The notes beneath the pieces were generated by a model, which was not told where the DNA came from, made no database searches, and saw only the letters and a list, made by a program, of their open reading frames with translations. This document shows, one piece after another, positions 1 through 64,000 of a DNA stretch of 64,000 nt. Within the stretch, counting starts at the first letter, position 1; each line of letters starts with the position of its first letter. The stretch comes from Deltaproteobacteria bacterium (GTDB lineage Bacteria; Myxococcota_A; UBA9160; PR03). The stretch is taken from the NCBI GenBank assembly GCA_035063765.1, contig JAPSFT010000011.1, forward strand, positions 64,854-128,853. Reading direction: 5' to 3'. The position numbers were made by a program, and so were the translations under genes.

Positions 1-1
1 C

Positions 2-94
2 CTCACGCGCAAGATCGAGCGGGCGCTCCTCGACGACGGCAAGAGCGTCGCCGAGGTGCAGCGCATGCTCGAGACCGGGCAGCTCCAGCCTTGA
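2..94 (+). CDS. 3' end of an unidentified gene entering from the left edge (partial)
   Basis: Frame 2 is open from the window edge and reads ...LTRKIERALLDDGKSVAEVQRMLETGQLQP, ending with TGA at 92-94. The stop overlaps the TTG start of the next gene (TTGA). Thirty residues are too few to name a product. Confidence 0.3.
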   Translation, partial: LTRKIERALLDDGKSVAEVQRMLETGQLQP

Positions 95-564
95 GCACGG
101 GCGCCGCGCGCCTCGCGCGGCGCGCCGACCTGGCCGCGGTGGCGGCGCTCTGGGCGGCGCTCGTCGAGGAGCACGCGGCGCTCGATCCCGCCTTCGCGCT
201 GGAGGCCGGCGCAGAGGCCGGACTGCCGGCAGAGGCCGCGCGCATCCTCGAGGATCCCGCGGCCGCCCTGTGGGTCTGGGAGGGTGCGGAGGGCGTCGCC
301 GGCTTCTGTGCCGCCCAGCGCCGGCCCGCGCCGGCCGCGGCGCGCGAGCGGGCGCGGGTCGAGATCACCGAGCTGGCCGTGGCGCCGGCGGCGCGCCGGC
401 GGGGAGCGGGCCGCGCGCTCGTCGCCGCGGCACTGGCCTGGGCCGCCGCGGGCGGCGCGCGCCGGATCGAGGTGCGGGTGGCGGCGCGCAACCCCGCCGG
501 CCAGGCCTTCTGGCGCGCGCTCGGCTTCGCGGACTTCGTGGACGTGCTCGATCGCCGGCTGTAG
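91..564 (+). CDS. GNAT family N-acetyltransferase
   Basis: 157-aa ORF with a TTG start. The acetyl-CoA binding core ITELAVAPAARRRGAGRALVAAALAWAAAGGARRIEVRVAARNPAGQAFWRALGF carries the RRRGAG (R/QxxGxG/A) motif typical of GNAT enzymes. Confidence 0.8.
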   Translation: MSTGAARLARRADLAAVAALWAALVEEHAALDPAFALEAGAEAGLPAEAARILEDPAAALWVWEGAEGVAGFCAAQRRPAPAAARERARVEITELAVAPAARRRGAGRALVAAALAWAAAGGARRIEVRVAARNPAGQAFWRALGFADFVDVLDRRL

Positions 565-597
565 CTTGACCGGCTCCCGAGATCCAGGAGCCCCTCC

Positions 598-1935
598 GTG
601 GCGTTCAAGACCCTCCCCCTCGCCCAAGAGCTCAACGAGCGCCTCGCGCAGGCCGCCCCCGAGGTGCTCGCGATGCTCTCGCCGCTCGGGCGCCGGCTCT
701 ACTTCCCGAAGGGCATCCTCTCGCAGTCGGCGGAGGCGAAGCAGAAGGGCACGCGCTTCAACGCGACGATCGGGATCGCGACCGAGGGCGGGGCCCCGAT
801 GTACCTGCCCTCGATGCACCGCCACCTCGACGGGATCGCGCCGAACGACGCCTACAACTACGCGCCGCCGGCTGGCCGCCCGGCGCTGCGCGAGCGCTGG
901 CGCGAGAAGATCCTCGCCGAGAACCCGTCGCTCCGGGGCAAGGTCTGGGGCCTGCCGATCACGACCAGCGCCCTGACCCATGGCCTCGCGCTCGTCGGCG
1001 ACCTGTTCGTCGGCGAAGGCGATCGCGTGCTGCTCCCCGACCAGCTCTGGGGCAACTACCGGCTCACCTACGAGGTGCGGCTCGGGGCCGAGATCGTCAC
1101 CTATCCCTTCTACGCGGGCGGCGGCTTCGACGTGGCAGGGCTCACGCGCGCGCTCGAGGAGCAGGCGCGGGGTCGCGACAAGCTCGTCGTGCTCCTCAAC
1201 TTCCCGAACAACCCGACCGGCTACATGCCGACCCCCGCCGAAGGGCGCGCCATCGCCGACGCGCTGGCGGCGCAGGCGGCGCGCGGCACGAAGATCGTGG
1301 CGGTCACCGACGACGCCTACTTCGGGCTCTTCTACCACCTGGGCGCCGAGTCGATGACCGAGTCGCTCTTCGGCCTGCTGGTCGGGCGCCACCCGAACCT
1401 GCTGGCGGTGAAGCTCGACGGCGCCACCAAGGAGCTCTTCGTCTGGGGCCTGCGCTGCGGTTTCGTGAGCTTCGGCCCCGGCGATCCGGCGAGCGCCGAG
1501 CGGGTCTGCGAGGTGCTCGACACCAAGGCGCGTGGAGCGATCCGCGGCGCGCTCTCGAACAGCCCGATGCTCTCGCAGACGCTGGTCGAGAAGGCGCTCG
1601 AGACGGCGTCGATCGCCGACGAGCGCAAGGGGAAGGCGGAGCTCCTGCGTGCGCGCGCGGCGCGCGTCCACGAGGTGGTGCAGCGCCCGGCCTTCCGCGA
1701 GACCTTCGACCCCTACCCCTTCAACAGCGGCTACTTCATGTGCGTGAAGGTGAAGGGCGTCGACGCCGAGACGCTGCGGGTGCACCTGCTCGAGCGGCAC
1801 CAGACGGGCCTCGTCGCGACCAGCCCGACCGACATCCGGGTCGCCTTCTCCTGCCTCGAGCTCGACCAGATCGAGCCGCTCTTCGCGACCCTCGACCAGG
1901 CGATCCGGGAGCTGCAGGACCCGGGAAGCAGCTAG
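598..1935 (+). CDS. Class I/II PLP-dependent aminotransferase
   Basis: 445-aa ORF with a GTG start. It shows the fold hallmarks LLNFPNNPTGYMPT, VTDDAYFGLFY and DGATKELFVWGLRCGF (PLP-lysine region). Substrate specificity cannot be read from the sequence. Confidence 0.85.
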   Translation: MAFKTLPLAQELNERLAQAAPEVLAMLSPLGRRLYFPKGILSQSAEAKQKGTRFNATIGIATEGGAPMYLPSMHRHLDGIAPNDAYNYAPPAGRPALRERWREKILAENPSLRGKVWGLPITTSALTHGLALVGDLFVGEGDRVLLPDQLWGNYRLTYEVRLGAEIVTYPFYAGGGFDVAGLTRALEEQARGRDKLVVLLNFPNNPTGYMPTPAEGRAIADALAAQAARGTKIVAVTDDAYFGLFYHLGAESMTESLFGLLVGRHPNLLAVKLDGATKELFVWGLRCGFVSFGPGDPASAERVCEVLDTKARGAIRGALSNSPMLSQTLVEKALETASIADERKGKAELLRARAARVHEVVQRPAFRETFDPYPFNSGYFMCVKVKGVDAETLRVHLLERHQTGLVATSPTDIRVAFSCLELDQIEPLFATLDQAIRELQDPGSS

Positions 1936-3413
1936 GGCCTGCCGCCCAGCTCGGTGAGGATCCGCACGGTCGCGTCGATGCCGCGCTCGAGGTTCTCGAT
2001 CGAGACGCGTTCGTTGGGGCCGTGGATGCCGCGCGTTTCGCTGGGCGGCAGCCAGCGCGGGACGAAGCCGTAGGAGACGATCCCGAGCTCGCGGAACCAG
2101 TGCGCGTCGGTGAAGCCCGCGATCACCCGGGGCACCACCAGCGCGCTCGGGTCGATCTCGAGCGCGACGTGCTCGATCGCCCTGAACAGATCGGTGTCGG
2201 GAGGGGACGCCAGCGGCTCGAAGGCGAGCAGCGGCTGGAGCTGGATGCCGGGGTCGGCGATCTGCGCGGCGAGCTGGTCGAGGAAGGCGTGGCAGCTCTC
2301 GCCCGGGAGCAGCCGCACGTCGAGGTCCGCCCGCGCCTCCTCGGGCGCGACGTTGGTGTGCGAGCCGGCCTCGAGCACGGTGATGTTGACGGTGTTGCGC
2401 ACCAGCGCCGCGCGCGCGCCGTCGGTGAGGAAGCGCTGCCGGAAGGCCGGATCGTGGTGCAGCGCGTCCGCCAGGTCCGCGTAGCCGGCCCGGTCCTCGG
2501 GTGGCGCCATCGGCGCGAGCGCGGCGAACATGTCCGCCACGGTCGGCACCACCCGCAACGGCGCCGGCATCCGGCGCACCCGCTCGAGCGCCGCGACCAG
2601 GCGCGGGACCGCGCCGCTCGGGCCGGCCGTCGAGGCGTGCCCCGGCGTACCTCGGGCGACGAGTCGCACCCAGCAGGGCCCCTTCTCGGCGATCCCGACG
2701 CCCCACACGTTCGGCTCGCCGCCCTCCCCGACCAGGATCCCGCCCCCTTCGGTGAGCAGGTACTCGGCGTCACCCAGCAGGTCGCGATGGCTGCGGACCA
2801 GCCAGCCGGCACCGTCGCGGCCGCCCGCCTCCTCGTCCGGCGTCGCGAGCAGGATCACGTCGCGCCCGAGCGTCACCCCGCGGCGGCGCAGCTCGAGCAT
2901 CGCGAGCAGGTGCACGACCGCGACGCCCTTCGCGTCGAGTGCCCCGCGGCCCACCACGTAGCCGCCGGCCACGAGCCCCGAGAACGGGCCGACCGCCCAG
3001 CCCTCGCCGTCGGCGGGAACGACGTCGAGATGGGAGAGCAGGATCACGGGCCGCCGCTTGCCGCTGCCGGGAAGCCGTGCCCACGCAGCGGCGCGGCTGC
3101 GGCCGGCGTCCTCACCCGGTGTCGGCAGGAGGCGGGCCTCGAGCCCACCCCGCGAAGCCACCTTCACGAGCAGCTCCGCGAGCGGCCGCTCGTTCCCGGG
3201 CGGGTTCACGGTGTCGAGCTGGATCGCGCGGGAGAGCAGGGCGGCGGCGGCGCTCCCGAGGTCACCCCCGGAATCCGGGTCGTCGCGGCCGAAGGGCCAG
3301 ATGGCATGCGCGGGGGTTGCGAGGGCGATCACCCCCAGCAACAAGAGCGAACGAGCGATCTGGTCGATGCCGGGGCGGTGAATTCGGGTTCTCCGGAAGA
3401 TCGCGCGCAGCAC
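1932..3413 (-). CDS. M20/M25/M40 family metallopeptidase (secreted?)
   Basis: 493-aa ORF with M20 metal-ligand and catalytic motifs LLSHLDVVPADGEGW and GRGALDAKG. The N-terminal hydrophobic segment LLLLGVIALATPAHA looks like a signal peptide. The gene is convergent with the aminotransferase and overlaps it by 4 nt. Confidence 0.85.
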   Translation of the reverse strand: MLRAIFRRTRIHRPGIDQIARSLLLLGVIALATPAHAIWPFGRDDPDSGGDLGSAAAALLSRAIQLDTVNPPGNERPLAELLVKVASRGGLEARLLPTPGEDAGRSRAAAWARLPGSGKRRPVILLSHLDVVPADGEGWAVGPFSGLVAGGYVVGRGALDAKGVAVVHLLAMLELRRRGVTLGRDVILLATPDEEAGGRDGAGWLVRSHRDLLGDAEYLLTEGGGILVGEGGEPNVWGVGIAEKGPCWVRLVARGTPGHASTAGPSGAVPRLVAALERVRRMPAPLRVVPTVADMFAALAPMAPPEDRAGYADLADALHHDPAFRQRFLTDGARAALVRNTVNITVLEAGSHTNVAPEEARADLDVRLLPGESCHAFLDQLAAQIADPGIQLQPLLAFEPLASPPDTDLFRAIEHVALEIDPSALVVPRVIAGFTDAHWFRELGIVSYGFVPRWLPPSETRGIHGPNERVSIENLERGIDATVRILTELGGRP

Positions 3414-3506
3414 GCGCGCGTATGACGCCCTGTCACTTACAGTACGACGCCGTCCCGACCGATCGGCTAACAGTAGCGCCCACGTTCACGGGCCAGGAGG
3501 GGCTGT

Positions 3507-5069
3507 TTGGACGTCTGGTCGGACGACGTCCTGAAGGAAGTGTTGCGGGAGACGCAGCGGCAGCGGTCCCAGCGCCGCACGCGACGTCTCTCGGCGGCCG
3601 GCGTGGCGCTGGCCGCCGGCGCCGCACTCGCCTGGCTTGCCGCCGGATCCCTGGCGCGGACGCCGCCCGCCGCCCCGGTGGCGCCGCCGGCTCCGGTCAG
3701 CGCGATGCCGCCGGCCGCCGCGGCTCCGATCGTACTACCGCCCGTCGTCGACCTGCTGGCCACGACCGGCGCGCCCCCTCCGCTCGTCGCCTTCGCCACG
3801 GCACGGGCCGAGCTCGAGGCATCGCTCGGCGCCCTCGCGACCCCGGCGCCGCCGGCGCTGGCTCCCGCCCCGCACGACCCCGCTGCCCGCGCGCTCGCCG
3901 CCACCAGCGGACTCGGCGAGGTGGCCGCTCCGCCCGTGCCGAGCCCCGTCGTCGAGGACCGCCTGGAGGCAGGCGACACCCTGGTCGAGGCCCTGTCGCG
4001 CCACGGTGTGGCGGCCTCGACCGCGGCGGTGATCGTGCGCGAGCTGAAGCCCCACTTCGACTTCCGCCGTGCCCGCCCGGGCCACCGCTACCGGCTCGAG
4101 CGCGCCGAGGGCGGCGCGTTGCTCTCGTTCCGCTACGACGTCTCCGCGCACGAGCACTACGAGCTGGTGGCGCGCACCGGCGGCGGCTTCGAGGCGCGCG
4201 GCGCCAAGCGCGGCATGGTGCGCCAGCAGGCGCGCCTCGCCGGCATCGTGGCCACCACCCTGCACGACGCGATCGGGGATCTCGGCGAGCGCGCGGAGCT
4301 GGCGGCGCGCTTCGCCGGCATCTTCGCCTGGGAGGTGGACTTCGCGAAGGGCACCCGGCCCGGCGACGAGTTCCAGCTCCTCTACGAGCGCAACTACGTG
4401 GCTCGCGAGGGCGGCGAGGGAGGGCTGCGCTACGTCGGTCCGGGGCGGATCCTGGCCGCGCGCTACACGAGCGGCGGGCGTACCCACGAGGCGATCTACT
4501 ACGAGACGGCTCCGGGTGTCGGCAGCTACTACCGGGCCGACGGGGGCTCCGTGAAGGAGGCCTTCCTGGCGGCGCCGGTCAAGTACACGCGCATCACCTC
4601 CGCCTTCACGCAGGCCCGCTTCCACCCGATCCTCCGCCGCACCCGGCCCCATCCCGGGATCGACTACGCCGCCCCCGCCGGCACCCCGGTCTGGGCCGTC
4701 GCCAGCGGCCGGGTGACGCACGTCGGCTGGCTCGGCGGCTATGGCCGGCTCGTGAAGATCCAGCACGCCGACGGCTACGAGTCCTATTACGCCCACCTCT
4801 CGCGCTTCGCCAGCGGGCTGCGCGTCGGGCAGATGGTCCAGCAGAAGCAGGTGATCGGGAACGTCGGCTCGAGCGGGCTCTCGACCGGCCCGCACGTGTG
4901 CTTCCGCATCACCCGCGACGGCCAGTTCGTGAACCCGGCCTCGACCCGGATCCCCACCGGCGACCGCATCGCGGCACGCCAGCGCCAGGACTTCGAGACG
5001 GTCCGTGACGCGCGCCTGGCCCAGCTCGGGCCGGCGCAGCGCCTGGTCGCCACCGACGAGGCGCTCTGA
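3507..5069 (+). CDS. M23 (LytM) family peptidoglycan metalloendopeptidase
   Basis: 520-aa ORF with a TTG start. The C-terminal M23 motifs are HPGIDYAAPAGTPVWAVASGRV, GYESYYAHLS and GSSGLSTGPHVCFRI. An Ala/Pro-rich linker follows an N-terminal hydrophobic segment. Confidence 0.85.
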   Translation: MDVWSDDVLKEVLRETQRQRSQRRTRRLSAAGVALAAGAALAWLAAGSLARTPPAAPVAPPAPVSAMPPAAAAPIVLPPVVDLLATTGAPPPLVAFATARAELEASLGALATPAPPALAPAPHDPAARALAATSGLGEVAAPPVPSPVVEDRLEAGDTLVEALSRHGVAASTAAVIVRELKPHFDFRRARPGHRYRLERAEGGALLSFRYDVSAHEHYELVARTGGGFEARGAKRGMVRQQARLAGIVATTLHDAIGDLGERAELAARFAGIFAWEVDFAKGTRPGDEFQLLYERNYVAREGGEGGLRYVGPGRILAARYTSGGRTHEAIYYETAPGVGSYYRADGGSVKEAFLAAPVKYTRITSAFTQARFHPILRRTRPHPGIDYAAPAGTPVWAVASGRVTHVGWLGGYGRLVKIQHADGYESYYAHLSRFASGLRVGQMVQQKQVIGNVGSSGLSTGPHVCFRITRDGQFVNPASTRIPTGDRIAARQRQDFETVRDARLAQLGPAQRLVATDEAL

Positions 5070-5278
5070 GCCGCCGCACCGCCCGGGGTGCCGCCCGCCC
5101 GCGTCCTCTACCGGCTGCTCGGCTCGTGTGCCACGCTTCGCGCCATGCGCGACGCCCCCCGCGCGGCGGCCCGACCCGAGCCGGCCGCCTCGCTGCCCGA
5201 GCCCCTGCGCACACGCCTCGCCCCGGCCGGGCCTGCGCCCGGCGGGCGGGGGTGGCTGCCCGAGGAGGCCGACACCCC

Positions 5279-6640
5279 GTGACGCTCGATCGCGAGGCCT
5301 CGGCCGAGCTCGAGCGCCCGATCGGGTCGCTCGACGACCTGGTCGCGTACTTCCGCAGCGGCGAGAAGCCGCGCGCGCGCTGGCGGCTCGGCGTCGAGCA
5401 CGAGAAGCTCGGCGTGCGCCTGCCGGGGGTCCAGCCGGTGCCCTACGACGGCCCGGGCGGGGTCGAGGACCTGCTGCGCCGGATCGCACGCGAGCCGTCC
5501 GAGCCCGCCTGGCGCGTGATCGAGGAGGACGGCCACGCGATGGGCCTCGACGGGCCCGGCAGCGTGTCGCTCGAGCCCGGCGCACAGCTCGAGCAGAACG
5601 GCCGCCCGCTCCATGCGATGGCCGAGGTCTGCGCGGAGTTCCAGGAGCACCTGGCCTTCCTGCGCCGCGTCTCGGAGCCGCTCGGGATCGCCTGGCTCGG
5701 GCTCGGCTGCCATCCCTTCCACAAGCTCGGCGAGCTCACCCGCGTGCCCCGCGAGCGCTATCGCATCATGCGCCAGTACCTGCCCGCGCGCGGCCGGCTG
5801 GCCCTCGACATGATGCACGCCACCGCCTCGGTGCAGGCGAGCTACGACTGGAGCGACGAGGCCGACCTGGTCGCGAAGCTGCGCACGGCGCTCGCCGTGA
5901 CGCCGATCGCCTCGGCGCTGTTCGCGAACTCGAGCCTGTGGGAGGGGCGCCCGGCCGGCTTCGTCTCGCGCCGGATGGCGATCTGGCGCGACACCGACCC
6001 GGATCGATGTGGCCTCCTGCCGGTCGCCTTCGAGCCGGACTTCGGCTACCGCCGCTACGCCGAGTGGGCCCTCGACGTACCGATGTTCTTCCTCGTGCGC
6101 GAGGGCGTCTATCACGCGCTGGGTGGCATGAGCTTCCGGCGTTTCTGGCGCGAGGGCTTCGAGGGCGAGCGCGCCACGCTCGCCGACTGGGATCGCCACC
6201 TGACGACGCTCTTCCCCGAAGTGCGGATCAAGCGCATCCTCGAGATCCGCAACGCCGACGCGGTGCCCCCCGACCTGCTCTGCGCGATGCCAGCCCTCTG
6301 GAAGGGGCTGCTCTACGACGACGAGGCGCGCGCCGCGGCTGGCGCACTGGCGCCCTGGAGCCCGGTGGAGCGTGACGACGTACACCTCGATGTGGCGAAG
6401 CACGGCCTCGGGGCCCGGGCGCCCCGCGGTCCCCTGCTGCCGCTGGCGCGCGAGCTGGTCGCGATCGCGCGCGAGGGGCTGCGCCGGCAGGCGCCGCCGG
6501 GCATCGACGAGACGGGCTACCTGGAGCCGCTCGAGGCGGTGGTTGCGCGGGGAACCAGCCCCGGCGAGGAGGTGCTCCGGTGCTGGCAGGGCGCCTGGGG
6601 CGGCCTGCCAATGCGCTTGATCGAGCACGCACGCTACTGA
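5279..6640 (+). CDS. gshA: Glutamate-cysteine ligase, plant/proteobacterial GCS2 type
   Basis: The ORF track frame is 5126..6640. I start it at GTG 5279 (VTLDREASAELERPIGSLDDLVAYF...), because the upstream part is Arg/Pro-rich junk. Conserved blocks are WRLGVEHEKLGV, MMHATASVQASYD and LTTLFPEVRIKRILEIRNADA (compare the plant GCL LEMRGAD block). Confidence 0.8.
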   Translation: MTLDREASAELERPIGSLDDLVAYFRSGEKPRARWRLGVEHEKLGVRLPGVQPVPYDGPGGVEDLLRRIAREPSEPAWRVIEEDGHAMGLDGPGSVSLEPGAQLEQNGRPLHAMAEVCAEFQEHLAFLRRVSEPLGIAWLGLGCHPFHKLGELTRVPRERYRIMRQYLPARGRLALDMMHATASVQASYDWSDEADLVAKLRTALAVTPIASALFANSSLWEGRPAGFVSRRMAIWRDTDPDRCGLLPVAFEPDFGYRRYAEWALDVPMFFLVREGVYHALGGMSFRRFWREGFEGERATLADWDRHLTTLFPEVRIKRILEIRNADAVPPDLLCAMPALWKGLLYDDEARAAAGALAPWSPVERDDVHLDVAKHGLGARAPRGPLLPLARELVAIAREGLRRQAPPGIDETGYLEPLEAVVARGTSPGEEVLRCWQGAWGGLPMRLIEHARY

Positions 6641-6671
6641 TAGAGTCCCCTGCCACGCGGCGGAGGCCCCG

Positions 6672-7220
6672 ATGTCGCAGCACTTCAAGATCTCGTTCAG
6701 CCTCGACGAGGGCGACATCGCCTACTTCCGGAAGCTGTTCCGGAACGCCCGCAAGCAGGTGAGCGACCAGGACGCCGCCCAGGTGCTGGCGGCGGTCCAG
6801 CACCTGGTCGACCGGGTCCGCCAGGCGAAGAAGACGCCGAGCTTCGTGCAGGAGGCGGTGGCGGTCCTCGAAGACCTGAAGCAGATGCTCGAGGACCCCG
6901 ACTACGAGCTGCCCAAGGCGCCCCGCACCGAGGTGCTGGCGGCACTCTCGTACTTCGCGAATCCGGAGGACCTGATCCCGGACCAGGTCCCGGGCCTGGG
7001 CTTCCTCGACGACGCGATCATGATGAAGATGCTCGAGAGCGAGTTCCGCCACGAGCTGTGGGGCTACCGGCAGTTCCGCCGCTTCCGCACCGGTGCCGAG
7101 CAGCGCCCCTGGACCACGGTGGCACGCCAGCGCCTCCCGCAGCGCCTCGCCGACTACCGGCGCAAGATCCGGAGCGAGGTGGACCGCAAGAAGAAGGAGC
7201 GCCCCTTCTCCTGGTGGTAG
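6672..7220 (+). CDS. DUF1232 (YkvA-like) domain protein
   Basis: 182-aa ORF containing ALSYFANPEDLIPDQVPGLGFLDDAIMMKMLE. This matches the DUF1232 signature (P.DLIPD.IP..G.LDD). Confidence 0.7.
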   Translation: MSQHFKISFSLDEGDIAYFRKLFRNARKQVSDQDAAQVLAAVQHLVDRVRQAKKTPSFVQEAVAVLEDLKQMLEDPDYELPKAPRTEVLAALSYFANPEDLIPDQVPGLGFLDDAIMMKMLESEFRHELWGYRQFRRFRTGAEQRPWTTVARQRLPQRLADYRRKIRSEVDRKKKERPFSWW

Positions 7221-7242
7221 ACTCCCCGCGAGCCCACCGCCC

Positions 7243-8409
7243 ATGACGACGCCCGCGCGCGCACGCATCCTGATCGTGGACGACGAGGAGGCCATCCTCG
7301 AGACGATGGCCTACACCTTCGAGGACGAGTACGACGTCCTGACGGCGACGAGCGCCCGCCAGGCGCTCGAGATCCTCGACGAGGGTCCGGCGATCGCCGC
7401 CGTCGTCACCGACCAGCGCATGCCCGAGATGACCGGCGTCGAGTTCCTGGCCCGGGTCTGCGAGCGACACCCGAACACGACGCGCATCATCCTGACCGGC
7501 TACGCCGACGGCGAGGCGATGGTGCGCGCGATCAACGAGGGCCACGTCTACGCCTACGTCACCAAGCCCTGGGAGCCCGAGGAGCTGAAGCAGCTCGTGC
7601 ACCGGGCGGTCGAGGTGCACCGGCTCCGCGTCCAGAACGACACCCTGGTCGAGGACCTGCGCCGGGCCAACGCCTTCCTGGCGGCGGCGATCGACGAGAT
7701 CCCGATCGGCGCGCTGGTGATCGACGCCACCGGCGTGGTGCGCGCGTCGAACCGGCCGGGTCGCGAGTACCTGGGCCTGCACGGCGATCCGAGCGGCCAG
7801 CCGCTCGAGCAGGTGCTCGGCGCCGAGGCGCTGCGCGAGGTGCGCGAGGCGTCCCGGCGGCTCGGGATCGGATGCGAGCGCGGCAGCGAGGCGCAGACCG
7901 ACTACGAGGAGCTCGACGTCGTCACGACGGGCGTGTCGCTCCGGCTGCGTGTCGCCCTGCGCACGCTCTCGGACGCGGCGCGCCGCACGCTCGGGCGCGT
8001 GATCCTGATGCGCGAGATCTCGCACGAACCGCTGCGCCGGCGCTTCGAGGAGATCCTGCACGAGATCCAGTCGGCCGGCGACGGCCTGCGCCCGCGCCTC
8101 GACCAGGCGCTCCAGGAGCTCGGCGAGTTCGCGGGCAAGGTCCAGCACAGCGGGGTCGCCTCGCCGGGCATGGCGGAGCTCGCCGAGCGCATCTCGCGCA
8201 CGCGGACGGCGATCGAGAACTGGCTGGCCGTGGACGACGCGTTGCTCCGCGAGGGCTATCCCGACGCCCGCCTGCTGGTCGAGCGCATGCGCGTGGCGGG
8301 CTCGCGCTGGCCGCTGCCCGAAGAGGTGCCGGAGCGGGTACGCCGGCTCGCGGAGCGCGTCGAGGCCTACTACGCGAGCGGCGAGAACCCTGGCCAGCCC
8401 GTCCTCTGA
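7243..8409 (+). CDS. Response regulator (receiver domain plus PAS-like/helical C-terminal region)
   Basis: In frame 7093..8409 I start at ATG 7243 (MTTPARARILIVDDEEAILE...). Receiver motifs are ILIVDDEE, VVTDQRMPEMTG and YAYVTKPW. The C-terminal ~250 aa has no recognisable enzymatic output domain. Confidence 0.8.
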   Translation: MTTPARARILIVDDEEAILETMAYTFEDEYDVLTATSARQALEILDEGPAIAAVVTDQRMPEMTGVEFLARVCERHPNTTRIILTGYADGEAMVRAINEGHVYAYVTKPWEPEELKQLVHRAVEVHRLRVQNDTLVEDLRRANAFLAAAIDEIPIGALVIDATGVVRASNRPGREYLGLHGDPSGQPLEQVLGAEALREVREASRRLGIGCERGSEAQTDYEELDVVTTGVSLRLRVALRTLSDAARRTLGRVILMREISHEPLRRRFEEILHEIQSAGDGLRPRLDQALQELGEFAGKVQHSGVASPGMAELAERISRTRTAIENWLAVDDALLREGYPDARLLVERMRVAGSRWPLPEEVPERVRRLAERVEAYYASGENPGQPVL

Positions 8410-8464
8410 GCGCGTCGCCGGCGCCGCGCCGGCGGCGCCGCGGGCCGACCCGGCGGCGGGCGGC

Positions 8465-10153
8465 GTGCCGGCGCTCGAGGTCGTGATCGAGCGCGTGGGC
8501 CTGGGCGTGCGCCTGCGCTGGGCCTTCCATGCCCGCGAGGTGCGCTTCGAGCGCGTCCGCGAAGGCAGCGCGCCGGCGGAGCTCTTCCCCGAGACCTTCT
8601 CGTTCCACCTCGACCGCCACGATCCCTTCGAGCTGCACCTCCAGGTCGAGGACCTGTGGGCGGACCCGCGACGGCTCGGCGAAGGAGCGACCCGGCGCGA
8701 GGTGCAGGAGGCCGTGCGCCGGCTGCTGGCCGCGCTGCCCGGCTACCTCGAGCGCGTGCTCGACCACCTCGTCGCGAGCGGCCGCCTCGCCGGTGCCGCC
8801 AGCACGCGCATCCACGGCGACCTGGTGGTGCTGGCCCGCGAGGTGGCGCGCTTCCTCGCCGAGAAGGAGCTCGCGAGCCAGCCCGACCTGCGCCTCGCGA
8901 CCCTGCACCTGCGCAAGCTCGCCTGGCGCGGGCTCGCGGCGCTGGTGCGCGAGCGGGTCGCGCCCGCGTCGGTCGAGGCCTGGCTCGCGGCGCGGCCCGC
9001 CGGTGCGCGCGGAGCCGTCCCGGGCGTCGCTGGGGCCCCCTGGAGCGCCGGGCCGGCGCCGGCCGCCGAAGCCTCCTCGCGCGCGTTGCTCCAAGCGCTC
9101 GCCGCCGAGCCCGACCCGCGTGCCGACGAGCTCCTGCTGGAGCTCGCCGCCCGCGCCTTCCACGACTGGCTCGAGGACACCTGCCTCGACGAGTCCAACG
9201 AGGCCTTCGAGGGGGAGGACTCGCCCTTCGCGACGCGCGAGGTCGAGGTGCTGGCGGCGGCCGTCGTCGAGCCTGCGGGCCGCCTGCGCCGGACCGCGCA
9301 CCTGTCCCCGTTCCTGCGCCGGATGGGCTCGCGCGACTGCCTGCGCCTCCTCGGCAAGCTCGAGGTCTGGTTCCTGCGCCAGTACGACGTGCCGCGCGCC
9401 GCCGCCGTGATCCGGCACGCCGAGAACCTCTCACGCGGCAAAGGCCATTTCGGCGGCGTGCTCTCGTGGCACTCGACCGCGGCGTACTGCGCCGCGATCG
9501 CGCTGCTCGTGTGGCCCTTCGCCGGCGCCGCCTTCGCCTACCGGCGCGCACCGCTCCTCTTCGACGCGGTGGCGAGCTTCCAGATGCTGGCCGTGCTCGG
9601 AGTCGTCGTCTGGTACCTGCTCTGGCGCTTCGTCGTGCAGAAGGACCTGTCGTTCTTCCACGGTGCGGTGCCACGCATCGGTGCCGGCATCATCGTCGGC
9701 TACATGCCGGTGTTCCTGATCGACGAGGTCTGGGACCTGTCGCGGCGGCCCTGGTTCCCCCTTGGGGTCACGGTCACGCTCCTCGGCTTCATGACGCTCC
9801 TCTACCTCTACGTCGAGGTGCGCCGGCGGATCCCGGATCCGGGCGAGGCCTTCTCGCGCGCCCGCCGGATCTGGCTGCTCGGGATCCTGCAGGCCCTCGC
9901 GCTCGGCGTCGTGATCACCACGCTCCTCGGCGGCTTCATGGTCTCGCGCACCTGGGGTCCCGAGCCGGGGCTCGGGATGGAGGCGCTGCGCGCGGTGGTG
10001 CCGCCCGTCCTCGGGGATCTGCCGCGGATCATGGGGATCGCGCCGATCTACGCCTTCCCGACCGCGATCCTGCTGATGACCTTCCTGTCGCTCTTCATCG
10101 GCACCTTCCTCCAGCTCCTCTGGGAGGACCTGCCGATCACGGAGCCGCTCTAG
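8465..10153 (+). CDS. Hypothetical protein with multi-pass membrane C-terminal half
   Basis: 562-aa ORF with a GTG start. The N-terminal ~330 aa look soluble. The C-terminal region has several clear hydrophobic helices (AAIALLVWPFAGAAF, MLAVLGVVVWYLLWRFVV, GAGIIVGYMPVFLI, VTVTLLGFMTLLYLYV, LLGILQALALGVVITTLLGGF, ILLMTFLSLFIGTFLQLL). I do not recognise a family. Confidence 0.55.
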   Translation: MPALEVVIERVGLGVRLRWAFHAREVRFERVREGSAPAELFPETFSFHLDRHDPFELHLQVEDLWADPRRLGEGATRREVQEAVRRLLAALPGYLERVLDHLVASGRLAGAASTRIHGDLVVLAREVARFLAEKELASQPDLRLATLHLRKLAWRGLAALVRERVAPASVEAWLAARPAGARGAVPGVAGAPWSAGPAPAAEASSRALLQALAAEPDPRADELLLELAARAFHDWLEDTCLDESNEAFEGEDSPFATREVEVLAAAVVEPAGRLRRTAHLSPFLRRMGSRDCLRLLGKLEVWFLRQYDVPRAAAVIRHAENLSRGKGHFGGVLSWHSTAAYCAAIALLVWPFAGAAFAYRRAPLLFDAVASFQMLAVLGVVVWYLLWRFVVQKDLSFFHGAVPRIGAGIIVGYMPVFLIDEVWDLSRRPWFPLGVTVTLLGFMTLLYLYVEVRRRIPDPGEAFSRARRIWLLGILQALALGVVITTLLGGFMVSRTWGPEPGLGMEALRAVVPPVLGDLPRIMGIAPIYAFPTAILLMTFLSLFIGTFLQLLWEDLPITEPL

Positions 10154-10261
10154 GCGGGCGCTCGAATCCCGCCCGGGCGCCGGCGTCCACCCGAAGCGGG
10201 TCGCCCGGGCCCCCCTGGGCCGTTACCCTCGCCCCTTCGTCGCCGGCGCCCTGGAGGTCCG

Positions 10262-11476
10262 ATGCCCGCGATCACGATCTACTCCAAGCAGACCTGTCCC
10301 TATTGCGACATGGCCAAGCGCCTGCTCGCGGGGAAGGGCCAGACCTGGACCGAGATCGACATCGAGGCGGACCCGGCGCAGCGCGACGCGATGATCCGGC
10401 GCAGCGGCCGGCGCACGGTGCCCCAGATCTGGATCGGCGAGCGCCACGTCGGGGGCTTCGACGACCTGGCCGCGCTCGAGCGCGCCGGCGAGCTCGATCC
10501 GCTCCTCGGGGTCCACGCCGGGGGCCCCGGCGCGGCCGGTGCCCCGCCCGAGCACGTGAAGCTCGTGATCGTGGGCTCCGGCCCGGCCGGCTGGACGGCG
10601 GCGATCTACGCGGCGCGCGCGGAGCTCCAGCCCGTGGTCGTGGCCGGCCTCGCGGTCGGCGGCCAGCTCATGCTGACCAGCGACGTCGAGAACTACCCGG
10701 GCTTCCCCGAGGCGGTGGCGGGCCCGGAGATGATGGAGCGCTTCCAGAGGCAGGCCGAGCGCTTCGGCGCGCGCGTCTACCAGGAGGACGTGGTCCGGCT
10801 CGACCTCGCGCAGCGACCCTTCCGCATCGAGACCGAGGAGCGGCGCTTCACCGCCGACGCGCTGATCGTCGCGACCGGCGCCAGCGCCAAGTGGCTCGGG
10901 ATCCCGTCGGAGCAGCGGCTCATGAGCCGGGGCCTCTCGGCCTGCGCCACCTGCGACGGGGCGCTCTACCGGGGCAAGGCGATGGCCGTGGTCGGGGGCG
11001 GCGACACCGCGATGGAGGAGGCGCTCTTCCTCACCCGCTACGCCACCAAGGTGACGGTGATCCACCGCCGCAACGAGCTGCGCGCCTCGAAGATCATGCA
11101 GGAGCGCGCCCGCAAGCACGAGAAGATCGAGTTCGTCTGGAACGCCGTCGTCGACGAGGTGCTGGGCGAGGAGTTCGTGACCGGGGTGCGGCTGCGCGAC
11201 GTCGAGACCGGCGCGAAGCGCGAGATCCCCGTCGAGGCCGTCTTCGTGGCGATCGGGCACGAGCCCAACACCGCCCTGGTGAAGGGCCAGCTCGACACCG
11301 ATCCCGTCGGCTACATCCGCTTGAAGCCCGGCTCCACCTACACCTCGGTCGAGGGCGTGTTCGCGTGCGGCGATGCCACCGATCCCGTCTACCGGCAGGC
11401 GGTCACCGCCGCGGGCACGGGCTGCATGGCGGCGATCGACGCCGAACGCTGGCTCGCCGCCCGGGGCATCCACTAG
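10262..11476 (+). CDS. trxB: Glutaredoxin-thioredoxin reductase fusion protein
   Basis: 404-aa ORF. Residues 1-~85 are a glutaredoxin (ITIYSKQTCPYCDMAKRLL with a CPYC site; TVPQIWIGERHVGGFDDL). The rest is TrxB: the FAD site VIVGSGPAGWTAAIYAARA, the redox CATCDG, the NADPH site VVGGGDTAMEEA, and ACGDATD. Confidence 0.9.
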   Translation: MPAITIYSKQTCPYCDMAKRLLAGKGQTWTEIDIEADPAQRDAMIRRSGRRTVPQIWIGERHVGGFDDLAALERAGELDPLLGVHAGGPGAAGAPPEHVKLVIVGSGPAGWTAAIYAARAELQPVVVAGLAVGGQLMLTSDVENYPGFPEAVAGPEMMERFQRQAERFGARVYQEDVVRLDLAQRPFRIETEERRFTADALIVATGASAKWLGIPSEQRLMSRGLSACATCDGALYRGKAMAVVGGGDTAMEEALFLTRYATKVTVIHRRNELRASKIMQERARKHEKIEFVWNAVVDEVLGEEFVTGVRLRDVETGAKREIPVEAVFVAIGHEPNTALVKGQLDTDPVGYIRLKPGSTYTSVEGVFACGDATDPVYRQAVTAAGTGCMAAIDAERWLAARGIH

Positions 11477-11493
11477 CCGGAGCGCGCACCGCG

Positions 11494-12567
11494 ATGGCCC
11501 TCACCCGCGAACGACTCGAGCAGCTGATCGCGCGCTCCACCGACATCGTGGTGGGCACCGACCGCAAGGGCGTCGTCGTCTACTACAACGACGGCGCGAG
11601 CCGGATCCTCGGCTACAAGTCCGAGGAGATCCTCGGCCAGTTCGTCGCGAAGCTCTATCCGAGCCTCGAGGAGGCGCGCCGCGTGATGGCGGCGATGCGC
11701 AGCCCCGAGCACGGCGGGCCCGGCCGGGCCGTGTACCTGCGCACCACCTTCCTGTCGAAGGCCGGCGAGCAGATCCCGGTCGCGATCTCGGGCACGATCC
11801 TGCACGACGAGCGCGGCCGCGAGGACGGCACGATCGGCTTCGCCAAGGACCTGCGCGAGATCCTCCAGCGCGACCAGCTCGCCACCCTCGGCGAGGTGGC
11901 GATCGGCCTCTCCCACGAGATCAACAATCCGCTCGCGGTGATCCTGAACCAGGCGGAGCTGCTCGAGCGCGACGTCGAGCGCCTGTCGGGCGAGGTCGAC
12001 TGCTCGGTCGAGAGCGAGCGCCTCGACGCGATCCGGCGCGAAGTGGCGCGCATCTCGGAGATCGTCGAGCGGCTCGGCGAGATGGCGGCCGGCGACAAGT
12101 ACGAGACCGTCGAGTACGTCGGCCCCGCGCGCATGGTCGACCTGCGCCCGCACCGGCCCGGCTCGCACGAGCCCGACCCGCGGCTTGCCGGGGCGCGCAT
12201 CCTGATCGCCGACGACGACCTCGGCATCCGTAAGTCGCTCGGTGAGCTGCTGGCGGGCGAAGGCTGCGTGGTCGAGACGGCGGCCGACGGCGTGGAGGCG
12301 CTCGAGAAGATCGAGCGCGACGGCTTCGACGTCCTGATCAGCGACGTCGTGATGCCGCGCATGGACGGCTACGAGCTCTTCAGCGCCGTCCGCCGGCGCT
12401 ACCCGCGGCTGCCCGTGCTGATGATGACCGCCTTCCACTACGACCGCGACCACGTGATCAAGCGCAGTCGCGTCGAGGGGCTCGAGGGCGTGATCTTCAA
12501 GAAGCCGGTGGACCCGGACCGGCTGCGCGAGAAGCTCGTCGAAGCGCTGGCCACCCGGCGCGGCTGA
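11494..12567 (+). CDS. PAS - HisKA(DHp) - receiver protein lacking an HATPase_c domain
   Basis: This is the in-frame C-terminal part of the spurious 8656..12567 ORF, and I start it at ATG 11494 (MALTRERLEQLIARSTDIVVGTD...). The PAS block is VVVYYNDGASRILGYKSEEILG. The H-box is LATLGEVAIGLSHEINNPLAVI. The receiver is ILIADDDLGIR...VLISDVVMPRMDG...IFKKPV. There is no N/G1/G2 ATP-binding box between the DHp and the receiver. Confidence 0.8.
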   Translation: MALTRERLEQLIARSTDIVVGTDRKGVVVYYNDGASRILGYKSEEILGQFVAKLYPSLEEARRVMAAMRSPEHGGPGRAVYLRTTFLSKAGEQIPVAISGTILHDERGREDGTIGFAKDLREILQRDQLATLGEVAIGLSHEINNPLAVILNQAELLERDVERLSGEVDCSVESERLDAIRREVARISEIVERLGEMAAGDKYETVEYVGPARMVDLRPHRPGSHEPDPRLAGARILIADDDLGIRKSLGELLAGEGCVVETAADGVEALEKIERDGFDVLISDVVMPRMDGYELFSAVRRRYPRLPVLMMTAFHYDRDHVIKRSRVEGLEGVIFKKPVDPDRLREKLVEALATRRG

Positions 12568-12654
12568 GAAGCGACGAGAAGAGCCCCGTCTCCTGACGAG
12601 CGGGCCCCGTGGGCTTCCCGAACGGCGCGGGCGACGCCCCGCCGCGGCGCAGGG

Positions 12655-13323
12655 CTACTCGGCCCGCGCCACGCAGACCGCGACGACGCGCCGGGCGCCG
12701 GCGCGGCGCAGCGCGCGGGCGCAGGCGCACAGGGTGGCGCCGGTCGTCGCGACGTCGTCCACGAGCGCGACGCAGGCGGGCGGCGCGAAGCCCGCGCGCG
12801 CCGCGAAGGCGCCGCGCACGTTGCGCCGGCGCGCCCCGCGGTCGAGGCCGGTCTGGCTCGGGATCTCGCGCAGCACGACGAGCGCGTCGAGGGCGACCGG
12901 CGCGCCGAGCCGGCGCCCGGCCGCGGACGCGAGCACGCCGGCCGGGTGGAAGCCCCGCGCGCGGCGGCGGCGGGGGTGCATCGGCACCGGGACGACCAGC
13001 GCCGGCGCGAGGGCGGCCGCGCGGGCCGCCGCGTCGCGGGCCAGGGCCTCGACGAGCGCGAGCGGCCGGGCGTCGAGCCCGGCCAGGCCCCGTGCGGGGT
13101 ACTTGAAGCGCTGGATCCAGGCCTCGATCTCGCCCGCGTAGGCCACCTCCGCGCACCAGGCGGCGAGGGGGGCCGGCGGCGCCGGCGCGAGGCCGGGCGG
13201 CAGCCGCGGGAGGGCTCCGCGACAGGGAGCGCAGAGCGCCGTCCCGGCCGCGAGCGAGCGCCCGCAGCGCGCGCACGCGCGCGGCAGCAGGAGGTCGAGG
13301 AACGCGGCGGCGAGCGAGCGCAG
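12655..13323 (-). CDS. comF: ComF/GntX family phosphoribosyltransferase-like protein
   Basis: The track ORF 12655..13146 has the PRT-type motif CVALVDDVATTGATL. The same frame stays open upstream to the gpmI stop. That extension encodes the ComF zinc-finger region ...LLDLLLPRACARCGRSLAAGTALCAPCRGAL.... No ATG/GTG/TTG lies in that extension, so I placed the start at CTG 13323. The start is uncertain. Confidence 0.7.
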   Translation of the reverse strand: MRSLAAAFLDLLLPRACARCGRSLAAGTALCAPCRGALPRLPPGLAPAPPAPLAAWCAEVAYAGEIEAWIQRFKYPARGLAGLDARPLALVEALARDAAARAAALAPALVVPVPMHPRRRRARGFHPAGVLASAAGRRLGAPVALDALVVLREIPSQTGLDRGARRRNVRGAFAARAGFAPPACVALVDDVATTGATLCACARALRRAGARRVVAVCVARAE

Positions 13324-13359
13324 GATCCGGGGCTCCGCGGGACCGCGGGGCGAGGGGTC

Positions 13360-14895
13360 TCAGGCCGGGACGAGCAGGCTGCGGCCGGTCATCTCGGGCG
13401 GGACGGGCAGCCCGAGCAGCTCGAGGATCGTGGGCGCGAGGTCCGCGAGGCCGCCGTCGCGCAGCCGGCGCCCGCGCGGATCCGCGGTGACCCACCAGAT
13501 CGGCACCGGATTGGTCGTGTGCGCGGTGTGGGGGCCGCCGGTCGCGGGGTCGATCATCTGCTCGCAGTTGCCGTGGTCGGCGGTGACGAGCGCCTGGCCG
13601 CCCTGCGCGAGCAGCTTCCCGAGGACCCGCTCGAGGCACTGGTCGATCGTCTCGACCGCCTTCACCGCGGCCGGCAGGACGCCCGTGTGCCCGACCATGT
13701 CGGGATTCGCGAAGTTCACGAGCACGAAGGCGTAGTCGCGCTCGGCGAGCTTCTCGAGGATCGCGCGGGTCAGGACGGGAGCGCTCATCTCGGGCTTGTG
13801 GTCGTAGGTGGCGACGTCGCGGGGCGACGGGATCAGCACGCGCTCCTCGCCCTCGAAGGGCTCCTCGCGCCCGCTGTTGAAGAAGAAGGTGACGTGCGCG
13901 TACTTCTCGGTCTCCGCCATGCGGAGCTGCGGGAGGCGCGCCGCCGCGAGGATCTCGCCCAGGATGTGGCGCGTGGTCTGGGTGCCGAAGGCGACCGGCA
14001 GCCCGAACTCCGCGTCGTATTCGGTCATGCACACGAAGAGGGCCGGCTGCACGCCGACGCGCCGCTCGAGCTGGCCCTCGAAGCGGCGCGGCGCCGCGCT
14101 GGTGAGCGCGTTGGTGAGCTCGCGGGCGCGGTCGGCGCGGAAGTTGAAGAAGAGCGCGACGTCGCCGTCCGCGAAGGCCTCGCCGCCCTCCACGACGGTG
14201 GGCTGCACGAACTCGTCGCCCTCGTCGCGCGCGTAGGCGGCCTCGACGGCGGCCTCGGCGCTCGCCGCGGTCAGTCCCTCGCGGGCGACGATCGCGTGGT
14301 AGGCGCGCGCGATGCGCTCCCAGCGGTCGTCGCGGTCCATCGCCCAGTGGCGCCCGATCACGGTGGCGACCTGGCCGCCGGCCGCCGCGAGCTGCGGCGT
14401 CACCTGCCCGAGGTAGCCGAGCCCCGAGCGCGGCGGCGTGTCGCGCCCGTCGAGGAAGGCGTGCAGCACGGGCCGCACGCCTGCGCGCCCGCAGGCGGCG
14501 AGCAGCGCGAGCAGGTGGTCGAGGTGACTGTGGACGCCACCGTCGGAGACGAGGCCGAGGAGGTGCAGGCAGCCGCGGCCCGCGCGAGCGGCGGCGAGCG
14601 CCCGGGCGATCGCCGGCACGCCCTCGGGCCCGACCTCCGCGAAGGTCTTCGAGATGCGCGTGATGTCCTGGTACAGGATGCGCCCCGCGCCCATCGTCAT
14701 GTGACCCACCTCGGAGTTGCCCATCTGGCCCGGCGGCAGGCCGACGGCCGCGCCCGAGGTCTCGATCCGCGCGTGCGGGTAGAGCCGGTTCGCCCGCGCG
14801 AAGAAGGGCGCGTGCGCCGCGGCGGTCGCGTCGCCGGGGCCGCCGTCGCCGAGGCCGAAGCCGTCGAGCACCACCAGCATCACGGGGCCCGTCAC
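13360..14895 (-). CDS. gpmI: 2,3-bisphosphoglycerate-independent phosphoglycerate mutase
   Basis: In frame 13360..15300 I start at GTG 14895 (VTGPVMLVVLDGFGLGDG...), which overlaps the rsfS stop (GTGA). Conserved blocks are MGNSEVGHMTMGAGR, LHLLGLVSDGGVHSH, NFANPDMVGHTG and TADHGNCE. Confidence 0.9.
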   Translation of the reverse strand: MTGPVMLVVLDGFGLGDGGPGDATAAAHAPFFARANRLYPHARIETSGAAVGLPPGQMGNSEVGHMTMGAGRILYQDITRISKTFAEVGPEGVPAIARALAAARAGRGCLHLLGLVSDGGVHSHLDHLLALLAACGRAGVRPVLHAFLDGRDTPPRSGLGYLGQVTPQLAAAGGQVATVIGRHWAMDRDDRWERIARAYHAIVAREGLTAASAEAAVEAAYARDEGDEFVQPTVVEGGEAFADGDVALFFNFRADRARELTNALTSAAPRRFEGQLERRVGVQPALFVCMTEYDAEFGLPVAFGTQTTRHILGEILAAARLPQLRMAETEKYAHVTFFFNSGREEPFEGEERVLIPSPRDVATYDHKPEMSAPVLTRAILEKLAERDYAFVLVNFANPDMVGHTGVLPAAVKAVETIDQCLERVLGKLLAQGGQALVTADHGNCEQMIDPATGGPHTAHTTNPVPIWWVTADPRGRRLRDGGLADLAPTILELLGLPVPPEMTGRSLLVPA

Positions 14896-15260
14896 GGCGC
14901 GGCCTGCTCCGCCCGCGCCGGCAACCCCTCGATGTGCGGGGCGTCGCTCCACAGCCGCTCGATGTCGTAGTGCAGGCGGGTCTCGGGCGTGAAGACGTGC
15001 ACGATCACGTCGTCGAGGTCGATCAGCACCCAGCGCCCTTCGGCGTAGCCCTCGATCCCGAGCGGCGGCTCGCCGGCCTCCCGGGCGGCCGCTTCGACGG
15101 AGTCGGCGATCGCGCGCACCTGGCGGTCCGAGCGGCCCGTGCACACGACGAAGACGTCGGCGAACGAGGAGAGCTCCTTCACGTCGAGCGCCACCACCGC
15201 CTCCGCCTTCACCTCGAGCGCCGCTTCCACGGCCTTGCGGGTCTTCTCTGCGGAGGTCAT
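14892..15260 (-). CDS. rsfS: Ribosome silencing factor RsfS
   Basis: 122 aa starting MTSAEKTRKAVEAALEVKAEAVVALDVKELSSFADVFVVCTGRSDRQVRAIAD...WVLIDLDDVIVHVF. The ATG at 15260 overlaps the nadD stop (ATGA). Confidence 0.9.
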   Translation of the reverse strand: MTSAEKTRKAVEAALEVKAEAVVALDVKELSSFADVFVVCTGRSDRQVRAIADSVEAAAREAGEPPLGIEGYAEGRWVLIDLDDVIVHVFTPETRLHYDIERLWSDAPHIEGLPARAEQAAP

Positions 15261-15955
15261 CGGCTGGCGCGCACTCCCCGGGAGCTCCCCGTGTCGCCAT
15301 AGAGGCCGCTCGCCCGGACGGCGTCGCGAACGGCCTCGGGGAGGAGATAGCGCACGGATCGGCCCTCGCGCAGGCGCCGGCGCAGGTCCGACGCGGAGAG
15401 GTCGAGCCCGGCGATCTCCACGAGCCGCAGCCAGGTGCCGGCGCTGCGGTGAAGGCCCGAGCGGCCGTCGGCGGCGATCTCGAAGAGGTCGCGCACCGCC
15501 TCGGGGAGCCACTGCGCGAGATGGCCCGTGCGCAGCGGCGGGCGCGGCGTCACCGCGAAGTGGGCGAGCCCGAAGAGCTCGCGGGGGGAGCGCCAGCCGC
15601 CCATCTCGGCGAAGGCGTCGGAGCCGACCAGGAAGACCGGCTCCTCGCCGGCGGCGCGCAGGCGCTCGCGCAGGGCCGTGAGCGTGTCGACGAGGTACGA
15701 GGGGCCGCCGCGCTCGATCTCGATCGCCTCGACCGCGAAGCGCGGGTTGTCGGCCACCGCGAGCCGGACCCAGGCGAGGCGCTCGGCACCGGGCGCGATC
15801 GGGTCGCCGCCCTCGCCGGCCTTGTGGGGAGGCACCGCGCTCGGCACGAAGAGCACGCGCGCGAGACCGAGCGCCTCGGCCATCTCCTCGGCCGCCCGCA
15901 GGTGGCCGAGGTGGATCGGGTTGAAGGTGCCGCCGTAGACGCCGACCGGCTGCAA
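15257..15955 (-). CDS. nadD: Nicotinate-nucleotide adenylyltransferase
   Basis: 232-aa ORF with GVYGGTFNPIHLGHL (the HxGH nucleotidyltransferase motif) and a conserved position upstream of rsfS. Confidence 0.9.
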   Translation of the reverse strand: MQPVGVYGGTFNPIHLGHLRAAEEMAEALGLARVLFVPSAVPPHKAGEGGDPIAPGAERLAWVRLAVADNPRFAVEAIEIERGGPSYLVDTLTALRERLRAAGEEPVFLVGSDAFAEMGGWRSPRELFGLAHFAVTPRPPLRTGHLAQWLPEAVRDLFEIAADGRSGLHRSAGTWLRLVEIAGLDLSASDLRRRLREGRSVRYLLPEAVRDAVRASGLYGDTGSSRGVRASR

Positions 15956-15957
15956 GG

Positions 15958-17226
15958 TCAGTCGGGCCGCAGCTGGCCGTCACCGAAGAGCACGAACTTC
16001 TGCGTGGTGAGCCCCTCGAGCCCCATCGGGCCGTAGGCGTGCAGCTTCGAGGTGGAGATGCCGATCTCGGCGCCGAGCCCGAGCCGGTAGCCGTCCGCGT
16101 AGGCGGTCGAGCAGTTGACCCCGACCGTGGAGGAGTCGATGCGGCGCACGAAGGCCTGCGACGCCGCGTAGTCGCGGGTCACGATCACCTCGGTGTGGCT
16201 GCTGCCCCAGGTGCGGATGTGGTCGATCGCGGCGTCGAGGCCGTCGACGACGCGCACCGCGAGGATCGGCGCCAGGTACTCGGCAGCCCAGTCCTCGTCG
16301 GAGGCGGGCTTCGCCGCCGGGAAGAGCGCCCTGGTGGCGGCGCAGCCGCGCAGCTCGACGCCTTCGGCGGCGAGCGCGCCGAGCACGCGCGGCAGCAACG
16401 CGGGCGCGGCCTCCCGGTGCACGAGCAGCGTCTCGAGGCCGTTGCAGACCTCCATCTGGCGCAGCTTCGAGTCGAGGACGATCGCGGTCGCCATCTCCGG
16501 GTCCGCGCTGGCGTCGAGGTACACGTGACACACGCCAGCGTCGTGCTTGATGACGGGGATCGTCGAGGTCTCGCTCACCTTGCGGATCAGCCCGGGGCCG
16601 CCGCGCGGGATCACGAGGTCGATCTCGCGGTCGCGGCGCAGCAGGAGGTCGATCGCGGCGCGGTCGGTGGTCGGCACGATCGCGACGGCGTCCTCGGGTA
16701 CGCCCGTGTCGCGGGCGGCCGCGCGCAGCTCGGCGCCGAGCGCGAGGTTGGAGCGGATCGCCTCCGAGCCGCCGCGCAGGATCACCGCGTTGCCGGCCTT
16801 CAGGCACAGCGCCGCCGCGTCCACCGTCACGTTCGGGCGCGACTCGTAGATGATCGCGACGACCCCGAGCGGGATGCGCATGCGGCCGACGCGCAGCCCG
16901 TTCGGCCGCACCCACATGCCGGTGATCTCGCCGGCCGGGTCGGGCAGCGCGGCCACGTCGCGCAGGCCGGCCAGCATCGTGCTCCACTTGCCGCCCTCGA
17001 GCGCGAGGCGCTTCACCATCGCGGGCTCGAGACCCGCGCGCTCGGCCTCGGCCCGGTCGGCGCGGTTGGCGGCGAGGATCGCCTCGCGCGCGGCCTCGAG
17101 GCGTTCGGCGGCGCGCAGCAGCCAGGCGTCCTTGCGGTCGCGGGTGAGCTCGGCCGTGCGCCGCGAGGCGGCGCGCGCGGCGAGCGCGAGGTCGGCGATC
17201 GTCTTCTCGAGCGCGGGGTCGGCCAT
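15958..17226 (-). CDS. proA: Glutamate-5-semialdehyde dehydrogenase
   Basis: 422-aa ORF with full-length ProA character (IPLGVVAIIYESRPNVTVDAAALCLKAGNAVILRGGSEA; EVCNGLETLLVH; GSSHTEVIVT). Confidence 0.95.
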   Translation of the reverse strand: MADPALEKTIADLALAARAASRRTAELTRDRKDAWLLRAAERLEAAREAILAANRADRAEAERAGLEPAMVKRLALEGGKWSTMLAGLRDVAALPDPAGEITGMWVRPNGLRVGRMRIPLGVVAIIYESRPNVTVDAAALCLKAGNAVILRGGSEAIRSNLALGAELRAAARDTGVPEDAVAIVPTTDRAAIDLLLRRDREIDLVIPRGGPGLIRKVSETSTIPVIKHDAGVCHVYLDASADPEMATAIVLDSKLRQMEVCNGLETLLVHREAAPALLPRVLGALAAEGVELRGCAATRALFPAAKPASDEDWAAEYLAPILAVRVVDGLDAAIDHIRTWGSSHTEVIVTRDYAASQAFVRRIDSSTVGVNCSTAYADGYRLGLGAEIGISTSKLHAYGPMGLEGLTTQKFVLFGDGQLRPD

Positions 17227-17282
17227 CGGTCCTAGCTCTCCGCTCCTCGCTCTCCGGCCTTCGGTCCGCGGCCGTCGGGCCG

Positions 17283-18413
17283 TCAGTCCCCGGCCACCAG
17301 CACGAGGTCGTCGCGATGGATCACCTCGCTGCCGTTCGAGTACCCTAGCACCGCCTCGATCTGGCGCGTCGAGAGCCCGCGGATCCGCGCCACGTCGCGC
17401 GCCGAGTAGGCGACCAGTCCGCGCGCCACCTCGCGGCCCGCGGGATCGGTGCAGCGCACCGGGTCGCCGATGCCGAACTCGCCGGCCACCGCCGTGATGC
17501 CCGCCGGCAGCAGGCTGCGCCCGCGCTCCTGGAGCGCCTGGGCCGCGCCCGCGTCGAGGCGCAGCTCGCCGCGCGGGCGCGCGGTGAAGGCGAGCCAGTG
17601 CTTGCGGCTGCCGAGCCGGCGCGCGGGCTCGGGCAGGAAGAGCGTGCCCTCCGCCTCGCCCGCCGCGATCCGCTCCAGGACGCCGCGGCGCCGGCCGTTC
17701 GCGATCACCGTCGCGGCGCCCGAGAGCGCGGCGGTCCGCGCCGCCTCGAGCTTCGTGATCATCCCGCCGCGCCCGAAGGCGTGGTCGCTGCCGCCCGCGG
17801 CGCGCTCGATCTCGGGCGTGATGCGCTCGACCACGTCCCAGCGTGCGGGCCGCGGGTTGTCCGCCGAGGGCGCCTCGCGGTACAGGCCGTCCACGTCGGT
17901 GAGCAGCACCAGCAGCTCGGCCGCCACCAGGTTCACGACGTTCGCCGACAGGTTGTCGTTGTCGCCGAAGCGGATCTCCTCGGTCGAGGTGGTGTCGTTC
18001 TCGTTGACGATCGGAACCACGCCGAGCCCGAGCAGCGTGAGGAGCGTGCGGCGCGCGTTCAGGAAGCGCTCGCGGTCCTCGAGCCCGATCCGGGTCACGA
18101 GCACCTGCGCCACCTGCCGGCCGCGCCGGGCGAAGCCGACCCGGTAGCGCTCCATCAGCGCGATCTGGCCGACGGCCGCCGCCGCCTGCTTCTCCGGGAT
18201 CGAGCGGCCGGGGTGCGACCAGCCGAGCCGGTGCGAGCCCATCGCGATCGCGCCCGACGAGACCACCACCACCTGGCGGCCCTCGTCCGTGAGCGCGGCC
18301 ACCTGGCGGATCAGCTCCGTGAAGACGCGCGGCCGCACGGCGCCCGCGGCGGTCAGGATCGAGCTGCCCACCTTGACGACGATGCGCCGCGCGCGGCGCG
18401 CCGCAGCCCTCAT
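17283..18413 (-). CDS. proB: Glutamate 5-kinase (with PUA domain)
   Basis: In frame 17283..18683 I start at ATG 18413 (MRAAARRARRIVVKVGSSILT...), which overlaps the obg stop (ATGA). It has the amino-acid kinase core and a C-terminal PUA-like region (GDPVRCTDPAGREVARGLV). Confidence 0.9.
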   Translation of the reverse strand: MRAAARRARRIVVKVGSSILTAAGAVRPRVFTELIRQVAALTDEGRQVVVVSSGAIAMGSHRLGWSHPGRSIPEKQAAAAVGQIALMERYRVGFARRGRQVAQVLVTRIGLEDRERFLNARRTLLTLLGLGVVPIVNENDTTSTEEIRFGDNDNLSANVVNLVAAELLVLLTDVDGLYREAPSADNPRPARWDVVERITPEIERAAGGSDHAFGRGGMITKLEAARTAALSGAATVIANGRRRGVLERIAAGEAEGTLFLPEPARRLGSRKHWLAFTARPRGELRLDAGAAQALQERGRSLLPAGITAVAGEFGIGDPVRCTDPAGREVARGLVAYSARDVARIRGLSTRQIEAVLGYSNGSEVIHRDDLVLVAGD

Positions 18414-19489
18414 CGCGCCGCCTCCGCGGCCGCGGCGCTCGCCGCGTCGGCCTCGTCGAGGGCGCGCAGCATCGCGAAGCGCAGCGCGTCGAGGCCCTCG
18501 CCGGTGGCGCCCGACACGCAGAGCACGCGGCGGCCGCGCGCGCGCAGCGCCGCCTCGAGCGGCCCGAGGCGCGCCGCCCGCTCGTCCTCCGGGATCAGGT
18601 CGAGCTTGTTCAAGGCCACGATCTCCGTCCGCCCGGCGAGCTCCGCCGCATAGGCGCCGAGCTCCGCGCGGATCGTCTCCCAATCGGCCAGCGGCGCCAG
18701 GGGCTCGCGCCCTTCGAGCGCGGCCGTGCCGGCGTCGACGAGGTGCACGAGCACGCGCGTGCGCTCGGCGTGACGCAGGAAGCGGTCGCCGAGCCCCGCC
18801 CCGCGGCTCGCGCCCTCCACGAGGCCGGGCAGGTCCGCCGCCACGAAGCGGCGCGCGCCGGCCTCGACGACCCCGAGCGACGGCACGAGCGTCGTGAAGG
18901 GATAGGCGCCGACCCGCGGGCGGGCGGCCGAGAGCCGGCGCAGGAGCGTCGACTTGCCCGCGTTCGGAAGCCCGACGAAGCCCACGTCCGCGAGCAGCTT
19001 CAGCGCGAGACGCAGCCGGCGCGCTTCGCCGGGCCGGCCGTCCTCGGCGCGGTCGGGGGCCTGCCGGGTGGGGGTCGCGAAGCTCATGTTCCCGCGCCCG
19101 CCGCGCCCGCCGCGCGCCACCACCACCCGCTGCCCGTGCTCGACGAGGTCGGCGAGCGGCGCCGCGCCGGCGGCCGCGCCCGCGTCGTGGACGAGGGTTC
19201 CCACCGGGAGCCGCAGCTCGGCGTCCGCGCCGGCGCGTCCGTCGCGCTGGTTGCCGCCGCCGTGGGCGCCGTCCTGCGCCCGCACGAGCGGCCGCAGCTT
19301 CTGGTCGATCAGGGTCGAGAGCCCGCGGTCGGCCACCAGCACGACGTCGCCGCCGCGCCCGCCGCCGCCGCCGTCGGGCCCGCCGCGCGGCACGAACTTC
19401 TCGCGCCGGAAGCTCACGCAGCCGTTCCCGCCGCTGCCCGCGGCGACCTCGACCACGGCCTCGTCGATGAAGGAGTCGGGGGAGTTCAT
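18410..19489 (-). CDS. obgE: GTPase Obg/CgtA
   Basis: 359-aa ORF. It has the Obg fold (FIDEAVVEVAAGSGGNGCVSFRREKF, glycine-rich GGPDGGGGGRGG) and the G domain (GLPNAGKSTLL, DLPGLVEGAS, NKLD). Confidence 0.95.
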   Translation of the reverse strand: MNSPDSFIDEAVVEVAAGSGGNGCVSFRREKFVPRGGPDGGGGGRGGDVVLVADRGLSTLIDQKLRPLVRAQDGAHGGGNQRDGRAGADAELRLPVGTLVHDAGAAAGAAPLADLVEHGQRVVVARGGRGGRGNMSFATPTRQAPDRAEDGRPGEARRLRLALKLLADVGFVGLPNAGKSTLLRRLSAARPRVGAYPFTTLVPSLGVVEAGARRFVAADLPGLVEGASRGAGLGDRFLRHAERTRVLVHLVDAGTAALEGREPLAPLADWETIRAELGAYAAELAGRTEIVALNKLDLIPEDERAARLGPLEAALRARGRRVLCVSGATGEGLDALRFAMLRALDEADAASAAAAEAAR

Positions 19490-19593
19490 GGGCCTGCCGC
19501 GAGCCAGCGTAGCGGGTGCGCCGCGTGGCGGAGGCGAGCGGGGATCCGGCGCGCGCGAAGCCCCGGCCCGAGCCGGCGCCCGGGCGGGAAGCG

Positions 19594-19848
19594 CTAGGCC
19601 GCCGGCTCGACGCGCGCGGTCACGCGGCCCTTGGAGGGACCGTAGTGCACGACGCCGTCGACCAGCGCGAAGAGCGTGTAGTCGCGGCCCATGCCCACGT
19701 TGCGCCCGGGGTGGATCCGCGTGCCGACCTGGCGGACCAGGATCGTGCCGGCGTTCACCTGCTGGCCGGCATAGCGCTTGACGCCGCGGCGCTGGCCGTT
19801 GCTGTCGCGCCCGTTGCGGGAGCTGCCCTGTCCCTTCTTGTGAGCCAT
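19594..19848 (-). CDS. rpmA: 50S ribosomal protein L27
   Basis: 84 aa, [48 protein letters not shown]. Confidence 0.95.
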
Positions 19849-19858
19849 GGCGCCCCTC

Positions 19859-20170
19859 TCAGCCTTCGATCCGCTCGACGCGGATCTGCGTGTAGCCCTG
19901 GCGATGCCCCTGCTTGCGGCGGTAGCGCTTGCGGCGCTTGTACTTGAAGATCGTGAGCTTCTCGCCGCGCCCGGAGCCCACGATCGTCGCGACCACGCGC
20001 GCGCCGGCCACGTGCGGCGCGCCGACGCGCGGCTCGCCCTCGCCGCCGAGCAGGAGCACCTCGTCGAGGGTCACCTGCTCGCCGACCGCGCCGGGCAGCC
20101 GCTCCACCCAGACCGCCTCGCCGGGCGCGACCCGGATCTGCTTGCCGCCGCTGCGAACGACCGCGTACAT
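19859..20170 (-). CDS. rplU: 50S ribosomal protein L21
   Basis: In frame 19859..20233 I start at ATG 20170 ([18 protein letters not shown]...[28 protein letters not shown]). Confidence 0.95.
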
Positions 20171-20272
20171 GGCGCTTCCATCCTCACCGAGCCTGCTCCT
20201 GCCGAGCTCGCTCGCACCAGGATCCCGTCCCACCGCGCCCGCGCCGACCGCGCGCGGGCGCGAGCCGCGCGC

Positions 20273-22207
20273 TCAGGAGTCCTCGCGCTCGGGCGCCAGC
20301 GAGGCGGGCAGTATCCGGGATTCCCGTTCCCCGTCAACCGATTCCAGGGCTCCGATGCCCGCCTCCCCCGCGGGAGACAGGCTGTTCGCGACCAGGCTCC
20401 GGCGCTCCGCGGGCTCGAGCTCGTCGGCGGGGCCGAGGTGGACGGGATCGGGCTCGGCCCCGGCGCCGTCGGCGCGCGGCGGCGCGGGCTCGCCCTCGCC
20501 CGGCTCGCTCTCGAGCTCGGCCAGCACCACCTCGGGCCGGCCCTCGATCGGACCGGGCAGGGGTGCGGGCTCGGGCACGTCGGGCTCGAAGGGCTCCGAG
20601 ACGAAGACCGGCTCCGGCTCGGGCCCGGCGCCCGCGAGCCCGAGCCAGGGCAGCCGCAGCGACACGGGGGGGCCCGCGTCGAGGGCGACGAGCTCGAAGT
20701 GCTCCTGGTGGACGCCCGGCACGGCGCGCACCTCGATCGCGCGGCCGAGCTGCTGCTCGAGCTCGAGGAGCGCCGCGCGCTCGGTGCCGAGCAGCAGCTC
20801 GGCCACGCGCGGGTGCAGCGCGATCGCGATCCGCCGCCCGCCGAAGCGCGGCAGGTCGTTGCGGATCTCGCGCAGCACCTTGTAGGCGACGCTCTCGCGC
20901 GAGAGCACGTAGCCGCGCCCCTCGCAGTGGGCGCACGGCTCGCAGAGCTGCTGCACCAGGTTCTCGCGCGTGCGCTTGCGGGTCATCTCCACGAGCCCGA
21001 GCTCGGAGATCTTCAGGATGTTGGTCTTGGCCTTGTCCTGGCGCAGCGCCTCCTGGAAGGCGCGGTAGACCTTCTCGCGGTTCTCGGCCGTCTCCATGTC
21101 GATCAGGTCGACGATGATGAGCCCGCCGATGTTGCGGAAGCGGAGCTGGCGCACCACCTCCTTCACCGCCTCGAGGTTGGTCTTGAGCACCGTCTCCTCG
21201 AGGTCGCGCTTGCCGACGTAGCGCCCGGTGTTGACGTCGATCGCGGTCAGCGCCTCGCTCTGGTCGATGATCAGGTAGCCGCCGGACTTGAGCCACACCT
21301 TGCGGCCGAGGTTGGCCTCGATCTCCGCTTCGATCCCGAAGTGGTCGAACATCGGCCGGTTGCCCTGGTAGAGCTCGACGCGCGGCCGCGGCTCGGCGCA
21401 GAAGCGCGCCACGAACGCGTGCATCTCCTCGTACACGGATCGGTTGTCCACCACGATGCGCCGGGTGTCGGAGCCCGCCACGTCGCGCACCACGCGCAGG
21501 GGCAGCGCCGGCTCGGCGTAGAGCACGGCCGGCGCGCGCGCCGTGTCGCGCTGGCTCTGGATCTGCTGCCAGGCCGCCACCAGGTAGCGGACGTCCGCCT
21601 CGAGGTCGGCCTCGCGGGCCCCCTCGCCGGCGGTGCGGATGATGAAGCCGACGTCGCGCGGGCGGACCCGCTCGACGATCTCGCGCAGCCGGCGCCGCTC
21701 GCGGTCCGAGTCGATGCGGCGCGACACGCCCACCCGCGAGCCCGACGGCGTCAGCACCAGGTGGCGGCCTGCGATCGCGACGTGCGAGGTGATGCGCGCG
21801 CCCTTGGTGCCGATCGGCTCCTTGGCCACCTGCACCACGATCTCCTGCCCCTCGGAGAGGATCGTGTCGATCTTCGGGACCTGGCGGCCGGCGCCGTTGC
21901 GGCCCGGCCGGCCACGCCCGCGCCGCCCGCGCGCGGGGCGCGGCGCGTCCTCGTCGTCGCCGAGATCGACGTCGCGGTCGTACTCGAAGTAGTCGCCGGC
22001 GTAGAGGAAGGCGGCCTTGTCGAGGCCGATGTCCACGAAGGAGGCCTGCATGCCCGGGAGCACCCGGGTGACGCGGCCCTTGACCACGCTGCCGACCATG
22101 CTCTGCCCGCCGGCGCGCTCGATCAGGAGCTCGGCGAGGGAGCCTCGTTCCAGGATCGCGACCCGGGTCTCGCCGCGGATCGCGTTGATCAGGATCTCGT
22201 TGTGCAT
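20273..22207 (-). CDS. Rne/Rng family ribonuclease (RNase E/G) with acidic/Pro-rich C-terminal tail
   Basis: 644-aa ORF. It has the S1 domain (VGSVVKGRVTRVLPGMQASFVDIG), the catalytic core (GGYLIIDQSEALTAIDVNTG, GGLIIVDLIDME) and a Zn-link-like CEPCAHCEGRGYV. The last ~150 aa are P/E/A-rich. Confidence 0.9.
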   Translation of the reverse strand: MHNEILINAIRGETRVAILERGSLAELLIERAGGQSMVGSVVKGRVTRVLPGMQASFVDIGLDKAAFLYAGDYFEYDRDVDLGDDEDAPRPARGRRGRGRPGRNGAGRQVPKIDTILSEGQEIVVQVAKEPIGTKGARITSHVAIAGRHLVLTPSGSRVGVSRRIDSDRERRRLREIVERVRPRDVGFIIRTAGEGAREADLEADVRYLVAAWQQIQSQRDTARAPAVLYAEPALPLRVVRDVAGSDTRRIVVDNRSVYEEMHAFVARFCAEPRPRVELYQGNRPMFDHFGIEAEIEANLGRKVWLKSGGYLIIDQSEALTAIDVNTGRYVGKRDLEETVLKTNLEAVKEVVRQLRFRNIGGLIIVDLIDMETAENREKVYRAFQEALRQDKAKTNILKISELGLVEMTRKRTRENLVQQLCEPCAHCEGRGYVLSRESVAYKVLREIRNDLPRFGGRRIAIALHPRVAELLLGTERAALLELEQQLGRAIEVRAVPGVHQEHFELVALDAGPPVSLRLPWLGLAGAGPEPEPVFVSEPFEPDVPEPAPLPGPIEGRPEVVLAELESEPGEGEPAPPRADGAGAEPDPVHLGPADELEPAERRSLVANSLSPAGEAGIGALESVDGERESRILPASLAPEREDS

Positions 22208-22969
22208 CGTTCCGGCCTGGCTGGCGAGCCGGCACGGACAACGGGGGAGGTCGCGTTTCCTCCGGCCCGCGGGCCGGCAGGAGTCTCGGGGTGCAGATCC
22301 GCGCGCGAGAGCCGGCTAGCGGCCTCCCGCGCCGGTCGGCAAGGCGCCCGGCCCGGGCCCGAGGGCCGGAGCCGTCCCGCGCCTGCCGGACGGGCGTCGA
22401 TCGCGTTCTCTCGTTGTCCCGGCGGGCACCGGAGCGCCCGGTAGATCGACTCGCACTGGGTGTCTCGAACCGTTTTTCGACGGTGGCGCCGGGCTTGGCC
22501 TCTGCGTTCTGGCTCGGCCTTCTGGATCCAGGCTGCGGGCGCGCTGCACCCCGATGCCCGTCGGCCCGGCCCGGCGCCCGGCGGGACCCCATGCCCCACC
22601 CCGCGCCGGAGATGCCTGGATCCACCCGTTCGGAACCACCGACAAAACCCGGCCTACGATCCCCCATCGAGCCTCCGAGTGCAACCACGGAAACGAAGCT
22701 CCCGCCCCGCAGGGTGGGCGCTGCGGCGGTGCCCCGGCCGGTCCCTTCTCCGCGTGGCGAGGCGGCGCGCCGGGCCGATGCGCGCAGCAGCCGGCGGACC
22801 GCGCCGCCGCGCGTGCCGTGCAGGCGGGAACGAGGCGCGCAGCGCGGCCCACTCGCGCACGCAGCGCAGCGCCGGAAGGAACGGCAAGCGATGCGCAATG
22901 CCGCCACACCGCAGGTTCCGATTGATGGCGATCTTCGCTTGGGATACCGTGCCGGCGCCCCGGGTCGTG

Positions 22970-23620
22970 ATGCTGAACGCGTCGGTACTGGTCCTCAATC
23001 GCTCGTATCTGCCGATCCACGTGACGTCGGCACGGAGAGCGTTTTCCCTCGTGTACCAGGGTTTTGCGCGGGTGGTCGACGCGGAGCACCGCACCTTCGC
23101 CTTCGAGGAGTGGACCGAGCTGCGCGTGATCGGCGGGCACGACGGGGTCGGGACGAGCCGCGGGCGGGTCCGGCTCCCGCGCGTGATCGTGCTCACCGTC
23201 TTCGACCGCATGCCGCGCCGCCACGTCCGCTTCAGCCGCTCCAACGTGATGACCCGCGACGCCTTCACCTGCCAGTACTGTGGTGTGCGGCCGCCGCGAT
23301 CGGAGCTGAACCTCGACCACGTGGTGCCGCGCGCGCACGGCGGGCGCAGCACGTGGGAGAACGTGGTCGCGAGCTGCGTCGCCTGCAATCGCAGCAAGGG
23401 CGGGCGCACGCCCGAGCAGGCCGGCCTGCGCCTGCGCCGGCCGCCGTCGCGCCCGCGCTGGACGCCGCTGGCGGCCCTGCCCCTCGCGAGCGCCCGCCAC
23501 GAGGAGTGGCGGCCCTTCCTGCGCGTGGTCGACGGGCGCGGGGGCGCGAGCCTCCCGGGTCATCCCGGGAGCCCCCTGGGTCATCAGGCCAGCCCCCTGG
23601 GTCGCGGGACCCGCGCGTGA
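22970..23620 (+). CDS. HNH endonuclease family protein
   Basis: In frame 22460..23620 I start at ATG 22970 (MLNASVLVLNRSYLPIHV...); ATG 22925 is an alternative. The HNH core is FTCQYCGVRPPRSELNLDHVVPRAHGGRSTWENVVASCVACNRSKG. Confidence 0.75.
   Translation: MLNASVLVLNRSYLPIHVTSARRAFSLVYQGFARVVDAEHRTFAFEEWTELRVIGGHDGVGTSRGRVRLPRVIVLTVFDRMPRRHVRFSRSNVMTRDAFTCQYCGVRPPRSELNLDHVVPRAHGGRSTWENVVASCVACNRSKGGRTPEQAGLRLRRPPSRPRWTPLAALPLASARHEEWRPFLRVVDGRGGASLPGHPGSPLGHQASPLGRGTRA
23550..23612 (+). repeat. 3 x 21-bp in-frame tandem repeat at the 3' end of the HNH gene
   Basis: The units are gcctcccgggtcatcccggga, gccccctgggtcatcaggcca and gccccctgggtcgcgggaccc. They encode SLPGHPG/SPLGHQA/SPLGRGT. Confidence 0.8.
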
Positions 23621-24660
23621 GGCCGAGCCCGCTCGGGCAGGGGAGGCTGCCCGGCCGCGCCGGCGAGCGCCCGGGCGTCCTGCGTCCGGGGGGGCCGCGC
23701 CTGCTGGCGGTCGGCGGCGGCAAGGGCGGCGTCGGCAAGACCATGCTCGCGGCCAACCTGGCCGCGGCGATGGCCCGCGCCGGCCAGCGCGTGATCGCGG
23801 TCGACACCGACCTCGAAGGCGCGAACCTCCACACCGCGCTCGGCGTGCCGGCGCCGCGGACGAGCCTCGCCGAGTTCGTGGCGCGCCGCGAGCTCGACCT
23901 CGAGCGCCTCGTCGCCGACACCCCGATCGCCGGGCTGCGCCTGATCGCGGGCACCCAGAGCCACCTCGGCCTCGCCCAGCCGCGCCACTTCCGGCGCGTC
24001 GAGCTGCTCGCCAAGCTGCGCAAGCTGCCCGCCGACTGGGTGCTCGTCGACCTCGGTGCGGGCACCCACCCGTCGGTGATGGACTACTTCCTGGTGGGCG
24101 ACGACGGGGTGCTCGTGATGACGCCCGAGCCGACCTCGGTCGAGAACGCCTACGCCTTCCTGCGGGCGGCCTTCTACCGCCGGCTGCGGCTCGCGATGAC
24201 CGGCGAGGCGGCCCGCAAGCTCGTGAACCAGGCGATGGACCAGGGTAACGAGCGCGGCATCCGCACGCCGCTCGACCTGCTGCGCGCCGTGCGCGAGAGC
24301 TCGCCGAGCGAGGGGGAGCGCTTCGTCGCGGCCGTGCAGGGCTTCCGCCCGCGCCTCGTCGTGAACGGCGTCCGGACCAGTGACGACGTGAAGCTCGGCT
24401 TCGCCGTCCGCAGCGTGTGTCGCAAGTACTTCGGGCTCGAGGCCGAGTACCTGGGCTACGTGAACCACGACGACGCCGTGGCGGAGGCGATCCGCGCGCG
24501 CCAGCCGGTGGTCGTGAGCCACCCGCAGGCCGATGCGTCGGTGTACCTGACGCGCATCGCCCGCAAGCTGATCGACGATCGAGCGCGGGAGGGGACGGGA
24601 CGGGGGCGGCCGGCGCCGCGCCCGCACGCGTCCTCCCCCGCACCGCGCCCGCCGCTCTAG
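23617..24660 (+). CDS. MinD/ParA-family P-loop ATPase
   Basis: In frame 22291..24660 I start at GTG 23617, which overlaps the HNH stop (GTGA). It has a deviant Walker A LLAVGGGKGGVGKTMLAANLA, then VIAVDTDLEGANLH and WVLVDLGAGTH. Later candidate starts are possible. Confidence 0.8.
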   Translation: MRPSPLGQGRLPGRAGERPGVLRPGGPRLLAVGGGKGGVGKTMLAANLAAAMARAGQRVIAVDTDLEGANLHTALGVPAPRTSLAEFVARRELDLERLVADTPIAGLRLIAGTQSHLGLAQPRHFRRVELLAKLRKLPADWVLVDLGAGTHPSVMDYFLVGDDGVLVMTPEPTSVENAYAFLRAAFYRRLRLAMTGEAARKLVNQAMDQGNERGIRTPLDLLRAVRESSPSEGERFVAAVQGFRPRLVVNGVRTSDDVKLGFAVRSVCRKYFGLEAEYLGYVNHDDAVAEAIRARQPVVVSHPQADASVYLTRIARKLIDDRAREGTGRGRPAPRPHASSPAPRPPL

Positions 24661-24678
24661 AACCCGGGGCCCCTCTCG

Positions 24679-25530
24679 ATGATGAAGTCGCTGTCGGAGC
24701 TGGATCACTACGAGGTGCTCGAGGTGGCGCGCGGCGCGCGCCCCGACGAGATCGAGCGCGCCTTCACGCTGGTGCGCGGCGCCTACGAGGGCGACGCGCT
24801 CGCCGCCTACTCGGTGATCCCGCCCGACGAGGCGAAGCTGTGGCGCGAGCGGATCGACGAGGCCTTCCGGGTGCTCTCGGACCCTGCCGCGCGCAGCGCC
24901 TACGACGACGCGCTCGCCGCCGCCCCGGCCGGGTTCGCGTCCGTGCCCGCCGATCCGGTCGCGGTGCCCTCGGATCCGGCCGCCGTGCCCTTCGACGCGG
25001 AGACCGATCCCTTCGCGGACGCGGCCGGCTCCGGCGAGCGGCCGCCCGCCGCGCGGGGCTTTGCCGAGGCGGCCGCCGGGGTGCTCGACCGCGCGCCCCT
25101 GCCCGCCGCGCCCGATGCGCCGCCCGTCTCGCTCGCGGCGACCCACGCCGCGCGCCCGCTGCGCTTCGAGGAGCCGCGGCGCGAGGGATCCTTGCCGCGC
25201 GAGCTCGAGGCCTTCGACGAAGCCGGCGACGACGAAGGCGCCGAGTGGACCGGGCCCCGCCTGCGCCGCGCGCGCATCCTGCGCGGCCTCGAGATCGACG
25301 ACGTGGCCGCCGTCACCAAGGTGAACCCGACCTATCTGCGCTTCCTCGAGGAGGAGCGCTTCGACGGCCTGCCCGCGCTCGTCTACGTGCGCGGCTTCGT
25401 GAGCGCCTACGCGCGCATGCTCGGGATCGAGTCCGCGCAGGTCGCGCCGAGCTACGCGGCGCGCTACGAGGAGCATCGCCGCCAGCAGCACGCGCGCGGG
25501 CGCCCCCACGGCCGCAGCCAGGGCCGCTGA
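24679..25530 (+). CDS. J-domain-like / RodZ-like helix-turn-helix protein
   Basis: 283-aa ORF. The N-terminus DHYEVLEVARGARPDEIERAF...IDEAFRVLSDPAARSAYDD resembles a J domain but lacks HPD. The C-terminus LRRARILRGLEIDDVAAVTKVNPTYLRFLEEERFDGLPALVYVRGFVSAYARMLG resembles the RodZ/HTH_25 N-domain. Confidence 0.6.
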   Translation: MMKSLSELDHYEVLEVARGARPDEIERAFTLVRGAYEGDALAAYSVIPPDEAKLWRERIDEAFRVLSDPAARSAYDDALAAAPAGFASVPADPVAVPSDPAAVPFDAETDPFADAAGSGERPPAARGFAEAAAGVLDRAPLPAAPDAPPVSLAATHAARPLRFEEPRREGSLPRELEAFDEAGDDEGAEWTGPRLRRARILRGLEIDDVAAVTKVNPTYLRFLEEERFDGLPALVYVRGFVSAYARMLGIESAQVAPSYAARYEEHRRQQHARGRPHGRSQGR

Positions 25531-25539
25531 GCCGGGGCC

Positions 25540-26514
25540 ATGCTGCGCTTCGTGGCGTCCGAGCTCGAGGCGGGCCGGCGCCTCGACGTGGCGCTCGCGG
25601 AGCTGGCCGCCGTCCCGCGCGCCCGGGCCCAGCGCTGGATCGAGGCGGGCCTCGTGCGCGTGGCGGGCGCCCCCGCGCGCGCCGCGCAGCGCGTGCGCGC
25701 GGGCGATGCGATCGAGGCCGACCCGCCCGAGGCGGTGGCGCCCTCGCTCGAGCCCGAGGCGATCCCGCTCGCGATCCTCCACGAGGACGCCGACCTGATC
25801 GTGATCGACAAGCCGCCGGGGCTCGTCGTCCATCCCGCCCCCGGCCACCCGCGCGGGACGCTCGTGAACGCGCTCCTGCACCACTGCCGCGACCTGGCCG
25901 GGATCGGGGGCGTCCTGCGCCCGGGGATCGTGCACCGGCTCGACCAGGGCACCTCGGGCGTGCTGGTCGCAGCCAAGCACGACGCCGCCCACCTGGCGCT
26001 GGCCGCCCAGTTCCGCGAGCACACGGTCGAGCGCGTGTACCTGGCGCTGGTGCGGGGTGTCCCGGGCGCCGCCGGCGGGAGCGTCGACCGCCCCGTCGGC
26101 CGCCACCCCCAGGATCGCAAGCGGATGTCGGTGCGCACCGGCGCCGGCCGCGCGGCCCGGACCGATTGGCGGGTCGCGCGCCGCTTCGCGGCGAGCGGCG
26201 TGTCGCTGCTCGAGGTCCGGCCTGCCACCGGGCGCACGCACCAGATCCGGGTGCACCTGGCCTCGATCGGGCTCCCGATCGTCGGCGATCCGGTGTACGG
26301 GCGCCGGCAGGCCGGGCGAGCCCCCTCTGCGGACGGTGCCGCAGGCTCCTCGGCGGGCGCCGCCTTCGGCCTCGCGCGGCCGGCGCTGCACGCGCAGGTG
26401 CTCGGCTTCGACCACCCGCGCAGCGGCGCGCGCCTGCGCTTCGAGGCGCCGCCGCCCGCGGACCTTGCCGCCGCGCTCGCGGCGCTCGGCGCGCGCGAAG
26501 GAGCGGCCGCGTGA
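25540..26514 (+). CDS. rluD: RluA-family 23S rRNA pseudouridine synthase (RluD-like)
   Basis: 324-aa ORF. It has an S4-like N-terminus (RLDVALAEL...RAQRWIEAGLVRV), then LIVIDKPPGLVVHPAPGH, the catalytic HRLDQGTSGVLVAAK, and TGRTHQIRVHL. Confidence 0.9.
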   Translation: MLRFVASELEAGRRLDVALAELAAVPRARAQRWIEAGLVRVAGAPARAAQRVRAGDAIEADPPEAVAPSLEPEAIPLAILHEDADLIVIDKPPGLVVHPAPGHPRGTLVNALLHHCRDLAGIGGVLRPGIVHRLDQGTSGVLVAAKHDAAHLALAAQFREHTVERVYLALVRGVPGAAGGSVDRPVGRHPQDRKRMSVRTGAGRAARTDWRVARRFAASGVSLLEVRPATGRTHQIRVHLASIGLPIVGDPVYGRRQAGRAPSADGAAGSSAGAAFGLARPALHAQVLGFDHPRSGARLRFEAPPPADLAAALAALGAREGAAA

Positions 26515-27236
26515 GCGCCGGAACTCCCGCGGCGGGCTGGCTCACCCATCCCCTGCTCGGTGCCGCCGCCGCGCACGGCTTCGGCACGCGCGGGTGCCGG
26601 CCGCCCGCGGCGCTGCTGCGCGCGCGCCAGGTGCACGGCACGCGCGTGGTCGTGCTGCGCCGCGGCGGCCCGCCGCCCGCCGATCCCGGCGAGGCGGACG
26701 CGCTCGTCTCCGAGCGGGCATCGCTCCCGATCGGTGTCGTCACCGCGGATTGTCTGCCGATCCTGGTCGCGACGCCGGCGGGCCGCGTGGCGGCGGTGCA
26801 CGCCGGCTGGCGCGGGCTCGCGGCGGGCGTGATCGGCGAGGCCCTGGCGGCGCTCGCGTCCCTCGCGCCCGAAGGCGTGGCGGGGGGCGCGGCGGTGATC
26901 GGCCCGCGCGTCGGGGCGGGCTGCTACGAGGTGGACGAGCCGGTCGTGGCGGCGCTGGCGCGGCGCTTCGCGGGCGCGCTCGACGCGGCGCTCGTGCCGG
27001 TGCGCGCCGGCCACTGGCAGCTCGACCTGGCGGCGCTCGCGCGCGTGGACCTGGTGCGCGCCGGCCTCGCGGCGGACCGCGTCCGCGCGCTCGCGAACGC
27101 CTGCACCTCGTGCGACGAGCGGCGTTTCCACAGCTACCGGCGTGACGGTCCGGGCTCCGGCCGGCTCTTCCACTGGATCGCCGCGCGCGGCGCAGGCCCG
27201 GACATCGGCCTTGACACGCCAATCGGGCCGGCATAG
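26511..27236 (+). CDS. pgeF: Peptidoglycan editing factor PgeF / YfiH (DUF152, laccase-domain) family
   Basis: In frame 24417..27236 I start at GTG 26511, which overlaps the rluD stop (GTGA). Motifs are QVHGTRVV, TADCLPIL, AVHAGWRGLAAGV, GAGCYEV and FHSYRRDG. Confidence 0.85.
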   Translation: MSAGTPAAGWLTHPLLGAAAAHGFGTRGCRPPAALLRARQVHGTRVVVLRRGGPPPADPGEADALVSERASLPIGVVTADCLPILVATPAGRVAAVHAGWRGLAAGVIGEALAALASLAPEGVAGGAAVIGPRVGAGCYEVDEPVVAALARRFAGALDAALVPVRAGHWQLDLAALARVDLVRAGLAADRVRALANACTSCDERRFHSYRRDGPGSGRLFHWIAARGAGPDIGLDTPIGPA

Positions 27237-27716
27237 GCTGCTCGTCGCTCGCTCCCGACGCGCTCCGCGCCGTCTCCCCCGCCCAGGTCCGTCGTGCTGG
27301 CCAGTCGTACCGGTCGGCCGTGTCTGCCAGGCGCCCGGCGATCAGCGCTCAACCTCCGGGAGCGACGTTCCGAACGAAAGAGGGAAGCCAGACCCTTCGG
27401 ACCTCCACGTACCGCCAAGCGTCGTGCATGGCCGCCAGGCCCGACGCCGGTCCCGGCCGGACGCCGGTTCCGAGAGATGGAACGTCGCCGGCCGCTCCGG
27501 ATCGCGCCCTCCACGCCCGGTGAGCCACCCGGCGCACGAATCCGCGAGTCCATCGCGAGCCCCACGAACCAAGACCACGAGCCAAGACGACGCATCGGGA
27601 CCACGAGCCACGAGTCGGCAAGCCGACGGACGACCGAGACGGCCGACCCTCCCACCCCGAACGCACCCCCTGGATCTCCAACCCTGGACGAACGAGCGAA
27701 GAGGCGACCCGTGAGC

Positions 27717-29156
<1,440 letters not shown>

Positions 29157-29215
29157 GACAGGGCCGGCGCGAGCGCTCCGTCACCACCGCGGGTACGGGC
29201 GAGCGGGGCCCGGTG

Positions 29216-29710
29216 TCAGGGCGCGGTCGAGGGCGGCGCGAGCTGCATCGCCTGCACGTCGCGGTTGCCCGTCGGCGGATCCATCGGGACGAGCGTCGCG
29301 CGCACCATCCCGGGCGGCGCCTCGACGAGCAGCTGCACGTACGCGGTCTGGCCCGCCCGGAGCGGCACCGTCGCGTTGCCGCTGTCGCCCTGGGTGCCGA
29401 AGGCGGCGTCGCGCTCCTCCGTCCCGATCGTGAGCACGTGCAGGCCCGGCGGCCGCTCGGCGACCAGGAAGGTGAGCTCGCGCGAGCGCCCGATCGGCGC
29501 GCCGTCGACGAGCACCTCGGGGTGCCACTCGAGGGCCTCGTCGCGCACCGCGCCGTAGACGACGATCCGGCCCTGGCCCGCCGGTGGGGGCCCGCTCTGT
29601 GCGACCCACTCGGGCCAGGTCGGCAGCGCGGTGCCGCCGCCCGCGGAGCCGGCGCAGCCCAGGGCCAGGGCGGCAGCGATCGCGAGGCAGGCGAGGAGCG
29701 GTCTGCGCAT
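29216..29710 (-). CDS. Putative lipoprotein (DUF2846-like?)
   Basis: 164-aa ORF with the lipobox MRRPLLACLAIAAALALGC. The family assignment is tentative. Confidence 0.6.
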   Translation of the reverse strand: MRRPLLACLAIAAALALGCAGSAGGGTALPTWPEWVAQSGPPPAGQGRIVVYGAVRDEALEWHPEVLVDGAPIGRSRELTFLVAERPPGLHVLTIGTEERDAAFGTQGDSGNATVPLRAGQTAYVQLLVEAPPGMVRATLVPMDPPTGNRDVQAMQLAPPSTAP

Positions 29711-29755
29711 CCGCCCACGCTAGCGCGGGATCCGATGCGCCGTGCCCCGCCCGCC

Positions 29756-29846
29756 GCTTCCGTTCGTCAGGTGCGCCCCACCGCGGCTTCCGTTCGTCAG
29801 GTGCGCCCCACTCGCGGCTTCCGTTCGTCAGGTGCGCCCCACCGCG
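29756..29846. repeat. 3 x 30/31-bp perfect-to-near-perfect tandem direct repeat in the divergent lipoprotein/prfA intergenic region
   Basis: The unit gcttccgttcgtcaggtgcgccccac(t)cgcg is read three times head to tail (29756-29785, 29786-29816, 29817-29846). A partial cgcttcgc follows. Confidence 0.9.
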
Positions 29847-30041
29847 CGCTTCGCTATCTCCCCGCCGTGACGACGTTCCCCAGCCACGGCCCGCTCGCCT
29901 CCGCCTCCCCGCGGCATCACCACGCGGCGCACTAGCGCCCCTCCCGTGGCCCCGCGGGGCCTTCTGTCGTCGCCTCCGCCTCCCACCCCCGACCGTCCGA
30001 ACCCACCCCCCGACCGACCGAGTGGGGTTTCCGAGCGCCGC

Positions 30042-31121
30042 ATGTCCGAGCTGCTCCGCCGCATCGAAGAGACCGAGGCCCGCGCCCGCGCGCTCGAGGA
30101 GCAGCTTGCCGACCCGGCCGTGGCCGGCCGCTCGGGCGAGTACCAGACGCTCGCGAAGGAGCTCGGGCGGCTGCGCCCGCTGCTCGAGGCGGGGGCGCGC
30201 CACCGCAGGCTCGCGGCCGACCTGGCGGGCGCCCGGGCGCTGCTCGAGGAGGAGGACGAGGAGCTGCGCCAGGAGGCGCGCGACGAGATCGCGCGCGCCG
30301 AGCCCGAGCTGGCCGCCGTCGAGCGGCGGATCCGGCTGCTCCTGGTCCCGCCCGACCCGAACGACGAGCGCAACGTGATCCTCGAGATCCGCTCCGGGGC
30401 GGGCGGCGAGGAGGCCTCGCTCTTCGCGGGCGAGCTCTACCGCATGTACTGTCGCTACGCCGAACGGCGGGGCTGGAAGGTGGAGCCGCTCTCGTTCTCC
30501 GCGAGCAGCACCGGGGGCGTCAAGGAGGTGATCGCGACCATCGCGGGCGCCGGCGTGTGGAGCCGCCTCAAGCACGAGCGCGGCGTGCACCGCGTGCAGC
30601 GCGTGCCGGTGACGGAGGCGGCGGGCCGCATCCACACCTCGACGGTGACGGTCGCGGTGCTCCCCGAGGCGGAGGAGGTCGAGATCCAGATCGACGCGAA
30701 GGACCTGCGCATCGACGTGATGCGCGCCGGCGGCCCCGGCGGCCAGAGCGTCAACACGACCGACTCCGCGGTGCGCATCACGCACCTGCCGAGCGGCCTC
30801 GTCGTGCACTGCCAGGACGAGAAGTCGCAGCTCAAGAACCGCGCCCGCGCGATGAAGATCCTGCGCGCCCGCCTGCTCGAGCAGGAGCAGGCGCGCGCCG
30901 ACGCCGAGCGCGCCGCCGACCGCCGCTCGCAGGTCGGCACCGGCGAGCGCAGCGAGCGGATCCGCACCTACAACTTTCCGCAGGCGCGCGTCACCGATCA
31001 CCGCGCGGGCGTGACGCTCCACAAGCTGCCGGCCGTGATCGAGGGCGAGCTCGACGAGCTGCTCGACGCGGTGGCGCTGAACCTCGCCGAGGGCGTGCGC
31101 GGCAGCGCGGAGGACGCATGA
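30042..31121 (+). CDS. prfA: Peptide chain release factor 1
   Basis: In frame 29946..31121 I start at ATG 30042 ([15 protein letters not shown]...). It has GGQ ([23 protein letters not shown]) and the RF1-type PxT tripeptide ([15 protein letters not shown]). Confidence 0.95.
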
Positions 31122-32083
31122 GCCACGAGCAGCGCGCCTCCGTGCCGGAGACGCCGGCCGCCGCGGCGAGCGAGCGCGCGGCGGCCGCGCGCCGCGAGCC
31201 GGCCGGCCGCCCGCCGGTCTGGACCGTGCTCGAGCTCCTGCGCTGGACCGCGCAGCACTTCGCCGAGCGCGGGATCGACACCGCCCGCCTCGACGCCGAG
31301 CTCCTCCTCGCCGACGTGCTCGGCTGCGACCGCCTGCGCCTCTACGTCGACCACGACAAGCCGGTCGCCGAGGACGAGCGCGCGCGCTTCCGCGAGCTCG
31401 TGCGCGCGCGCGCGGGCGAGCGCGTCCCGGTCTCGATCCTGCTCGGGCGCCGCGAGTTCTGGTCGCTGCCGCTCGCCGTGACGCGCGACGTCCTGACCCC
31501 GCGCCCGGAGACCGAGACGCTGGTCGCGGCCGCGCTCGACGCGCTTCCCGACCGCGAGGCGGAGTGGCGGGTGCTCGACGTCGGCACCGGCTCGGGGGCG
31601 ATCGCGCTCGCGATCGCGCACGAGCGGCCGAAGGCGCGGGTGACGGCCACCGACGTCTCGCCGGCGGCGCTCGCGGTGGCGCGCGGCAACGCCGAGGCGC
31701 TCGGGCTCGGCCTGCGCGTGCGCTTCCTGGAGGGAGCGCTCTTCGCGCCGGTGGCCGCCGAGCTGGCGGCCGGCGCGCGCTTCGACGCCGTCGTCTCGAA
31801 CCCGCCCTACGTGGCGCGCCGCGACGCGGAGAGCCTGCCGCCCGAGCTGCGCCACGAGCCCGCGCTCGCCCTCTTCGGCGGCGAGGACGGGAGCGAGCTC
31901 CTGCGCGCGCTCGCGGCGGAGGTGGCCGGCGCGCTCGCGCCGGGCGGCTTCGCGGCCTTCGAGCTCGATCCGCGCCAGGCGGAGGCGATGGCGGCGTGGC
32001 TCGCCGCGGGCGGCCTCGCCGGGGCGACGGTCCACCGCGACGCGGCCGGCCGGCCGCGCGTGGTGTCGGCCCGCAAGGCCTAG
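31118..32083 (+). CDS. prmC: Release-factor glutamine N5-methyltransferase
   Basis: The ATG at 31118 overlaps the prfA stop (ATGA). It has the SAM motif [14 protein letters not shown] and the catalytic VSNPPYV. Confidence 0.9.
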
Positions 32084-32091
32084 GGGGAGGC

Positions 32092-33354
<1,263 letters not shown>

Positions 33355-33356
33355 GC

Positions 33357-34736
33357 ATGGCGGCGAGGACCCGATCGGGGGGCAAGGCGGCGCTGCGCGC
33401 GCTCGCGAGCGGCGAGGCCGGCTTCGCGCGCGCCTTCGACGAGCTGGTGCGCCGGCGCGAGGCCGGCCGCGAGGACGTCGAGAAGGCGGCGCGCCGGATC
33501 CTCGAGCGCGTGCGCGAGGGCGGCGACGACGAGCTCGTGGCCTGCGTGCGCAAGTTCGACGGCGCGAAGCTCGACGCCGTCGAGGTCACCAAGGCGGAGT
33601 GGGACGAGGCCGTGGCCCGCGTGGACCCCGCCGACCGCGCCGCGCTCGGCAAGGCCGCCATGCGCGTGCGCGAGTTCCACCGCAAGCGGGTGCCCTCGAG
33701 CTGGGAGATGCGCGAGGAGGGCGGCGCCTACATGGGCGTGCGCGTGCGCCCGCTCGCGCGCGTGGGCCTCTACGTGCCGGGCGGCAAGGCCTCGTATCCC
33801 TCGTCGGTGATCATGAACGCGGTGCCGGCCTCGGTGGTGGAGGTGCCCGAGATCTGTGTCGCCACCCCGCCGCGCCCCGACGGCAGCCTGCGTCCCGAGG
33901 TGCTGATGGCGGCGCGCCTGGCCGGCGTCCACCGCGTCTTCAAGATGGGCGGCGCGCACGCGGTGGCGGCCTTCGCCTACGGGACGGAGTCCGTGCCGCG
34001 CGTCGACAAGGTGGTCGGGCCCGGCAACCAGTGGGTGGCGGCGGCCAAGCGCCTCGTCTTCGGCGAGGTCGGGATCGACGCCGAGGCGGGGCCCACCGAG
34101 GTGGTGGTGGTGGCCGACCGCACGGCGACCGCCGCCTGGGTGGCGGCGGACCTGGTCTCCCAGGCCGAGCACGACGAGCAGGCCCAGGCGATCCTGATCA
34201 CGCCCGCGAAGGCGCTGGCGGCGAAGGTCCAGGAGCTCGTCGCGAAGCAGGCGGCGGAGCTCGCGCGCGCCGCCGTGATCCGCGAGTCGCTCGCGAAGCG
34301 CGGCGCCGTCGTCGTGACCCGGGACCTCGACGAGGCGATCGAGCTCGCCAACCGCTACGCCCCCGAGCACCTGGTGCTGGCGGTGGACAAGCCGGAGGTC
34401 GCGCTCAAGAAGGTGACCAACGCCGGCGCGGTCTTCCTCGGCCACTACACGCCGGTGGCGGCGGGCGACTACCTGGCCGGGCCGAACCACGTGCTGCCGA
34501 CCGGCGGCACCGCGCGCTTCTTCTCCCCGCTCGGCGTCGAGGACTTCCTGAAGCGCTCGAGCTTCGTGCGCTTCGAGCCGCCCAAGCTGCGCGAGCTCGG
34601 GCTCGACCTGATCCGGCTGGCGGAGCTCGAGGGGCTCCCGGGCCACGCGCGCTCGGTGGACCTGCGGCTGGCCAAGATCCGGCGCGAGCGGCGCGAGCGC
34701 GAAGCCGCCCGCGAGGCGGAGGGGGACATCCTGTGA
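33357..34736 (+). CDS. hisD: Histidinol dehydrogenase
   Basis: Starts at ATG 33357. Conserved blocks are GLYVPGGKASYPSSVIMNAVPA, GPGNQWVAAAKR, DLVSQAEHDE and GDYLAGPNHVLPTGGTARF. Confidence 0.95.
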   Translation: MAARTRSGGKAALRALASGEAGFARAFDELVRRREAGREDVEKAARRILERVREGGDDELVACVRKFDGAKLDAVEVTKAEWDEAVARVDPADRAALGKAAMRVREFHRKRVPSSWEMREEGGAYMGVRVRPLARVGLYVPGGKASYPSSVIMNAVPASVVEVPEICVATPPRPDGSLRPEVLMAARLAGVHRVFKMGGAHAVAAFAYGTESVPRVDKVVGPGNQWVAAAKRLVFGEVGIDAEAGPTEVVVVADRTATAAWVAADLVSQAEHDEQAQAILITPAKALAAKVQELVAKQAAELARAAVIRESLAKRGAVVVTRDLDEAIELANRYAPEHLVLAVDKPEVALKKVTNAGAVFLGHYTPVAAGDYLAGPNHVLPTGGTARFFSPLGVEDFLKRSSFVRFEPPKLRELGLDLIRLAELEGLPGHARSVDLRLAKIRRERREREAAREAEGDIL

Positions 34737-35326
34737 CGGACGAACGCAAGGCGACGCTCGCGCGCAAGACGCGCGAGACCGACATCCAGCTCGAGCTGAA
34801 CCTCGACGGCAGCGGCCAGTACGAGATCGCGACGGGCATCGCGTTCTTCGACCACATGCTCGAGTCCTTCGCGAAGCACGCCGCCTTCGACCTGCGCCTG
34901 CGCGCGAGCGGCGACCTGTCGGTGGACCTCCACCACACGGTCGAGGACGTCGGCATCGCGCTCGGCCAGGCGCTCCGCCAGGCGCTCGGCGACGCCGCCG
35001 GCATCCGCCGCTACGGCTTCTTCGTGCTGCCGATGGCGGAGGCGCGCGCCGACGTCGCCGTGGACGTCTCGAACCGCCCCTACCTGGTGTACCGGGTCGA
35101 GCTCGCCAACGACCGGGTCGGCGCCTTCGACGTGGCGCTCGTCGAGGACTTCGTGCAGGCGCTCGCGCAGAACGCCGGGCTCGACCTGCACGTGGAGCTC
35201 CGCTACGGGCGGAGCCCCCACCACGCGGTGGAGGCGATCTTCAAGGGCCTGGCCCGGGCGCTGCGCGCGGCCGTCGAGCGCGACCCGCGCACGGCGGGCG
35301 TGCCCTCGGTGAAGGGGGTCCTCTAG
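34733..35326 (+). CDS. hisB: Imidazoleglycerol-phosphate dehydratase
   Basis: The GTG at 34733 overlaps the hisD stop (GTGA). Conserved blocks are RKTRETDIQLELNLDG, GIAFFDHML, DLHHTVEDVGIALG and SPHHAVEAIFKGLARAL. Confidence 0.95.
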   Translation: MTDERKATLARKTRETDIQLELNLDGSGQYEIATGIAFFDHMLESFAKHAAFDLRLRASGDLSVDLHHTVEDVGIALGQALRQALGDAAGIRRYGFFVLPMAEARADVAVDVSNRPYLVYRVELANDRVGAFDVALVEDFVQALAQNAGLDLHVELRYGRSPHHAVEAIFKGLARALRAAVERDPRTAGVPSVKGVL

Positions 35327-35330
35327 CGCC

Positions 35331-35993
35331 GTGCCCGCCGCCGCCCCCCGGATCGCGCTGCTCGACTACGGCGCCGGCAACCTGCGCAGCGTCGCCAAGG
35401 CGCTCGAGCGCTCGGGCCTCGCCGCCGACGTGACCAGCGACGCCGCCGCCGTCGCGCGCGCCGACGGGCTCGTGCTGCCCGGGGTGGGCGCCTTCCGCGA
35501 CGCCCGCGCGCAGCTCGCCGCCAAGCACCTCGACGACGCCGTGCGCGCGGCGATCGGCGCCGGGCGGCCCTATCTCGGCCTGTGCCTGGGCCTCCAGTTC
35601 CTCTTCGAGGAGGCCGAGGAGCACGGCCGCACGCCGGGCCTGGGCCTCCTGCGCGGGCGCGTCGTGCGCTTTCCCGAGCGCGGCGCCAGCGGCGAGCGGC
35701 TGCTCGTCCCCCACATCGGCTGGAACGAGGTGCGCTGGGTCCGCCGCGGGCCTGCCGACCACCCGATGCTGGCGGCGCTTCCGCTCCGCGACCACTACTA
35801 CTTCGTGCACTCCTACCATGCGCTGCCCGCGGACGCGGACACGGTGGTGGGCTGGACCGACTACGGAAGCCCGTTCGCGGCGGCCGTGGCGAGCGAGAGG
35901 ATCTTCGCCGTGCAGTTCCATCCCGAGAAGAGCCAGGCCGCCGGGCGGCGCCTGCTCGACGCCTTCGCCCGCTGGGTGGAGGGCGCCCGATGA
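35331..35993 (+). CDS. hisH: Imidazole glycerol phosphate synthase, glutamine amidotransferase subunit
   Basis: 220-aa ORF with a GTG start. Conserved blocks are LLDYGAGNLRSVAKAL, LPGVGAF, GLCLGLQFLF (catalytic Cys) and FAVQFHPEKS. Confidence 0.9.
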   Translation: MPAAAPRIALLDYGAGNLRSVAKALERSGLAADVTSDAAAVARADGLVLPGVGAFRDARAQLAAKHLDDAVRAAIGAGRPYLGLCLGLQFLFEEAEEHGRTPGLGLLRGRVVRFPERGASGERLLVPHIGWNEVRWVRRGPADHPMLAALPLRDHYYFVHSYHALPADADTVVGWTDYGSPFAAAVASERIFAVQFHPEKSQAAGRRLLDAFARWVEGAR

Positions 35994-36640
35994 GCGCACT
36001 GCGACGCCTCGTCGTGTCGTCCGCCGCCGCGGCGGCCCTCGTCGCCTGCGCCGACGAGACCCGCTTCGTGCAGGTGCGCCAGGCGAGCAACGAGCCGATC
36101 CCGATCACCCGGCTCGCGGTGGCGCCCTTCCGCGCCGTCGAGCGGCCCGGCGGGCCCCGGCTCCCCGACGACGCCGCGCCGCTCGTCGGCGGCTACGTCG
36201 CGTCGGCCTTCGAGGGCCGCGGCGTGGACGTCGTGCCGCCCTCCGACGTGGCGAGCGCGCTCGCCCTCCCGATCGCGCCGGGCGAGGCGCCCGACGCCCG
36301 CGCGGTGGCGGCCGCGGCGCACGCGAAGTTCGGCGCCGACGCCGTGGCGCTCGGCAGCGTCCACCGCTTCCGCGACCGCTCGGGCGAGGCGATGGGCTCG
36401 ACCCACGCGGCCAGCGTCGGCTTCGAGGTGCGCATCGTCTCGGCGCCCGCCGGCCAGCTGCTCTGGGTGGGCGCCTTCGACCAGACCCAGGTGGCGCTCA
36501 CCGAGAACGTGCTGAAGGCGCCGCAGTACCCGGGCGGCGGCACGCGCTGGCTCAGCGCCGAGGAGTTCGCGCGCTGGGGCGCCGGGCTCGTCGTGAACCA
36601 GGTGCCGATCGCGAGCGCGCCGGTGGCGGCCTCGCCCTAG
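35990..36640 (+). CDS. Putative lipoprotein inserted between hisH and hisA
   Basis: The ATG at 35990 overlaps the hisH stop (ATGA), in frame with ORF 35582..36640. The lipobox is MSALRRLVVSSAAAAALVAC. The gene encodes 216 aa with no recognised enzymatic motif. Confidence 0.6.
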   Translation: MSALRRLVVSSAAAAALVACADETRFVQVRQASNEPIPITRLAVAPFRAVERPGGPRLPDDAAPLVGGYVASAFEGRGVDVVPPSDVASALALPIAPGEAPDARAVAAAAHAKFGADAVALGSVHRFRDRSGEAMGSTHAASVGFEVRIVSAPAGQLLWVGAFDQTQVALTENVLKAPQYPGGGTRWLSAEEFARWGAGLVVNQVPIASAPVAASP

Positions 36641-36653
36641 CGCCCGAGGAGCG

Positions 36654-37414
36654 ATGGCCCCCTTCGAGCTGATCCCCGCGATCGACCTCCTCGGCGGGCG
36701 CTGCGTGCGCCTCGCGCAGGGCGACTACGGGCGCGCGACGGTGTATGGCGACGACCCCGGCGCGGTGGCGGCCGGCTTCTGCGCGGCCGGCGCGCGCCGG
36801 GTCCACGTCGTCGACCTCGACGGCGCCCGCAGCGGGGAGCAGCACAACGGCGCCGCGCTGGCGGCGATCCTGCGCGCGGCGCGCGCGGCCGGCGTCCCGG
36901 TCCAGCTCGGCGGCGGCCTGCGCTCGCTCGCCGCGGTGGAGGCGGCGCTCGCCGCCGGCGTCGAGCGCGCGATCCTCGGCACCGCCGCGCTGCGCGACCC
37001 CGCGCTCGTGCGCGAGGCCGCCGCGCGCTTTCCGGGCCGCGTCGCCGTGGGGCTCGACGCGCGCGCGGGCCGCGTCGCGGTGGCGGGCTGGCTCGAGACC
37101 AGCGAGACCACCGCCCTCGAGGTGGGGCGCCTCTTCGAGGACGCGGGCGTCGCCGCGCTCGTCTACACCGACATCGCCCGCGACGGCATGGGCAGCGGCC
37201 CCGACCTCGACGGCGCCGCCGCGCTCGCCGCCGCCGTCGCGATCCCGGTGATCGCCTCGGGAGGCGTGGGCTCGCTCGCGCACGTGCGCGCCGCCGCGGC
37301 GCGCGCCCGGGACGGCGTCGCCGGCGTGATCGTCGGCCGCGCGCTCTACACCGGCGCGGTGGACCTGGCCGCCGCGCTCGCGCTCACCGGCGTGCACCCT
37401 CCGGACCCGCACCC

Positions 37415-37424
<10 letters not shown>
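36654..37424 (+). CDS. hisA: ProFAR isomerase (1-(5-phosphoribosyl)-5-[(5-phosphoribosylamino)methylideneamino]imidazole-4-carboxamide isomerase)
   Basis: 256-aa ORF with [41 protein letters not shown] and IASGGV. Confidence 0.9.
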
Positions 37425-38232
<808 letters not shown>

Positions 38233-38236
<4 letters not shown>

Positions 38237-39255
38237 CGGGGCGCGCTCGGTCGCGTCGCGCTCGGCGGCGTGTGCGCGGCTCGCTGGTGGCGGCGGGCGG
38301 CGAGCCCGAGCAGGGCGAGCACGGCGTGCAGGCGCATCCACACCGACCCCGGCTCCGGCGCCGCGTAGAGGACGTCGCGCCCGAGCCGATCGTCGGGCTG
38401 AAGCTCCTGGAACAGCAGGGCCAGGCAGTAGTCGGTGGTCGCGAACGGTCCGCCGCAGGGATCGTTCGACATGATCCCGCTCTGGAGGAAATTCGGGGAG
38501 TCGAGGATCCCGGCGAACGGGTCGAGCGGGTCGACGAGGGCACCGGTGTCGGGATCGAGGTCGGTGTCGAAGTTGCGGGCCTCGTTGGGATGCGCGAAGC
38601 CGAGCGTGTGACCGATCTCGTGCATCAGCAGGCGCGTCAGCGCCCAGGCGGCCACCTCGATGCTGATGCCGAGGTCGGCCTGGGTCTGGCGCAGCAGGGT
38701 GGCGTTGAGCGCCACCTCGCCGCCCGTGATGACAACCCCGTCCGCAAGCTGGCCGTTCGGCAGCAGGCGCGCGGGGAGGTACTGCTCGGAGACGTCTCCG
38801 AAGCCGAAGGTGGTGGGCGAGGACAGGAACGGATCCTCGCTCGCGGAGCGCGTGAACACGTCGATCTCGCCGCCGGCAGACGGGCCCGCGATCGTGCCGG
38901 GGGAATCGAAGGTGATCCGGAAGTGCAGGGCGGGGTTCTCCCAGGCCGCGAAGGCGATCCGGACGGCCTCCCGGGCCACCTCGACCTCGGACGGATCGGC
39001 GGCGCCCAGGTCCTCCTCGAAGTCCGGGTGCACGAACACCTCGATGCCATTCCGGAGGCTGCGGGCCACGCGCGCGTCGGCGCTCCAGCGGGGCGCTTCC
39101 CCGAGCACCTGCTCCACGGGCGTGCTCAGGTCCGACGGCGAGCCGGCGTTCAGGACCGCGAAGGCGCGGGCCGGATCGGGCGCCGCGACCAGGATCGCGG
39201 CGAGGCCCACAGGGGCGAGGGTCGAGGCGACCGCGCGTCGGTGGATGGAGGGCAC
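38233..39255 (-). CDS. Secreted zinc metalloprotease, metzincin (matrixin/M10-like) with PEP-CTERM-like tail
   Basis: 340-aa ORF. It has a signal-like N-terminus ([19 protein letters not shown]), the zinc site [17 protein letters not shown] (HExxHxxGxxH), and a C-terminus ...[29 protein letters not shown].... Confidence 0.75.
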
Positions 39256-39510
39256 CCGCCTCCTCCTTCAGCGTCGCGCAGCACCATATCAGAGGGCGGT
39301 GAGCCCCCGGCAGGGCTCCCGCGGACGGGCTAGCCCGCCCCGGGGCGCTTCGTTACGGTCCCCCTTCGCGCCGGAAGGCCTGGGCGGGCGGGGCCCGGCC
39401 GGCGTCTCCTGCGCACGTCGGATCCCTTGCGGGCGTCCTCCGCCAGCCCCCGGGCTGACACGCCGCCCGCGGCCCGCGCCACTCACCCCCTACGGAGACG
39501 GAGAGCCTTC

Positions 39511-39708
39511 TTGCCGGTCGTCAAGGTCAAGGAGAACGAGTCCTTCGAGGCGGCCATGCGCCGCTTCAAGAAGCAGGTCGAGAAGGCCGGCATCCTGACG
39601 GAGCTGCGCCGCCGCGAGGCCTACGACAAGCCGAGCGTGCGCAAGAAGAAGAAGGCGGCCGCGGCGCGCAAGCGCGCCCTCAAGAAGCTCCGCAAGATGG
39701 TGCGCTAG
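39511..39708 (+). CDS. rpsU: 30S ribosomal protein S21
   Basis: TTG start at 39511, preceded by GGAGACGGAGAG. The product is [47 protein letters not shown]. Confidence 0.9.
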
Positions 39709-39750
39709 CGCGCACCCGGGCCGCGCCGGCCGGGCGGCGACGGAGGCGGC

Positions 39751-41562
39751 GTGGGACGGATCCCCGAGGAGACGATCGAAGCGATCCGCAATCGCGTCGA
39801 CATCGTCGATCTCGTGGGCCGCTCCGTGTCGCTGCGCCAGGCCGGCCGCAGCTTCAAGGGCCTGTGCCCCTTCCATCACGAGAAGACCCCCTCCTTCCAC
39901 GTCAACCCGCAGCTCGGGATCTTCCACTGCTTCGGCTGCAACGCGGGCGGGAACGCGTTCGCGTTCCTGATGCGCCACGACAACCTGACCTTCCCGGAGG
40001 CCGTGCGCGCGCTCGGGCGCGAGTGCGGGATCGAGGTGCCCGAGGAGCACGCCGGCGCCGAGCAGGGGGTGGGGCGCCGCCTGCGCGAGGCCTGCGCCGT
40101 GGCCGAGCGCTTCTACCGCGCGTCGTTGCAGAGCGCCGAGGGGGCCGCCGCGCGCGCCTACCTCGCCGGGCGCGGCTTCGACGCCGAGGCCTGCGCGCGC
40201 TTCGCGATCGGCTTCGCGCCCGACCGCTGGGAGGCGCTCGTGCGGGCGCTCGCGGCCGCCCGCGTCCCCGTCGCCGCGGCGCTCCAGGCGGGCCTCGTCG
40301 GCGAGGGCCAGCGCGGGCACTACGACCGCCTGCGCGGGCGCGTCGTCTTCCCGATCCGCGACGTGCGCGGCGACCCGGTCGCCTTCGGCGGCCGCGCGCT
40401 GCCCGACGCCCAGGGCCGCGCGCCGGACCCGAAGTACCTGAACACGCCCGAGAGCCCGCTCTTCAGCAAGCGCGAGGCCTTCTACGGCATGCCCGACGCG
40501 CTCGAGGCGATCCGCCGCGCGGGCCGCGCCGTCGTCGTCGAGGGCTACTTCGACCGCATCGCGCTCGCGCGCGCCGGCCTGGAGGAGGCGCTCGCCACCT
40601 GCGGCACCGCCCTCACCGAGGACCACGCGCGCCAGCTCCGCCGCCGCACGCAAGAGGTCGTGCTGCTCTTCGACGGCGACGCCGCGGGCCAGCGCGCCGT
40701 CGAGCGCTCGCTCGCACTCCTCCTGCCCGAGGGCCTGCGCGTGCGCGCGGCCGAGCTGCCGGCGGGCGACGACCCCGACACCTATCTCGAGCGCCACGGC
40801 GCCGAGGCCCTGCGCGAGCTCGTCGGCCGCGCGGCGCCGGCGCTCGACGGCGTGATCCGGCGCGCCGTCGAGCGCGGCTGCGCGACCCCCTGGGAGAAGG
40901 CCGACGCCGTGGCCGCCGTGGTGCCGCTCCTCGCGCTCGTCCCGGACCCGGTCGAGCGCGGCGAGACCGCGCGCCAGCTCTCCTTCGCGGCCGGCGTGCC
41001 GGCCGCCGAGGTCGAGGCCGCGCTACGCCGCGCGCGCCCCGGGCGCACGGGGTCCGACGACCCGGATGCCATCTCGGAGCGGACCCGATCCGGGCCGCGT
41101 GTCGAGAGCACCGAGGCGCGCTGGGCGCGCAGCCTGGCCGGGTACCTGGTCCACTTCCCGGCGCTCGCGGGCACGATCGACCCCGACGAGCTCGCGAGCC
41201 TCGTCCCCGCACCCTGGGACCGCGTGCTCCCGGCGCTCGCCGACACGCTCGCCGATCACGCCGGCGCCGACGTCGCGGCGCTCGCCGAGACGCTCGGCGG
41301 CGAGGCCGCCGCGGCGCTGCGCGCGGTGGCCGTCGAGGCGCTCCCTGCCGAGAGCCCGGAGTCGGCGGGATCGGGGATGAGCGATACGCTCCAGAGACTC
41401 CGCCAGCGTCGCCTCGCCGAGCAGGAGCGCGAGCTCACCCGGCGACTCCGGCAGGCGACCTCCCTGGCCGAGCAAGAGACCATCCTCGCGGAGAAGCAGC
41501 GAATCCAGGAGTTGAAGCGCCGCACGCAGGACCCCCGCCCCCCGCGTGCCCTGAGAGCCTGA
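39751..41562 (+). CDS. dnaG: DNA primase
   Basis: 603-aa ORF. It has the CHC2 zinc finger ([27 protein letters not shown]), the RNA polymerase core, and Toprim ([17 protein letters not shown]). Confidence 0.95.
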
Positions 41563-41584
41563 TGCGCCAACGAGGAGCCCTCCG

Positions 41585-43489
<1,905 letters not shown>

Positions 43490-43531
43490 CGGAGCGCGGC
43501 CGCGCCGGAGCCGGCGGCGCCGCGCGCCGCG

Positions 43532-44875
43532 CTACTCGAGGTCGGGCGGGGTGACGCGGGCGATCCAGGTCGGGTAGTCGGCCGGGTAGCCGACGGCCTC
43601 CTGGCGCGCGCGCACGCGGGCCTCGAGCGCGGCCGCGGCAGCGGCGTCGTGCGGCGGCAGCGCCGCGACGGCGTCGGCCACGCTCCCCGCGAGCTCGCGG
43701 GCGCCGGCGCGCAGCGCGTCGTGCACGTGCCGGGCCACGTGGGTCGCGTGCTTGCGCGAGGCCACGATGTTGCCCTTGCCGGTGACGACGTTGCCTGCCG
43801 AGAAGACCGTCGGGTGGGCGGCGAAGCGGCCGAGGCTCGCGTCGTCGAAGGCGAAGAGCTCGCCCCGGGTGGGGATCCCCGGGATCGGCTCGGGGATGCT
43901 CCCGATCGACGAGATCACGTAGGCGCCGCGGCGCTCGAAGGTCTCGCCCGTCGCGACGAGCCGGCCGTCCGCGAGCTTCGTGCGCCGGAAGCGCAGGCCG
44001 ACCAGGCGCCCGTCCTCGACCACGAGGCCGTCGGGCGCCGCGAGCGGCTCGACCCGGAAGCGGTACTTCTCGATCGCCTTCTCGAGGAGCTTGCGGCGCG
44101 CGCCCCCGACCTTCGCGGCGCGATCGGGGGTCGCGTCCTCGGGCATCTCGACGAGCGGCATGTCCTCGAGGCGGCGGCGGTAGAAGAGCGTGCAGCCGGC
44201 GAGGCCCAGCTCCTCCCAGGCGAGGCCGTGGCGCTCGAGCACCTTCGGGATGCCCTTCACCTCGAGCTCGAGGAGCGAGGCCTCGATGCCGCGCTCGCGG
44301 AGCTTCGCGCGCGTGGTCTCGAGCATCAGCACCTTGGCGACGTCGATCGAGGCGAGCCCGCCGCCCACCACCAGCACGTCGTCGGCCGGCTCGAAGACGG
44401 GCCCCTGCCAGTCCTTCTCGCCCGCGTGGTTGAACCAGATGACGAAGGGGTTCTGGTAGACGAGGCCGCGGCCCACGTACGTCTCGGCGCCCTCGATCGG
44501 GAGCGGCCGGTCGCGCCAGGCGCCGTTCGCGAGCACCACCGCGTGGAAGCCCCACTCGCGGGTCAGCGCCTCGAAGGCGACGTCGCGCCCCACGCCCGTG
44601 TCGGGCACGAAGGCGACGCCCGGATGCGCGAGCTTGGCGTCGATCGTCCGGTACTCCTTCCTGCGCAGCTCGGTGTGCCAGCGCGGGAGCCCGTCCTCGA
44701 TCTTTCCGTAGGGCCTGCGGTTCTGCTCGAAGACGACGACGCGCGCGCCCGCCTCGGCCAGCCGCCCCGCGACCTCGGCGCCGGCCGTCGCCGCGCCGAT
44801 CACCGCGATCGCGCGGCCGGCCAGGGGCGCTTCGGAGGAGGCGGGGGCGGCGGGCATGGCGGCGGAGATTGGCAC
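43532..44875 (-). CDS. FAD/NAD(P)-dependent oxidoreductase (glutamate synthase small-subunit/adrenodoxin reductase-like)
   Basis: 447-aa ORF with two dinucleotide-binding motifs ([21 protein letters not shown]; [16 protein letters not shown]). The function cannot be resolved from the sequence. Confidence 0.6.
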
Positions 44876-44975
44876 TCGCCGCCCGGGCCATCAACCGCGC
44901 GCGGCGGGGCGCGCGCGGCGCGGCGGAGCGCGTGGGAGCGCGGCCGGCGAGGCGCGGCGCGGCGCGCGCGCGGCG

Positions 44976-45527
44976 CTAGCCGGGCAGCGCCGCCCGCACG
45001 AGGAGCAGCCAGACGACGCAGCCGATCGCGAGCTTCGCGATCGTGCCCCCGAGCTTGCCCACCGCGGCGCCGAAGGCGGCGCGCAGGTTGCGCTCGCGGG
45101 TGTGCGCCTCGGGCCCCGTCGCCTCGCCCACGAACGCGCCGAGGAAGGCGCCGATCATCGCACCGGCGAGCGTCCCCAGGACCGGGATCGGCAGGACCGG
45201 TGTCAGCACGATCGCGCCCACGATGCCGCCCAGGAAGGCCCCCACCATCCCGCGCCGGGTGCCCCCGCCGAGCTTCGTGCCGGCGGCGCCCGCCAGCGCC
45301 TCGATCCCCTCGCCGAGGAGCGCGAGCCCCGCGCAGGCCGCGAGGAGCCCCCAGCCGAAGGTCACGACCTCGCCCGCACCCGGCGCGAGCGGCGCGTCGG
45401 CGAGCTCGAGCCCGAGGGCGATCCCGAGCAGCAGCCAGACGCCCGGGAGGCCCAGCACCACGAGCAGCAGGCAGCCGAGCCCGAGGAGCGCGAAGAGGGC
45501 CGCGAGGCCCCAGCCGAGCCAGTCCAT
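44976..45527 (-). CDS. DUF456 family membrane protein
   Basis: 183-aa ORF. It is Gly/Ala/Leu-rich with four or so TM helices (LGLPGVWLLLGIALG...). The architecture is typical of DUF456. Confidence 0.7.
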   Translation of the reverse strand: MDWLGWGLAALFALLGLGCLLLVVLGLPGVWLLLGIALGLELADAPLAPGAGEVVTFGWGLLAACAGLALLGEGIEALAGAAGTKLGGGTRRGMVGAFLGGIVGAIVLTPVLPIPVLGTLAGAMIGAFLGAFVGEATGPEAHTRERNLRAAFGAAVGKLGGTIAKLAIGCVVWLLLVRAALPG

Positions 45528-45596
45528 GGCCGCGAGGGTGGTACGGACCGGCGCCCGGCGCTACTCCGCACGGGCGCGCGAACCCGGGAGGACGGC

Positions 45597-46067
45597 ATGA
45601 GCGGAGCGGAGCAGGGCGCGGGCGCCCGCCGGAGCATCGGGCCCGACGGCTGGGGCGAGCAGGTGGGCCAGGAGTTCCTCGAGGTGACACCCGAGCGCGT
45701 GCGGGCGCGCGTCGAGATCACGCCCCGCCACCACCAGCCCTACGGGATCGTGCACGGCGGCGTGTACTGCTCGATCGTCGAGGGCGTGGCGAGCGTCGGT
45801 GCCGGCACCGCGGCGATGAAGGCCGGCGTCGCGGGCGTCGTCGGCGTCGCCAACGCCACCGACTTCCTGCGCTCGCACACGGCCGAGCAGGGCCCCCTCC
45901 TCGCCGAGGGCCACCCGATCCACAGCGGGCGCTCGATGGCGCTCTGGCAGGTCGAGATCCGCCGCGAGCGCGACGCCAAGCTCGTGGCGCGCGGGCAGGT
46001 CCGCTTCCACGTCCTCTCGGAGCTTCCCGCGGCGAGGCGCCGTCTGGCGCCGAGCAGCGAGGCGTAG
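45597..46067 (+). CDS. PaaI/hotdog-fold thioesterase
   Basis: In frame 44856..46067 I start at ATG 45597. The motif HQPYGIVHGGVYCSIVEGVAS...HSGRSMALWQVEI is typical of PaaI/4HBT-type thioesterases. Confidence 0.8.
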   Translation: MSGAEQGAGARRSIGPDGWGEQVGQEFLEVTPERVRARVEITPRHHQPYGIVHGGVYCSIVEGVASVGAGTAAMKAGVAGVVGVANATDFLRSHTAEQGPLLAEGHPIHSGRSMALWQVEIRRERDAKLVARGQVRFHVLSELPAARRRLAPSSEA

Positions 46068-46094
46068 GCGAGCGAGGTCCATCAGGGCGCTCCC

Positions 46095-46994
46095 GTGGAT
46101 CATCCTCTGGTCTACTACGCGTTCCCGGTCTTCCTGGCGCTGCTCGTGCTCGAGCTTGCCTGCGCGCGCCGCGCGCGCCGCGCGGGCCGCGACGTGTGCG
46201 GCGAGCGCCCGGCCGACACCTGGTCGAGCCTCGCGATGGGCGTCGGCAACGTGCTGATCGGCGCCGCGGCCGGCGGCACCACCTTCGCGCTCTACTTCTG
46301 GCTCTACCAGCACCGGCTCCTCGAGATCGGCACCGGCCCGCGCGCCTGGGTGCTGCTCTTCTTCGCCGAGGACTTCACCTACTACTGGTGGCACCGCGCC
46401 TCGCACGAGGTGCGCCTGCTGTGGGCCGCGCACGAGAACCACCACTCGAGCCGCTACTTCAACTACTCGACCGCGCTGCGCCAGTCCTACACCACGCCGT
46501 TCACGGCGCCGCTCTTCTACTGGTGGCTGCCGCTGGCCGGCTTCCATCCTTTGCTGGTGCTGACCCAGGTCTCGATCAGCCTGATCTACCAGTTCTGGAT
46601 CCACACCGAGCTGATCGGCCGGCTACCCCGCTGGTTCGAGGTGATCTTCAACACGCCCTCGCACCACCGCGTCCACCACGGCGCCAACGTCGAGTACCTG
46701 GACCGCAACCACGCCGGCATCCTGATCGTCTGGGACCGCCTCTTCGGCACCTTCGAGCCCGAGCGCGCGCGCGTGCGCTACGGGCTCACGAAGGATATCC
46801 ACACCTGGAACCCGCTGCGGATCGCCTTCCACGAGTGGGCGGCGATGCTGCGCGCGGTGGCACGCGCGGACGGCTGGCGCGCGCGGCTCGGGTTCCTGCT
46901 GGCGCCGCCCGGCTGGAGCCCGGACGGGTCGAGCCTCACGGCGAGCCAGCTCCGCGCGCGGCTCGCGCTCGCGGCCGGCGAGGGCCGCAGCTAG
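46095..46994 (+). CDS. Fatty acid hydroxylase / sterol desaturase family membrane protein
   Basis: 299-aa ORF with the histidine boxes WWHRASHE, HENHHSS and HHRVHH, plus hydrophobic helices. Confidence 0.8.
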   Translation: MDHPLVYYAFPVFLALLVLELACARRARRAGRDVCGERPADTWSSLAMGVGNVLIGAAAGGTTFALYFWLYQHRLLEIGTGPRAWVLLFFAEDFTYYWWHRASHEVRLLWAAHENHHSSRYFNYSTALRQSYTTPFTAPLFYWWLPLAGFHPLLVLTQVSISLIYQFWIHTELIGRLPRWFEVIFNTPSHHRVHHGANVEYLDRNHAGILIVWDRLFGTFEPERARVRYGLTKDIHTWNPLRIAFHEWAAMLRAVARADGWRARLGFLLAPPGWSPDGSSLTASQLRARLALAAGEGRS

Positions 46995-47842
46995 CGGCGG
47001 AGCGCGAAGAGCGGCCGCGGCGTACTGAGCCCCTTCAGGACGTGCTCGCCGCGCGGCTCGAAGTCGAGCCCCGAGCCGTCGAGCAGGTCCCGCGTCGTTC
47101 CCGACACCAGGACCTCGTCGGCCGCGGCGAGCGCGGCGACGCGCGCCGCCGCGTGCACCGTGACGCCGCGCGCCTGCCCGCCCACGATCTCCACCTCGCC
47201 GGTGTGGACCCCGCAGCGCACGCGCAGCCCGAAGGGCGCGATCGCCGGCGCGATCGCCGCGGCCGCCCGCACCGCGCGGGCCGCGCCGTCGAAGAGCGCG
47301 AGGAAGCCGTCGCCGAGCGTCATCATCTCGCGCCCGCGATGGCGGTCCACCAGCACCCGCACCGTCTCGTTGTGCGCGAGCAGCAGCTCCGCCCACGCCG
47401 CATCGCCCAGGCGCTCCACCGCGGCCGTCGAGTCGACGATGTCCGCGAACAGGATCGTCGCGAGCACGCGCTCGCCGAGCTCCTCCGCCGAACGCCCGAA
47501 GGCATGCCCGCTCGTGAACTCCACCGACACCCAGGGCTCGTCGCCGGCCACCCAGCCGTCGTGCCCGGGCGGGATCTCGTAGGCATCGCCCGGCCCGATC
47601 GTCATCCGCGTGCCGTCGTCCATCCGGACCTCGAGCGTTCCCGAGATCGTGTAGCCGACGTGCCGGTACTGGCACGACGCCGTCCCCGCGATCGGCGCCA
47701 CGTCCTTCGACCACCGCCAGCCCGGCTCGAAGACGAAGCGGCAGAACGCCGTCTCGTCCAGGTTCACGACGTCGATCCGCCCGTTCGGAAACCGGCGCAC
47801 CTCGTCCGGCACCCGAAGGTCCTTGCGCTGGAGCCGCGGCAT
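46991..47842 (-). CDS. Cupin domain - class III adenylate/guanylate cyclase fusion
   Basis: In frame 46991..47899 I start at ATG 47842 (MPRLQRKDL...). The cupin block is HVGYTISGTLEVRMDDGTRMTIGPGDAYEIPPGHDGW. The cyclase block is ATILFADIVDSTA...MTLGDGFLALFD...VRCGVHTGEVE. Confidence 0.8.
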   Translation of the reverse strand: MPRLQRKDLRVPDEVRRFPNGRIDVVNLDETAFCRFVFEPGWRWSKDVAPIAGTASCQYRHVGYTISGTLEVRMDDGTRMTIGPGDAYEIPPGHDGWVAGDEPWVSVEFTSGHAFGRSAEELGERVLATILFADIVDSTAAVERLGDAAWAELLLAHNETVRVLVDRHRGREMMTLGDGFLALFDGAARAVRAAAAIAPAIAPFGLRVRCGVHTGEVEIVGGQARGVTVHAAARVAALAAADEVLVSGTTRDLLDGSGLDFEPRGEHVLKGLSTPRPLFALRR

Positions 47843-48012
47843 GCGCCGATGGTGCCGCGCACGGCCCCTCCCGCCACCACCCCCCCACGGAAGCGCCAAT
47901 AGCCCCGCCGGCCCGCGAGCGATGCCCCGGAGCGGCGCGCCCGCGCCCGCCGCCCCCCCCCGCGCGCGATCCGCCGCCCCCCGCGCGCGATCCTCCGCCC
48001 CCGCACCGTCCG

Positions 48013-49359
48013 CTACCGTCGCCCACCACGGGCCCTTAGCTCAGCGGTCAGAGCACCCGGCTCATAACCGGTGTCGTCCCTGGTTCGAATCCAGGAGGGC
48101 CCACCCGTAACACCGCGTAGTTTCTTGAGTTCAATCCTCGGACCCTTGTCGCCAGGTTGTCGCCAACCCGGCTTCGGCGGTCGAAGCACCTCGACGAGTG
48201 CATTGTCGGCGAGACGCGCGTAGCGGCGCGTCGACTGGATCGACGCGTGGCCGAGGAAGCGCTGCAGGTGCCGCTCCGGAACGCCGCGGCGGATCGCGTC
48301 GGTCGCCATCGTGTGCTTCGTGCCTTCGTAGAGCGAGACGTGCGGGAGGTCGGCTGCCTCCAGCGCTGCGGCCCAGACGCGCTGGAGCGCCTTGTGCGGC
48401 CACATCCGGCCGGTGCGTGGGTTGGGGAATAGGGGCTTTCTAGAGAAGCGGCCCGCCGGGTCGACGTGCCGATCGATCCAACCGGCGAGCTCCCGGCTGA
48501 CCGGCAGCCGTTTCGGCTTTCCGGTTTTCGTGCCGCGGATCTCGGCGCCGACGGACTTCGACTCGGCGGCCTTGTCGACGAAGAGCCAGCCGTCCCGGTA
48601 GTCCGCGACCGTGAGCGCCCGCGCCTCGCCGGGCCGCAGCCCGAGATGCGCGAGCGCGAGGAAGATCCCGCGATCCGCGTCCGGGATGTGCGCCACCGCC
48701 GCGTCCTGATCCGTGATCGAGAGGATCCGCGGCTCGTGCTCCTCGACGCGCACGGGCGGCACGCGTGGCGCCTTCGGAATCTCGCCGCGCAGCTCCAGCC
48801 AGCGCAGGAACGAGCGCATGTAGCCGAGGAAGTTCCGCCGCGACTTCGGGCTCTGCTTGCGGTCCGCGAGCCAGAGGCTCCAGTCCTCAAGTGTCCCGTA
48901 GGTCACCTCGTAGATCGAGATGCGGTCGAAGAACGAGAAGTGCCCGCCGGGAGCCGCAAGCCGCTCGAGCTCCCGCACGAAGTTCGGTGAAAGCGAGCCG
49001 GCAGCCATCTCGCGGCGGCGCAGCTCGAGCCAGCGCGCGAGCCAGGTCGGCACGAGGTTGGTCGGTGAGCCGGTCGGCTGGTAGCGCGCCAGCACCACCT
49101 CGACCGACACCCCCTCGGCGACCTCGTCGCGGATCCGGTCGAGCAACCGCTGCGCCGTCGCCTCGTCCGTGATGCGGATCCCGCGGTTCGACCACACCCG
49201 CCCGACCGGCCGGAAGTCCAGGTAGAACTCCCGCACACCGTCCTCGCCGCGCGAGCGGCTCCGGATGCGCCCGAGCTTCGCCACGAGGGCCCAGCGTACC
49301 GCAGGGGCGGCAGCGGCCGGCGAGGCGAGGAGCCGGGCGAGGGAAGCCACGTCAGGCAT
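48013..49359 (-). CDS. int: Tyrosine recombinase / phage-type integrase
   Basis: In frame 48013..49461 I start at ATG 49359 (MPDVASLARLL...). Catalytic-domain blocks are LALAHLGLRPGEARAL (Arg), GTKHTMATDAIRRG and FLGHASIQSTRRYARL (His...Tyr). The ORF continues antisense through the whole tRNA gene before its stop. Confidence 0.85.
   Translation of the reverse strand: MPDVASLARLLASPAAAAPAVRWALVAKLGRIRSRSRGEDGVREFYLDFRPVGRVWSNRGIRITDEATAQRLLDRIRDEVAEGVSVEVVLARYQPTGSPTNLVPTWLARWLELRRREMAAGSLSPNFVRELERLAAPGGHFSFFDRISIYEVTYGTLEDWSLWLADRKQSPKSRRNFLGYMRSFLRWLELRGEIPKAPRVPPVRVEEHEPRILSITDQDAAVAHIPDADRGIFLALAHLGLRPGEARALTVADYRDGWLFVDKAAESKSVGAEIRGTKTGKPKRLPVSRELAGWIDRHVDPAGRFSRKPLFPNPRTGRMWPHKALQRVWAAALEAADLPHVSLYEGTKHTMATDAIRRGVPERHLQRFLGHASIQSTRRYARLADNALVEVLRPPKPGWRQPGDKGPRIELKKLRGVTGGPSWIRTRDDTGYEPGALTAELRARGGRR
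48030..48103 (+). tRNA. tRNA with CAT anticodon (elongator Met, or Ile2 if lysidine-modified)
   Basis: Manual cloverleaf: acceptor GGGCCCT/AGGGCCC, D arm GCTC-AGCGGTCA-GAGC, anticodon arm CCCGG-CTCATAA-CCGGT, T arm CCTGG-TTCGAAT-CCAGG, discriminator A. CCA is not encoded. By my fold the variable region is 6 nt, which needs checking. Confidence 0.85.
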
Positions 49360-50429
49360 TCCCGCGCGCTTCGGTCGGCGTCTCGGCCATGGCTTCCCCT
49401 CATGCGGGGAGGCGCTGTTGGAGAGAGCAAGTGCGGTGCCAGCGCTCCGGATCGGGCGCATCCCTGCAAGTCCGCGCGCTCACGGCGGTTCGCATTGGCT
49501 GCGGTCACGACCGGGTCCGGGGATGGCTCGCAGTCTCCAACCAAACGCCGCCAGCGTGTGGCTGGCGCACGAACTCCGGATCGATCGCGGGAGGCGCGAC
49601 TGCCGTCGCTCAGCCGCAAGCGGTGCCGACCGCCTGCGGCCCAGCTACCGACGGAGGCGCCGAAATCGGGCCCGGAGTGCAGGAGTCCTGCAGCGACTCT
49701 GCAGGGGCAGCGTTCAGCTTCCTTGCGGACATCGCTCCGCCGAGCGGCCTTCGCGGGAACCGACACCGCGCAGAGCGCAGGCGGAGGATTCCTCCGCCAC
49801 GTCTCGAGTACTCCCTCGCATTCCCGAGGGCGTACAGGGACTTCCGCGAATCCCTCCGTCACTTATCTTGCATTCGCACCGATACCTGCGACTTCTGTCC
49901 CTCTCTCCACATCCAGCCTGCCGAACGCTGCGTCGACGAGTTCGATACCCGCCCGACGCGCTTCCGCGGCGCTGCAGCCGATCGACACTTCGCGATCCAA
50001 GGTGCTGCAGAGGCGCTACCAACCAGGTGCCGTGGAGCTGTGTCGGGGCTTCCATTCGCCCAGCCGCGTAACAGCGCGGGCCATGATCAAGACCGGTTCC
50101 AAACTGGGCCAAGATGGCCCACGAACGCGATCATGGCCCATGAAATGTCGAGCAGTGGCGGGCTCTTCTGGGGAAGTGGACCGCCTTTATCTTGCGCTCG
50201 CATCGTTCCTTCGACGCACTCCTGCAGAGCCTCTGATCCCACGTCACCATGCGCGGACGCGCTGCGATGGCGCCGCCCATCGGCTCGCCAAGTGACGTGC
50301 GGTCCGTCTGCAGCAGAGGCTCGACGCGAGGCGCAGTCGCGGTCGGCAACCTGGTCGTGCCATGATCCCGCCGCGCAGCCGCTCTTCCGCCGGGGACGCG
50401 CGTCGAGATGGAGTGATCCGGGTCTGTCG

Positions 50430-51365
50430 ATGCAGGCATACGTCGGAATCACGGACTACGAGTGGTACCAGCTTCTCGCGAGTCGTCCGCAGCTCGACGA
50501 CGTGAACTTCTGGCAGCCGGGCGGGACCCGAGTCTTCCGGGCTCTCCAAGCGGGCGAGCTCTTCCTCTTCAAGCTCCATGCTCCGCGTCACTCGGTGGTT
50601 GGCGGTGGCTTCTTCGCCCATGCCACCAGGTTGCCCGTGAGCCTCGCATGGGAGGCGTTCGGCGAGTCGAACGGAGCGAGTTCTTTGGCACAGATGCGGG
50701 CGCGCATCGAGCAGTACCGGCGCGCCCCAGCTCAGCCCCACGAGGACTACACGATCGGCTGCATCCTCCTGGAGCAGCCCTTCTTTCTGCCCGAGGAGTT
50801 GTGGATCCCCGCTCCGCCCGACTGGCACCCGAACATCGTCCAAGGCAAGACGTACGACCTGAACGCTGAGCCGGGACGATCGTTGTGGCTCCAGGTAGAG
50901 GAGAGGATCCGAGTGCAGAGCAGCGGACAGGGATGGCCCGCACAGTGGCGTGAGCCCGGCCATCCCCGGTACGGCGAGCCCACCCTGGTGCGCCCGCGCC
51001 TCGGCCAGGGAAGCTTCCGGATTCTCGTAACCGACGCGTACGACCGGCGCTGCGCCGTCACAGGAGAGCGCGTCCTACCGGTCCTCCAGGCAGCCCACAT
51101 TCGGCCCTACGCCGCGGGAGGCGAGCACCGCGTCGACAATGGCCTGCTCCTCCGAAGCGACCTCCACACCCTCTTCGACCGGGGCTACGTGACCGTCACT
51201 CCGGAGCTTCGGCTCGAGGTGAGCCGTCGCATTCGCGAGGATTTCGAGAACGGCCGGCACTATTACGCGCTGCACGGAGAGCGGGTTCGGGAGCCCGTGG
51301 AGGAAGGTCAACGGCCCGCTGCCGAGTTCCTGCGCTGGCACAACGAGCAAGCATTTCTCGAGTGA
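50430..51365 (+). CDS. HNH nuclease (HNH_2-like) with N-terminal beta-barrel-like domain; candidate type IV restriction enzyme
   Basis: In frame 49389..51365 I start at ATG 50430 (MQAYVGITDYEWYQLL...). The C-terminal HNH block is RCAVTGERVLPVLQAAHIRPYAAGGEHRVDNGLLLRSDLHTLFDRGYVTV. Confidence 0.7.
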   Translation: MQAYVGITDYEWYQLLASRPQLDDVNFWQPGGTRVFRALQAGELFLFKLHAPRHSVVGGGFFAHATRLPVSLAWEAFGESNGASSLAQMRARIEQYRRAPAQPHEDYTIGCILLEQPFFLPEELWIPAPPDWHPNIVQGKTYDLNAEPGRSLWLQVEERIRVQSSGQGWPAQWREPGHPRYGEPTLVRPRLGQGSFRILVTDAYDRRCAVTGERVLPVLQAAHIRPYAAGGEHRVDNGLLLRSDLHTLFDRGYVTVTPELRLEVSRRIREDFENGRHYYALHGERVREPVEEGQRPAAEFLRWHNEQAFLE

Positions 51366-51667
51366 ACCCGAGCGGGTCCGGATCGCTCCTCTCTGAAGGG
51401 GGTCAACTTTCATGTCGTTAGGGGGTCAGTTTTCGTTGTCGCGCCGACCTTGCTTGGCCGATTTCGCGTTGCCTTCGACCTCTGCCGCCTCGCCCGCGCA
51501 GGCTGGACGGCAACCGCCTTGCGTGATTGAGACTCAAGTTACCGAATTTACTGATGAAAGTTGGAAGCATTTGAGTTTCGGCTCCCTTCCCTCAGACGAC
51601 TTCACGGGGCACCGAAAAGAAGGATGTACTAACGTTTGCTAACGACATATCTCATCGTGAGGAATGC

Positions 51668-52258
51668 ATGGGCAATGTCACCGAGTACCTGAGCGAGTGG
51701 GGGGTGGAGATCGACGAGGGCAAGTTCCTCGCGTTGCTCCGCGAGACGCTTGAGCAGATCGCTGGCAAGGATCTCTGGGCGGAGCCGGAACAGGAGCTAC
51801 CGCCCGAAGAGGTCGCTGTGCTTCACAGCGGCGGCTTCTCGACACGGCGCCAATCGCTCGGCAGCGATGACCCGCTGTTTCGCGGGGCTCTCGACTTCAG
51901 TGCGCTGATCGCAACGGCGGTTTCGACCAAGGAGGCGGCGAAGCTGCTCGACGTGGACCCGAGCCGCATCCGCCAGCGCTTGCTCGCTCCTCATCCAAGC
52001 CTGTATGGCGTGAAGTGGCGCGGCGAGTGGCTACTGCCGCGTTTTCAGTTCACGGGTAGGAAGGAGGTTCCTGGTCTTGACGAGGTCGTGCCCCGCCTCG
52101 ATCCGGGCCTGAATCCCGTCACGGTTGCTCGTTGGTTCCTATCGCCCAGTCCTGACCTTGTTGCAGAGAAGAGCGGCGACGAGCCGATGAGCCCGCGGGA
52201 GTGGCTGCTAGCCGGCCACTCGCCGATGGAGGTCGCTCGTCTGGCCGAAGGGCTCTGA
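51668..52258 (+). CDS. Xre/MbcA/ParS-like antitoxin (HTH plus DUF2384-like C-terminus)
   Basis: 196-aa ORF. It has the HTH-like segment VSTKEAAKLLDVDPSRIRQRLL and the C-terminal MSPREWLLAGHSPMEVARLAEGL, typical of antitoxins partnered with RES toxins. Its position immediately upstream of a RES gene supports the call. Confidence 0.65.
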   Translation: MGNVTEYLSEWGVEIDEGKFLALLRETLEQIAGKDLWAEPEQELPPEEVAVLHSGGFSTRRQSLGSDDPLFRGALDFSALIATAVSTKEAAKLLDVDPSRIRQRLLAPHPSLYGVKWRGEWLLPRFQFTGRKEVPGLDEVVPRLDPGLNPVTVARWFLSPSPDLVAEKSGDEPMSPREWLLAGHSPMEVARLAEGL

Positions 52259-52896
52259 GCGCGCGCTTGGCCAAGCTTCCTGAACCCCCGCCTCCTGCCG
52301 AGCTCGTCGCTCGCACAGTGCCCGCGGTCAAGAGCCTGCCCGCAGGAAGCCTGATCTGGAGAGTCTACTTCCGCGGCGGTCCCCATCCCGCAAGCTGGAA
52401 CCAGTTTCGATCCTACGGCCCCGTCCCTTCGGGCCGGTTCGATCATCATGATCCTCCGCCCCACCACCAAGAGAGAGCCATCCTCTATGCCGCGATCCAC
52501 GGCCCGACGTGCCTCGCGGAGGTCTTCCAGGAGTCACGGGTCATCGACCGCCACCACAACGATCCATGGTTGGCCGCGTTCGCCACGGAGCGCGCACTCG
52601 ATCTGCTGGATCTGTCCGGCACCTGGCCGACGCGCGCTGGTGCATCCATGGCCATCAACAGTGGGCCGCGGCCTCGTGCTCAGCGTTGGTCACGCGCGAT
52701 CTACGATGCGTACCCGGAGATTGATGGAATCTACTATCCGTCGTCGATGAGCGGAAACCAGCCTGCTGTCGCCCTCTTCGAGCGTGCGCTTGGAGCGATA
52801 CCGAAGCAGCCGCGCCTGAACAGAGCGCTTGCTGAACCGCCGCTCTTGATCCCGATCACCAACGCCGCTGCGCAATTCGGCTATCGGGTTGTTTGA
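52201..52896 (+). CDS. RES domain toxin (NAD+-targeting toxin family)
   Basis: The R-E-S triad context is SGRFDHH (R), LYAAIHGPTCLAEVFQE (E) and IDGIYYPSSMSG (S). The start is uncertain: the track ATG 52201 overlaps the antitoxin by 58 nt, and TTG 52267 just after the antitoxin stop is an alternative. Confidence 0.75.
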   Translation: MAASRPLADGGRSSGRRALSARLAKLPEPPPPAELVARTVPAVKSLPAGSLIWRVYFRGGPHPASWNQFRSYGPVPSGRFDHHDPPPHHQERAILYAAIHGPTCLAEVFQESRVIDRHHNDPWLAAFATERALDLLDLSGTWPTRAGASMAINSGPRPRAQRWSRAIYDAYPEIDGIYYPSSMSGNQPAVALFERALGAIPKQPRLNRALAEPPLLIPITNAAAQFGYRVV

Positions 52897-52921
52897 ACGG
52901 TTCTCTGGAGTTGAACCAGTC

Positions 52922-54016
52922 ATGCCCATTCAACACGCGATCTGGAAAGTTGGAGAACGACCCTCCGCGCTCTCTGCCAGCCGTCTGGCAAGCGAACAGC
53001 AGCTCGAGGAAATGATTGCGCGCGACCCGAGCATCCTCTCGAGCCAGTGGATGCTCATCGGCCGGCAAGAGGGCACGAGCCATGGCGGACGAATCGATCT
53101 GTTGGCAATTGCTCCCGACGCTTCCTTGGTCTTGATCGAACTCAAGCGCGACCGTACACCGCGTGAGATCATCGCCCAATCCCTCGACTACGCGTCGTGG
53201 GTGGAGCAGCTCGGCGCGGAGAAGATTGCACAGATCTATCAGCGGTTTTCGAACGGCGGAAAGTTGGACGAGGCGTTTCGGGAGCGGTTCGGCATCGAGC
53301 TGGATGAGGAGACCCTCAACCAATCGCACCAGATCATCATCGTCGCCGCAGAGCTCGATGCCGCGACGGAGCGCATCATCGGATACCTCAACGCTCGGGA
53401 CATCGCGATCAACGTCGTCTTCTTCCAGGTTTTCCAGCATGGTGACGAGCAGCTGCTGAGTCGGGCGTGGCTCATTGACCCCGGAGAGACGCAGGTGAAC
53501 GTCGCGAGCACGACCAAGAGCAAGGGCGAGAAGGAGCCCTGGAACGGTGAGTACTACGTCTCTTATGGCCCCACGTCGTCGCGCTCTTGGGATGAGGCGC
53601 GCCAGCACGGTTTCATCAGCGCGGGTGGTGGAAGCTGGTACAGCCAGACGCTGAAGCTGCTTTCTCCGGGAGACCGCGTGTGGGTCAAGATCCCCAAGAC
53701 CGGCTACGTGGGGGTTGGGCGAGTCAAGGAGCCGGTGCGTTCGGTGAACGACTTCAAGGTCGAGACACCGTCCGGCGAACGATCGGTACTGGAAGTGCTG
53801 CGGAACGCTGAACGCTACCGGCGAAGCGCCGATGACCCGGAGAAGGCGGAGTACTTCGTCCGGGTGCAATGGCTCGATACCGTCCCCGAGGCTTCGGCAG
53901 TGAACGAGGTGGGCCTCTTCGGGAACCAGAACACCGTATGCCAGCCTACGACACCCAAGTGGCGGCACACAGTTGAACGACTGAAGACGTATTTCCCGAA
54001 ATGGGACGCTAGTTGA
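52922..54016 (+). CDS. NucS/DUF91-like PD-(D/E)xK nuclease fused to an uncharacterised C-terminal domain
   Basis: In frame 52889..54016 I start at ATG 52922, with GGAG upstream. The N-terminal half GRIDLLAIAPDASLVLIELKRDRTPREIIAQSLDYASWV matches the DUF91/NucS nuclease signature (D...ExK). The C-terminal ~170 aa (WNGEYYVSYGP...SPGDRVWVKIPKTGYVGVGRV) is unassigned. Confidence 0.65.
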   Translation: MPIQHAIWKVGERPSALSASRLASEQQLEEMIARDPSILSSQWMLIGRQEGTSHGGRIDLLAIAPDASLVLIELKRDRTPREIIAQSLDYASWVEQLGAEKIAQIYQRFSNGGKLDEAFRERFGIELDEETLNQSHQIIIVAAELDAATERIIGYLNARDIAINVVFFQVFQHGDEQLLSRAWLIDPGETQVNVASTTKSKGEKEPWNGEYYVSYGPTSSRSWDEARQHGFISAGGGSWYSQTLKLLSPGDRVWVKIPKTGYVGVGRVKEPVRSVNDFKVETPSGERSVLEVLRNAERYRRSADDPEKAEYFVRVQWLDTVPEASAVNEVGLFGNQNTVCQPTTPKWRHTVERLKTYFPKWDAS

Positions 54017-54044
54017 CGATGCTGTCGTCTGAGAAGGTCCTCGA

Positions 54045-55571
54045 GTGAAGCGGGTACTTCTCGCATGGTTGGGTCGAACCGACCTCGACTGCGCACGTGC
54101 GAATCGCCCGGCATCGCCGGGGCCGACCGCGAGCGTGATCGAAGCGCGCACCTTTGACGAACTGGTGCTGCTCTCGAACTATCCCCGCGAGGAGTCAGCG
54201 GACTATGTGCGTTGGCTTCAGGAGCGGGGAAGCCCGCGAGTGCATCTGCTGACATCGGACCTGGGCGATCCGACGGACTACAGCGGCATCCACGACGCAG
54301 TTCTTCACTCCATGGAGTTCGTGGAACGAGAGCTCGGACCCGATGCCGAGCTCGCGATCCACATCAGCCCAGGAACACCCGCTATGCAAGCGGTCTGGGT
54401 GCTTCTGGCCAAGACCCGCTTCCCCGCTGAGTTGATCCAGTCGCACGAGAAGACGGGCGTCCGGACGGTCTCGATCCCGTTCGATATCTCCGCCGAGTAC
54501 GTGCCGGATGTGTTGCGGCGCACCGACGAGAAGCTCCAACGCCTCAGCGATGGGCTGCCGCCCGAGGCGCCCGAGTTCGATCAGATCATTCGACGGAGCC
54601 CGGCGATGGAACGTGCCGTGGCCCGCGCCCGCCTGGTAGCACCGCGAAACGTTCCTGTGCTGATCGAGGGAGAGTCGGGCACTGGCAAGGAACTCTTCGC
54701 GCGGGCCATTCATGCGTCCAGCCCTAGGTCCTCCGGTCCGTTCGAGGCGGTGAACTGCGGAGCACTTCCTCGCGAGCTCGTGGAGTCCTTGCTGTTCGGG
54801 CACGAAAGGGGGGCGTTCACTGGCGCAACTCAGCAGCACAAGGGCCACTTCGAGGTGGCGAGCGGTGGCACGCTCTTTCTCGATGAAGTCGGTGAACTTC
54901 CGCTGGATGCGCAGGTCAAGCTGCTGAGAGTTCTACAGGAACGACAGGTTCGGCGTATGGGTTCGGATCGCACGATTTCGGTCGATGTGAGGATCATCGC
55001 AGCGACCAACCGGAATCTCCTTGAGGAAGCGGCAGCCGGCCGCTTCCGTGAGGACCTCTATCACCGGCTCGCAGTAGGTGTGATTCGGCTTCCTGCGCTT
55101 CGCGACCGCCAAGGCGATCTCAGCTTGCTGATCGAGCGCCTGCTCGAGCGGATCAACCAGGAGGCGGCCTCCCAGCCGGGCTACGCACACAAGGAACTCT
55201 CTCCTGCCGCAAGAAGTCTTCTGATCGCCCACTCGTGGCCCGGTAACGTGCGAGAACTCCAGAACACGCTGCTACGACTGTCGATTTGGACCTCGGGCCC
55301 GCGGATCGGAGTCGATGACGTCCGAGAGGAGCTCCTGCAAGTCGGGTCTGGATCGAGATCGGACCTGCTCGGCCGGCCGCTCGGAGAGGGGCTGCAAGTT
55401 CGCGATCTCGTGGCAGAATTGGCCCGCCACTACATCGAGCGTGCCCTCCAGGAGGCTGGGGGCAACAAGACGCGAGCTGCCAAGCTACTCGGTATGGCGA
55501 GTTACCAGACCCTCACGGACTGGATGAAGAGATACGGGATCAAGCTGCCCAGGAAGAGGCGGGAAGGGTGA
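54045..55571 (+). CDS. Sigma-54-dependent transcriptional activator with RtcR-like (CARF-type) N-terminal sensor domain
   Basis: 508-aa ORF with a GTG start and GAGAAGG about 8 nt upstream. The N-domain begins [14 protein letters not shown] and contains [30 protein letters not shown]. As I remember it, E. coli RtcR has ...IHITTGTHVAQICWFLLAEARYLPARLIQS. The AAA+ core has [25 protein letters not shown] and FLDEVGEL. The C-terminus is a Fis-type HTH ([25 protein letters not shown]). Confidence 0.85.
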
Positions 55572-55587
55572 CGGCACGGGGATTGCT
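55572..55587 (+). promoter_or_regulatory. Candidate sigma-54 (-24/-12) promoter upstream of hsdR
   Basis: The sequence CGGCACGGGGATTGCT begins one nt after the activator stop codon. Against the consensus TGGCACG-N4-TTGCW, only the first T is replaced. The GG and GC dinucleotides have canonical spacing. The site is about 58 nt upstream of the hsdR GTG (55645), which itself has GGAG 8 nt upstream. Confidence 0.65.
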
Positions 55588-55644
55588 CCAGAGGCTCCGC
55601 GAGCCCCTTATGGCACATCGCATCCGGGGGCCGGAGCCCTATTC

Positions 55645-58600
55645 GTGCCCTTGGACCATCTCCCGCCGAGTCCGTGGAACCCGATACTCCGAGACGGCCG
55701 CGAGGGCCACGTCTTGGTGAAGTCGATCAACTTCGAGTTCCTGCGAGCAAAACGCACCTACCTGGCCGACCTGGGCGGCTTCGCCGAGCAGTACCTCCAT
55801 CCCGATCCCGCGAGTGCACTGATCAAGCTCCGCACCTTCGCGGAGGCGATGACGAACGACCTTTACACCGCATTGGGCCTCCGCCAGCCCTTCGAGGCCG
55901 ACTTCTTCACCCTTCTGGACGGCCAGCCGTTCAAAGACGCTGTTCCTCAGGTGGTGCTGACGAAGATCCACGCCGTCCGAAAGCTTGGGAACAAGGCGGC
56001 CCACGGCGGCGCCGTCAGCTTCGATATGGCGGGGCGTGCCCTCCACGAGGCCTACCACCTCGGCAGCTGGCTTCACCTCGCCGTGGACAAGGGCTCCCAG
56101 AGCGATTGCCCGAAGTTCACGGTGCCTCCCGCTGGCGGTGTTGCAGAGTCGACCCGGGCTGACCTGAAGCGTGAGAAGAAGGCAGCGCTTGAGAAGCTGG
56201 CCGCCCAGGAAGCACAGATGGAGAAGCTCCTCTCGGAGCTTGACGCGGCCCGCGCGAAAGCCGAGTCCGCCGAAAAGTCTGCGCAGGAGCTCCAGCTCAT
56301 CATTCAGTCCGGCCAGCAGGCCGCGAGCGAGCTCTCCTTCAGCGAAGCCGAGACCCGAAAGTTCCTCGTCGAGACCATGCTGGTCGCGGCTGGCTGGGAT
56401 GTCGGAGCCGCGGGCAAGAGCACCACGGACGTCGGCCAGGAGGTGGACGTCGAGCACCAACCGACGGAGACAGGGCACGGCAAGGCGGATTACGTCCTTT
56501 GGGACGACGCCAGCAGGCCCCTTGCCGTTGTCGAAGTCAAGAAGACCTCGATTGAGGCCGCTTTGGGCCGCCACCAGGCCCGCCTCTACGCCGATGGCCT
56601 CGAGCAGATGTACGGCCAGCGTCCGGTGATCTTTTACACGAATGGCTTCGACCTCTACCTGTGGGACGATGCCCAGAACGAGGTCGATCGCAAGATCTAC
56701 GGCTTCTACTCGAAGGACAGCCTCGCCTACCTGCACTTCCAGCGTGCCAGCCGCGTCCCTCTCCACGAGGTACCCATCAGTCGAGAGATTGCAGGACGCC
56801 TGTACCAGGTGGAGGCCGTGAAGCGCGTCGGCGAGCGCTTCGACCAGGGACGCCGCAGGGCGTTGATCGTACAGGCCACAGGCACGGGCAAGACCCGCGT
56901 CGCGGCATCGCTCGCCGATGTCTTGCTGCGAGCCAACCGGGCCAAGCGGATCCTGTTTCTCTGCGACCGCCGCGAGCTTCGCAAACAGGCCCTGAACACC
57001 TTTAAGCAGCTCCTCCCGAACGCCAAGCGGGTATCGGTCACCGCCAAGACCGCCCAGGAGCGCGAGCACCAGATCTACCTGGCCACCTATCCGGCGATGA
57101 GGACCTGCTTTGAGAGCTTCGACGTGGGCTTCTTCGACCTGGTGATCGCCGACGAGTCGCACCGCAGCATCTACAACCGCTACAAGGACCTCTTCGACTA
57201 CTTCGACGCGCTCCAGGTGGGGCTCACGGCCACGCCGGTGCGCTTCATCGACCGCAACACCTATGACCTCTTCGGCTGCGAGGATCAGGACCCCACCGCG
57301 CACTACCCCCTCGATCGCGCCATCGACGAGGGCGTTCTCCTCCCCTTCCGCGTGCGGGCGTATCAGACCGAGTTCCAGCGCAAGGGCATGAAATGGAAGG
57401 AGATGAGCGAGTCCCAGCGGGCTCAGCTCGAGCAGCAGATGGCGAATGCAGAGAGCTTCGACTACGAGGCCGCAGAGCTCGACCGCTACGTCTTCAACAA
57501 GGACACCAACCGCGCGATGCTCCGCAAACTGATGGAGAGCGGCATCCGCGACGCAACCGGCCAAGCGCCCGGCAAGTCCATCGTCTTCGCCCGCAGCCAC
57601 CGCCACGCCATCCTGCTGAAGGAGCTTTTCGACGAGCTCTATCCGCAGTACGGCGGAAGTTTCTGCACCGTGATCGACAACTACGACCCGCGCGCCGAGC
57701 AACTGATCGACGACTTCAAGGGCCAGGGCCAGCACAACGACATCCAGATCGCGATCTCGGTCGACATGCTCGACACCGGCATCGACGTCCCCGAGATCGT
57801 GAACCTGGTCTTCGCGAAGCCCGTCAAGTCCTACGTCAAGTTCTGGCAGATGATCGGGCGCGGAACCCGCAGGTGCGAGAACCTCTTCGGCCCGGGTGAG
57901 CACAAGAAGGAGTTCCTCGTCTTCGACCACTGGGGCAACTTCGAGTTCTTCGGCGAGACCTACGTCGAACCGACGCCGTCGCCTCGCAAGTCGCTGCTGC
58001 ACCAGCTCTTCGAGGCCCGCGTGGAGCTGGCCGAGGCCGCGCTTCACCGGCCTGATCTGCCCACCTTCGAGGCGGTGATCGAGCTCCTGCGCCAGGACAT
58101 CGCGAGCCTCCAGGACACGGGCACCATCGCGGTGCGCGACGCATGGCGGACCCTCAAGAAGGTTGCCGACGCCCAGATCCTCAAGCAGTTCGACCCGGCC
58201 ACCCGGGCGGCCCTCCTACAGGAGGTCGCACCGTTGATGAAGGAGCGCGACATCCGCGGCCACGTCGAGGCCCACGAGTTCGATCTCCTTGTGACGCGCC
58301 TCCAGCGGGCGCAGATCACGGGCTCGAGCGAGCTCCAGGACCTGAAGGGCGACCTGCTGAACGCCCTCGCCCAGCTCAAGATGAACCTCGCTCAGGTAAA
58401 GGCCAAGGCCCAGACCATTGCCCACGTGAAGAGCGTCGCCTTTTGGGCCGAGCCGACCTTCGGCGCGCTGGAGGAGGCCCGGCTCGAGTTGCGGTCCATC
58501 ATGAAGTTGCGCGAGCGCCCTGCGGGTCCGGCCGACTACGCCCAGCTAGTCGATATCGCGGAGGACCTCTCGCTCGTCCGCGACGCCGACTACCCCGTCA

Positions 58601-59133
58601 AGATCGAGGGGCTCGATCAGGTGGGCTACCGCAAGCGCGTCGAGCAGGTGCTGCGCGACCTCGTCGCCAGCAATGGGACGCTGCAGAAGATCAAGGCCGG
58701 CCAGCCTGTGACCTCCCATGACCTCGACGATCTGGTGAGCCTCGTGCTCACCCAGAACCCCGATGTCGATCTCGCCAAGCTCGAGCAGCTCTATCCCAAG
58801 ACCGCGGGGCACCTCGACCTGGCGATCCGCCGTGTCATCGGCCTCGACGCGGATGCCGTCGAGAAGCGCTTCGAAGCGTTCGTCCACCAGCACCAGGCGC
58901 TCAATGCGCGCCAGGTGCGCTTCCTGAGCCTCCTCAAGAGCCTGATCGCGAGCGCCGGCAGCATCGAACTCGAGCGCCTTTACGAGCCGCCCTTCACGAC
59001 GCTCGATCCCGACGGCATCGATGGGCTCTTCGAAGACGAGGCTCAGATCGACGAGCTTCTCGGCCTCATCGCCAGCTTCGAGAATCCCGAACCCATCCCG
59101 GCCAACCCCGGTCCCGAAGGTCTCCATTCATGA
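55645..59133 (+). CDS. hsdR: Type I restriction enzyme R subunit with N-terminal DUF4145-like domain and coiled coil
   Basis: 1162-aa ORF. Its elements are:
- a DUF4145-like block ([17 protein letters not shown])
- a coiled coil (about residues 170-230)
- the PD-(D/E)xK nuclease ([10 protein letters not shown]...LAVVEVKK)
- SF2 motifs [23 protein letters not shown] and QMIGRGTR
- a long helical C-terminal region like the EcoEI-type R C-terminus. Confidence 0.9.
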
Positions 59134-60686
59134 TCACCGGCAAGCTCCGCAGTCAGATCGACAACCTCTGGACCCAGTTCTGGACCGGCGGCATAACAAA
59201 TCCGCTCACGGTCATCGAGCAGATCTCCTTCCTGATGTTCGCCCGCCTGCTCGACATCCGGGAGACGCGCGAAGAGCGCGTCTTCACTCGCAAGCACCGC
59301 GGCGAGGCTTTTCCCGGGAATCTCTTCGGGCCCGACAAGCAGCACCTACGCTGGTCGAAGTTCAAGCACGAGGGCGATGCCGCGCGCATGCTTGCCCTCG
59401 TTCGCGACGAGCTCTTCGCGCACATTCGTGCCGTCGCAGAGAAGCAGGATCGCCTGGGCGAGCACATGAAGGATGCCCAGCTCATCATCTCGAAGCCCAG
59501 TCTGCTCTACGCCGCCGTGAAGCTGATCGATGAGCTGCCGCTGGGCGAGGGCGACACCAAGGGCGATCTCTACGAGTACCTGCTCAGCAAACTCACCACG
59601 GCGGGCATCAACGGCCAGTTCCGCACGCCGCGCCACATCATCGACGTCATGGTGGCAATGGTGGACCCGAAGCCCACTGAGAAGGTGGGGGACCCGGCAG
59701 CCGGCACGGCGGGCTTCCTCGTGCAGACGATGCAGTACCTGCTGCGCAAGTACTCGTCGGCGGAGGGTCAGTTCCCGGCCGAGGGCGAGGACGGGCGGCC
59801 GGTGCTCGGCGACGATGGCAAGTCCGTCATGGTCTACACGGGCGACCTCCTCGAGCCGTACCGCGACCACATCCAGAAGGGGATGTTTTACGGCTTCGAT
59901 TTCGACGTCACGATGCTCCGCATCGCAGCTATGAACCTGATGCTCCACGACGTCGCCAACCCGCACATCTACTATCAGGACACGCTCAGTCGCGGTTTTC
60001 GTGAAACGCGCCCCGAACTCGCCGAGAACCACTTCGACGTCATCCTCGCTAACCCGCCGTTCAAGGGCAGCCTGGACGCCGAGGACATCGACCCAACCCT
60101 CACAGCCAAGATCAAGACCAAGAAGACAGAGCTGCTTTTCCTGGTCCTCATGCTCCGCATGCTGAAGAACCCTGGCGGCCGCGCCGCGGTGATCGTGCCC
60201 GAGGGCGTGCTGTTCGGCAGTTCGAATGCGCACGTTGCGCTTCGACAGATGCTGGTAGAAGAGAACCAGCTAGAGGCGGTGATCTCGCTTCCGTCTGGTG
60301 TGTTCAAGCCCTATGCGGGGGTCTCTACTGCGATCCTGGTCTTCACTCGCGGCGGCGAGACGACTGACGTCTTCTTCTACGACGTGCGCGCAGATGGGTT
60401 CTCCTTAGACGACAAGCGCGAACGCGTTGCAGGCGACGATCTGCCCGACTGCTTGTCGCGATGGCAACAGCGCAATGAGATCGGCCTTGGTGACCGTGCA
60501 GCGCAGTGTTTCTCAGTGATGGCTAACGAGATTCGCTCATCTAGCTACAGGCTTTCGTTCGCCGAATACAAAGCGACGCCCTATGTCGAACCTGACCTAG
60601 ACGACCCGACGGCATTGCTTCAGAGGCTTCGCGACCTTGAACGTGAGACTTCTGCGCGACTCGATGAGCTTGAGGACCTGCTGTGA
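59130..60686 (+). CDS. hsdM: Type I restriction-modification N6-adenine DNA methyltransferase subunit
   Basis: The ATG at 59130 overlaps the hsdR stop (ATGA). It has an HsdM N-domain ([30 protein letters not shown]), SAM binding ([13 protein letters not shown]) and the catalytic [10 protein letters not shown]. Confidence 0.95.
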
Positions 60687-61870
60687 GCACCGCCACCATC
60701 GTGCCGAGATGGCGCCCCCTGGAGGAGGTGGCGCCGACTGCATCTGAGCGTGTGCATCCGTTCACGGGTGAGAGGCGATACGTAGCAACGGGAGGGATTG
60801 ACGGGGGCGTCATCACGGACTCTGACATGGTCACGCACAGCATGAGGCCGACTCGAGCGGATCTGGCTGTAAGACCTGGCGACGTCATCTGGGCCAAAAT
60901 GAGGGCAACTACGAAGGTCTTTCACGTCGGCAAAGAGGATGCGTCGACCATCTTCTCAACCGGCTTCGTGGCGAGCCGCCCTCGGAAGGATCTAGTGCAC
61001 TCCCGCTACCTGTATCACTTTTTGAGGTCACCACTCTTTCAGCATAGGAAAGATCAGCTTTGCACGGGCTCAACGCAGAAGGCGATCACCAAGACCGGAC
61101 AAGCGAAGCTTCAATTCCCCTGGCTTCCGCTCGAGAATCAAGAGAGGGCAGCAGCGATTCTCGACCACGCGGAGGCGATTGAATCCAAAAAAAGACTCGC
61201 CATTGTGCTTGGGACCCAACTTGGGGACGCGTTGTTCCGCGAAGCGATCGCATCAGACGCAGAGGATCTCGAGATTGGCGAAATGCTACAGCGTGGAATT
61301 CTGATGCTTCATAAGGATGGCAACTTTGGAAGTGCCTACCCTCGCGCGAGAGACTTCACAGACGAAGGTGTTCCTTTTCTTACTGCAGCGAGCGTCACAG
61401 ACGAGGGGAAGCTTGAGGAGCGATCCGTTCAACGCTTGAGAGAAGAGAAGGCACAAGCTCTCCGATTCGGTTGGATCGAGAAGGGAGATGTTCTCCTCTC
61501 TCACAACGCAACGGTCGGCCGCGTCCTCTTGTATCGGGGAGAGTACAAACGCGCTTTGATCGGAACATCGCTGACTGCATTCCGACCCGATCCTAAGCGA
61601 CTGTTGCCCACCTTCCTGTTCGGTGCGTTGCGATCTTCGAGGTTCCAGGACGCTCTGAAAGCCAAGATGGCGCAAACAACAAGGAACCAGGTCCCCATAA
61701 CTGCGCAACGGCGATTGCGTCTTCCGTATGCACCAATGGGTGCTCAAGTTCGTTATGCGGAGTGCGCGAAGTCGGCAATGAGTCTCCAGCAACAGCTGGC
61801 GATTGCTCGCTTGGCCGCAGATGGCTTGCTGGCCGCATTGTCGAATCAAGCGTTCCGGGGTGCGCTCTGA
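60683..61870 (+). CDS. hsdS: Type I restriction-modification specificity subunit
   Basis: The GTG at 60683 overlaps the hsdM stop (GTGA). The 395-aa product has two variable target-recognition halves separated by helical conserved regions ([20 protein letters not shown]; [28 protein letters not shown]). This gene has the lowest G+C of the island by eye. Confidence 0.85.
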
Positions 61871-63474
61871 TGATCACCGCTCTGGAAGTCGACAACTTCA
61901 AGGGCATCGGCCGTCCGATCCGCATCGAGCTGCGCCCTATCACGCTCCTCTTCGGCCGGAACAGTGCGGGCAAGAGCACAATCCTGCACGCGCTCCACTA
62001 CGCGCACGAGATCCTGAGTCGACGGAACCTCGACCCGGACGCCACTCATCACGGAGGTGATGTCGTCGATCTGGGCGGGTTCCGGAGCTTCGTGCACGCC
62101 CAGGACACGAGCCGTGTGGTTCGCCTGCGCTTTGAACTCGACTTGACCAAGCATGAGCTCCCCGAGCTTCCAATGCTCGAGTCGGCTGCCGATGCCGACG
62201 AAGCCGAGGAGCTGCAGAGTCTGGAGCTCTTCGATGAAGGGCTGAGCACCGAGATTAGGTCCGGCTGGGTTGAGCTCCAGGTGCGGTGGAGTGGTGCGCG
62301 CAAGGCTCCGACCCTGCGCACCTATGAAGTGGGGATGAATGGCGAGGTGATCGGCCGGATCGAATCCAATGACGACGGTGCACAGGTGGATCTGTTTCCG
62401 AACCTGGCGCATCCCCTATTCGCGTACGACGGCCGGATCCCGGAGGAGGAGCGGCCGAGTCGCGAGGAGGTGGCATCGCGGTGGATCAGCGACACGCCTG
62501 GATCTGAGGCCGAGTACTGGCGCGGCCATCGCCTGCCTGTGGGTGGACTCGCGCGATCGAGCCTGCCCCGCTGGGGAGAGCTCCTCGCGCTTGACTACGA
62601 CGAGCAAGATGATTTCTACGCCTACCCGTTTCGGGAGTTTCGCTATCGCGTCTCGACGCTGATGGTGGGCCTGGGGCAGCTCCTCAAAGATGAAGTGGCA
62701 CAACTCCGGTACGTTGGGCCTATGCGTGACGTGCTCGCTCGCACGTACGCGTCTCCCCGCTACCTAGAGCCGCACCGCTGGGCGAGCGGGCTCGGTGCCT
62801 GGGATCGGATGCATACCCTTGGGCCTGAGTTCGTCGCGGGAGTGAGCGATTGGCTTTCCGACTCCGAGAAGCTCGACACGGGCTACGGCCTGGCGCTGAG
62901 GTCCTTCATCGAGCTTCCAGAGGACAGCGCACTCTGGCTCTCGATCGAGCGCGGCACATTCCTCGACATGTGGGACGATCTCGCCGCCGAGTTTCAGTCA
63001 CTCGAGAAGAGAACAGCGTTCCGCTTGGTGGACCCCACGTCCAGGATCGCCGTCCATCCCGCAGACGTCGGGGTGGGCGTCTCACAGGTCGTGCCGGTCG
63101 TGGTCGCTGCTCTCGATCCTGATCGGCCGAGCCTGACCGCAATCGAACAGCCTGAGCTCCACATTCATCCCAAGGTGCAGGTGGGGCTCGGTGATCTCTT
63201 CGCGAGCCAAATCGGAGACGGTACCCGCCGCTTCCTGCTCGAGACGCACAGCGAGCACCTGATGCTGCGATTGCTGCGGCGAATCGAGGAGACCCATTCC
63301 GGTGATCTACCGCCCGGTGCGCCAGCGCTTCGGCCTGACCAAGTGGCCGTCGTCTTCATCGAGCAGATCGAGGGGGAGGTCAAGGCGACCCAACTGCGCA
63401 TCGACGAATCGGGGGAGTTCGTCGATCGCTGGCCCCATGGCTTCTTCGAGGAGCGAGCGGAAGAGCTGCTCTGA
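61870..63474 (+). CDS. ABC/OLD-like AAA ATPase (AAA_15/21-type, DUF3696-like C-terminus) linked to the R-M operon
   Basis: The ATG at 61870 overlaps the hsdS stop (TGATG). It has Walker A LLFGRNSAGKST, then IEQPELHIHP and FLLETHSEHL (Walker B/H-loop style of OLD/ABC ATPases). The C-terminal IDESGEFVDRWPHGFFEERAEEL follows. No nuclease domain was recognised. Confidence 0.8.
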   Translation: MITALEVDNFKGIGRPIRIELRPITLLFGRNSAGKSTILHALHYAHEILSRRNLDPDATHHGGDVVDLGGFRSFVHAQDTSRVVRLRFELDLTKHELPELPMLESAADADEAEELQSLELFDEGLSTEIRSGWVELQVRWSGARKAPTLRTYEVGMNGEVIGRIESNDDGAQVDLFPNLAHPLFAYDGRIPEEERPSREEVASRWISDTPGSEAEYWRGHRLPVGGLARSSLPRWGELLALDYDEQDDFYAYPFREFRYRVSTLMVGLGQLLKDEVAQLRYVGPMRDVLARTYASPRYLEPHRWASGLGAWDRMHTLGPEFVAGVSDWLSDSEKLDTGYGLALRSFIELPEDSALWLSIERGTFLDMWDDLAAEFQSLEKRTAFRLVDPTSRIAVHPADVGVGVSQVVPVVVAALDPDRPSLTAIEQPELHIHPKVQVGLGDLFASQIGDGTRRFLLETHSEHLMLRLLRRIEETHSGDLPPGAPALRPDQVAVVFIEQIEGEVKATQLRIDESGEFVDRWPHGFFEERAEELL

Positions 63475-64000
63475 TGCTGTACGAGTTTGCGATCGAGCCG
63501 GAGTTGCTGACGAGCTGGGACAAGGCCCGCACGACCCTCAACCTCATGGGCTTCCAGCATGCGCGGGCCATCTCCGCCTACCCCTCAAGGAAGCGCTGGA
63601 AGAAGATGATCTTCGAGGCCTGTCGGAAGGCCGGCTGCGCGGATCGGGAGTTTGCGCGCATCCGCGAAAAGGTCCAGCAGTCCGACGCGAAGCTCGTCTG
63701 GGCAGGGTCGCCGGAAGAGTACGACGGATCGCTAAAGCCACAGGACGAGTGCTGGATTCGAAACGCCACTGATCGCCAGATCAAGAGGAAGGCCTTCCAT
63801 GCGATTCTGGCGACTCGAAACCCCAGCGGTCATCCCGACGTCGTGCTCGAAGCGGATGTAGACGAGTCTCACGCAAAGCTTGGAGTCGCTCGCGAGCTCC
63901 CCGTCCTGCGGCAACCGAAACCATTGGCTGGCCACATTGAGAAGCTCGTGCGCAACAGTCGTGTGCTCCTTCTCATCGACCCCCACTTCGATCCCTCGCT
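63474..64000 (+). CDS. Hypothetical protein, 5' part only (runs off window)
   Basis: The ATG at 63474 overlaps the ATPase stop (TGATG). My manual translation is open for all 175 codons to the window end (MLYEFAIEPELLTSWDKARTTLNLMGFQHARAISAYPSRKRWKKMIFEACRKAGC...LLLIDPHFDPS). It is absent from the ORF track only because no stop is reached. No family was recognised. Confidence 0.5.
   Translation, partial: MLYEFAIEPELLTSWDKARTTLNLMGFQHARAISAYPSRKRWKKMIFEACRKAGCADREFARIREKVQQSDAKLVWAGSPEEYDGSLKPQDECWIRNATDRQIKRKAFHAILATRNPSGHPDVVLEADVDESHAKLGVARELPVLRQPKPLAGHIEKLVRNSRVLLLIDPHFDPS

Follow-up and report, generated by a model that had tools for sequence, protein, structure and literature searches.

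Does an RtcR-like activator place a type I restriction-modification (R-M) operon under the control of a signal? The question is raised by a 64,000-nt stretch of DNA (here, the window), in which the gene for such an activator is followed by five co-directional genes. A preliminary description had proposed a signal-gated restriction module at this locus. The CARF-type N-domain, the adjacency of activator and hsdR, the conserved promoter, and the lack of rtc linkage have all stood up to analysis; the implied novelty and the view of the last two genes as an R-M extension have not.

We assign a probability of roughly 0.65 to the reading that the locus is a self-contained, ligand-gated CARF/sigma-54 cassette set before defence cargo on an integrase-bearing island next to a tRNA-Met gene. 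On the model of RtcR, the CARF domain would hold the AAA+ ring inactive until a nucleic-acid-derived ligand binds, candidates being 2',3'-cyclic-phosphate RNA ends or an oligonucleotide made when infection or RNA damage occurs. Once activated, the hexamer would remodel sigma-54 RNA polymerase at the promoter abutting the activator stop codon, probably from an enhancer embedded in the activator's own coding sequence. A single polycistronic mRNA would then encode the type IB hsdR-hsdM-hsdS genes and a Menshen-like ABC-ATPase/PLD-fold effector pair. We infer that this arrangement serves signal-gated defence, a reading that we consider well supported.

The activator and its island

The activator gene lies on an island where GC content falls from ~75% to ~63%, from ~49 kb to the window end. 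Features up to and including the activator are listed below.

48030-48105, plus strand: tRNA-Met gene (ARAGORN), left edge of the low-GC island and probable integration site
48013-49359, minus strand: tyrosine integrase of the island (Pfam Phage_integrase, 53 bits), called in identical contigs L004 to L006
49426-49441, minus strand: second sigma-54-like -24/-12 element, TGGCACCGCACTTGCT (11/12), of uncertain function
50430-51365, plus strand: HNH_2 endonuclease-like gene, island cargo (Pfam HNH_2, 47 bits; PADLOC HNH, 68.6 bits)
51668-52896, plus strand: putative antitoxin (196 aa, no family match) overlapping a RES-domain toxin gene (52201-52896; Pfam RES, 52 bits), the pair called in contig L004
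52889-54016, plus strand: candidate defence gene of the PDC-S11 type, encoding a NucS_C-like nuclease domain (PADLOC PDC-S11, 539.5 bits; Pfam NucS_C, 23 bits)
54045-55571, plus strand: RtcR-like enhancer-binding protein, 508 aa, with CARF domain (~residues 1-145), linker, AAA+ domain, and Fis-type HTH

The activator open reading frame starts at a GTG codon, with GAAGG as ribosome-binding site. As first described, its AAA+/GAFTGA core and Fis HTH are intact: Pfam Sigma54_activat matched at 234 bits, together with AAA_lid_14 and HTH_8, and a motif scan placed the GAFTGA motif of the sigma-54 activation domain at 54810. The proposed RtcR/CARF-like character of the N-domain is supported by four predictive routes. 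Pfam RtcR (PF06956) matched residues 2-136 with 25.8 bits, above the gathering score of 23.1. The PADLOC profile RtcR_PspF2--CARF_AAA_HTH (PDLC01995) scored 654 bits, with residues 2-500 aligned to profile positions 1-481 of 481. RtcR was the top full-length match in NCBIfam, at 358.7 bits and thus under its equivalog cutoff of 650. When the AlphaFold model (pLDDT 82) was compared with the PDB by Foldseek, CARF proteins made up the best matches (all 50 listed), including Csm6 (6tug, E = 3e-7), Card1, Can2, Cam1, Cad1, and ring nucleases. The activator shares 35% identity with E. coli RtcR over 380 aligned aa (E = 6e-56); within this alignment, a 29-aa activator block pairs with the E. coli block IHITTGTHVAQICWFLLAEARYLPARLIQS, which the preliminary description had given exactly. 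The activator is a member of the RtcR_PspF2 family and a paralogue of RtcR, not RtcR itself.

Residues W8, G10, D13, G26-P27, H106-x-SPGT, W118, K123, and R125 of the CARF domain are invariant in 22-31 diverse family sequences. Such strong retention of the core motifs across the family argues for a maintained ligand pocket. The basic residue typically found following strand 4 is mostly missing from RtcR-type CARF domains, according to passages of Makarova et al. 2014 (PMC4012209).

A coupled operon and its counterparts in related loci

55717-59133, plus strand: hsdR, type IB-like restriction subunit with N-terminal DUF4145, HSDR_N, ResIII/helicase, and EcoEI_R_C (Pfam)
59130-60686, plus strand: hsdM, N6-adenine methyltransferase subunit (Pfam N6_Mtase, 201 bits, and HsdM_N; PADLOC MTase_I, 550 bits)
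60683-61870, plus strand: hsdS, specificity subunit with two target-recognition domains (Pfam Methylase_S in two stretches; PADLOC Specificity_I, 171 bits)
61870-63474, plus strand: OLD-ABC type ATPase, 534 aa, with C-terminal DUF3696, NsnB-like (Pfam AAA_15, AAA_21, DUF3696)
63474-64000, plus strand: first 175 codons of the 311-aa protein P0208, a putative NsnC-like effector with no family assignment

These five genes are translationally coupled. All four overlapping junctions are as originally reported: ATGA between hsdR and hsdM (59130), GTGA between hsdM and hsdS (60683), and TGATG both between hsdS and the ATPase gene (61868) and between the latter and the fifth gene (63472). In line with a single operon, 53900-64000 contains neither a plus-strand terminator nor a sigma-70-like promoter. 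One correction concerns hsdR, whose start had been placed at 55645; orthologue alignment sets it at GTG 55717 (MKSxNFEFL). PADLOC REase_I (PDLC03047) matched HsdR at 936 bits, aligning from residue 25 of the long open reading frame, and the NCBIfam matches PRK11448 (323 bits) and EcoAI family (252 bits) fall under their equivalog cutoffs.

The ATPase matched PADLOC PDC-M55A (150 bits), NsnB (129 bits), and HEC-03B (110 bits). Its partner gene extends past the window, encoding 311 aa in identical public contigs (end ~64409 by length), all of which end 190 nt past the pair. The C-terminal half of P0208 has a predicted PLD-like fold and a conserved FHxRYxLTDRGG motif; the protein matched none of the PADLOC NsnC models.

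We surveyed the cargo of 65 related loci whose sequence continues for ≥1.5 kb past the activator. Type I hsdR is directly downstream in 27, with 17 of these orthologous at ≥45% identity. The ATPase gene comes first in 23 of the 65, and the 311-aa gene is also present in 21/23. Further cargos are likewise defence-like, comprising BREX-like DUF4007 with an Eco57I-type methylase and MTase-AAA fusions. The cargo of the activator family is almost exclusively defence-like, for the most part type I R-M, the ATPase and 311-aa pair, or both. Rather than extending the R-M genes, as had been assumed, this pair forms a separable Menshen-like module of NsnB/NsnC type, often the activator's only cargo. Two observations named beforehand as counting against signal gating were an N-domain outside the RtcR/CARF models and a nonconserved gene adjacency; instead, the N-domain matches those models, and the activator-hsdR adjacency recurs in related islands across many phyla, as does the GG-N10-GC element.

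A strictly inducible R-M system whose chromosome is unmethylated before induction would face a self-restriction problem, and hsdMS may need basal, activator-independent expression, although no promoter for it was found. This logic, which argues against an off-state of hsdM and hsdS, favours an account that we regard as unlikely, in which activator and promoter drive the operon without infection gating. Here the CARF domain would be vestigial and serve for oligomerisation or partner binding, or else would report on general physiological or translation stress; expression would be effectively constitutive or growth-phase dependent, keeping the chromosome methylated. Consistent with this, the abstract of PMC9650030 reports that the CARF domain of E. 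coli RtcR binds the RtcA and RtcB proteins as well as RNA; these partners are not encoded here, nor does the operon encode a signal-generating enzyme (cyclase or HEPN RNase) by Pfam and PADLOC profile matches. Against this account stand the strong conservation of the CARF core motifs in those 22-31 sequences and the family's almost exclusive association with defence cargo.

A promoter at the stop codon and an element within the gene

55572-55587, plus strand: sigma-54 promoter CGGCACGGGGATTGCT, GG at 55573-74 and GC at 55585-86, matching 11/12 positions
55197-55222, plus strand: quasi-palindrome CTCTCTCCTGCCGCAAGAAGTCTTCT, candidate enhancer (UAS) within the activator coding sequence

The activator stop codon, TGA, occupies 55569-55571, and the near-consensus promoter begins one base past it, at 55572, as previously noted. 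Scored against TGGCACG-N4-TTGCW (12 positions), the whole window yielded 2 sigma-54-like matches versus 0.32 expected, and at least 2 were obtained in 5/100 shuffles. The second match (49441-49426, minus strand) lies ~20-35 nt upstream of candidate ATGs of the island integrase; the restriction-facing promoter, at first the only one noticed, is therefore not the only such site. While significance within the window is modest, the comparative evidence across related loci is very strong. Among 71 loci from many phyla with a complete activator gene, a match to TGGCACGNNNNTTGCW at ≥10/12 lies within -30 to +45 nt of the activator stop in 54 and at an offset of exactly 0 in 36 (chance rate, 6.6e-5 per position, or ~0.005 expected per locus region). 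After filtering to <80% identity, the promoter was near the stop in 30/43 loci. About one-quarter of the related loci have no recognisable promoter and/or no co-directional cargo.

Synonymous-site conservation at 55197-55222 is 2.1 times expectation, versus a gene-wide mean of 1.11 (SD, 0.15), and high-GC genomes use atypical A/T-ending codons there. The family consensus of the element is cTTTCT-N6-GCAAGAAA-N-CTTCT, i.e., TTTCT-N9-AGAAA. It scores on both strands, and loci that have it tend to have the promoter too (Fisher p = 0.006). We consider it a candidate enhancer embedded in the activator's own gene, located ~350-380 nt upstream of the promoter, compared with a usual enhancer distance of 80-200 nt. 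Alternatively, the constraint could come from a feature of the AAA+ lid region that acts at the mRNA or translational level.

Sigma-54 is generally present in Deltaproteobacteria, the label that the MAG carries; a six-frame motif scan of the window found no RpoN-box motif. It is improbable, in our view, that read-through from upstream island genes, or initiation at sigma-70-type promoters that escaped recognition, supplies most transcripts of the cargo, with the sigma-54 promoter reduced to a minor booster or inactive in this host. The island genes from 50430 onward are all co-directional, and only 28 nt separate the PDC-S11 gene from the activator gene. Upstream genes, including PDC-S11, are not conserved in the other loci, whereas the promoter is. 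The interval 53900-64000 contains zero sigma-70-like promoters versus 1.0 expected, by a consensus scan that captures promoters of high-GC Deltaproteobacteria poorly. Moreover, the promoter is kept at ATPase/311-aa pairs without an intact upstream activator gene: it lies 45 nt upstream (11/12) in locus L094, which has no adjacent activator, and likewise precedes the pair in L097, where only an activator remnant persists.

That the activator is the genuine RtcR of a distant rtcBA operon, with hsdR adjacent by accident, is highly improbable: RtcR is its top-scoring named family in NCBIfam and Pfam, but the score falls below the equivalog cutoff, the gene sits on a mobile island, the promoter keeps its place at the stop codon across dozens of loci, the family has been distinguished from RtcR since 2014, tblastn found no rtcA or rtcB homologue in the window (in agreement with the preliminary description), and 80 related loci contain no rtcA and a single, nonadjacent rtcB within 10 kb.

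Comparison with known systems

The ligand-gated cassette that we favour resembles RtcR-rtcBA of E. coli and Salmonella in its CARF, NtrC-type AAA+, and HTH activator and its consensus sigma-54 promoter (TGGCACGACGGTTGCA in E. coli rtcBA). RtcR is subject to CARF-mediated autoinhibition. Unlike E. coli RtcR, which is divergent from its target, the activator here is co-directional with its cargo, and the promoter abuts the activator stop codon; the activator also resides on a mobile island and scores under the NCBIfam equivalog cutoff. The E. coli cargo is an RNA cyclase and ligase, whereas here it is DNA restriction and an ATPase/effector pair.

The restriction genes are similar to type IB R-M systems (EcoAI/EcoEI family) in an HsdR with ResIII/helicase and EcoEI_R_C domains, an HsdM, and an HsdS with two target-recognition domains. 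They differ in their R-M-S order as a single coupled unit behind a sigma-54 promoter, in the N-terminal DUF4145 extension of HsdR, and in NCBIfam scores under the equivalog cutoffs. Menshen systems (NsnABC) often adjoin type I R-M (PMC12065111). The ATPase, with its C-terminal DUF3696, resembles NsnB, and the predicted PLD-like C-terminal fold of its partner recalls NsnC effectors of the PB-PLD1 class. In contrast to Menshen, this locus has no NsnA (ParB/DUF262) sensor gene, and the module would be gated transcriptionally by the sigma-54 activator.

[quoted passage not shown] Unlike in those arrays, CnuB/C/H genes were not seen here, and the operon ends with the ATPase and 311-aa pair. A tblastn search with the window proteins, together with annotation of 10 of 30 unlabelled ORFs, recognised no CoCoNuT genes in 43 nonredundant related loci, over as much as ~9 kb of downstream sequence.

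The closest precedent is the RtcR_PspF-type activators of Makarova et al. 2014 (PADLOC PDLC01994 and PDLC01995). In passages of that paper (PMC4012209), RtcR-like CARF activators are recognised as a family distinct from RtcR and described as "often associated with R-M systems". It is predicted there that they activate downstream genes through sigma-54, with 2',3'-cyclic-phosphate RNA or a phage nucleotide as the cue. Domain architecture, absence of rtcBA linkage, R-M neighbours, and predicted activation by an infection-derived ligand are all alike, and nothing essential differs as far as those passages go; by its end-to-end match to PDLC01995, the locus is a member of this R-M-associated group. 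Contrary to what had been implied, CARF/sigma-54 control of R-M is therefore not a new idea: it was predicted there, is represented by RtcR_PspF2 in PADLOC, and was extended in PMC11090510. The main-text passages of PMC4012209 do not mention promoter position, an embedded element, or a cargo census. Our analysis adds a promoter fixed at the activator stop codon, a synonymously constrained quasi-palindrome within the activator gene, and a second sigma-54-like site upstream of the integrase.

Activator protein and predicted sensor domain

In the 508-residue activator encoded at 54045-55571 (plus strand), Pfam identified a Sigma54_activat domain (234 bits, with the GAFTGA motif present), an AAA lid, and a Fis-type helix-turn-helix (HTH) domain (HTH_8, 34 bits), as expected from the AAA+/GAFTGA core and Fis HTH named in the preliminary description of this locus. 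That description had also likened the N-terminal domain to the sensor of RtcR, citing a block of the E. coli protein. The block proved exact and aligns with the activator as claimed, and the likeness was borne out by profile searches. The N terminus matches Pfam RtcR (PF06956) at 25.8 bits (gathering score, 23.1), and the best full-length NCBIfam match is RtcR (NF038308; 358.7 bits, under the equivalog cutoff of 650). The PADLOC model PDLC01995 (RtcR_PspF2--CARF_AAA_HTH) aligns positions 1 to 481 of 481 with residues 2 to 500 (654 bits, E = 4e-197). At the sequence level, the N-domain also weakly matched Cas_Csm6_CARF and CARF models of PADLOC.

An AlphaFold2 model of residues 1 to 185 (22 homologues) gave a pLDDT of 82, with values of >90 over about residues 1 to 145. 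When the model was searched against the PDB with Foldseek, the best 50 of 65 matches (E <= 0.001) were all CARF proteins; the matched structures comprised Csm6, Card1, Can2, Cam1, Cad1, and ring nucleases. A PDB profile search with the N-domain yielded no solved relative, the sole matches being phosducin-like proteins at an E value of ~0.04. By independent routes, namely sequence profiles and predicted fold, the N-domain is CARF/RtcR-like.

Relative to bona fide RtcR, the activator has the same domain set, scores below the NCBIfam equivalog cutoff, and lacks linkage to rtcB and rtcA. In agreement with the preliminary description, neither E. coli RtcB nor RtcA gave a tblastn match in the window; among 80 related loci, rtcA was absent from all, and rtcB lay within 10 kb in one, where it was not adjacent. 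The full-length profile match and the presence of restriction-modification (R-M) neighbors without Rtc genes place the protein in the RtcR_PspF2 family. The N-domain family is moderately large, with 1,015 cluster representatives (50% identity, E <= 1e-10) among 1.84 billion and at least 558 relatives among GTDB species genomes. Many proteins of ~150 to 180 residues consist of the CARF-like N-domain alone (P0075, P0078, P0080, P0091, and others). Because some of these are encoded on contigs of >140 kb, they may represent true stand-alone CARF proteins or the products of split genes and not artifacts of fragmented assembly.

Promoter and candidate enhancer

Two cis elements are associated with the activator gene.

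55572-55587, plus strand: sigma-54 promoter CGGCACGGGGATTGCT, with -24 GG and -12 GC, directly after the TGA stop codon (55569-55571)
55197-55222, scoring on both strands: quasi-palindromic candidate enhancer TTTCT-N9-AGAAA, with synonymous conservation at 2.1 times expectation

The first confirms the near-consensus promoter that had been described one nucleotide past the activator stop. Its conservation was assessed in genomic loci encoding the N-domain, of which 80 were fetched (from Acidobacteriota, Myxococcota, Desulfobacterota, Planctomycetota, Nitrospirota, Gemmatimonadota, Gammaproteobacteria, and others) and 71 with a complete activator gene were used. A match was defined as at least 10/12 identity to TGGCACG-N4-TTGCW within -30 to +45 nt of the stop codon. 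Such matches were present in 54 of the 71 loci, starting at the very next base in 36 and overlapping the stop codon in a few. The remainder of the same loci gave a background of 6.6e-5 matches per position, or ~0.005 expected per region. Several apparent exceptions carry TTGA, not TTGC, at -12, and loci without co-directional cargo are mostly promoter-less as well. Because no genes upstream of the activator are conserved across related loci, the conserved unit consists of the activator gene, the promoter, and the cargo. Neither a sigma-70-like promoter nor a terminator on the plus strand was detected in a consensus scan of 53900-64000, and no RpoN box was found in the 64-kb window.

Since nothing upstream was conserved, cis elements were sought inside the activator gene. 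Inverted repeats in the 320 nt before the promoter (55250-55660 searched) were limited to weak, 77%-complementary pairs. A first scan of third-codon-position information was confounded by codon degeneracy and was replaced by a test in which codon identity between pairs of genes was compared with the level predicted from the codon usage of each gene. This test revealed a sharp peak of synonymous conservation at residues 381 to 397 (observed/expected, 2.1, versus a gene-wide mean of 1.11 [standard deviation, 0.15]), which corresponds to the candidate enhancer. A second peak, at residues 183 to 192, contained no convincing nucleotide motif.

The family consensus of the candidate enhancer is cTTTCT-N6-GCAAGAAA-N-CTTCT, and genomes of 65 to 72% GC still use atypical A/T-ending codons there (TCT, GCA, AGA, and CTT). 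Across the family, 354 to 381 nt separate its alignment start from the stop codon end. The element is kept in all 30 promoter-bearing nonredundant loci, and the four loci with a decayed element are all promoter-less (Fisher p = 0.006, with a threshold chosen post hoc and phylogeny not controlled). The element fits a predicted site of binding by the HTH domain of the activator itself. Alternatively, an RNA-level feature may account for the constraint; the distance of the element from the promoter, ~350 nt in the window, is long for an enhancer. The TTTCT-N9-AGAAA motif is absent from the E. coli rtcR-rtcBA intergenic region, which therefore lends no cross-support to the enhancer assignment.

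Cargo genes and the surrounding island

The genes downstream of the promoter include a type I R-M set (PADLOC: REase_I, 936 bits; MTase_I, 550 bits; Specificity_I, 171 bits; Pfam agrees), in which HsdR (helicase and nuclease), HsdM (N6-MTase), and HsdS (two TRDs) are encoded together. All four coupling junctions reported for the operon (ATGA, GTGA, TGATG, and TGATG) were verified. The hsdR start is most likely GTG 55717, since orthologues begin MKSxNFEFL and the PADLOC alignment runs from residue 25. The leader before hsdR (55588-55716) is unusually long, at ~120 nt versus roughly 25 to 60 nt for the majority of the displayed relatives, and carries the inverted repeat GGCTCCG...CGGAGCC. By eye, an apparently similar repeat (GGAGCC...GGCTCC) occurs in the leader of the closest relative, L007.

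Cargo was surveyed in the 65 loci where 1.5 kb or more of sequence follows the activator. The first cargo gene is a type I hsdR in 27 of these, 17 of them orthologous to hsdR of the window (at least 45% identity). Both the adjacency of activator and hsdR and the GG-N10-GC element, noted in the preliminary description at this one locus, thus recur in related loci. The ATPase, with the 311-residue gene, comes first in 23 of the 65; these loci belong mostly to Vicinamibacterales. Other cargos include a BREX-like DUF4007/PglX-type pair, MTase-AAA fusions, and TPR proteins. One locus, L095, has the order activator, hsdR, hsdM, hsdS, DUF3800, ATPase, and a gene for a 297-residue protein, with the DUF3800 gene at 6309-7136.

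The ATPase (61870-63474) contains AAA_15, AAA_21, and a C-terminal DUF3696 domain (26.7 bits; cutoff, 22) by Pfam, and its best PADLOC matches are PDC-M55A, NsnB (129 bits), and HEC-03B. Assignments to PARIS/AriA, Gabija, or Septu were rejected, as these gave weaker matches. The last gene runs off the window, and its 311-residue product (P0208) was taken from public contigs with an identical activator. This protein had no family match in Pfam, PADLOC, or NCBIfam. Its AlphaFold2 model (pLDDT of 81; mostly 83 to 95 in the C-terminal half) matched structures of the PLD superfamily, namely PLD3 (8v06; E = 2.5e-4), Streptomyces PLD, SauUSI, and Tdp1, with TM-scores of just ~0.3. The family conserves LIDPHFDP and FHxRYxLTDRGG, the latter containing an HKD-like H-x-R-x4-D.

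The ATPase/311-residue pair is modular. At one locus (L094, 6965-7010), an ATPase and 310-residue pair has no adjacent activator and lies 45 nt downstream of an 11/12 sigma-54 promoter, TGGCACCCGTTTTGCT; this arrangement suggests that the pair may be activated in trans. Another contig (L097, 1-9990) carries three tandem pairs of ATPase and 311-residue-like genes, a transposase, and a 115-residue C-terminal activator remnant followed by TGA-TGGCACGCTCGTTGCG, which suggests that the cassette has been duplicated and has decayed.

The final 15 kb of the window are lower in GC content (~63%, versus ~75% elsewhere), and all genes of this segment other than the integrase read rightward. Features upstream of the activator are as follows.

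48030-48105: tRNA-Met, at the start of the low-GC segment
Minus strand: tyrosine integrase (Pfam Phage_integrase)
49426-49441, minus strand: second sigma-54-like element TGGCACCGCACTTGCT (11/12), ~20 to 35 nt before candidate integrase ATG codons
Within 48030-54016, rightward: HNH_2 protein, and a putative antitoxin and RES toxin pair
Ending 28 nt before the activator gene: PDC-S11 defense-candidate nuclease (NucS_C-like; PADLOC, 540 bits)

The activator operon is part of a compact defense island on an integrative element beside tRNA-Met. An identical activator is encoded on 45 contigs, which derive from many sequencing runs, and the window was matched at the contig ends where checked. Eight retrieved public contigs, from separate sequencing runs, reach the end of the 311-residue gene (L001, 15259-15448, and the ends of L087 to L092 among them); seven stop exactly 190 nt past its stop codon, and L092 stops 192 nt past it. 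This pattern suggests a repeat at that position or a junction that varies among strains. The tRNA-Met region, including its 3' end, and the 190-nt tail share no att repeat of at least 10 nt. The flanking RpoD is assigned in NCBI to a "Deltaproteobacteria bacterium" MAG, and island proteins also occur in a "Chloroflexi bacterium CFX6" MAG; the identical activator in both is explained either by misbinning or by an island transfer that took place very recently.

CARF-gated sigma-54 activation of the whole operon from the stop-codon promoter is the best-supported reading of the locus. The activator would drive a single polycistronic hsdR-hsdM-hsdS-ATPase-effector mRNA, and, on the model of RtcR, autoinhibition would be relieved when the CARF domain binds its ligand. 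Post-translational restraint of HsdR is known in type I systems; for the host to tolerate induced restriction with a co-induced methylase, we infer that such restraint or basal expression would be required.

The promoter before hsdR had been described as the only sigma-54 promoter that could be found in the window; given the element before the integrase, it is not the only sigma-54-like site. Near-consensus matches in the window number 2, versus 0.32 expected. The second site may be a chance match, or it may place the integrase under common regulation with the defense operon. On a broader and rather unlikely reading, the activator gene would be a portable "plug-in" cassette (embedded enhancer, stop-fused promoter, and any cargo placed under CARF gating) that may also drive the integrase. 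If true, an activator-driven integrase would couple defense induction to excision or transfer of the island.

Relation to known systems

Most R-M systems are regarded as constitutive. One gated by a sensor raises the questions of how self-restriction is avoided on induction and which infection signal is read by a non-CRISPR CARF domain. The preliminary description had implied that CARF/sigma-54 control of R-M was new; it instead reproduces a published prediction, as the association of RtcR-like activators with R-M has been on record since 2014 (Makarova et al., PMC4012209). This activator family is likewise reflected in the names of two PADLOC models, RtcR_PspF1 and RtcR_PspF2. No experimental study of any family member was found in the literature. 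In a 2025 preprint, RtcR genes of a Pseudomonas defense island are annotated and no more, and the "CARF" of a Myxococcus xanthus review is the unrelated CarF protein.

RtcR homologues also head superoperons with HsdR, HsdM, and HsdS upstream of CoCoNuTs (Bell et al. 2024, PMC11090510). In a CoCoNuT superoperon, CnuB/CnuC (McrBC-like) and the CnuH helicase would be expected after the RtcR homologue; no CoCoNuT is evident in the window. No CoCoNuT genes were seen in the 190 nt past the last gene in identical contigs, and none were recognized in the up to ~9 kb downstream in 43 nonredundant loci (tblastn with window proteins; 10 of 30 unlabeled open reading frames annotated).

The ATPase, and possibly its partner, resembles part of Menshen, which often adjoins type I R-M (PMC12065111). 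The Menshen ATPase, NsnB, shares with the window ATPase an OLD-ABC architecture and C-terminal DUF3696. In NsnB, this domain is a predicted holder of the N-terminal domain of NsnC, the effector (PMC12065111). NsnC joins an N-terminal adaptor to polymorphic C-terminal nucleases, among them a PLD-like class (PB-PLD1 is one option; PMC12065111). The 311-residue protein has a PLD-like predicted fold at low TM-scores. No NsnA-type ParB/DUF262 domain was detected in any gene of 50430-64000. Because NsnA is missing here, we term the pair a Menshen-like NsnB/NsnC-type module rather than Menshen.

The locus is a real and well-conserved feature, correctly inferred, and a rediscovery of a known kind. With its stop-fixed promoter, candidate embedded enhancer, and minimal three-gene versions (activator, ATPase, and PLD-like protein), it and its family offer a compact test system for a decade-old prediction and may yield a portable, ligand-inducible sigma-54 expression cassette. 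As far as the accessible text of the earlier reports extends, the apparently new elements are the stop-locked promoter, the candidate embedded enhancer, the NsnBC-like pair as a principal cargo, and the possible sigma-54 site before the integrase.

Follow-up and report, generated by a model that had tools for sequence, protein, structure and literature searches.

RtcR-like proteins with a CARF-AAA+-HTH architecture were described by Makarova et al. (2014; PMC4012209) as "not linked to Rtc... often associated with R-M systems", and sigma-54-dependent activation of the genes downstream of them was predicted. Bell et al. (2024; PMC11090510) found RtcR homologues at the 5' end of CoCoNuT/type I R-M/Druantia superoperons and also predicted that they are sigma-54-dependent activators of the downstream genes; no promoter was located in that study, in which the word "promoter" is used once, for hypothetical internal promoters. 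The activator encoded in the window, i.e., the whole 64,000-nucleotide stretch of DNA analyzed here, shares with these regulators its domain architecture, the absence of a link to rtcBA, and a position at the 5' end of a co-directional train of type I R-M and defense genes. Whereas the earlier predictions were based on gene neighborhood, with neither a promoter nor an enhancer, here the promoter is located and positionally conserved, and a candidate for the enhancer is available. Compared with the CoCoNuT superoperons, the cargo in the window ends in a pair of NsnB-like ATPases and includes no CoCoNuT, and the host genome has a G+C content of 74%.

The RtcR-rtcBA system of Escherichia coli and Salmonella (rsr-yrlBA-rtcBA) likewise combines a CARF-AAA+-HTH activator with a sigma-54 promoter (TGGCACGACGGTTGCA in E. 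coli). According to work cited by Bell et al. (PMC11090510), the ATPase of RtcR is controlled by its CARF domain, and a tRNA fragment that ends in a 2',3'-cyclic phosphate serves as the signal. The E. coli rtcR gene and its target diverge from a 188-bp intergenic region that contains the promoter, whereas the activator gene in the window is co-directional with its predicted target, and the promoter follows directly on its stop codon. N-terminal deletion renders RtcR constitutive, and mitomycin C and tRNA-cleaving toxins are RNA-damaging stresses that induce it. RtcR acts on RNA repair; the predicted target of the window activator is DNA restriction and defense, and no RtcB protein or rtcB gene was found in the 96%-complete assembly of the host.

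PspF, the sigma-54 activator of the phage-shock pspA promoter, has binding sites that overlap its own promoter and is autoregulated. The window activator resembles PspF as a sigma-54 activator for a stress or infection response, and the motif found at the 5' end of the activator genes of its family (described below) is reminiscent of PspF autoregulation. PspF has no sensory domain and is controlled by PspA, whereas the window activator carries a fused CARF domain. Other defense or R-M operons are headed by dedicated ligand- or dosage-sensing factors, namely, BrxR, CapW (WYL-domain proteins), and the C-protein of type II R-M systems, which are sigma-70-dependent repressors or activators. In contrast to these, control in the window would operate through sigma-54 and an ATP-driven activator, an arrangement in which the off state cannot isomerize spontaneously. 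An experimental study of RtcR-like or sigma-54 control of type I restriction or anti-phage defense was not found in the literature searched; the mentions of hsdR in a paper on the Geobacter RpoN regulon refer to E. coli strain genotypes.

The activator gene (positions 54045 to 55571, forward strand) encodes a 508-residue enhancer-binding protein with the Pfam domains RtcR, Sigma54_activat, and HTH_8, which correspond to an N-terminal CARF-like RtcR domain, a sigma-54 AAA+ domain containing GAFTGA, and a Fis-type HTH. The Walker A (GESGTGKE), GAFTGA, and Walker B motifs are intact, and LFLDEVGEL is present. The PADLOC model PDLC01995 (RtcR_PspF2--CARF_AAA_HTH) matches the protein end to end (residues 2 to 500) with 654 bits, compared with 261 bits for RtcR_PspF1 and 217 bits for RtcR. 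The score against the NCBIfam RtcR equivalog NF038308 is 358.7 bits, which is below the cut-off of 650, and the identity to E. coli RtcR is 35%. By its domain content and profile scores, the activator is a member of the RtcR_PspF2 family, i.e., the R-M-associated CARF-AAA+-HTH proteins, and not a canonical RtcR. No other protein with an RtcR domain is encoded in the genome (4.42 Mb). The same genome encodes about 25 enhancer-binding proteins and an RpoN of 490 residues, with region I and the RpoN box ARRTVTKYR (PF04552, 210 bits).

The sigma-54 promoter motif is located at positions 55572 to 55587 of the forward strand (CGGCACGGGGATTGCT), with CGGCAC as the -24 element and TTGCT as the -12 element, and begins one base past the TGA of the activator gene (55569 to 55571). 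The GG doublet (55573 and 55574) and the GC doublet (55585 and 55586) have the canonical spacing of one helical turn, and the only mismatch to TGGCACG-N4-TTGCW is a T-to-C change at -26. The letters at these positions thus bear out the initial annotation, which had reported a match to this consensus at every conserved position except the first T, with correct GG/GC spacing; the 73-nt gap between the activator gene and GTG 55645, the GGAG at 55633 to 55636, and GTG 55645 itself are also present as it described them. From the general geometry of sigma-54 promoters, transcription is predicted to start at 55597 to 55599, 11 to 13 nt 3' of the -12 C. A second TGGCAC at 55611 to 55616 was rejected as a promoter, as it has no correctly spaced GC and is not among the matrix hits of at least 10 bits.

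The site was scored with a generic sigma-54 matrix, a proxy with frequencies after the Barrios 1999 compilation. This matrix recovered the experimentally defined rtcBA promoter of E. coli with 18.7 bits and gave the window site 13.3 bits. Across the host genome, 79 positions score as high as or higher than the window site, compared with approximately 62 expected from an order-3 Markov model, which is not a significant excess; the generic matrix score alone is not decisive in a genome of 74% G+C. The location of the sites is more informative. Co-oriented upstream zones, which make up 3.5% of positions, hold 18 of the 79 sites, compared with approximately 2 expected, and the chance of an equally good site on the right strand within the 73-nt gap is approximately 4e-4. 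In the comparison with the G+C-rich background that the initial annotation had called for, the rank among all genome positions would thus not be sufficient for the promoter reading by itself, and the picture shifts when the context of the sites is taken into account. The exact core GGCACG-N4-TTGCT occurs 18 times in the genome (2.3 expected), and all 18 copies are at gene 5' ends, either intergenic or in the first 150 nt of an over-called ORF on the same strand. The base at -26 is C in nine of these copies (1.2 expected by chance), which indicates that the mismatch at -26 is a normal variant in this organism. Related genomes likewise have CGGCAC in conserved sigma-54-type sites that precede integrase genes.

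Homologous loci were compared in a sample of one genome per species, which contained 80 loci encoding activator homologues with 44 to 68% identity. They come from Vicinamibacterales and other Acidobacteriota, from Geomonas, Geothermobacter, and Desulfuromonadaceae (Desulfuromonadota), from Chromatiaceae (Chromatiales) and Steroidobacteraceae, and from Pseudomonas, Stutzerimonas, Marinobacter, Marinomonas, Microbulbifer, Alteromonas, Vibrio, Methylotenera, and others. Cultured carriers of the module include Stutzerimonas stutzeri KOS6, Ectopseudomonas mendocina FJFQ21PNM24, Geomonas azotofigens Red51, and Marinobacter litoralis. The stretch from -5 to +45 nt relative to the activator stop codon contains a site of 13 bits or more in 67 of the 80 loci, compared with 0.0012 expected per locus from the background rate in the same loci. 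In most loci, the site starts 0 to 6 nt past the stop codon; in five further loci, it is found 107 to 325 nt downstream. The flanks of the promoter are not conserved. Among 60 genomes related to the host, only one (G027) has the activator; in its locus (L085), the closest relative of that in the window, TGGCACGCGCCTTGCT lies at offset 0 past the activator stop and is followed by an HsdR that is 85% identical. This positional conservation removes chance as an explanation of the match.

The cargo behind the activator and promoter differs between loci. It consists of a DUF4145-containing HsdR with HsdM and HsdS in approximately 45 loci, and in approximately 25 Vicinamibacterales loci an NsnB-like ATPase lies directly behind the same activator and promoter; several of the latter loci have a second sigma-54 site ahead of a second ATPase gene. 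MoxR-VWA genes and a VWA-kinase-MkoA-like helicase set are other cargo types. The linkage of the activator to R-M or defense genes, and not to rtcBA, holds in approximately 70 homologous loci. Since the activator and promoter are fixed while the cargo varies, the two are, as judged from the loci compared, a conserved and portable unit with exchangeable defense genes. The initial annotation regarded a sigma-54 promoter ahead of a restriction gene as unusual; given these approximately 70 loci and the predictions of 2014 and 2024, such wiring is widespread for the RtcR-like activators associated with R-M systems.

With rpoN and the activator intact, the core enriched in the genome, the site conserved in 67 of 80 loci, and the operon laid out behind it, we consider it very probable that 55572 to 55587 is a functional sigma-54 promoter within a portable module and that the neighboring RtcR_PspF2 activator fires it onto the restriction operon, as the initial annotation had proposed for a site between an enhancer-binding protein and hsdR. 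The best-surviving alternative, which we nevertheless regard as improbable, is that the site matches by chance or represents a decayed copy, inactivated by the T-to-C change at -26, and that hsdRMS is transcribed only by sigma-70 read-through. The matrix score, which does not exceed the genome-wide expectation, the absence of a terminator from the interval between the activator gene and hsdR, and the leader of approximately 119 nt in the window, where most relatives have a start codon at the predicted start, are in keeping with such decay. On the other hand, offset 0 past the stop codon is the orthologous position, as in L085 and dozens more loci, the C at -26 recurs in half of the same-core sites of the genome and in the integrase-linked sites of related genomes, and the activator gene is intact.

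The spacing between the promoter and the cargo bears on a second alternative. In 51 of the 69 loci with a conserved promoter, an ATG that opens the long cargo ORF lies 9 to 17 nt past the -12 C (modal distance, 13 nt), i.e., where transcription is predicted to begin. The mRNAs of these loci would thus be leaderless or nearly so; the window and L085 do not share this geometry. In the gammaproteobacterial loci, the -12 element is enclosed by an inverted repeat (78.5% paired) that covaries, with 23 double changes compared with 9.7 in shuffled data, a value reached in none of 500 shuffles; this repeat is absent at the site in the window. Sigma-54 closed complexes are stable without an activator, and the element could mainly serve as a roadblock or insulator formed by the sigma-54 holoenzyme, marking the 3' boundary of the activator gene more than driving the cargo as its main promoter. 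In keeping with this explanation, the element lies directly at the stop codon in most loci and intrinsic terminators were not seen, and the covarying repeat hints at an additional function. We think it very improbable all the same, because a cargo start so close behind the -12 C is sensible only if transcription begins there and because several loci have a further sigma-54 site ahead of a second cargo gene. The two roles, roadblock and promoter, are compatible with each other. That the promoter is real but fired by another of the approximately 25 enhancer-binding proteins, with the RtcR-like neighbor regulating something else, is hardly credible: enhancer-binding proteins can act in trans and the enhancer is only a candidate, but the activator and promoter occur together in different phyla with changing cargo, the single related genome that has the activator also carries the same promoter and operon, and the motif of the activator family is conserved both inside the activator gene and at its own 5' end.

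The genes downstream of the activator are on the same strand, with ends that overlap or abut. The type I restriction subunit gene hsdR (55717 to 59133) encodes an N-terminal DUF4145 followed by HSDR_N, ResIII, and EcoEI_R_C (Pfam). Its longest ORF starts at GTG 55645, which the initial annotation took as the hsdR start; we set this codon aside on conservation grounds in favor of GTG 55717, which is more likely. The similarity to HsdR of L085 begins at VKSINFEFL, which corresponds to GTG 55717, whereas conservation is lacking in the 24 codons from 55645 to 55717; the NCBIfam PRK11448 alignment starts from residue 27 of the long ORF, and the PADLOC REase_I model (PDLC03047, 935 bits) aligns from residue 1 of the GTG 55717 form. 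With this start, the GGAG at 55633 is not the Shine-Dalgarno sequence of hsdR. The start of hsdM (59130 to 60686; Pfam N6_Mtase and HsdM_N; PADLOC MTase_I, 550 bits) overlaps the hsdR stop by 4 nt. The specificity subunit gene hsdS (60683 to 61870; Pfam Methylase_S; PADLOC Specificity_I) is followed by a gene for an AAA_15/AAA_21 and DUF3696 ATPase (61762 to 63474) similar to NsnB, PDC-M55A, and HEC-03B. The last gene of the train (63474 to 64000 in the window) continues past the window end to 64409, and the contig ends at window coordinate 64690. All of these genes are on the forward strand.

The leader between the predicted transcription start (approximately 55598) and GTG 55717 is about 119 nt long and contains a 36-codon ORF (55610 to 55720, forward strand; ATG at 55610) whose TGA overlaps the hsdR GTG (GTGA). 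L085 has the same geometry, with an ATG 24 nt past the -12 C and a 34-codon ORF whose TGA overlaps the GTG, and the encoded peptide is unrelated to that of the window. The overlap and its recurrence in L085 suggest that the leader ORF and hsdR are translationally coupled. The predicted 143-nt leader shows no unusual degree of structure (z = -1.6), and an Rfam search of 47.5 to 64 kb at E ≤ 0.1 returned tRNA only and no other RNA element. Sigma-70 promoters and terminators were sought at 51.4 to 64 kb in a scan that relies on an E. coli-type consensus and has little power at 74% G+C. It gave no promoter-like site, and a terminator was not detected in the interval from the activator gene to hsdR. 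Read-through transcripts are therefore possible, and some hsdR transcription may be independent of sigma-54. The view of the initial annotation that transcription from the site would be strictly activator-dependent, with essentially no basal open-complex formation, thus goes too far if taken to mean that hsdR has no basal expression.

A candidate enhancer (UAS) was found inside the coding sequence of the activator at 55190 to 55223 (forward strand), approximately 350 to 380 nt upstream of the promoter. It comprises two tandem sites 20 bp apart, CAAGGAACTCTCTC (55190 to 55203) and CAAGAAGTCTTCTG (55210 to 55223), the second of which includes the palindrome AGAAGTCTTCT (55212 to 55222). At synonymous sites, no part of the activator gene deviates as strongly as codons 383 to 395 (385 to 392 in a narrower delimitation). 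Among 29 high-G+C loci, 57% of the third positions there are A or T, compared with a gene mean of 14% and a next peak of 30%; in 33 gammaproteobacterial loci, the synonymous identity at the enhancer codons is 0.62 to 0.73, compared with a mean of 0.41. The third-position bases T9, T12, A21, and T30 of the element are kept across 57 non-redundant loci. The consensus of the intragenic element is AAGAAAcTTTCT-N8-GCAAGAAATCTTAT, which contains the dyad TTTCT-N9-AGAAA with flanks AAGAA and CTTMT and can be read as a pair of quasi-palindromic sites spaced by 20 bp. The host genome has no second copy of the element (38 bits, compared with 10 for the next match), which is thus not a general feature of genes for enhancer-binding proteins.

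A matrix for the 14-nt motif, built from the intragenic copies only, gave 30 matches within 130 nt upstream of the activator start codons, compared with 2.4 expected. In the Vicinamibacterales loci, the motif is fixed at -22 and overlaps a TATGAT -10-like hexamer. From this distribution, we infer that the motif is the putative DNA-binding motif of the activator, used at the enhancer and possibly also in autoregulation. A palindrome search of the 260 nt upstream of the promoter in 12 loci gave no dyad that these loci share at a consistent position near the promoter. Enhancers usually lie 80 to 200 bp upstream of the promoter, and the distance of approximately 360 bp between the candidate and the promoter is longer than usual.

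For the promoter fired by its neighbor, we propose a mechanism in which the transcription start, the dependence on the activator, the enhancer, and the signal are predicted. The CARF-like domain of the RtcR_PspF2 activator would sense a signal that releases CARF inhibition; by analogy with RtcR, the signal may be an RNA fragment that ends in a 2',3'-cyclic phosphate and arises from infection or stress. The activated AAA+ hexamer would then bind the enhancer, for which the candidate lies at 55190 to 55223 in its own coding sequence. The sigma-54 holoenzyme would wait in a closed complex at 55572 to 55587 until contact with the hexamer and ATP opens it, and transcription from approximately 55598 would run through the leader ORF into hsdR (GTG 55717), hsdM, hsdS, and the NsnB-like ATPase pair. 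The points against this reading include the T-to-C change at -26, a genome-wide matrix score at the level of chance, and the fact that the only enhancer candidate is approximately 360 bp away.

If the M and S subunits, too, are made only upon induction, HsdR would meet unmethylated host DNA when it appears. Such an unmodified chromosome would need a remedy, e.g., restriction alleviation or basal read-through.

The sigma-54 wiring of RtcR-like activators linked to R-M systems was already known as a prediction from 2014 and 2024, and the window is a clean and well-supported example of it rather than a new principle. The analysis adds the location and positional conservation of the promoter, a candidate for the enhancer, and, in most relatives, cargo start codons that coincide with the predicted start of transcription. 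The promoter, the candidate enhancer, and the start-codon geometry are now specific enough for a direct test of the predicted wiring; the located promoter gives targets for reporter fusions, GG/GC point mutants, and footprinting, as well as a predicted 5' end.

A wider reading, which we offer only tentatively and consider possible but doubtful, is that the RtcR_PspF2 module is a self-contained, horizontally mobile "infection switch" with all of its control DNA packed in the activator gene: an intragenic enhancer approximately 360 bp upstream, a promoter that abuts the stop codon, and, in most lineages, a cargo AUG at the transcription start. If this is true, only the leaderless transcripts initiated by sigma-54 would be translated, and those that read through from the activator gene would remain silent; in the lineage of the window, a coupled leader ORF would take the place of a start codon at the transcription start. 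Toxic restriction or abortive-infection cargo would thus be insulated from basal expression, which bears on the broader question of how costly or self-toxic defense systems stay silent and then switch on during infection.

The cargo, i.e., the defense genes behind the conserved sigma-54 promoter, has its ATG 9 to 17 nt downstream of the C of the -12 element in 51 of 69 homologous loci, which places it at the predicted transcription start (loci L005 to L084; e.g., L071:7470-7510 and L005:7515-7550). This geometry implies leaderless or near-leaderless mRNAs from the sigma-54 promoter. In the gammaproteobacterial HsdR proteins, the near-start ATG begins a conserved M-D/G/S-R/K-I-x-F extension, which is N-terminal to MKS.NFEF. 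In the window, a 36-codon leader ORF (55610-55720, plus strand) lies between the promoter and hsdR, and its TGA shares bases with the GTG start of hsdR (GTGA). The geometry of this leader ORF is kept in L085, the closest relative locus, while the peptide sequence is not. The activator genes of the Vicinamibacterales loci are preceded by a sigma-70-like promoter, TTGCGT-N16-TATGAT, 22 nt upstream of the start (e.g., L014:5975-6000). Its -10 element is only about 7 nt ahead of the GTG start, so the transcript of the activator gene, too, may lack a leader. The genes from the NucS-like gene up to the end of the window (52.3 to 64 kb) all run on the plus strand, and along this entire train neither an intrinsic terminator-like site nor a sigma-70 promoter matching the E. 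coli-type consensus was found.

In the gammaproteobacterial loci, an inverted repeat flanks the -12 element on both sides (columns 7 to 12 and 19 to 24 of alignment A1), with 78.5% of the cells paired. The arms carry compensatory changes (e.g., GGTCCT/AGGACC, CACCTCT/AGAGGTG, GCCAT/ATGGC, and GCCTT/AAGGC), and the covariation was equalled by none of 500 shuffles. The repeat might serve as an operator, form a hairpin in RNA made by read-through, or help the DNA to melt. Two tandem CAAGAA-type sites, 20 bp apart, are located within the activator coding sequence (55190-55223, plus strand) and are maintained at synonymous positions in 57 non-redundant loci of 36 to 74% G+C; the motif is seen again at the 5' end of the activator gene itself in many loci. 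The motif is a candidate for the sequence to which the activator binds.

Second strong sigma-54 sites, scoring up to 18.8 bits, are found about 2.76 to 2.87 kb past the activator stop in Vicinamibacterales loci (L005 to L009 and L017), where they immediately precede a second NsnB-like ATPase gene. In the related genome G027 (locus L085), an additional site is located at +9.19 kb, past the final operon gene. These placements suggest that the activator module can govern several promoters.

A second sigma-54-type site in the window, TGGCACCGCACTTGCT (49426-49441, minus strand; 16.4 bits), outscores the promoter before hsdR and lies upstream of, and facing, the tyrosine integrase ORF of the island (48013-49461). 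Downstream of the site come a G/C hairpin, the SD-like sequence GAGGGGA, a short ORF of 12 codons, and then the ATG near 49357, the likely start codon of the integrase. The TGGCAC-N5-TTGCT class occurs in 9 copies in the whole genome versus 0.58 expected. The position of the site (-79 to -83) is shared by all six integrase loci of 76 to 82% identity in related genomes, with CGGCACGGCTCTTGCTCTC as the prevailing form, and the site is also found at three integrase loci of 41 to 47% identity. The RtcR-like activator is absent from the related genomes carrying this conserved site; thus, the integrase site must have some other activator. Control of an island integrase by sigma-54, if true, would be unusual.

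Follow-up and report, generated by a model that had tools for sequence, protein, structure and literature searches.

We propose that an ABC ATPase gene and the gene directly downstream of it (ORF3), both found behind hsdS at the 3' end of a type I restriction-modification (R-M) operon, form an autonomous, translationally coupled ATPase-effector module of the Menshen NsnB-NsnC/HEC-03 kind, devoid of NsnA. We give this reading a probability of about 0.6. The family placement rests on the matches of the ATPase to PADLOC models, on its DUF3696 helix, on an invariant non-DE Walker B accompanied by a GxG signature, and on the PLD fold predicted for the ORF3 product. Among known anti-phage modules, the pair would stand as an NsnA-less ATPase-PLD variant that is transcribed together with the type I R-M genes; we infer the defence function, as we do any physical coupling to R-M. 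Features of the window, i.e. the whole 64,000-nucleotide stretch of DNA that was analysed, are as follows.

49427 to 49440, minus strand: second sigma-54-like motif, within or near the start of an integrase ORF.
54045 to 55571, plus strand: RtcR-like sigma-54 enhancer-binding protein, 508 aa, with a divergent CARF/RtcR N-domain, an AAA+ Sigma54_activat domain and HTH_8.
55573 to 55586, plus strand: predicted sigma-54 type -24/-12 promoter, cGGCACGgggaTTGCt, 2 nt past the regulator stop and 59 nt before the hsdR start codon, GTG.
55645 to 59133, plus strand: hsdR, 1162 aa, type I restriction subunit of the EcoAI/EcoEI (type IB-like) kind, carrying DUF4145 at its N-terminus.
59130 to 60686, plus strand: hsdM, 518 aa, N6-adenine methyltransferase subunit, with a 4-nt overlap with hsdR (59130-59133).
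60683 to 61870, plus strand: hsdS, 395 aa, specificity subunit, with a 4-nt overlap with hsdM (60683-60686).
61870 to 63474, plus strand: ABC ATPase gene, 534 aa, of the NsnB / HEC-03 / PDC-M55A clade, its C-terminus being a DUF3696 helix.
63474 to 64000, plus strand: ORF3, effector-like protein, first 175 of 311 codons, the gene being cut by the window edge.

The five co-directional genes from hsdR to ORF3 are all coupled by overlaps of 1 or 4 nt. The initial annotation had described hsdS as followed, with 1-nt overlaps, by a 534-aa ATPase and then by a further ORF, and this was borne out by a TGATG at each junction: the hsdS stop TGA (61868-61870) shares 1 nt with the ATPase ATG (61870-61872), and the ATPase stop TGA (63472-63474) shares 1 nt with the ORF3 ATG (63474-63476). 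The R-M system itself is complete, with hsdR, hsdM and hsdS all present and intact. HsdR has the Pfam domains ResIII, EcoEI_R_C, HSDR_N and DUF4145, matches NCBIfam restrict_EcoAI (1e-74), and its translation contains an intact D...EVK nuclease motif. For HsdM, precomputed Pfam matches are HsdM_N and N6_Mtase, and the NCBIfam matches, hsdM and MADS2-like, are each under their cut-off. HsdS matches Pfam Methylase_S over two stretches (4e-12) and PADLOC Specificity_I (7e-51). The sequence beyond position 64000, needed to decide whether ORF3 soon terminates or is frameshifted, was obtained from identical metagenomic contigs in public sequencing runs: the protein is 311 aa long, with neither truncation nor frameshift. 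All contigs with an identical ATPase or ORF3 stop about 190 nt past the ORF3 stop codon, and this tail gave no Rfam match and no alignment to the downstream region of the closest relative. Conserved junctions, the size of the ORF3 family and a confident structural model of its product indicate that the five-gene layout is not a chance arrangement.

By its profile matches, the 534-aa protein is assigned to the DUF3696-tailed ABC ATPases. The class first given to it, ABC/OLD-like with a DUF3696 tail, was right, since AAA_15 (8e-17), AAA_21 (7e-16) and DUF3696 (26.8 bits, gathering score 22) are all above Pfam thresholds. The motifs GRNSAGKST, IEQPELHIHP, ETHSEHL and WPHGFFEE, on which that class had been based in part, were all found in the translation of 61870-63474. 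Invariant in 49 homologues are GxNSAGKS, the GxGxSQ signature, ETHSEH and the WPxGFFxE tail, as well as a Walker B that reads EQPE instead of DEPE. Among PADLOC models, the best match is PDC-M55A (2.6e-44, 149.9 bits), followed by NsnB of Menshen (5e-38) and HEC-03 (2e-32); of its alignment to the NsnB and PDC-M55A profiles, most falls on the P-loop at the N-terminus and on the C-terminal third, and not on the inserts. PARIS, Septu, Gabija, MADS and AbiL were considered as the identity of the pair and rejected: the ATPase matches are confined to the P-loop region (AriA, 62 bits; MAD3, 34.5 bits for a cut-off of 420; GajA, about 32 bits; AbiLi, 27 bits; PtuA, 13 bits), and ORF3 has none. It had been envisaged that the pair might match an already named system. 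This holds for the ATPase, through the PDC-M55A, NsnB and HEC-03 models, and, by sequence, not for ORF3.

Full-length ORF3 had no match in Pfam, PADLOC, NCBIfam or PDB sequences, among them the PADLOC models of the PDC-M55 and HEC-03 partners, and neither Pfam PLDc nor MIT_C was matched even at E = 1. The PLD fold was seen by structure alone. In an AlphaFold2 model (mean pLDDT 93.8), an N-terminal domain of alpha/beta type spans residues 1 to about 138, and a PLD-fold domain spans about 138 to 311. Foldseek against the PDB retrieved PLD3 (8v07, 3e-5), Streptomyces PLD (1f0i), SauUSI (7clg) and MITD1 (2ymb), with probabilities of 0.96-1.0. The earlier statement that the partner has no recognisable family thus stands for sequence, in Pfam, NCBIfam, PADLOC and PDB, and falls for structure.

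The alignment of the family shows D169, H205, H253-x-R255, T259, G269 and D271 to be invariant, in a part of the protein encoded past the window end. The canonical HxK(x)4D motif of the PLD superfamily is absent; in its place is H253-x-R255-x4-D260, an HxRxxxxD variant of HKD in which an invariant arginine replaces the lysine. According to the model, ORF3 thus carries a C-terminal PLD-fold domain with a conserved H-x-R-x4-D pocket. We therefore regard the protein as a PLD variant and as a putative nuclease or effector. The N-terminal domain is modelled with similar confidence (pLDDT 93.6 for residues 1-138). Its best PDB match is weak (PIN protein PAE0151, 2fe1, E 0.05, probability 0.51, TM 0.31), and PIN-containing Rrp44 chains and Rossmann-like folds come next. 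It has no invariant acidic tetrad and lacks the PIN catalytic set. Two candidates for the same N-terminal domain joined to a swapped effector were discarded, P0220 being a frameshifted product and P0099 a probable chimera.

Among the closest published counterparts of this two-gene design is Menshen, the NsnA-NsnB-NsnC system (Millman et al. 2022; analysis in Li et al. 2025, PMC12065111). NsnB, like the window ATPase, is an ABC ATPase that ends in a DUF3696 helix and combines a non-DE Walker B with a GxG signature (PMC12065111), although its Walker B is EN and not EQ. NsnC, encoded directly downstream, begins with an inactive-PIN-like domain, and its C-terminal nuclease domain varies, being BECR, Toprim or PB-PLD1 (PMC12065111). 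The last has a PLD fold whose strand 2 is followed by an acidic residue and whose strand 5 is preceded by an H-D-R motif (PMC12065111); compared by description only, D169 after strand 2 and H253-x-R255 before strand 5 of ORF3 match it. The two-domain layout of ORF3 also resembles that of NsnC, more weakly than its PLD fold does. There are also differences. ORF3 has no sequence match to the PADLOC Nsn models, the ATPase inserts do not align to NsnB, and the gene upstream of the ATPase is hsdS, where Menshen has its sensor NsnA, a protein with ParB-DUF262 and ParBDB domains. The NsnA motif QRxxxW...DGxQR was not found in a six-frame scan of the 64-kb window and 67 related loci, and DUF262 was not recurrent among 108 neighbouring proteins in a Pfam scan, among the top 25 families listed. 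Since the published Menshen census was seeded on ParB-DUF262 (PMC12065111), it could not have found an NsnA-less variant.

Two other systems were compared with the pair. HEC-03 consists of an ABC ATPase and a PIN-domain (VapC-like) protein, with no separate sensor gene; it protects E. coli alone, needs both genes, and is toxic when over-expressed (Payne et al. 2024, bioRxiv 10.1101/2024.01.29.577857). It is embedded within another multi-gene defence system, Hma, just as the window pair rides on another system. The host system is here type I R-M rather than Hma, however, and the pair comes after hsdS instead of being nested between genes; its partner protein carries a PLD-fold domain, and the N-terminal domain of that partner is without the PIN catalytic set. 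PDC-M55 is a PADLOC candidate, a three-gene cassette (FAM_00005>>FAM_02935>>FAM_00004) that provides the best match of the ATPase, whereas ORF3 matches no model.

We examined the distribution of the pair over 50 species loci. The two genes are adjacent wherever intact (46 of the 50), with a 1-nt overlap at their junction in 33 of 48 related loci and at most 9 nt between them in all 48. They are found alone, as tandem duplicates, or at the 3' end of hsdR-M-S. Tandem pairs carry one sigma-54 promoter each, as in locus L013, and 12 of the 50 loci are without both hsd and an RtcR-like regulator. Together with the adjacency, and with the fact that HEC-03 protects by itself, these observations argue for an autonomous module. 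As to R-M, hsdM lies within 5 kb upstream of the pair in 22 of 50 loci, and in three more (L034, L055, L064) other genes are inserted between hsdS and the pair, so that the possibility raised at the outset, that the pair is never linked to hsd in other genomes, fails. About half of the loci have no hsd genes within 10 kb, including those of the closest ORF3 relatives (Vicinamibacterales): the pair is not specific to R-M.

These counts bear on a rather unlikely alternative, in which the pair is an obligate type I accessory. HsdM2S1(R2) would replace NsnA, and the ATPase would read the state of the R-M complex and unleash the PLD nuclease when that complex is stalled, blocked by a DNA mimic (Ocr) or missing a subunit, thus acting as an anti-anti-restriction guard. 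That the pair may guard R-M or be guarded by it, as suggested in the initial annotation, is likewise hypothetical. The hsdS-ATPase junction is indeed tight, not only here (TGATG) but also in 16 other loci (gap of -10 to +10 nt), no NsnA-like sensor was found, and about half of the loci share an EcoAI/EcoEI-like hsd lineage. Moreover, pairwise identities of HsdR and HsdM co-vary with those of the ATPase (rho 0.89-0.93 among 12 cassettes), a correlation that could partly reflect the common ancestry of the host genomes. PrrC-EcoprrI and Ocr-triggered PARIS are precedents for guards of restriction. Against an obligate tie speak the half of the loci without hsd, Vicinamibacterales included, the three loci in which other genes separate hsdS from the pair, and the activity of HEC-03 without a partner system. 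In an even more speculative version, which we consider improbable, DNA bound by HsdS/HsdM, or R-M jammed by an anti-restriction protein, would replace NsnA as the sensor; the ATPase would read it, the HxR PLD nuclease would fire, and the RtcR-like CARF sensor of RNA damage would arm the relay. If true, this would make a three-tier circuit (inducer, restriction, abortive effector) in one operon.

Known companions of type I systems, PrrC in EcoprrI and rloA/rloB in Campylobacter, are likewise ABC-ATPase-containing defence genes in or beside hsd operons. PrrC unites an ABC ATPase and an anticodon nuclease in one protein, encoded between hsd genes, whereas the window has separate ATPase and PLD genes after hsdS. 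RloB is a Toprim protein, in contrast to the PLD protein ORF3. No sequence relationship past the P-loop was found between PrrC or Rlo and the window proteins. Toprim proteins of the RloB type are also used as effector domains of NsnC (PMC12065111).

An RtcR-like regulator and a sigma-54 promoter upstream of hsdR, absent from the initial annotation, track with the pair. The regulator matches Pfam RtcR (25.8 bits, gathering score 23.1), Sigma54_activat (1e-69) and HTH_8. Its best NCBIfam match is RtcR, over the full length, at 358.7 bits, under the equivalog cut-off of 650. The reading as a genuine RtcR/rtcBA operon was rejected, both on this score and because the place of rtcBA downstream is taken by hsdRMS and the genes for the ATPase and the PLD protein. 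The regulator is an RtcR-like paralogue, of the kind that PMC4012209 describes in association with R-M. There are published precedents for RtcR-like activators adjoining R-M (PMC4012209) and for superoperons headed by RtcR in which type I R-M takes part (PMC11090510). The latter (Makarova et al. 2014, PMC4012209; Bell et al. 2024, PMC11090510) have a 5' RtcR-like CARF/sigma-54 activator and a co-directional operon, with type I R-M genes and then a terminal effector system, possibly of abortive infection; the layout is the same here. Their terminal system is however CoCoNuT (McrBC-type with HEPN), whereas here it is an ATPase-PLD pair, with no CoCoNuT genes visible.

In 22 of 50 loci, whether hsd is present or not, homologues of the regulator (39-68% identical) adjoin the ATPase-ORF3 module, and the sigma-54 motif or a TGGCAT variant lies between regulator and first module gene in about 20 related loci. 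In the window, the regulator, presumably a stress sensor, appears to switch on the pair together with the restriction genes. It is also very unlikely that the pair is a mere defence-island neighbour, co-transcribed by accident of insertion and with no functional or regulatory tie to R-M or the regulator. Defence genes do routinely cluster and embed in each other (10.1101/2024.01.29.577857), the window region, in which an HNH protein and a RES toxin pair are also encoded, is an integrase-bounded island, and the 12 loci with neither hsd nor regulator fit such a view. Yet the same five-gene order, with overlapping or nearly overlapping junctions, recurs in Chloroflexi, Alpha-, Beta-, Gamma- and Delta-proteobacteria, Planctomycetes, Acidobacteria and Thermodesulfobacteriota, which random insertion is not expected to explain, and regulator and promoter stay with the pair even without hsd.

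There is, finally, little probability that ORF3 is no nuclease at all and instead binds or regulates as a catalytically altered module, similar to the MIT_C of MITD1 or the C-domain of TrmBL2, the pair then modulating restriction (alleviation, complex turnover) or being a toxin-antitoxin-like addiction pair: the lysine to arginine change, the presence of MITD1 and also TrmBL2, both non-catalytic PLD-like domains, among the structural matches, the Pfam annotation of AAA_21 as 'putative AbiEii toxin' and the EQ Walker B (which slows hydrolysis in classical ABC ATPases) would fit. Against this, H253, R255, T259, D169, H205 and D271 stay invariant even where identity falls to 25%, which points to a pocket that is active or binds a ligand. 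PLD3, Streptomyces PLD and SauUSI, the best structural matches, are active nucleases or phosphodiesterases of the PLD type, and the related NsnC and HEC-03 partners act as effectors.

For the autonomous ATPase-effector module that we favour, a mechanism may be proposed. In line with the NsnB4-NsnC2 model and with Septu and PARIS, an ATPase oligomer would use its C-terminal DUF3696 helices to hold the PLD protein in an inactive state. When the ATPase senses an infection cue, its nucleotide state would shift and the PLD phosphodiesterase would be released or activated, and would then cleave nucleic acid. The pair would be a second defence layer behind type I restriction, and RtcR-like/sigma-54 co-transcription would raise both layers when the CARF-like domain detects a signal of infection or RNA damage.

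ORF3 belongs to a family of 3,072 clusters at 50% identity. PLD-fold proteins of about 300 aa, forming at least 3,000 such clusters and paired with a DUF3696 ATPase, are uncatalogued in Pfam, NCBIfam and PADLOC, and current defence finders would call the ATPase alone, if anything. If the placement is correct, the NsnB-NsnC core of Menshen circulates without NsnA, a gap in the ParB-DUF262-seeded census. The recurrent operon (RtcR-like activator, sigma-54 promoter, hsdRMS, ATPase, PLD) also offers a compact test case for layered immunity: it allows asking whether type I R-M is induced through sigma-54 and a CARF-like sensor, whether a terminal ATPase-nuclease pair is a backup or a monitor of restriction, and whether an HxR PLD is catalytic.

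A scan of 53.9-64 kb revealed neither a sigma-70-like site nor a plus-strand terminator. R-M driven by an inducible promoter alone would face a self-methylation problem, and an undetected constitutive promoter is therefore likely. The sigma-54 motif has two matches in the window, for 0.33 expected.

On re-reading the window, the coordinates and motifs given in the initial annotation for hsdS, an ABC/OLD-like ATPase and a third ORF proved correct. The A of the hsdS stop TGA (61868-61870) doubles as the start of the ATG opening the 534-aa ATPase ORF (61870-63474), and the A of the ATPase stop TGA (63472-63474) likewise begins the ATG of the third ORF (hereafter ORF3), which crosses the window edge. 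Given the 4-nt overlaps at the hsdR/hsdM and hsdM/hsdS junctions, and these 1-nt overlaps downstream, the five genes are thus chained. The DUF3696 tail ascribed to the ATPase was also borne out, AAA_15, AAA_21 and DUF3696 all scoring above Pfam thresholds. Dozens of contigs from assemblies of public sequencing runs carry the exact ATPase and ORF3 proteins and supplied the sequence past 64000: ORF3 is complete there, with 311 aa, and one source lists it as a hypothetical protein of 'Chloroflexi bacterium CFX6'. These short-read contigs, from the organism of the window, all end at one point about 190 nt past ORF3 (tail at 5383-5574 of L002, one of our numbered loci; outside the window), which points to a repeat there or to a junction that varies between strains. 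The tail matched nothing in Rfam and did not resemble the DNA downstream of ORF3 in the closest relative.

The full ORF3 sequence matched nothing in Pfam, PADLOC, NCBIfam or the PDB sequences; its family comprises 97 clusters at 90% identity by single-sequence search, and 3,072 clusters at 50% identity by profile search. In a 34-member alignment, down to 25% identity, residues D169, H205, H253, R255, T259, G269 and D271 are invariant, the conserved block F-H-x-R-Y-V-L-T-D-R-G-G falling within this set. AlphaFold2 gave a confident model (pLDDT 93.8, pTM 0.89), and Foldseek matched it to the phospholipase D (PLD) superfamily, namely PLD3, Streptomyces PLD, the PLD domain of SauUSI, MITD1 and TrmBL2, with probabilities up to 1.0. 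The predicted structure of ORF3 therefore shows a PLD fold. H253-x-R255-x4-D260 corresponds to an HKD motif with the lysine swapped for arginine, and is the putative catalytic site. In the model, D169 comes after a strand and H-x-R before a strand; judged against the description of Li et al. (2025, PMC12065111), this is the placement found in PB-PLD1, the effector domain of some NsnC proteins of the Menshen system (NsnA, ParB-DUF262 sensor; NsnB, ATPase; NsnC, effector). Residues 1-138 modelled alone also gave a confident fold (pLDDT 93.6), whose top PDB structural match, a weak one, is a PIN protein (E 0.05); this N-terminal domain is possibly 'inactive PIN-like'.

Whether the pair belongs to a named defence system received a divided answer: the ATPase matched PADLOC models, best PDC-M55A (2.6e-44), then Menshen NsnB (5e-38) and the HEC-03 ATPase (2e-32), but ORF3 matched none. 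AriA, GajA, Old, MAD3 and AbiLi were rejected as identities of the ATPase, PADLOC similarity to them being confined to the surroundings of the P-loop. Across 49 ATPase homologues from the related loci, five elements are invariant: Walker A GxNSAGKS, Walker B, which reads EQPE and not DEPE, the GxGxSQ signature, ETHSEH and the WPxGFFxE tail. According to Li et al. (2025, PMC12065111), the ABC ATPase NsnB carries a DUF3696 helix, has the DE of Walker B replaced, and reads GxG for SGG. The window ATPase shares all three features, which place it, at the sequence level, in the DUF3696-tailed clade of NsnB. Because the profile matches span its two ends and miss the inserts, we stop short of naming it an orthologue of NsnB.

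Scanning a single genome for each species yielded 67 related loci, and context counts were restricted to those 50 that have 9 kb or more of sequence upstream.

Context of the ATPase-ORF3 pair in 50 related loci
ATPase adjacent to ORF3: 46/50, the remaining loci being visibly degraded
hsdM at most 5 kb upstream, same strand: 22/50
hsd present, with inserted genes between hsd and the pair: 3 further loci of 50
RtcR-like regulator present: 22/50
hsdM and regulator both present: 6/50
neither hsdM nor regulator: 12/50

The two genes are strictly paired, and they are recurrently joined to hsdRMS. The ATPase gene ends at most 9 nt from the ORF3 start in every locus for which DNA is available, with a 1-nt overlap in 33 of 48. 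The link to hsd genes first described in the window is seen elsewhere, in Alpha-, Beta-, Gamma- and Delta-proteobacteria, Planctomycetes, Acidobacteria and Thermodesulfobacteriota, and 16 hsd-linked loci have a gap of -10 to +10 nt between hsdS and the ATPase gene. Compared pairwise over 12 complete cassettes, the identities of HsdR, HsdM and ATPase rank-correlate strongly (rho 0.89-0.93), mean identity decreasing from HsdM (0.73) to HsdR (0.66), ATPase (0.55) and ORF3 (0.42). Regulator, hsdR-M-S, ATPase and ORF3 follow one another in this order also in the locus of the nearest ORF3 relative (78% identity). In contrast to Menshen, which has NsnA, neither the window nor any of the 67 loci showed a ParB-DUF262 gene in a motif scan, nor did DUF262 appear among the top 25 families listed from a Pfam scan of 108 neighbouring proteins. 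In one locus (L034), a DUF2130 protein is encoded immediately upstream of the ATPase.

The initial annotation, right about the extra genes, had overlooked a regulator and a promoter at 54045-55586.

54045-55571 (+): RtcR-like regulator, a CARF/sigma-54 activator with RtcR domain, sigma-54 AAA+ and HTH_8
55573-55586 (+): candidate -24/-12 promoter cGGCACGgggaTTGCt, near-consensus, 2 nt past the regulator stop and 59 nt before hsdR

The top NCBIfam match of the regulator is RtcR, with a score under the equivalog cut-off. Neither a sigma-70-like site nor a + strand terminator was found from 53.9 kb to the window end. The type I R-M operon is apparently driven by sigma-54, which raises the question of how host methylation is kept up if the sole promoter is inducible. 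Regulator homologues (39-68% identity) adjoin the module in 22 of the 50 loci, upstream of hsdR in beta- and deltaproteobacterial and planctomycete loci, and immediately upstream of the ATPase gene in Vicinamibacterales loci, which are devoid of hsd. In about 20 loci, GGCAC-N5-TTGC or a TGGCAT variant separates the regulator from the first gene of the module, and the motif also precedes the second pair in tandem arrays (e.g. L013). Makarova et al. (2014, PMC4012209) had already noted RtcR-like activators adjoining R-M systems. Bell et al. (2024, PMC11090510) described RtcR-led superoperons holding type I R-M; those end in CoCoNuT, whereas the window operon ends in the ATPase-PLD pair.

In the closest relative (L078, 9794-11540), a further sigma-54 promoter, TGGCACacgccTTGCT, comes after ORF3, ahead of a coiled-coil protein of 519 aa that has recurring 'SEFSLD' units and, C-terminally, a D...EAK motif; this protein had no match in Pfam, and may be an additional regulon member. 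The tandem arrays of Vicinamibacterales (L008-L022, e.g. L013 3092-10933) begin with the regulator, a sigma-54 promoter, ATPase2 and an ORF3-like gene (about 28% identity), and continue with a second sigma-54 promoter, the ATPase and ORF3: a single regulator thus heads a duplicated and diversified module. Disrupted copies were seen in L021 and L022. In Verrucomicrobia (L061, L065, L067, L068, L072), where neither hsd nor an RtcR-like gene is present, the pair adjoins a divergent gene of about 305 aa, which hints at another regulatory solution; these genes probably account for the five LysR-family matches that Pfam gave among the neighbouring proteins.

Analogies are offered by the NsnB4-NsnC2 complex, as modelled, by the structures of Septu and PARIS, and by HEC-03, which requires both genes and is toxic on over-expression (Payne et al. 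2024, bioRxiv 10.1101/2024.01.29.577857). From these we favour, at a probability of roughly 0.6, a model in which the ATPase restrains and releases the PLD protein. An ATPase oligomer would hold the PLD protein in check via its DUF3696 tails; upon an infection cue, the ATPase would free or activate it, and this release would form a second defence layer behind restriction. A CARF-domain ligand would, through the RtcR-like activator, boost expression of the entire operon. The main rival, in which the R-M complex itself serves as sensor in place of NsnA, is less likely, since half of the loci are without hsd genes. Taken singly, the themes of ABC ATPase and effector pairs, of passengers in type I loci and of RtcR-like control of R-M are already known. 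What is new is an uncatalogued, widespread family of putative effectors with a predicted PLD fold, a Menshen core form without NsnA, and the recurrent wiring of the pair to one hsd lineage and an RtcR-like sigma-54 switch.

Upstream of the operon, the following genes were identified.

48013-49461 (-): tyrosine recombinase/integrase (Phage_integrase, 4e-14)
49389-51365 (+): 658-aa protein, HNH_2 domain at the C-terminus
51668-52258 (+): 196-aa protein, no Pfam match
52201-52896 (+): 231-aa RES-domain protein (RES, 8e-14), overlapping the 196-aa gene
52889-54016 (+): 375-aa protein immediately upstream of the regulator, with a weak NucS_C-like endonuclease match (23.0 bits, for a gathering score of 24)

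This stretch resembles a defence island bounded by an integrase, and the overlapping genes at 51668-52896 are probably an antitoxin and RES toxin pair. A second GGCAC-N5-TTGC motif lies at 49427-49440 (-), close to the integrase start.
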